A stretch of 15,502 nucleotides of DNA from contig JBDONT010000040.1 in NCBI GenBank assembly GCA_039831155.1, positions 1 through 15,502 of the forward strand, read 5' to 3'. This DNA comes from Nautiliaceae bacterium (GTDB taxonomy: Bacteria; Campylobacterota; Campylobacteria; Campylobacterales; Nautiliaceae). Positions 1 to 15,502 of this stretch are shown here, piece after piece. The notes beneath the pieces were generated by a model. The model worked only from the letters and a program-made list of their open reading frames with translations. It did no database searches and was not told the origin of the DNA. The position numbers were made by a program, and so were the translations under genes. Position 1 is the stretch's first letter; the number at the start of each line of letters is the position of its first letter.

Positions 1-294
1 CTTCTCTTTTATTCTTTTAGCAAGCCTTAAATTAAACGAAGGTGCGTCAATCAATAAAATCTTATCAACTTCACCCGCTAAGTCACTCAGTTTTTCAATA
101 GTCTCTTTTGCAAGTTTAATTTTTGGAATAACATCAAAAAAACCCATTACATTAAATTCATTGCTATCAATTATAGGCTCTCCCAAAGATTTATCAAAAA
201 TTCCCACAATCTCAACACCCTCTAACCTCTTTAAGACCTCTTTTAAATGTAAATTCGCACTCGGCTCAATAGCACTTACTAAAATCTTACTCAA
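1..294 (-). CDS. lpxB: Lipid-A-disaccharide synthase, N-terminal 98 codons (truncated by window edge)
   Basis: Not in ORF track. Hand translation from TTG at 294: MSKILVSAIEPSANLHLKEVLKRL...NVMGFFDVIPKI...ILLIDAPSFNLRLAKRIKEK, showing the LpxB motifs S-A-x-E-x-S-A/G, VMGF and IDxPxFNLxLAK. AAAGG SD at 301-305. Confidence 0.93.
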   Translation of the reverse strand, partial: MSKILVSAIEPSANLHLKEVLKRLEGVEIVGIFDKSLGEPIIDSNEFNVMGFFDVIPKIKLAKETIEKLSDLAGEVDKILLIDAPSFNLRLAKRIKEK

Positions 295-412
295 ACTCGA
301 CCTTTGTTTGATAGATTATCTTTTTTTTAATCTTTTTAGGTTTTATTTTGCACTTTTTCTCTTCTATTTTTCCATCAACAAGCTTTTCTCCGAAATTTCT
401 TGGCATACACAT
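287..412 (-). CDS. Putative small Lys-rich protein, 41 aa (MCMPRNFGEKLVDGKIEEKKCKIKPKKIKKKIIYQTKVEFE)
   Basis: ATG lies 1 nt after the res stop, with AAAGGG upstream as SD. Its stop overlaps the lpxB start by 8 nt, so it exactly fills the res-lpxB gap. Confidence 0.6.
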   Translation of the reverse strand: MCMPRNFGEKLVDGKIEEKKCKIKPKKIKKKIIYQTKVEFE

Positions 413-413
413 A

Positions 414-3302
414 TTAACCCTTTAAAACCGAACTGATAATTTTTTCTATTTTATCTTTTCTTAATTGTTTTTTGAAAATAATTTTTATTTTTTCATTAAA
501 AAACTTTTCTGCCATTTTTATTTTAATTTTTTCTTCAAAAGTTAAATCTTTTTCATCCTTATCTTTTGTTTCTATTACAAAACATACTCTCCTAACTTCA
601 TCTCCTCTTTTTAAAACATAAGCAAAATCCGGGGAATAGCTTTTTCCTCCTATTATAGGAATTCTTATTGAGTTTTTAGGAATTTTTGTAAATACTTCTA
701 TCACATCGTCATTATATTTAATATTTTCTTTTTCCAATTCACTATCATAAAAAAGCTCCTCAAAATAGTAACTCTTAGCAACTTTTTCGCTTGAATAATT
801 AACTCCTATATCAGAAGCATTTATCTCTTTTAGAGGATTTCCGTTTTTATCCGTAAGTTTTGTAGGGTGAATTGAACTTTTAATAAGTTTATAGTTAATC
901 TCAAATTTTTTAAACGAATTTAATAGTAAATACTCATCAAAATAATACTTAATTTTTCTTATGGTTTGATAATTAAGATACTTTGAAATATCCAAAATTT
1001 TATCTTTCTTTAATCTCAAAAACACTTTATGAGCCGTTTTTACATTAATCTTGCATAATTTGCTAACCTCTAAGACAAATTCTTTATAACTTAAATTTTT
1101 AATATCGCTAAACTCTTCTTCCATTCTTTTATTTTCAACATACGCCTCATCTTCTACCACTACCTTTTTAGCTTCAAAATAGACTCTATTTTCTACAAAA
1201 TCATCTCTGTTTTTAAAGAAGCTATAAAAAAGCTCTTCAAATTTTTCCTCACTATCTACTTTTATCTCCATTAAAGCTTTTTGATTTATCTTCTCCCACA
1301 CTTCTTTTAACTTATCATATTTTCCCACTATTACTTTTACTTTTGATTTTACTTTTTTATCTGCTTTTTTAACTTTATTTTCATAAACTCTCTCTTCTTC
1401 AAAAACCAAAGGATACATCTCTTTTAATTTTTTAAGACCGTCATTAATAAATTTTTTATTATCATCAATAATATCATCTAAAATCAACCTAGCAACCAGC
1501 TTTTTTCTATCTTCTTTATAAAGTTTAACAATACCCTCAATCAATTCATCACTAAGTTTATCCAATTTTTCTAAATTAAATAGGTTTGATTCTTCATTTA
1601 TTTCATTAATTAATCTATCTACAAAATCCTCTTCACTAAAATCCACAAAATAGTGCAAGAAAAATTCATCCTTTACCCTAACCCCAAATTCATTAACAGG
1701 AAGCCTAAGCCCTCTTCCAACCTCTTGAAGTTTGGAAATTTCACTTCCACTACTTCTTAACTTACAAATTTGAAAAACATTAGGGTTATCCCACCCTTCT
1801 TTCAAAGTCCATTTAGAAAATATAAATCTTCTAGGATTATTTAAATCCAATAGTTTATCTTTATCGTGTAAAATCTCATTAATCTCTTTTTCAATTTCTT
1901 CATCTTTTGCCTGATTATCTTTTGAAAAATATCCTCCGTGAGTTTTAGAGATATCTTTTAGAGACTTTTCAAGATATTTTTTATAAAACTCATCTTTTGT
2001 ATTTTTAAGATTCTCTTCAATACAACCCTTTATATTCTCTTCAACAATTTTTCTTAATTTCCCGTTTTCATCTCTATACTCATCAATATTATCAATAAAA
2101 AACAGAGTTAAAGGTTTAATTTTAGGTTTTCCCTCTAAGTTTCTCCCTTCTATCAGCTCTTTTTCTATTTTAAAATGATTTTTTATAGCTTTTCTTATCA
2201 TCATCTCTTCAATAGTCTCACTAAAAGAGTATGGATTAAATTTATCTTTCTTTTTCAAAATCATTCCATTAGAGAGTAATAATTCACTTTTATTCATCTT
2301 TTCAATAAAAAGCCCCTCTATTTCCGGATGAATAATTCCCAAACTATCCTTTACTCCTAACTTAAAACTCTTTTTTTTACCTTCTTTTAAAACAAAAGTA
2401 GCCTCTTTCCCATCTAAATTTATAAGCTCAACCAATGCATTTTTGCCACTCTCGTTTTTTTCAATATATCCAATTACCCCTTTTACCAAATTATCATTAA
2501 AAGCCCTTGCCGCCGTAAGAGTGTATATTAAATTTTCAAATTTTTTATTTCCCTTTTTATCCTCATCAAAAGTAGCACCAAACCTTAAAATAAATTGAGG
2601 ATTAAGCTTTTGGATATTTTTCCACGTTTTATTATCTTTTTTAAACCTATGAGGCTCATCAATTATAACAACCGGATTAATTGACGCTATCGCATCAAAA
2701 GGGTTTGTAAATTTATTAAAAAGAGTTCTATCATAATTTTTTGAGAGGGTATCTGAATTTAACATCCCTTGATTTATAAGCAAAACTTCAATAGTATTTT
2801 TACTTTTCCTAGCCTCTACAAACGATTTAATACTTGTGGGCATATACTCTTTTTTATTTTTATTTTTTTTGCTCTCAACTACATATAAATTTATAGTTTT
2901 TTGATACTCATCCTTAAAATGCTCCCTTGCACTCTCATTCAAAATAAAATTAACCGCCCCAGCCTTAATTGACAAACTCGGCACAATTACTACAAACTTA
3001 TTTATTCCATAAAATCTATTTAGTTCAAACATCGCCTTTGTATAGGTATAAGTTTTACCGGTTCCCGTTTCCATCATAATATCAATTACATTGCTTTTTA
3101 TTGGCTTTAATTTTATTTCGTTTTTGTGCATTAAATTTTCAATATTTTTAAGATAAATCAATGAATTTATATCAATAGTAGGATTTACATAGTCTTTTAA
3201 ATAACTTTTTTCATACCTTATTTCTAAATCTTTAAACACTTCCACAATCGCTTCAACCGCTCTTGTTTGATGAGACAAATTTCTCTCAAATACAAACTTC
3301 AT
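414..3302 (-). CDS. res: Type III restriction enzyme Res subunit (EcoP1I/EcoP15I-like)
   Basis: SF2 helicase motifs METGTGKT, DEPH, FGATF, TLKEGWDNPN and QEVGRGLR; C-terminal PD-(D/E)xK nuclease SYSPDF...VIETK; directly downstream of mod. Confidence 0.96.
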   Translation of the reverse strand: MKFVFERNLSHQTRAVEAIVEVFKDLEIRYEKSYLKDYVNPTIDINSLIYLKNIENLMHKNEIKLKPIKSNVIDIMMETGTGKTYTYTKAMFELNRFYGINKFVVIVPSLSIKAGAVNFILNESAREHFKDEYQKTINLYVVESKKNKNKKEYMPTSIKSFVEARKSKNTIEVLLINQGMLNSDTLSKNYDRTLFNKFTNPFDAIASINPVVIIDEPHRFKKDNKTWKNIQKLNPQFILRFGATFDEDKKGNKKFENLIYTLTAARAFNDNLVKGVIGYIEKNESGKNALVELINLDGKEATFVLKEGKKKSFKLGVKDSLGIIHPEIEGLFIEKMNKSELLLSNGMILKKKDKFNPYSFSETIEEMMIRKAIKNHFKIEKELIEGRNLEGKPKIKPLTLFFIDNIDEYRDENGKLRKIVEENIKGCIEENLKNTKDEFYKKYLEKSLKDISKTHGGYFSKDNQAKDEEIEKEINEILHDKDKLLDLNNPRRFIFSKWTLKEGWDNPNVFQICKLRSSGSEISKLQEVGRGLRLPVNEFGVRVKDEFFLHYFVDFSEEDFVDRLINEINEESNLFNLEKLDKLSDELIEGIVKLYKEDRKKLVARLILDDIIDDNKKFINDGLKKLKEMYPLVFEEERVYENKVKKADKKVKSKVKVIVGKYDKLKEVWEKINQKALMEIKVDSEEKFEELFYSFFKNRDDFVENRVYFEAKKVVVEDEAYVENKRMEEEFSDIKNLSYKEFVLEVSKLCKINVKTAHKVFLRLKKDKILDISKYLNYQTIRKIKYYFDEYLLLNSFKKFEINYKLIKSSIHPTKLTDKNGNPLKEINASDIGVNYSSEKVAKSYYFEELFYDSELEKENIKYNDDVIEVFTKIPKNSIRIPIIGGKSYSPDFAYVLKRGDEVRRVCFVIETKDKDEKDLTFEEKIKIKMAEKFFNEKIKIIFKKQLRKDKIEKIISSVLKG

Positions 3303-3303
3303 C

Positions 3304-5247
3304 TTAATACCTTACTATAAGCTCAATTTTATCTAAATCTTTTTTATTGTAGTTATTAATACTCTCATAAATCTCTCTTTGAGTTTTACTATCAAAAACA
3401 TACCCATTAATTACAATTTTAGAAGGTAAAAACTCACTATCTTTATCAATTCTTTCTAAAATCGCCGCTAAATTATCAAGCCTAAACCCACCATCTACCA
3501 AGTAAAGCTTATTTTCCAAATAATACCCCTTATACCCGTTAAAATCTATCTCTTTTAAATCTTTATGAAGTTTTATCCCATCAAAAACTTTCCACGTAGT
3601 AAGAAGTGCATTTTTATCGGTAATTTCTCTAAACAAATCAACATCTTCAAGCTCTTCTATATCTTTTAAATTCTCTTCTGGCATAGGAATAGTCTCAAAC
3701 TCTTTAAATCCTAAATCAATTTTATCAATCCACTCTTTATCTTTGTTTTCTTCTTTTATTTTTTTAGCCGCTCTTATGAGTCTCTCTTTTGTAATATCAA
3801 AAATAGTAGGATTTTCTATTTTCAATTCATTTTTTACAAAATCGTATGCCGTTTTGCTTTTTTTAGGGTCAATTGGCTCTGGGAGTTGAACTAAAATAAA
3901 CTTTCTATCTCCTCCATCCTCTGCATTAAGCTGCATTACTGCATCGCCAGTAGTGCCAGAACCGGCGAAGAAGTCTAAAACATATTCATCACCCACATTT
4001 CCAAGCCTAACAAAATCTTTAATAAGCTCAATAGGTTTTGAATAATCAAATACTTTCTCATTAAATAGTTTTTTTATATAAGCATTTGAATTTGCCATTG
4101 AGTATTTTGGGGAATAAAAAGTCGTTTTCCCTCTTTTTGAAGGTAAATCCCCAAGAGAGGGTCTTTGTTTTTTGTATAAACTAAACCCATCCCTTGTCTT
4201 TTTTACAATTACTTCATCTTTATCTCTTAAAAACTTCTCTTTACTCCAATACCAACTCATCTCTTTACCATCTGTAATAGGCAATAATTCATAATCATAC
4301 CCATCCTTTTTTTCTAAGGAAAAATCTAAACTCTCTTTATTTATATAAATTGGAAAAAACAAATTTGGTCTCTTTTCTCGTGGAGCATTAACTCCCGTTG
4401 CTTTTAAACTTCCCCCTTCTTTATAATAACCTTTCTTATCTATCTGCCACTTTTCTAACTCTTTTTCATCATCAATTGGCAAAACCCCAAATTCAAAATT
4501 ATCTTTGTTTTTTGCATAAATCAAACAATACTCGTGAGTTTCCATCATCCCTGAACTATTATCGTTACCATTTAAATTATTTACAATTGTTAATTGATAC
4601 AAAAAATTCTCCTCCCCAAAAATCTCATCCATCAAGAGTCTAAGTTGAGCGACTTCATTATCATCAATACTTACAAAAATAACCCCGTCATCTTTTAAAA
4701 GTCTTCTTGCAATATAAAGCCTTGGATACATAAAGGTAAGCCAAGCACTGTGAGAATTGCTTTTGCTATTTACAAAATCCAAAATTCTTTTTGCCTTCTC
4801 TATGTCAATTCCGGCCAATTTAGAGAGTTCATCTGGGGTAAATTTTATGTCATCCTCATACACAAACCCGTCATTTCCGGTATTATAAGGAGGGTCAATA
4901 TAAATCATTTTAACATCTCTCTCATAAGCATTGACTAGATGCTTTAAAACTTCTAAATTATCACCTTTTATTAAAACATTTTGAGAATTGTTATTTTTTG
5001 CATTCCACTCTTTATTTTCTCTTAGAAGTGTTCTAACCGGCTCATTTGCCAAAACTTTTGCGTAGCTTTTCCCAAGCCATTCAAGAGAATAAGTCTCTTT
5101 TGATATATCGGTTTGGTTTTGAATATCCTCTTTAAACTTCTCAATTAAAAATTTTCCCTCTTTATCAAAATACTCTGGAAAAAGTTTTTTAAGTTCTTCA
5201 ATCTTTGAAGGGATACCAATTTCACTTAACTTCTCTTTTTTCATCAA
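3304..5247 (-). CDS. mod: Type III RM N6-adenine methyltransferase Mod subunit (EcoP15I-like)
   Basis: Motif IV DPPY before motif I DFFAGSGTT (beta class), with a variable TRD between them; family segments WLGKSYA, GDNLEVLKHL and SHSAWLTFMYPRL. Start could be 5247 or the next ATG at 5244. Confidence 0.96.
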   Translation of the reverse strand: MMKKEKLSEIGIPSKIEELKKLFPEYFDKEGKFLIEKFKEDIQNQTDISKETYSLEWLGKSYAKVLANEPVRTLLRENKEWNAKNNNSQNVLIKGDNLEVLKHLVNAYERDVKMIYIDPPYNTGNDGFVYEDDIKFTPDELSKLAGIDIEKAKRILDFVNSKSNSHSAWLTFMYPRLYIARRLLKDDGVIFVSIDDNEVAQLRLLMDEIFGEENFLYQLTIVNNLNGNDNSSGMMETHEYCLIYAKNKDNFEFGVLPIDDEKELEKWQIDKKGYYKEGGSLKATGVNAPREKRPNLFFPIYINKESLDFSLEKKDGYDYELLPITDGKEMSWYWSKEKFLRDKDEVIVKKTRDGFSLYKKQRPSLGDLPSKRGKTTFYSPKYSMANSNAYIKKLFNEKVFDYSKPIELIKDFVRLGNVGDEYVLDFFAGSGTTGDAVMQLNAEDGGDRKFILVQLPEPIDPKKSKTAYDFVKNELKIENPTIFDITKERLIRAAKKIKEENKDKEWIDKIDLGFKEFETIPMPEENLKDIEELEDVDLFREITDKNALLTTWKVFDGIKLHKDLKEIDFNGYKGYYLENKLYLVDGGFRLDNLAAILERIDKDSEFLPSKIVINGYVFDSKTQREIYESINNYNKKDLDKIELIVRY

Positions 5248-7865
5248 ACCTCCTTAAACTCTCTCTCATCAACATAAAAAAGTTTTCCCCTTGCTTTTTT
5301 ACCGGTAATCTTTTCAACTGCCTCTATATATCCTCTAACCTGCTTAATATAAGCCCTCTCATCGTGTGGGCGGGTTGATTTATAATCAATAATAACTATT
5401 TCTTCTCCTTCAACTAGTAAATCAATTCTACCAACATTCCCCTTAAAAATAAAAGGCACCTCTTTTTTGCCATTTGGAATAAGTGGTTTTGCTTTTTCTA
5501 CTTTTTCTTTTACTTCATCAATATCGCAAAAATCCCCATACCTGTTTCTAACCGCCTCAATATCTCCACATTCAAAAGCGTAGTGAATTGCATTTCCAAG
5601 ATAAATTGCTTCAAAATCGTTTGGCTTATACTCCTCTTCTTTTACTTTAAGCTCTTGTTTTCCATAATTTTGAATTTCAACCTCCACCTCTTCTTCGAAA
5701 GAGTGCTTATTATCTTGACTAGGGATAACCCCTCCTATTATGCACTTTTCAAGAGTACTTACAAAAGCAGACTTACTTTCTCCTTTTTTCGTAACTTCGG
5801 CTCTTTTTAAAATAATCAAAGAGTTTTCAGCCCTTGTAAACGCCACATATTCTAAATTTTTTTTATCTTCTATTTCAAGTTCTTTTTCTTTATCAACAAT
5901 CTTTTTATACTCCTCATCCACAAACTCTCTGTTCTTAAATTTCAGCTTCATTTTTTTTAATTTTGCATCCTCGTAATAAAAAACGATATTTCCTTTTTTA
6001 TTGTTTTCTCTTGATAGTCTATCAAGGACTATAGTATGTTTAAATTCAAGCCCTTTACTTTTGTGAATAGTCATAACTACTATTCCATCAAACTCTTTTA
6101 AAGGCATCTCCTCATCCCACTCGTCTATTTTATCCACAAAATCCACCAACGTATCATACTTTCTTGAATGATACAAAAGCCTAAGAGTAGATTCATCCGT
6201 TAAATCGAATTTATCCATAATCTCTTTTATCATCAAAAGAGGTCTTTTAATTTGAATATCAACCTCCACTTCACCCCATTTTTTACCTATTAACGATAAA
6301 AAATTTAAAAGTTCTATCTTATCGGTATTGTTATTTAAATATTTCATCAAAGAAATAACGGCCTTAGCGTTTGGCTGGGAGATTACTTTTTTGGTTTTAG
6401 TCGTAATTACTTTTTTACCTTTTGATTTAAAAAAATCCCCCACATCCAAAATATCATCGTTTTTATGCACCAATACCGCAATATCACTTTCTTTAACTCC
6501 GTTTTTAATTAAAAATTCTATCTTCTCATAAAGTTTATCAAACATCTCTTCTTTTGTGGCTTCATCAACCTCAACATACCCTCTCTCTTTCCTATGGGCT
6601 TTTTCTTTCAAATTAAACTTTTCATTTACAAATTCAACTATATTCTTAGCACTCCTGTAATTAACGTTTAACTCTTCCACCTCAAGCCCGTAAGGCTTAT
6701 ACTTTAAAGCCACCTTCTCAAAAAGCTCCTTTTCTCCTCCTCTAAACCTATAAATCGCCTGCTTTATATCTCCCACATAAAAAAAACTTCTAAATTCACG
6801 CCTTCCTATCCCACTTGCAATTTCCGTAACAATAGGCTCGAATATCTCCCACTGGGTAACGGAAGTGTCTTGAAATTCGTCAAGTAAGATATGATTCATT
6901 TTACTATCAAGCCTAAAATACAAAAACTCTTTATCAAGTTTTTCTCTTAAAAGTTCATACACCAAATGTTCTATATCCTTAAAATCAAGTCTATTTTCGT
7001 CTTTTTTTAAGTTCCATTTAATCTCTTTATATTTATTGTAAAACTTAAATAAAGATTCAAAAAACGAATATTCGACATAATTAAAATAGTCTTTAAAATA
7101 GTTTTGAATAACAACTAAACATTCATCAAACCACTCTTCATAAATCTTCTTAAAATGCCAGTAATTAAGACTTTCTTTGCAAAACCACCCGCTCTTATAA
7201 GCATCATAAAACTCTATATTAAAAGTACCTTTTGCCTGTTTACTGGCTGAAGAATTTAAAATAAAATCCTTTAATCTCAAAAAAGCTTTTTTAGCTTTTT
7301 TATCATCCGGCTTTGAAAAAGGTGTGAGAGTGATGTTTTTTAGTTCTTTATCTTTTTCGTATAATATCTCAAACAACTCAACCAAATTATAAAAATTATT
7401 CTCCCTCTTTGCCACGTCTATAAGCTCTAAAAACTCCCTGTCTTTTAGAGTGTTTAAAAATTTACTAAAAACAACCTCCCTATCGATTCCCCCTATATCA
7501 AACCCACTCCTAACCCCGGCAAAATAGCTAAATTTCCTAAGAATCTTATTAATAAAAGAGTCTATCGTCTGAATATTAATATCGCTGTTTAAAAAAGCCC
7601 TTAAGAGTCTGTTTTTCTTTTCTAAAAGCTCTCCTTTTGAGATATTAAGCTCACTACAAACCATATTCAAAACATTCTCATCATTTCCAAGCTCTTTTAA
7701 AAACTTAACGATTCTCTCTTTCATTTCGTTACTTGCTTTATTCGTAAACGTAATTGCTATAATATTTACCGGATTATCCACACTAAGAAGAGAAATATAT
7801 CTGTTTGCCAGCCTAAACGTCTTACCACTTCCCGCACTCGCCTTAACTGCTAAAAGCCTTTTCAT
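5244..7865 (-). CDS. addA: AddA (RecB-like) helicase-nuclease
   Basis: UvrD-type motifs ASAGSGKT, TFTNKA, DEFQDT, VGDIKQAIYRFRG, TIHKSKGLEF and YVAFTRA; C-terminal nuclease GRIDLL...IIDYKS. Confidence 0.95.
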   Translation of the reverse strand: MKRLLAVKASAGSGKTFRLANRYISLLSVDNPVNIIAITFTNKASNEMKERIVKFLKELGNDENVLNMVCSELNISKGELLEKKNRLLRAFLNSDINIQTIDSFINKILRKFSYFAGVRSGFDIGGIDREVVFSKFLNTLKDREFLELIDVAKRENNFYNLVELFEILYEKDKELKNITLTPFSKPDDKKAKKAFLRLKDFILNSSASKQAKGTFNIEFYDAYKSGWFCKESLNYWHFKKIYEEWFDECLVVIQNYFKDYFNYVEYSFFESLFKFYNKYKEIKWNLKKDENRLDFKDIEHLVYELLREKLDKEFLYFRLDSKMNHILLDEFQDTSVTQWEIFEPIVTEIASGIGRREFRSFFYVGDIKQAIYRFRGGEKELFEKVALKYKPYGLEVEELNVNYRSAKNIVEFVNEKFNLKEKAHRKERGYVEVDEATKEEMFDKLYEKIEFLIKNGVKESDIAVLVHKNDDILDVGDFFKSKGKKVITTKTKKVISQPNAKAVISLMKYLNNNTDKIELLNFLSLIGKKWGEVEVDIQIKRPLLMIKEIMDKFDLTDESTLRLLYHSRKYDTLVDFVDKIDEWDEEMPLKEFDGIVVMTIHKSKGLEFKHTIVLDRLSRENNKKGNIVFYYEDAKLKKMKLKFKNREFVDEEYKKIVDKEKELEIEDKKNLEYVAFTRAENSLIILKRAEVTKKGESKSAFVSTLEKCIIGGVIPSQDNKHSFEEEVEVEIQNYGKQELKVKEEEYKPNDFEAIYLGNAIHYAFECGDIEAVRNRYGDFCDIDEVKEKVEKAKPLIPNGKKEVPFIFKGNVGRIDLLVEGEEIVIIDYKSTRPHDERAYIKQVRGYIEAVEKITGKKARGKLFYVDEREFKEV

Positions 7866-10090
7866 TCATCCCTCCCACACGCTACTTTATAATCACAAAA
7901 CCTGCAAATTTCACTAGCTTTTTTAATTTTTTCTTTACCGTCAACCTCATAAACTATATCCGAAGCTTCTTTTACTTTTTTAGGAAGAGAATTTAAAACC
8001 TCTTTTAACTCTTTTAACTTTATTACGCCTTTTTCTTTTTTCGTTTCTTTAATATCCCAAATAACGATTTCAATCTCTTTATTAGGAAAATGCTTTTTAG
8101 CTAAAAGGTAATAAAAGGTAGTCTGAAAATCGTTAATATACTCCTCATTTTTTTTGCTCTCTTTTGAGGTTTTATAATCGATAAACACAACCTTTTTATC
8201 AAATACGTCAACTCTGTCGACTTTCGCCTTTAAAAGAACCCCTTCAAACTCCACTTCAAATCTTTTCTCAACCAAATTAAAAGCCGTCTTCATCTCATCA
8301 AAGTCTTTTTCACAAAAAGCTTTAATCTTATCGCTCCATTTAGCCAAAACTTCAAACAAAAGTTTTTTATCGCTTATTCTGCTTACCATTTCTTGAATTA
8401 TCTTATTATAATACGCCCCGGAAGTAGAGATTTTATCTTTTTGTTTGATACTCTCTTCTACCGCTTTATGAAAAAGATTACCGAAAAACTCTTCATCCTT
8501 TTTACTCTCAATCTCTAAAACGTAACTGAAATAATACTTCTTAGGACATTCCAAAAGCGTTTTTAAAGTAGTCGGATAAATAGGATACTTTACTTCAAAC
8601 TCTTCATCATACACCGTCAAATCAAAACTGTTTTCTTTAAAAAAGTTATATTTTTTAGCCTCTTTTCCCTCAAATCCAAGTTCATATAAAAACCTACTCT
8701 CACTCATATCATCGTTTTTTACGTAAGAAATGGCAACCTTTTTAGCTTTGTTGATAAGCTGATAATAGTAGTGCTTTTGTAAATTTTCTTTATCGAATCT
8801 GGTAGGGAGTTTTGCGTTTTTTCGTATGAAGGTATTTAAAAACATGTCACTATCTTTTACCCTAGGGACAAACTCGTCATTAAAATCAATCATTATAACT
8901 CCCTCAAACTCCATCCCCCTACTCTCAAGAACCCCCATACAGGTAATTTTTCCACTATAAACGTCATCAAAGCTAAGTTCTTTTAATCTCTCAAGTACAA
9001 AATACAAAAACTCCCTTTTATCCTTAAACATCTCCTTAAAAGCTTCCAACTTAAAAAGCTCTTCATCCACAACTTTTAACTCTTTTTCAGAAGCGTTGTT
9101 TCTTATAAACTCTATTACATCGCTTTTATCAAACTCTTCAATCACATCCTCACATTTCTTAAGTGCTTTTTCATCTCCCGTTAAATATTCGTAAATAGAT
9201 TTTAGCTTTATATAAATAGGAGCGTTACTAAAGCTCTCACCCATAGCAAAGTTTAAATTCTCTTTTTCGTCAAAGAGTTTAATAATTTCGCTAAAATTTT
9301 CATCCGGTAAAATAACTACAATATTTTCGGGTTTAATTCCACTTTCTACAAACTCTTTTATCTTAGCGAAAATAAACCCAATCTCTCCCATTCTGTCACT
9401 AAAGTGTTCTACTTCAATTTCCGGATTTTTATAATTAAAGTCTCTTCTTATAAGCTTTTTATTATGAAAATCAAACTCAAACTTCCCATCTTTTACACTA
9501 ATTTGCAAAGATTTTTCAATTAAATTTTTATTAAACTCATCAGCTTCAAAATAAATTTTTATAGGCAAATCTATTTTACTTAAAACCTCAATATCAAATT
9601 TACTCAAATACCCGTCAAGCCTAAGTTCAATTTCATCAATTCCTTCCAAAAGCCCCTTATTTATCCTAAAATCCTCTATCAAAAATCTATCAATATATCC
9701 GTTTTTGGCTAAAATCTCCTTATAGTTTTTATAAATCTCTTCCAAAATAGCCAAATGTTCGTCAAAATCAAGATAAATATCATTCATTCTAACTTCATTT
9801 ATATCTACTCTTTCTAAAAAAAGCTCATTAAAAAAATCAAATATAAAATCACTATCCTCAAAAAAAGCTAAAAACTCTTTGCTAATACCCAGTTTTTCTA
9901 CATCTACATTTTTTATAGCTTCAAAAAGATACTTCTTCCTCAAATCCTTATCTATAAATTTAACCCCATCAACCACTACGATTTTGTCAAAAAATTCCCC
10001 TATACTCATATATTTATCTAAAAATCGGTTATCTTTATCTTCAAGCCAATTTCTTATCTGACGCCGGGTTGTAAAGACTTTAAGTTTCAT
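7862..10090 (-). CDS. addB: AddB nuclease subunit with Fe-S staple
   Basis: Degenerate helicase region (MGVLESRG), nuclease KVDRVD...IDYKT, cysteines ECPKKYYF plus CRFCDYKVAC; 4-nt overlap with addA. Confidence 0.92.
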   Translation of the reverse strand: MKLKVFTTRRQIRNWLEDKDNRFLDKYMSIGEFFDKIVVVDGVKFIDKDLRKKYLFEAIKNVDVEKLGISKEFLAFFEDSDFIFDFFNELFLERVDINEVRMNDIYLDFDEHLAILEEIYKNYKEILAKNGYIDRFLIEDFRINKGLLEGIDEIELRLDGYLSKFDIEVLSKIDLPIKIYFEADEFNKNLIEKSLQISVKDGKFEFDFHNKKLIRRDFNYKNPEIEVEHFSDRMGEIGFIFAKIKEFVESGIKPENIVVILPDENFSEIIKLFDEKENLNFAMGESFSNAPIYIKLKSIYEYLTGDEKALKKCEDVIEEFDKSDVIEFIRNNASEKELKVVDEELFKLEAFKEMFKDKREFLYFVLERLKELSFDDVYSGKITCMGVLESRGMEFEGVIMIDFNDEFVPRVKDSDMFLNTFIRKNAKLPTRFDKENLQKHYYYQLINKAKKVAISYVKNDDMSESRFLYELGFEGKEAKKYNFFKENSFDLTVYDEEFEVKYPIYPTTLKTLLECPKKYYFSYVLEIESKKDEEFFGNLFHKAVEESIKQKDKISTSGAYYNKIIQEMVSRISDKKLLFEVLAKWSDKIKAFCEKDFDEMKTAFNLVEKRFEVEFEGVLLKAKVDRVDVFDKKVVFIDYKTSKESKKNEEYINDFQTTFYYLLAKKHFPNKEIEIVIWDIKETKKEKGVIKLKELKEVLNSLPKKVKEASDIVYEVDGKEKIKKASEICRFCDYKVACGRDE

Positions 10091-10600
10091 TTAACTACCT
10101 TCCAATTCCTCAAAAGCTTTTTTAACTTTTAAATTAAGTACTTTTTTCCTTATCTCTTTGAGTCTTCTCTCTTCATAGCTTAAAACCTCTTTAGCCGGTA
10201 TGCACCCTCTGACAAAAACCTCTTTTTCATCTTTATAATATTCTATTTTTTCAAATTTCATATTTTTATCTACAAAAAGGTTTAAATTATCGTCTTTTTT
10301 AAATTTTTTCATTAAAGCAATCTCTTTTTGAGTGTTAAACTTAGGAGCGTTTTCATAAATTACAACATCTATAAGACCGTCTATTTTTTTTATCATTTTA
10401 ATTTTAGCTTTTCTTTTTGCCTTATCTATCGCAGAAAAATCACCCTTTTCATAATCATATACACAAATTTCTCCATCCACTCTTTTCATATACCAAGAAG
10501 GGGCACCTTGAATTTTTACAGTGGAAAAATTATCCAATACACAGTTGGTTACGTGCTTTACCAAACTACTAACTATCGCAGAAACTATTGTCAAAAGCAT
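10091..10600 (-). CDS. Hypothetical protein, 169 aa, weakly LPP20-like
   Basis: Coupled between dnaX and addB (gaps of 2 and 0 nt) with AAAGGA SD; hydrophobic N-terminus and GAPSWY motif reminiscent of LPP20-like proteins; no clear lipobox. Confidence 0.8.
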   Translation of the reverse strand: MLLTIVSAIVSSLVKHVTNCVLDNFSTVKIQGAPSWYMKRVDGEICVYDYEKGDFSAIDKAKRKAKIKMIKKIDGLIDVVIYENAPKFNTQKEIALMKKFKKDDNLNLFVDKNMKFEKIEYYKDEKEVFVRGCIPAKEVLSYEERRLKEIRKKVLNLKVKKAFEELEGS

Positions 10601-10602
10601 AA

Positions 10603-12075
10603 TTATCCTTTAATAATTTTTTCTATCTTAACATCACTGCCAAAAATTTCTCTTACTTTTCTAATTACCTCCTCTGATTTATCGTTTAATGAGATGCTAG
10701 TTTTTTTTTTAGGAGGTTGCGGTTGTGGAGATGATAGCTGTGCTTCTTTACATCTGATAGGTTCTATTTTAGTACCGATTCCAAACACTTCGTTAATCAA
10801 AGGTCTTATTACGGGAGAAAAAAATCTTTTAAACATCTCTTTACATTCGCTATTAGGACAACTCTCCCACTTTAAAACATTATTCTCAAAAGAGATAAAT
10901 TTCACGCTAGTTTCAAAACACACACCTAAATTCAAATCTCTTTCTTTTATTTTTTTGACAAGTTCTTTAAATTTATCAACCGGTTCAAATAAAGGTTCTT
11001 TAACAGTTTCTAAAAACTCTTTTTTTACTACTTTTTTTTCCAAATCTTTTATCAAATCATCTATTTTATGAGGTTTAATCGCTTCTACCATTCTAAAAAA
11101 CATCAAACTAAGCACAAATTCATTATCACTGTTATATTTTATAAGCTCTTTTGAATCGGCTACAATATTAAAAAACCTCTCAACGGTAATTAAAGGCAAA
11201 CTTCCATTAAACATAGCATCTTTTATGTATAAAACAACTTCATCCAAAATAGCCTCTATATCGTAATCTTTTACCTCTTTTATAAGCTCTTTTAAACTTT
11301 TTTTATCCTTATTTTTAATAGTTTCAAAGATTTTATTTATAATTTCCGGGTTTACAACCCCAAGCATTTCTACCACACTGTCTAAATCGACTTTTCCTCT
11401 GGCAAAAGCTATAGCCTGGTCTAAAAGCGTCAAAGAATCCCTAACACTTCCCTTTGCAGCTTTTACTATAAGTCTTAAAGCTTCTTCTTCAAACTCCACA
11501 TTCTCCGCTACTAAAATTTTAATAAGATAGTTTTCTATAATATCCTCTTTGATTTTATTAAACCTAAAATGCTGAACCCTGCTTAAAATAGTAGCCGGTA
11601 ATTTAAGAGGGTCTGTTGTAGCCATTATGAATTTTACATATTCCGGTGGTTCTTCAAGCGTTTTTAAAAGAGCGTTAAAAGCTTCATTTGTAAGCATATG
11701 AACTTCATCTATTATAAATATTTTATACCTGCCTATACTGGGTTTATATTTTGTATGTTCTATAAGTTCTCTTATATCTTCTATTTTTCTATTACTGGCA
11801 GCGTCCATTTCTATAATGTCAATATGCCTGTTTTCATTAGACATTTGACAGTTCTCACACTCTTCGCAAGGATTTGAAGTAGGTCCGTTATCACATTCAA
11901 GGGCTTTTGCAAAAATTCTGGCAGTAGTCGTTTTACCACTTCCTCTTAAACCGGAAAAGAGATAAGCGTGGGCTATTCTATTTTTATCAAGAGAATTTAC
12001 AAGAGTCTTTACGATAGCGTCTTGTCCAATAATCTCTTCAAATCTTTTGGGTCTGTATCTTAAAGCTAAAACCAA
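10603..12075 (-). CDS. dnaX: DNA polymerase III subunit gamma/tau
   Basis: LALRYRP, Walker A GLRGSGKTT, Zn module C...PCEECENC, EMDAAS, Walker B IIDEVHML, FNALLKTLEEPP, TILSR, GSVRDSL. TTG start with AAAGG SD. Confidence 0.97.
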   Translation of the reverse strand: MVLALRYRPKRFEEIIGQDAIVKTLVNSLDKNRIAHAYLFSGLRGSGKTTTARIFAKALECDNGPTSNPCEECENCQMSNENRHIDIIEMDAASNRKIEDIRELIEHTKYKPSIGRYKIFIIDEVHMLTNEAFNALLKTLEEPPEYVKFIMATTDPLKLPATILSRVQHFRFNKIKEDIIENYLIKILVAENVEFEEEALRLIVKAAKGSVRDSLTLLDQAIAFARGKVDLDSVVEMLGVVNPEIINKIFETIKNKDKKSLKELIKEVKDYDIEAILDEVVLYIKDAMFNGSLPLITVERFFNIVADSKELIKYNSDNEFVLSLMFFRMVEAIKPHKIDDLIKDLEKKVVKKEFLETVKEPLFEPVDKFKELVKKIKERDLNLGVCFETSVKFISFENNVLKWESCPNSECKEMFKRFFSPVIRPLINEVFGIGTKIEPIRCKEAQLSSPQPQPPKKKTSISLNDKSEEVIRKVREIFGSDVKIEKIIKG

Positions 12076-12078
12076 ATA

Positions 12079-12372
12079 TCAACCTTTATTTAAAATAGCT
12101 TCCACAATAGCATAAGCTACTTTATCTTTATTTTCAAAAAAGTCTCTGTTATCAAAATTTTTATCTATTTTAAATTCGAAAAAATTATTAGTTTTTATGA
12201 AATTTTTTAAATCTTCATTATTATCAATTAAAAAAAGCTCATTAATTAACTCTAAAATATCTTTATCTATTTCTATTCTTTCAACTAACCCTTTTAAATA
12301 ATCAACTTCTTTTTTATGTTTCTTTAGAACTTTAGATAAAAAATTTTGCCTATCTTTATTACACCATATCAT
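12079..12372 (-). CDS. Hypothetical protein, 97 aa
   Basis: First ORF after the consensus promoter; AGGT SD; ends 3 nt before the dnaX start; no recognised motif. Confidence 0.75.
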   Translation of the reverse strand: MIWCNKDRQNFLSKVLKKHKKEVDYLKGLVERIEIDKDILELINELFLIDNNEDLKNFIKTNNFFEFKIDKNFDNRDFFENKDKVAYAIVEAILNKG

Positions 12373-12403
12373 TTTTTTACCTGCTATGAATTTATAGGAA
12401 ATA

Positions 12404-12431
12404 ATTATATCTTAAAATAAGGTAATGTCAA
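12404..12431 (-). promoter_or_regulatory. Sigma70 promoter of the dnaX-addBA-mod-res-lpxB operon
   Basis: Minus strand TTGACA (12431-12426), 16 nt, TATAAT (12409-12404), 31 nt upstream of the 97-aa ORF. A second TATAAT lies at 12441-12436. Confidence 0.8.
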
Positions 12432-12473
12432 ACAAATTATAGTGTCAGTCGCTTTAGTTGAAAGTAATTTAAA

Positions 12474-12499
12474 TGGTAGTGAGGGGGAGACTTGAACTC
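12474..12499 (-). mobile_element. att site: tRNA 3'-end remnant (possibly tRNA-Leu) marking the left boundary of an integrative element
   Basis: Minus strand GAG-TTCAAGT-CTCCC-CCTCACT-A-CCA reads as partial T-stem, T-loop, 3' T-stem, 7-nt acceptor strand, discriminator and CCA. No D or anticodon arm upstream. 185 nt from an integrase start. Confidence 0.85.
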
Positions 12500-12510
12500 A
12501 CTCACTCTAT

Positions 12511-12660
12511 ATTTTCGTTGATTTTCGTTCGTTTTCAAATATTCCTTATTTTCGGGCTTTTTGATTTTTGAGATGATATACTTTTGATATGGCTTTATAT
12601 AGTTTAGAAGTCGTAACCCAACACGTAACCCATTGAGGGAGAGACTAAAGGAGACCAAAA
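12511..12660. repeat. Short direct-repeat pairs in the att arm (candidate integrase arm or directionality-factor sites)
   Basis: ATTTTCGTT at 12511 and 12521; CGTAACCCA at 12612 and 12624; GAGAC(T/C)AAA at 12641 and 12651. Confidence 0.6.
12574..12582 (+). promoter_or_regulatory. Candidate extended -10 promoter for the integrase
   Basis: TGATATACT (TGn-TATACT) about 100 nt upstream of the ATG; SD AAGGA at 12674-12678. Confidence 0.4.
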
Positions 12661-12684
12661 CTTCCACGCAAAAAAGGATTTGTA

Positions 12685-13776
12685 ATGGCTATTAAACACA
12701 GCGAATTTAAAGACATCGGAATAAAAAATATTAAACAACACAAAAAAGACAAATTAAAATTTTTGCTTGATTTTACATATCAGGGTAAAAGATACAAAAA
12801 AGTCGTTACGCTAAGTCATAGACCAAATTGGACATTAAAAGAGTATAAAAAAGAGGCTCAAAGACTGCTTAGCGAATTTCAGATGAATATAAAAGCGGGA
12901 TATAAACAAAATGAAGATATGAAAATAGATGAATTGTTTGAGCTTTTTATGCAGAACAACCCGACAAGTGAAAGTTGGGATAAAAAAAGAAAAGAAATTT
13001 ATAGACGATATATAAAAGCTGAAATCGGCTCTAAACGCTTAAAAGACATCAAACCTTTACATATCGGGAAAATTATATCAAAAATGAGAGATAAAGACTT
13101 ATCGCCAAATACACAAAATAAAGTGCTGGTTATTTTACGCCCTATGTTTGAATTTGCAATACACAATAAGTTAATAAAAGAAAATCCCGCTAAAGATATT
13201 CACATTAAACAAAAAGACACAAAAAAGATTGTAATAAACGCTCAGGAGAAACTAAAAAGAATTTATCAGGGTATTATGGAGCTATATGCCGATGACCCTT
13301 ATTACAGGGCATTTTTCCTATTTGCACTCAGCGGCAGAAGAAAAAGCGAAATATTGCAGTTGAGGTGGGAAAATATAGACCTTGAAAATAACTACTACTG
13401 GATAGCTGATGCAAAGCCGAATGAAAATCAACGCTATGACCTGCCGCCGCTCATTAAAGAGGCTCTGCTTGAACTCGGTGTTAAGCGTAAAGGCTGGGTA
13501 TTTTTCAGCTTTAAAAATCCTCAGGAGCATTTAAAAAAACCGGACAGACAGGTCGACAGACCTAAAAAATACCTTGATATTCCCGAATTTAGTCTGCATT
13601 ACTGCCACCATATATTAGCCTCTGCACTTATTGAAAAAGGTATTCCGACTTCAATAGTCAGCGGCGTATTGGGGCATAAAAACGCAACGACTATCAATAA
13701 GTATGTGAGTATCAATTATCACACCTCAACCCAAAAAGCAAATCAGGAAATGCTTGAAATAATAGAGCCGAAATAA
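12685..13776 (+). CDS. Tyrosine recombinase/integrase, probably catalytically impaired
   Basis: N-terminal arm-binding-like region, core-binding domain (LSPNTQNKVLVILRPMFEFA), box I SGRRKSE (R219), box II H305-Y-C-H308...LGH331...Y340. Confidence 0.92.
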   Translation: MAIKHSEFKDIGIKNIKQHKKDKLKFLLDFTYQGKRYKKVVTLSHRPNWTLKEYKKEAQRLLSEFQMNIKAGYKQNEDMKIDELFELFMQNNPTSESWDKKRKEIYRRYIKAEIGSKRLKDIKPLHIGKIISKMRDKDLSPNTQNKVLVILRPMFEFAIHNKLIKENPAKDIHIKQKDTKKIVINAQEKLKRIYQGIMELYADDPYYRAFFLFALSGRRKSEILQLRWENIDLENNYYWIADAKPNENQRYDLPPLIKEALLELGVKRKGWVFFSFKNPQEHLKKPDRQVDRPKKYLDIPEFSLHYCHHILASALIEKGIPTSIVSGVLGHKNATTINKYVSINYHTSTQKANQEMLEIIEPK

Positions 13777-13877
13777 GCCTTTTTTTCTTTTTGGCTATAT
13801 ACTCTACCAGCTAGGGCAGTTTTTTGATTGTAGCATCATTTTAGAGCGAATTAGGAGTATATTTTGAAAGGATAACA

Positions 13878-14311
13878 ATGGAGAAAAAACCATACTATAA
13901 AAAAGCTGAAATCGTTTGAATTGAATTTGGAGATTTATTAAAAGATATAGATTATACCGACTGCTTAAACAGAACTGATATTTCAAAAAGATATGGAATT
14001 AAGTTAAATAGAGAGTTTGCATACAAGCATATGGGACTAATAATAACTCCTGAATATTTAAACGAGGGAACACTTTTAGTAATTCCTATTACGACTAAAA
14101 GCCCAAGTTATGAAAATAAACTTGCAAAAGGATATAAAAATATTTTTTACTTACAAAAAGAGAAAACCCTTTTTTATTGAACGATAGTATTCTATTATTG
14201 GATAAAGTTTTACATATAGATAAATTAAAAGTTAAAGCTCATATGGGATTTGTAAGAAAAAGAATTTTTAAAGAAGTTTTACAATCATTTCAAAAGTTTT
14301 TAACCCCATAA
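13878..14311 (+). pseudogene. PemK/MazF-like endoribonuclease toxin pseudogene (about 144 aa reconstructed)
   Basis: SD AAAGGA at 13867-13872, ATG 13878. Reads MEKKPYYKKAEIV*IEFG...REFAYKHMGLII...TLLVIPITTK..., then after a -1 shift near 14165 NPFLLNDSILLLDKVLHIDKLKV...TP*. TGA at 13917 replaces the expected Trp. The motif order fits the PemK fold. Confidence 0.82.
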
Positions 14312-14332
14312 AGGGGTAAACGATATAATGTA

Positions 14333-14361
14333 ATTATACCTCAACGCATATTAAAAGTCAA
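14333..14361 (-). promoter_or_regulatory. Antisense sigma70 promoter facing the pemK-like gene
   Basis: TTGACT (14361-14356), 17 nt, TATAAT (14338-14333). Confidence 0.6.
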
Positions 14362-14369
14362 TCAAATCA

Positions 14370-14386
14370 AATTATGTGCTATAATT
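14370..14386 (+). promoter_or_regulatory. Extended -10 promoter of the TA operon with overlapping palindrome (candidate operator)
   Basis: TGCTATAAT at 14377-14385 inside the inverted repeat AATTAT-GTGCT-ATAATT; SD AGGAG at 14400-14404. Confidence 0.65.
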
Positions 14387-14411
14387 GAATAAATCATTCA
14401 GGAGTAACGCA

Positions 14412-14795
14412 ATGACTATGCAGATAGATTTAAGGAAAGTTTTTAAATTCGATAGGGAACTCCGAAAACTTATAGGTCAGCTTGAAATATTTAGGAATTT
14501 TTTAACTGCTCTTAATGCTGATGATTTGTCTAAAAACGATAAAAGGGAGCTTATAGAAATTGCAAGGCTTTTGTGGGAACTTAAAGACGAAATACAAGAC
14601 AATGAAGCGGTATCTAAAATAAAAGAGCTTTTTAGACTTATAGCTTATAAAGTAGAAGAAGGAGAAACTGAAGAGGATAAAATTTGGGCTTTAAGAGGGG
14701 ATATAGGTTATCTAGACTATTTAGATGCAAAGGAAAAAGGAATGTTAATAACAGGAGATGCCGAAACGTTTATAAGGCAAATTGATGAGTTATAA
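14412..14795 (+). CDS. Putative antitoxin, 127 aa
   Basis: ATG 14412 lies 7 nt after AGGAG (the ORF-track TTG at 14385 is within the promoter). It overlaps the toxin start by 11 nt and has an acidic C-terminal segment (YLDAKEKGMLITGDAETFIRQIDEL) like those of RelE-associated antitoxins. Confidence 0.7.
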   Translation: MTMQIDLRKVFKFDRELRKLIGQLEIFRNFLTALNADDLSKNDKRELIEIARLLWELKDEIQDNEAVSKIKELFRLIAYKVEEGETEEDKIWALRGDIGYLDYLDAKEKGMLITGDAETFIRQIDEL

Positions 14796-15060
14796 GATAA
14801 TAACGACCGATAAGTTTATGAAAAAACTTGCTAAACTCATTAAGAAAAATCCTGAATTAAAACCTAAAATCGCTAAAACTCTTAAACTTTTTGAAAATGA
14901 TATTAATCACCCTTCTTTAAGATTTCACAAATTAAAAGGAGAATTAAGCGATAAATACAGCGTATCGGTAGATATGAATTACAGAATAATACTTGAATTT
15001 ATTGTAACTGAAAAAGGCGTTATCCTGCTTGATATAGGCTCTCATGATGAGGTGTATTAA
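14785..15060 (+). CDS. RelE/YafQ-family type II toxin (mRNA interferase), 91 aa
   Basis: Basic protein with F-x-K-x-L-x-K-L, HPSLRFHKLKGEL, YSVSV...YRII and C-terminal DIGSHDEVY. Confidence 0.9.
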   Translation: MSYKIITTDKFMKKLAKLIKKNPELKPKIAKTLKLFENDINHPSLRFHKLKGELSDKYSVSVDMNYRIILEFIVTEKGVILLDIGSHDEVY

Positions 15061-15096
15061 ATTTTTGAGACATACCCAAAATTTTGTGTCTGTGAT

Positions 15097-15124
15097 ATTA
15101 TAGCAAAAAATTTTCATTCGTCAA
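15097..15124 (-). promoter_or_regulatory. Antisense sigma70 promoter facing the RelE/YafQ toxin gene
   Basis: TTGACG (15124-15119), 16 nt, TATAAT (15102-15097), with the extended -10 TG (TGCTATAAT). Confidence 0.65.
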
Positions 15125-15254
15125 CTCCAAGTCCAAATTTCATAACGAACATTTGGTTTAATTCATATCTTTTAGATTTGATTAAAGGATTAATTTTCCA
15201 GGTTTTATGCAATTTGTCAGTAACAATAAAAAGGGCTACGTTCAAAATATCCAT
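15114..15254 (-). CDS. Possible small ORF, 46 aa (MDILNVALFIVTDKLHKTWKINPLIKSKRYELNQMFVMKFGLGVDE)
   Basis: ATG at 15254 with a strong AAGGAGG (15274-15268) but a long 13-nt spacing; no recognised motif. Confidence 0.3.
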   Translation of the reverse strand: MDILNVALFIVTDKLHKTWKINPLIKSKRYELNQMFVMKFGLGVDE

Positions 15255-15367
15255 AGACTGAAAAAAACCTCCTTTTTTAAGCCTTTGTTTTTCAAAGGTA
15301 GAATGAACAGATTCTACTGCATTTGTTGCAGTTTATAAGTTTCCTGATAGATTCAGGATATTTTAAA
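15241..15367. other. Tandem hairpin cluster (candidate structured RNA or ssDNA signal)
   Basis: Four perfect stems: CCTTTG/CAAAGG 15282-15298, GTAGAAT/ATTCTAC 15298-15317, ACTGCA/TGCAGT 15316-15332, TCCTGA/TCAGGA 15342-15358. They are enclosed by AAAATATCC (15244-15252) / GGATATTTT (15356-15364). Confidence 0.55.
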
Positions 15368-15375
15368 AATGCCAG

Positions 15376-15502
15376 TATAATGCCCCATTTGTCAAGACAA
15401 TAAATTAAAAGATTTGTTTTCCATCTATTAAGCTACTTTATGTAACATTTTTTTATAAACACTCATAGGTTTATCATAACCTAGTGCTGAATGAAATCTT
15501 TT
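15376..15502 (-). mobile_element. IS3-family insertion sequence, downstream end (partial)
   Basis: Terminal IR-like TATAATGCCCCATTTGTCAAGACA (15376-15399) with an outward TTGACA, next to a transposase C-terminus. The exact end is inferred. Confidence 0.75.
15428..15502 (-). CDS. IS3-family transposase, last 24 codons
   Basis: Hand translation KRFHSALGYDKPMSVYKKMLHKVA* matches the IS3 OrfB C-terminal R-x-H-S-x-L-G-Y-x-x-P signature. Confidence 0.85.
   Translation of the reverse strand, partial: KRFHSALGYDKPMSVYKKMLHKVA

Follow-up and report, generated by a model that had tools for sequence, protein, structure and literature searches.

A decayed MazF/PemK-like toxin gene with a candidate convergent RNA partner, and an insertion-sequence promoter behind a RelE-like operon, in a Nautiliaceae bacterium

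The stretch of DNA analyzed here, termed the window, comprises 15,502 nucleotides of contig JBDONT010000040.1 from a Nautiliaceae bacterium. Towards its right-hand end lie two toxin genes on the forward strand: a decayed MazF/PemK-like gene, followed by an intact RelE/YafQ/ParE-like gene preceded by a 127-aa open reading frame (ORF). The ends of two insertion sequences, IS-A and IS-B, make up the remainder of the window (Table 1). Each toxin gene is followed by a leftward-facing promoter motif with sigma-70-type hexamers at a spacing of 16-18 nt, matching the consensus at 11 of 12 positions. The −10 box of promoter 1 (TTGACT-17-TATAAT) lies 21 nt beyond the PemK-like TAA stop codon (14309-14311), and that of promoter 2 (TTGACG-16-TATAAT, with TGC before the −10) 36 nt beyond the RelE-like TAA (15058-15060). 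The original prediction, whose motif coordinates our scan confirmed, had proposed that both promoters start hairpin-headed antisense RNAs that run into the toxin coding sequences and silence them—a single 3' control layer for both genes.

Table 1. Features at the right-hand end of the window, with the evidence on which each was placed
Feature	Position	Strand	Basis
MazF/PemK-like toxin gene, decayed	13878..14311	+	ORF list, read-through translation, alignment to P0002
Predicted 5' part of small convergent RNA	14296..14326	-	start near 14326 inferred from the −10
GC-rich ACCCC/GGGGT hairpin over toxin stop codon, predicted first stem-loop of the RNA	14303..14317	-	
Promoter 1, TTGACT-17-TATAAT	14333..14361	-	motif scan; conserved across homologous loci
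TGC-TATAAT extended −10, likely RelE-like operon promoter	14377..14385	+	conserved in 4/4 upstream regions
127-aa ORF, candidate protein antitoxin of RelE-like toxin	14412..14795	+	complex model
RelE/YafQ/ParE-like toxin gene, intact	14788..15060	+	Pfam
IS-A, truncated right end of IS256-like insertion sequence	15067..15375	-	repeat copies, different flanks
Promoter 2, TTGACG-16-TGC-TATAAT, outward from IS-A end	15097..15124	-	motif scan, IS-A copies
IS-A transposase C-terminal remnant	15117..15332	-	stop 15114-15116; BLASTP
IS-B, end of second insertion sequence, cuts IS-A short	15376..15502	-	contig ends inside IS-B

Both motifs are real, and strict matches are more numerous than chance predicts. 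The window holds three matches to TTGAC-N15-19-TATAAT against 0.11 expected, a number reached in 0 of 200 shuffles; the third (12431..12404) lies upstream of a minus-strand operon. At the loose threshold of the promoter scan, no enrichment was seen in the window (16 found versus 14.3 ± 3.7). The genome-wide background of TTGAC-N16-18-TATAAT, a count suggested along with the original prediction, came to 31 matches against the ~6.4 expected from word frequencies, and six of the 27 that fall outside IS copies have no gene to serve.

The PemK-like gene carries an in-frame TGA (13917-13919) and a frameshift at a T-run near 14170-14180, damage that had previously gone unnoticed. As its intact reference we used P0002, a 138-aa homologue. 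The Pfam PemK_toxin profile matched the two pieces of the window gene weakly (E = 0.07 and 0.01) and P0002 at 2.4e-8. When the structure model of P0002 (pLDDT 82.5) was searched with Foldseek, the top matches were the MazF proteins of S. aureus, B. subtilis and M. tuberculosis, that of S. aureus being the best (E = 3.6e-6, TM 0.79 by target). The subfamily of P0002 spans 133-166 aa with a modeled MazF fold, matches PF02452 (PemK_toxin) in 10 of 10 members (best E = 1.9e-11) and resembles MazF, not ToxN; relative to canonical MazF, it has an extra stretch of ~25 residues in the loop after the first strand. Neither PADLOC nor NCBIfam offered a specific family for this toxin. Close relatives of P0002 amounted to two proteins in a large protein database and one locus in the genome contig collection, and a first metagenome scan for such relatives returned none.

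The genes surrounding the subfamily loci vary (integrase, argH, moaE/moeA and others). Across the 12 genomic loci, we found no conserved upstream or antisense ORF and no abutting MazE-like ORF, whereas the canonical loci of the same class, encoding MazF proteins of ~110 aa, have an abutting upstream ORF of 75-107 aa in 23 of 26 cases. The antitoxin gene noted as missing beside the window copy is likewise missing as a conserved protein-coding gene beside its homologues. The window copy itself is a pseudogene, which leaves no working toxin here for an RNA to silence; what survives is a relic of the module whose RNA promoter still looks intact.

We then asked how often promoter 1 recurs, scoring a convergent promoter wherever a match of at least 10/12 lay within 150 nt of the toxin stop codon. 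Among homologues retrieved by an order-wide search of 401 genomes, 7 of 11 loci carried one on the convergent strand and 0 of 11 on the plus strand (shuffle mean, 0.058 per locus). With G197 included, the count rises to 8 of 12, where 0.62 would be expected, and the spacer is 17 nt in all eight; the other four reach 9/12 (G048) or no better than 8/12 (G010, G014 and G191). Metagenomic loci behaved similarly: 25 of 34 had the promoter against 2.2 expected, 21 of them with the 17-nt spacer, while nine fell below the threshold and two of 34 had a plus-strand match; counting distinct flanks only, the figure is 22 of 31. Many of these loci are kin to one another, so the counts overstate independence, and we judge the genomic loci to represent ~8 independent lineages. 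At canonical MazF loci, serving as a control, the promoter occurred once in 26. Moreover, the window aligns with G013, G024 and G002 in its −35, spacing, −10, an AUCGUUU block and the hairpin. Promoter, 17-nt spacing and stop-proximal hairpin thus recur in unrelated genomic contexts, and promoter 1 very probably belongs to a conserved, toxin-associated RNA gene. The idea that it arose by accident at the junction of two modules was dropped after the G002 flank had been re-read and the order-wide search completed.

The hairpin predicted at the head of this RNA proved real and moderately stable: in the minus-strand fold the stem at 14303-14317 has −9.7 kcal/mol (z = −2.07; 7 of 200 shuffles as good), and it is kept in G013, in G024 and, with a compensatory change, in G002. 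In the better-preserved relatives, the transcript is predicted to be a discrete structured RNA of ~60-105 nt. The 14 sequences of subgroup E share 13 pairs; every one of the 182 cells is paired, 16 cells show a double change and covariation is 0.285 versus 0.102, and none of 500 shuffles reached any one of these measures. Three G-U pairs are invariant and can form on the convergent strand only. The eight sequences of subgroup D share 15 pairs, six with compensatory changes and one an invariant G-U pair. At all four loci scanned (L101, L100, L086 and L075), terminator-like sites on the convergent strand adjoin the toxin stop codon, and promoter and terminator of the RNA gene share one strand. 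Loci contain one or two RNA units—tandemly duplicated in G002, G024 and G055—and G002 has a terminator-like hairpin between promoter and conserved hairpin. The window RNA is a minimal version, with a single hairpin of 5 bp and lacking a clear terminator. A covariance model built from subgroup E (R1) recovered its 14 training loci and, marginally, three F-type loci (E = 0.78-3.5), with a weak hit to control L055 (E = 5.9); it found no match in the window and did not unite the subgroups. Homology between the window RNA and the two-hairpin RNAs is instead suggested by shared architecture and by alignment A9. Rfam returned no match in the window region at E up to 1, and only three matches (E = 0.4-0.7, far under gathering scores) among 20 subfamily loci. 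Duplex predictions between the RNA and the toxin 5' UTR gave no consistent complementarity; a conserved 7-mer of the RNA has its complement in the Shine-Dalgarno region at five subgroup-E loci, and at the others it does not.

The explanation that best fits the whole locus, to which we assign a probability of about 65%, combines an RNA gene behind the PemK-like toxin with a promoter 2 of insertion-sequence origin. Promoter 1 would drive a small RNA gene read toward the toxin, with the hairpin as the first stem-loop of its transcript, and toxin and RNA would form a mobile two-part cassette (~13878-14361 in the window) of a divergent MazF/PemK subfamily devoid of a protein antitoxin gene. In relatives, the RNA would combine a sigma-70-type promoter with an intrinsic terminator at the toxin stop. 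Part of the original prediction changes here: an RNA gene facing the toxin stands, whereas its run into the coding sequence fails in several relatives, in which termination is predicted at the stop codon. We slightly favor the convergent RNA as a candidate antitoxin, which might act by pairing with the 3' end of the toxin mRNA, as in type I systems, or by binding the MazF-fold RNase directly, as in type III systems. Alternatively, the 3' element could be genuine and yet be something else—another regulatory or processed RNA, a source of transcription interference, or a recombination site of the cassette. An RNA that ends at the stop codon at several loci has no need of classic antisense pairing with the coding sequence, and the cassette is found in many contexts, both of which suit this reading; a promoter and terminator on the same strand, G-U pairs that fit that strand only, and the absence of the protein antitoxin seen at most canonical loci speak against it. 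We give it roughly one chance in four.

Turning to the second toxin gene, the RelE-like protein matched YafQ_toxin (7.9e-6), HigB-like (1.2e-5) and ParE (1e-4) profiles in Pfam, ParE_toxin alone passing its curated cut-off, and only just. The likely operon promoter was found in four aligned upstream regions, namely those of the window, two G019 operons and G003. The 127-aa ORF belongs to no family in Pfam; it lies upstream of the toxin gene, overlaps its start by 8 nt and is translationally coupled to it. A model of the two proteins in complex scored 0.86 against 0.01 for the best of three controls, a mark that 51 of 78 solved complexes attained, as did 2 of 108 mismatched pairs; model runs agreed in at least 96% of contacts, with a partner pLDDT of 85. 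The RelE-like toxin would, on this model, be neutralised by the upstream 127-aa protein, which argues against the RNA silencing previously proposed for it.

From 15067 rightwards the window consists of repeated mobile DNA, another feature overlooked until now. The tip of IS-A (15067) lies 7 nt after the RelE-like stop and opens a 19-bp terminal repeat (15067-15085); this 19-nt tip has nine perfect matches in the genome, the flank differing each time, and a 59-bp mini-element bears it at both ends. Contigs of three RNA runs continue past 15375 into other sequence. The 72-aa transposase remnant gave nothing relevant in Pfam by itself, and BLASTP paired it, at 35% over 43 aa (E = 5e-5), with a protein that Pfam confirmed as Transposase_mut; the tentative IS256-like assignment of IS-A rests on that 43-aa alignment. 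No full IS-A copy was found: the assembly, which has no contigs below ~1.9 kb, contains neither its interior nor its left end, and relatives hold ends or remnants only. A candidate left end occurs at the contig ends of C19, C30 and C22, for which a shared subterminal 13-mer is the sole hint.

Promoter 2 lies within the last 60 bp of IS-A. The identical motif occurs in the copies on C17, C25 and C32 and indeed in every copy extending that far, and its extended −10 is kept in relatives of G048. In turn, G019 carries an IS-free version of the operon (92% identical), the sequence of a related strain in run X13 departs from the window at 15062, and no convergent promoter of at least 10/12 stands behind the G019 operon or five further RelE-like homologues (0 of 6). 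The supposed hairpin of this transcript (AGACA/TGTCT, 15068-15091), part of the same IS end, is weak (−4.6 kcal/mol, z = −1.24, equalled in 20 of 200 shuffles), and the minus-strand RNA reaches its minimum energy in a different fold. Promoter 2 is thus almost certainly IS-borne: it would be the outward-facing promoter of an IS256-like right end inserted behind the RelE-like gene, any antisense transcription of relE being a by-product of the insertion. It may nonetheless affect relE, since unconserved antisense promoters can still function, as argued in the study of aMEF (PMC8749433).

Whether promoter 2 has been kept as an exaptation, its antisense transcript dampening relE after the insertion, is a further question, and we consider this improbable. 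Transcription from it is predicted to begin 23 nt in from the IS tip and to head for relE, and RNA-library contigs span the relE/IS junction. The RNA data are, however, unstranded contigs of four public runs over 12300-15502, with neither strand nor transcript ends; the contigs at this junction reach 15119-15123, past the predicted start, and therefore part of that RNA at least does not come from promoter 2. The identity of the motif in other IS-A copies likewise argues against such retention. Among the contigs listed, 14303-14401 is uncovered, and we infer from sequence the firing of either promoter, the end position of the RNA and any antitoxin activity.

Less probable still is that promoter 1 is a spurious, functionless match in AT-rich junction DNA. 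The handful of strict matches expected genome-wide, the non-IS matches that serve no gene, a single-copy region and the dead toxin that the promoter faces would all be compatible with chance, which does not account for promoter, spacing and hairpin recurring behind homologues elsewhere when controls show a single case. Weakest of all is one deliberate 3' antisense layer common to both toxins, very unlikely despite two near-consensus convergent motifs and published antisense RNAs at type II loci (aMEF in E. coli, asRelE2 in M. tuberculosis), given the protein partner predicted for RelE, a promoter 2 that travels with IS-A, the G019 locus, whose lack of the IS already contradicts this model for relE, and two promoters that are unrelated and of separate origin. 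As regards 3' antisense control overall, the PemK-like part of the original prediction gains support from recurrence behind homologous toxins, and the RelE-like part, an IS end, fails; the common-layer reading is therefore wrong.

Placed among known systems, the preferred reading—an RNA gene paired with a MazF-fold toxin—shares features with several and coincides with none. MazF is a textbook type II toxin, neutralised by a protein. The subfamily belongs with MazEF/PemIK by Pfam and fold; it departs from them in its extra loop residues and in having no adjacent co-oriented MazE-like ORF. In type I pairs such as par RNA I/RNA II of pAD1 and SprG1/SprF1 of S. aureus, convergent RNA antitoxins are likewise small RNAs with their own promoters, read toward the toxin and meeting it at its 3' end (PMC4885055). 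Type I toxins are, however, mostly small hydrophobic peptides, and here the RNA stops at the stop codon in several relatives with minimal overlap of the coding sequence; it is convergent with and adjacent to the toxin gene, and any overlap depends on the toxin 3' UTR. Type III systems (ToxIN, CptIN and TenpIN) combine an endoribonuclease of Kid/MazF-like fold with a structured RNA antidote (PMC5086642), to which the toxin fold, the candidate RNA antidote and the tandem units correspond. Their RNA is described as a tandem-repeat array that precedes the toxin in the same orientation, with a terminator between (PMC5086642), whereas the RNA here is downstream, convergent, served by its own predicted promoter and present in one or two units, and the toxin matches MazF, not ToxN. 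Finally, aMEF of E. coli mazEF and asRelE2 of M. tuberculosis relBE2 are convergent or antisense RNAs at MazF or RelE loci, which, as they are described, retain the protein antitoxin with the RNA as an added regulator; aMEF is reported to be poorly conserved, in contrast to an RNA conserved with its toxin.

Promoter 2 has its own precedents. Many ISs carry complete outward promoters, confirmed experimentally for IS3, IS4, IS5, IS6, IS481, IS982, IS1380 and ISL3, and IS256 forms junction and fusion promoters (PMC9330008). Like these, promoter 2 is complete within the IS terminus and reads across the inverted repeat into the neighboring gene. In its treatment of outward promoters, that review names IS256 for fusion and junction promoters only, and a complete outward promoter in an IS256-like element would extend the list modestly. 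The case also counsels caution, as a near-consensus promoter beside a gene may be that of a mobile element and not the gene's own.

To our knowledge, all RNA antitoxins described so far accompany toxins of other families or occur in other gene layouts, and word searches of open-access text brought up no publication in which a MazF/PemK toxin has a convergent RNA as its partner. It is conceivable, although we hold this tentatively, that a MazF-fold RNase has swapped its protein antitoxin for a tail-to-tail structured RNA that neutralises it directly, which would constitute an undescribed toxin-antitoxin module. If neutralisation were direct, the module could, just as tentatively, represent type III logic in a new architecture, borne on a cassette mobile among vent Campylobacterota. 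A MazF subfamily that is consistently accompanied by a structured RNA read toward it would form a link between types I, II and III and would account for "orphan" MazF genes in annotation, while offering a compact, testable system of a ~140-aa protein and an RNA of <110 nt.

The window is a complete 15.5-kb contig from a 1.53-Mb genome with ~31% GC; it joins a housekeeping region to an integrated element that carries two toxin loci and ends in repeated mobile DNA. The tRNA fragment beside the integrase resembles an attachment-site copy, and contigs from three public RNA runs extend at this point into the remainder of the tRNA—so the island seems to be absent from part of the cells or strains sampled there. 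A 12/12 consensus promoter (12404–12431, minus strand), lying 5' of a 97-aa ORF and dnaX, indicates that textbook sigma-70 boxes are in use in this organism.

Features of the contig and the two convergent promoters considered here
Feature	Position	Strand	Remark
Housekeeping genes, including dnaX	1–12400	minus	from the ORF list
Integrated element	from ~12470 rightwards
tRNA gene fragment	12473–12499		27 nt, 3' part; beside the integrase
Tyrosine integrase	12685–13776
PemK-like gene	13878–14311
First stem	14303–14317		ACCCC/GGGGT
Promoter 1	14361–14333	minus	TTGACT-17-TATAAT
Two-gene operon	14412–15060		127-aa ORF and RelE/YafQ/ParE-like toxin
Second stem	15068–15091		AGACA/TGTCT
Promoter 2	15124–15097	minus	TTGACG-16-TGC-TATAAT
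Repeated mobile DNA	15067 to contig end

Both promoter motifs lie where the original prediction placed them, each matching 11 of the 12 hexamer bases. The strict pattern TTGAC-N15-19-TATAAT occurs three times in the window against 0.11 expected (at least three in 0/200 shuffles), and the genome-wide background, counted with spacers of 16–18 nt, is 31 matches against ~6.4 expected. Four of these are copies of promoter 2 within a repeat; among the remaining 27, 15 have a same-strand ORF no more than 300 nt downstream, six others lie ahead of short ORFs, tRNA operons or a groES-like gene, and six, promoter 1 included, have nothing to serve. By these counts alone promoter 1 could conceivably have arisen by chance; the comparison of relatives says otherwise. 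As for the hairpins predicted to open both transcripts, folding gave a moderately stable first stem and a weak second one. Elsewhere in the genome, a strict consensus promoter on contig C39 (368–396, plus strand) has no ORF or tRNA downstream; GC-rich sequence follows, and another small RNA may be marked there.

The proposal that a single antisense layer controls both toxins fails for relE, behind which promoter 2 is evidently the ordinary outward promoter of an insertion sequence, IS-A. The sequence from 15067 rightwards recurs at 97–99% identity at the ends of contigs C17 (both ends), C25, C32, C3 and C23, always with the same first base and each time with a different flank. The strict motif is unchanged in the copies on C17, C25 and C32; the second copy on C17 differs by a single change in its -35 box, and those on C3 and C23 stop short of the motif. 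A minus-strand ORF ending at 15114 matches a 402-aa protein of genome G012 (35% over 43 aa, E 5e-5) that Pfam assigns to Transposase_mut (8e-108); the ORF would thus be a transposase C-terminus, and IS-A is tentatively placed in the IS256 family. Insertion sequences with complete outward promoters at their termini are described in a review (PMC9330008), as are junction promoters for IS256-family elements. Past 15375, where a second insertion sequence (IS-B) starts in the window, contigs of three runs carry other sequence (depth 127 in run X1), and the IS-A copy here is judged to be a stump.

The relatives free of the insertion sequence settle the point. In genome G019 the integrase is shared and the operon is 92% identical, with a second toxin-antitoxin operon and no IS directly behind the relE stop; in run X13, a relE of 93% identity departs from the window sequence at 15062; and a convergent promoter scoring at least 10/12 within 200 nt was found at none of six homologous RelE-like loci. 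Since the abstract on the antisense RNA aMEF cautions that poor conservation is not to be equated with absent function, promoter 2 may have an incidental effect on relE.

Several further observations concern the mobile DNA itself. Diverged IS-A relatives in genome G048 retain the TGC-TATAAT box and not the -35 box. A 59-bp mini-element on C29 (11840–11898) carries the 19-nt IS-A tip on both ends and keeps the TGC-TATAAT box; such an element occurs in two genera, the second being that of genome G015 (locus L014, ~91–149). On C32, the outward promoter (68–95) lies at most 300 nt upstream of a same-strand ORF and could drive the neighbouring gene. IS-B (15376–15502; also at the ends of C37, C40, C22 and C41) carries a TTGACA that points outward, 15 nt away from one tip, and at its opposite end a TATAAT that points inward and sits right at the tip, which is how a circle-junction promoter is laid out.

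Structure prediction indicates that the RelE-like toxin is not without an antidote. The 127-aa ORF upstream, overlapping it by 8 nt, belongs to no Pfam family; its complex model with the toxin scored 0.86, against 0.01 for the best of three controls (the score mark is passed by 51/78 solved complexes and 2/108 mismatches), with at least 96% contact agreement between runs and a partner pLDDT of 85—supporting binding of the toxin by the 127-aa protein. A conserved TG-extended -10 box (14377–14385) is probably the operon's own promoter. The second operon of G019 (locus L002, 1542–2896) is a different pair of the same design, with the promoter and ribosome-binding-site block in common.

The PemK-like gene has a different history. 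Compared with P0002, an intact 138-aa homologue (Pfam PemK_toxin, 2.4e-8), the window copy carries TGA as its 14th codon and shifts frame at a T-run near 14170–14180, and is to all appearances dead; the copy in genome G002 is also decayed, by different lesions. PemK_toxin is matched by 10/10 aligned members of this divergent subfamily; among solved sequences, S. aureus MazF and B. subtilis EndoA come closest (E 2e-8). The toxin model (pLDDT 82.5) superposes on MazF structures with TM 0.78–0.80 by target, and ToxN was not among the structure matches listed. The toxin is a true MazF relative; members of the subfamily have an additional segment of ~25 residues behind the first strand, which is modelled poorly.

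Across the order (401 genomes), homologues with 24–81% identity were found in 11 genomes, in varied surroundings (argH and an OsmC-like gene; moaE and moeA; Fic-like neighbours; others). Promoter 1 proved to be conserved with them: a convergent promoter of 10/12 or better lies no more than 150 nt from the stop at 8 of 12 genomic loci, all with a 17-nt spacer (plus strand 0/12; shuffles 0.62), and at 25 of 34 metagenomic loci, 21 with that spacer (22/31 distinct flanks; plus strand 2/34; shuffles 2.2), against 1 of 26 canonical ~110-aa MazF loci of the same class (plus strand 2/26; shuffles 2.4); many loci in these counts are related to each other. The four genomic loci below the threshold scored 9/12 (G048) or 8/12 or less (G010, G014, G191). 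A distant homologue (L102) has a different arrangement, a 12/12 plus-strand promoter overlapping the stop codon and no convergent one. An abutting upstream ORF of 75–107 aa accompanies 23/26 canonical MazF genes; neither this ORF nor any conserved antisense ORF occurs at the subfamily loci.

That promoter 1 is a junction accident had been suggested by homology to G019 starting only at 14371 and by an automatic alignment to G002 ending at 14324. The G002 flank, where a 37-nt insert precedes an identical -10 box, a spacing that is likewise 17 nt and a -35 block that matches, overturned this reading together with the order-wide homologues. The window aligns with G013, G024 and G002 over the -35 box, spacing, -10 box, a short AUCGUUU block and the hairpin. 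As we read the alignment, homology to the upstream regions of toxin-antitoxin operons seems to start directly past the -35 hexamer, so that the cassette seems to terminate with its own promoter.

Between promoter and toxin stop, relatives carry 50–100 nt of conserved, foldable sequence. In one RNA subgroup (E, n=14), RNAalifold gave 13 pairs, with standard pairs in 182/182 cells, 16 double changes and a covariation of 0.285 against 0.102 in shuffles; each of these three values was matched by 0/500 shuffles, and pairing fell to 42–66% when partner columns were slid. Three invariant G-U pairs, which on the toxin strand would be A-C or C-A mismatches, assign the structure to the convergent transcript. 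Subgroup D (n=8) has two helices, six compensatory pairs and one invariant G-U pair. A scan found intrinsic-terminator-like sites on the promoter's strand at four loci (L101, L100, L086, L075), each reaching its end at the toxin stop or a few bases from it, which argues for a discrete RNA gene of ~60–105 nt rather than extended antisense transcription into the coding sequence. In this respect the original prediction needs revision; its convergent promoter stands, as part of a conserved toxin–RNA cassette. Three lineages (L033, G002; L035, G024; L038, G055) carry the RNA unit behind the toxin gene as a tandem duplicate, recalling type III antitoxin arrays. No Rfam 15 family matched, and the covariance model had no match in the window, where the RNA is too small; the public RNA runs consist of contigs that carry no strand and leave the promoter 1 region uncovered. 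At 5 of 13 subgroup-E loci examined (L093, L094, L099, L103, L043), and not at the others, the toxin's ribosome-binding region is complementary to a conserved 7-mer of the RNA.

An orphan MazF-fold toxin, regularly accompanied by a convergent structured RNA with its own promoter and by no protein partner, points to this RNA as a candidate antitoxin of the subfamily. It could bind the RNase directly, as in type III systems, whose toxins are described as having the Kid/MazF fold (PMC5086642); the tandem units, the structural conservation and a terminator placed at the stop codon tilt toward this option. Alternatively, it could pair with toxin mRNA that reads through at its 3' end, as described for convergent type I pairs (PMC4885055), and the minimal one-hairpin form without a clear terminator in the window's own subgroup leans toward such pairing. 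The module fully matches neither the type I nor the type III definition. Published abstracts on aMEF and asRelE2 already describe antisense RNAs of type II loci; we found no report of a MazF/PemK toxin paired with a convergent RNA in open-access full text, and the cassette appears to be undescribed so far. The window's copy, its toxin dead, is best read as a relic—yet the promoter observed behind it led to a toxin–RNA cassette conserved with the subfamily.
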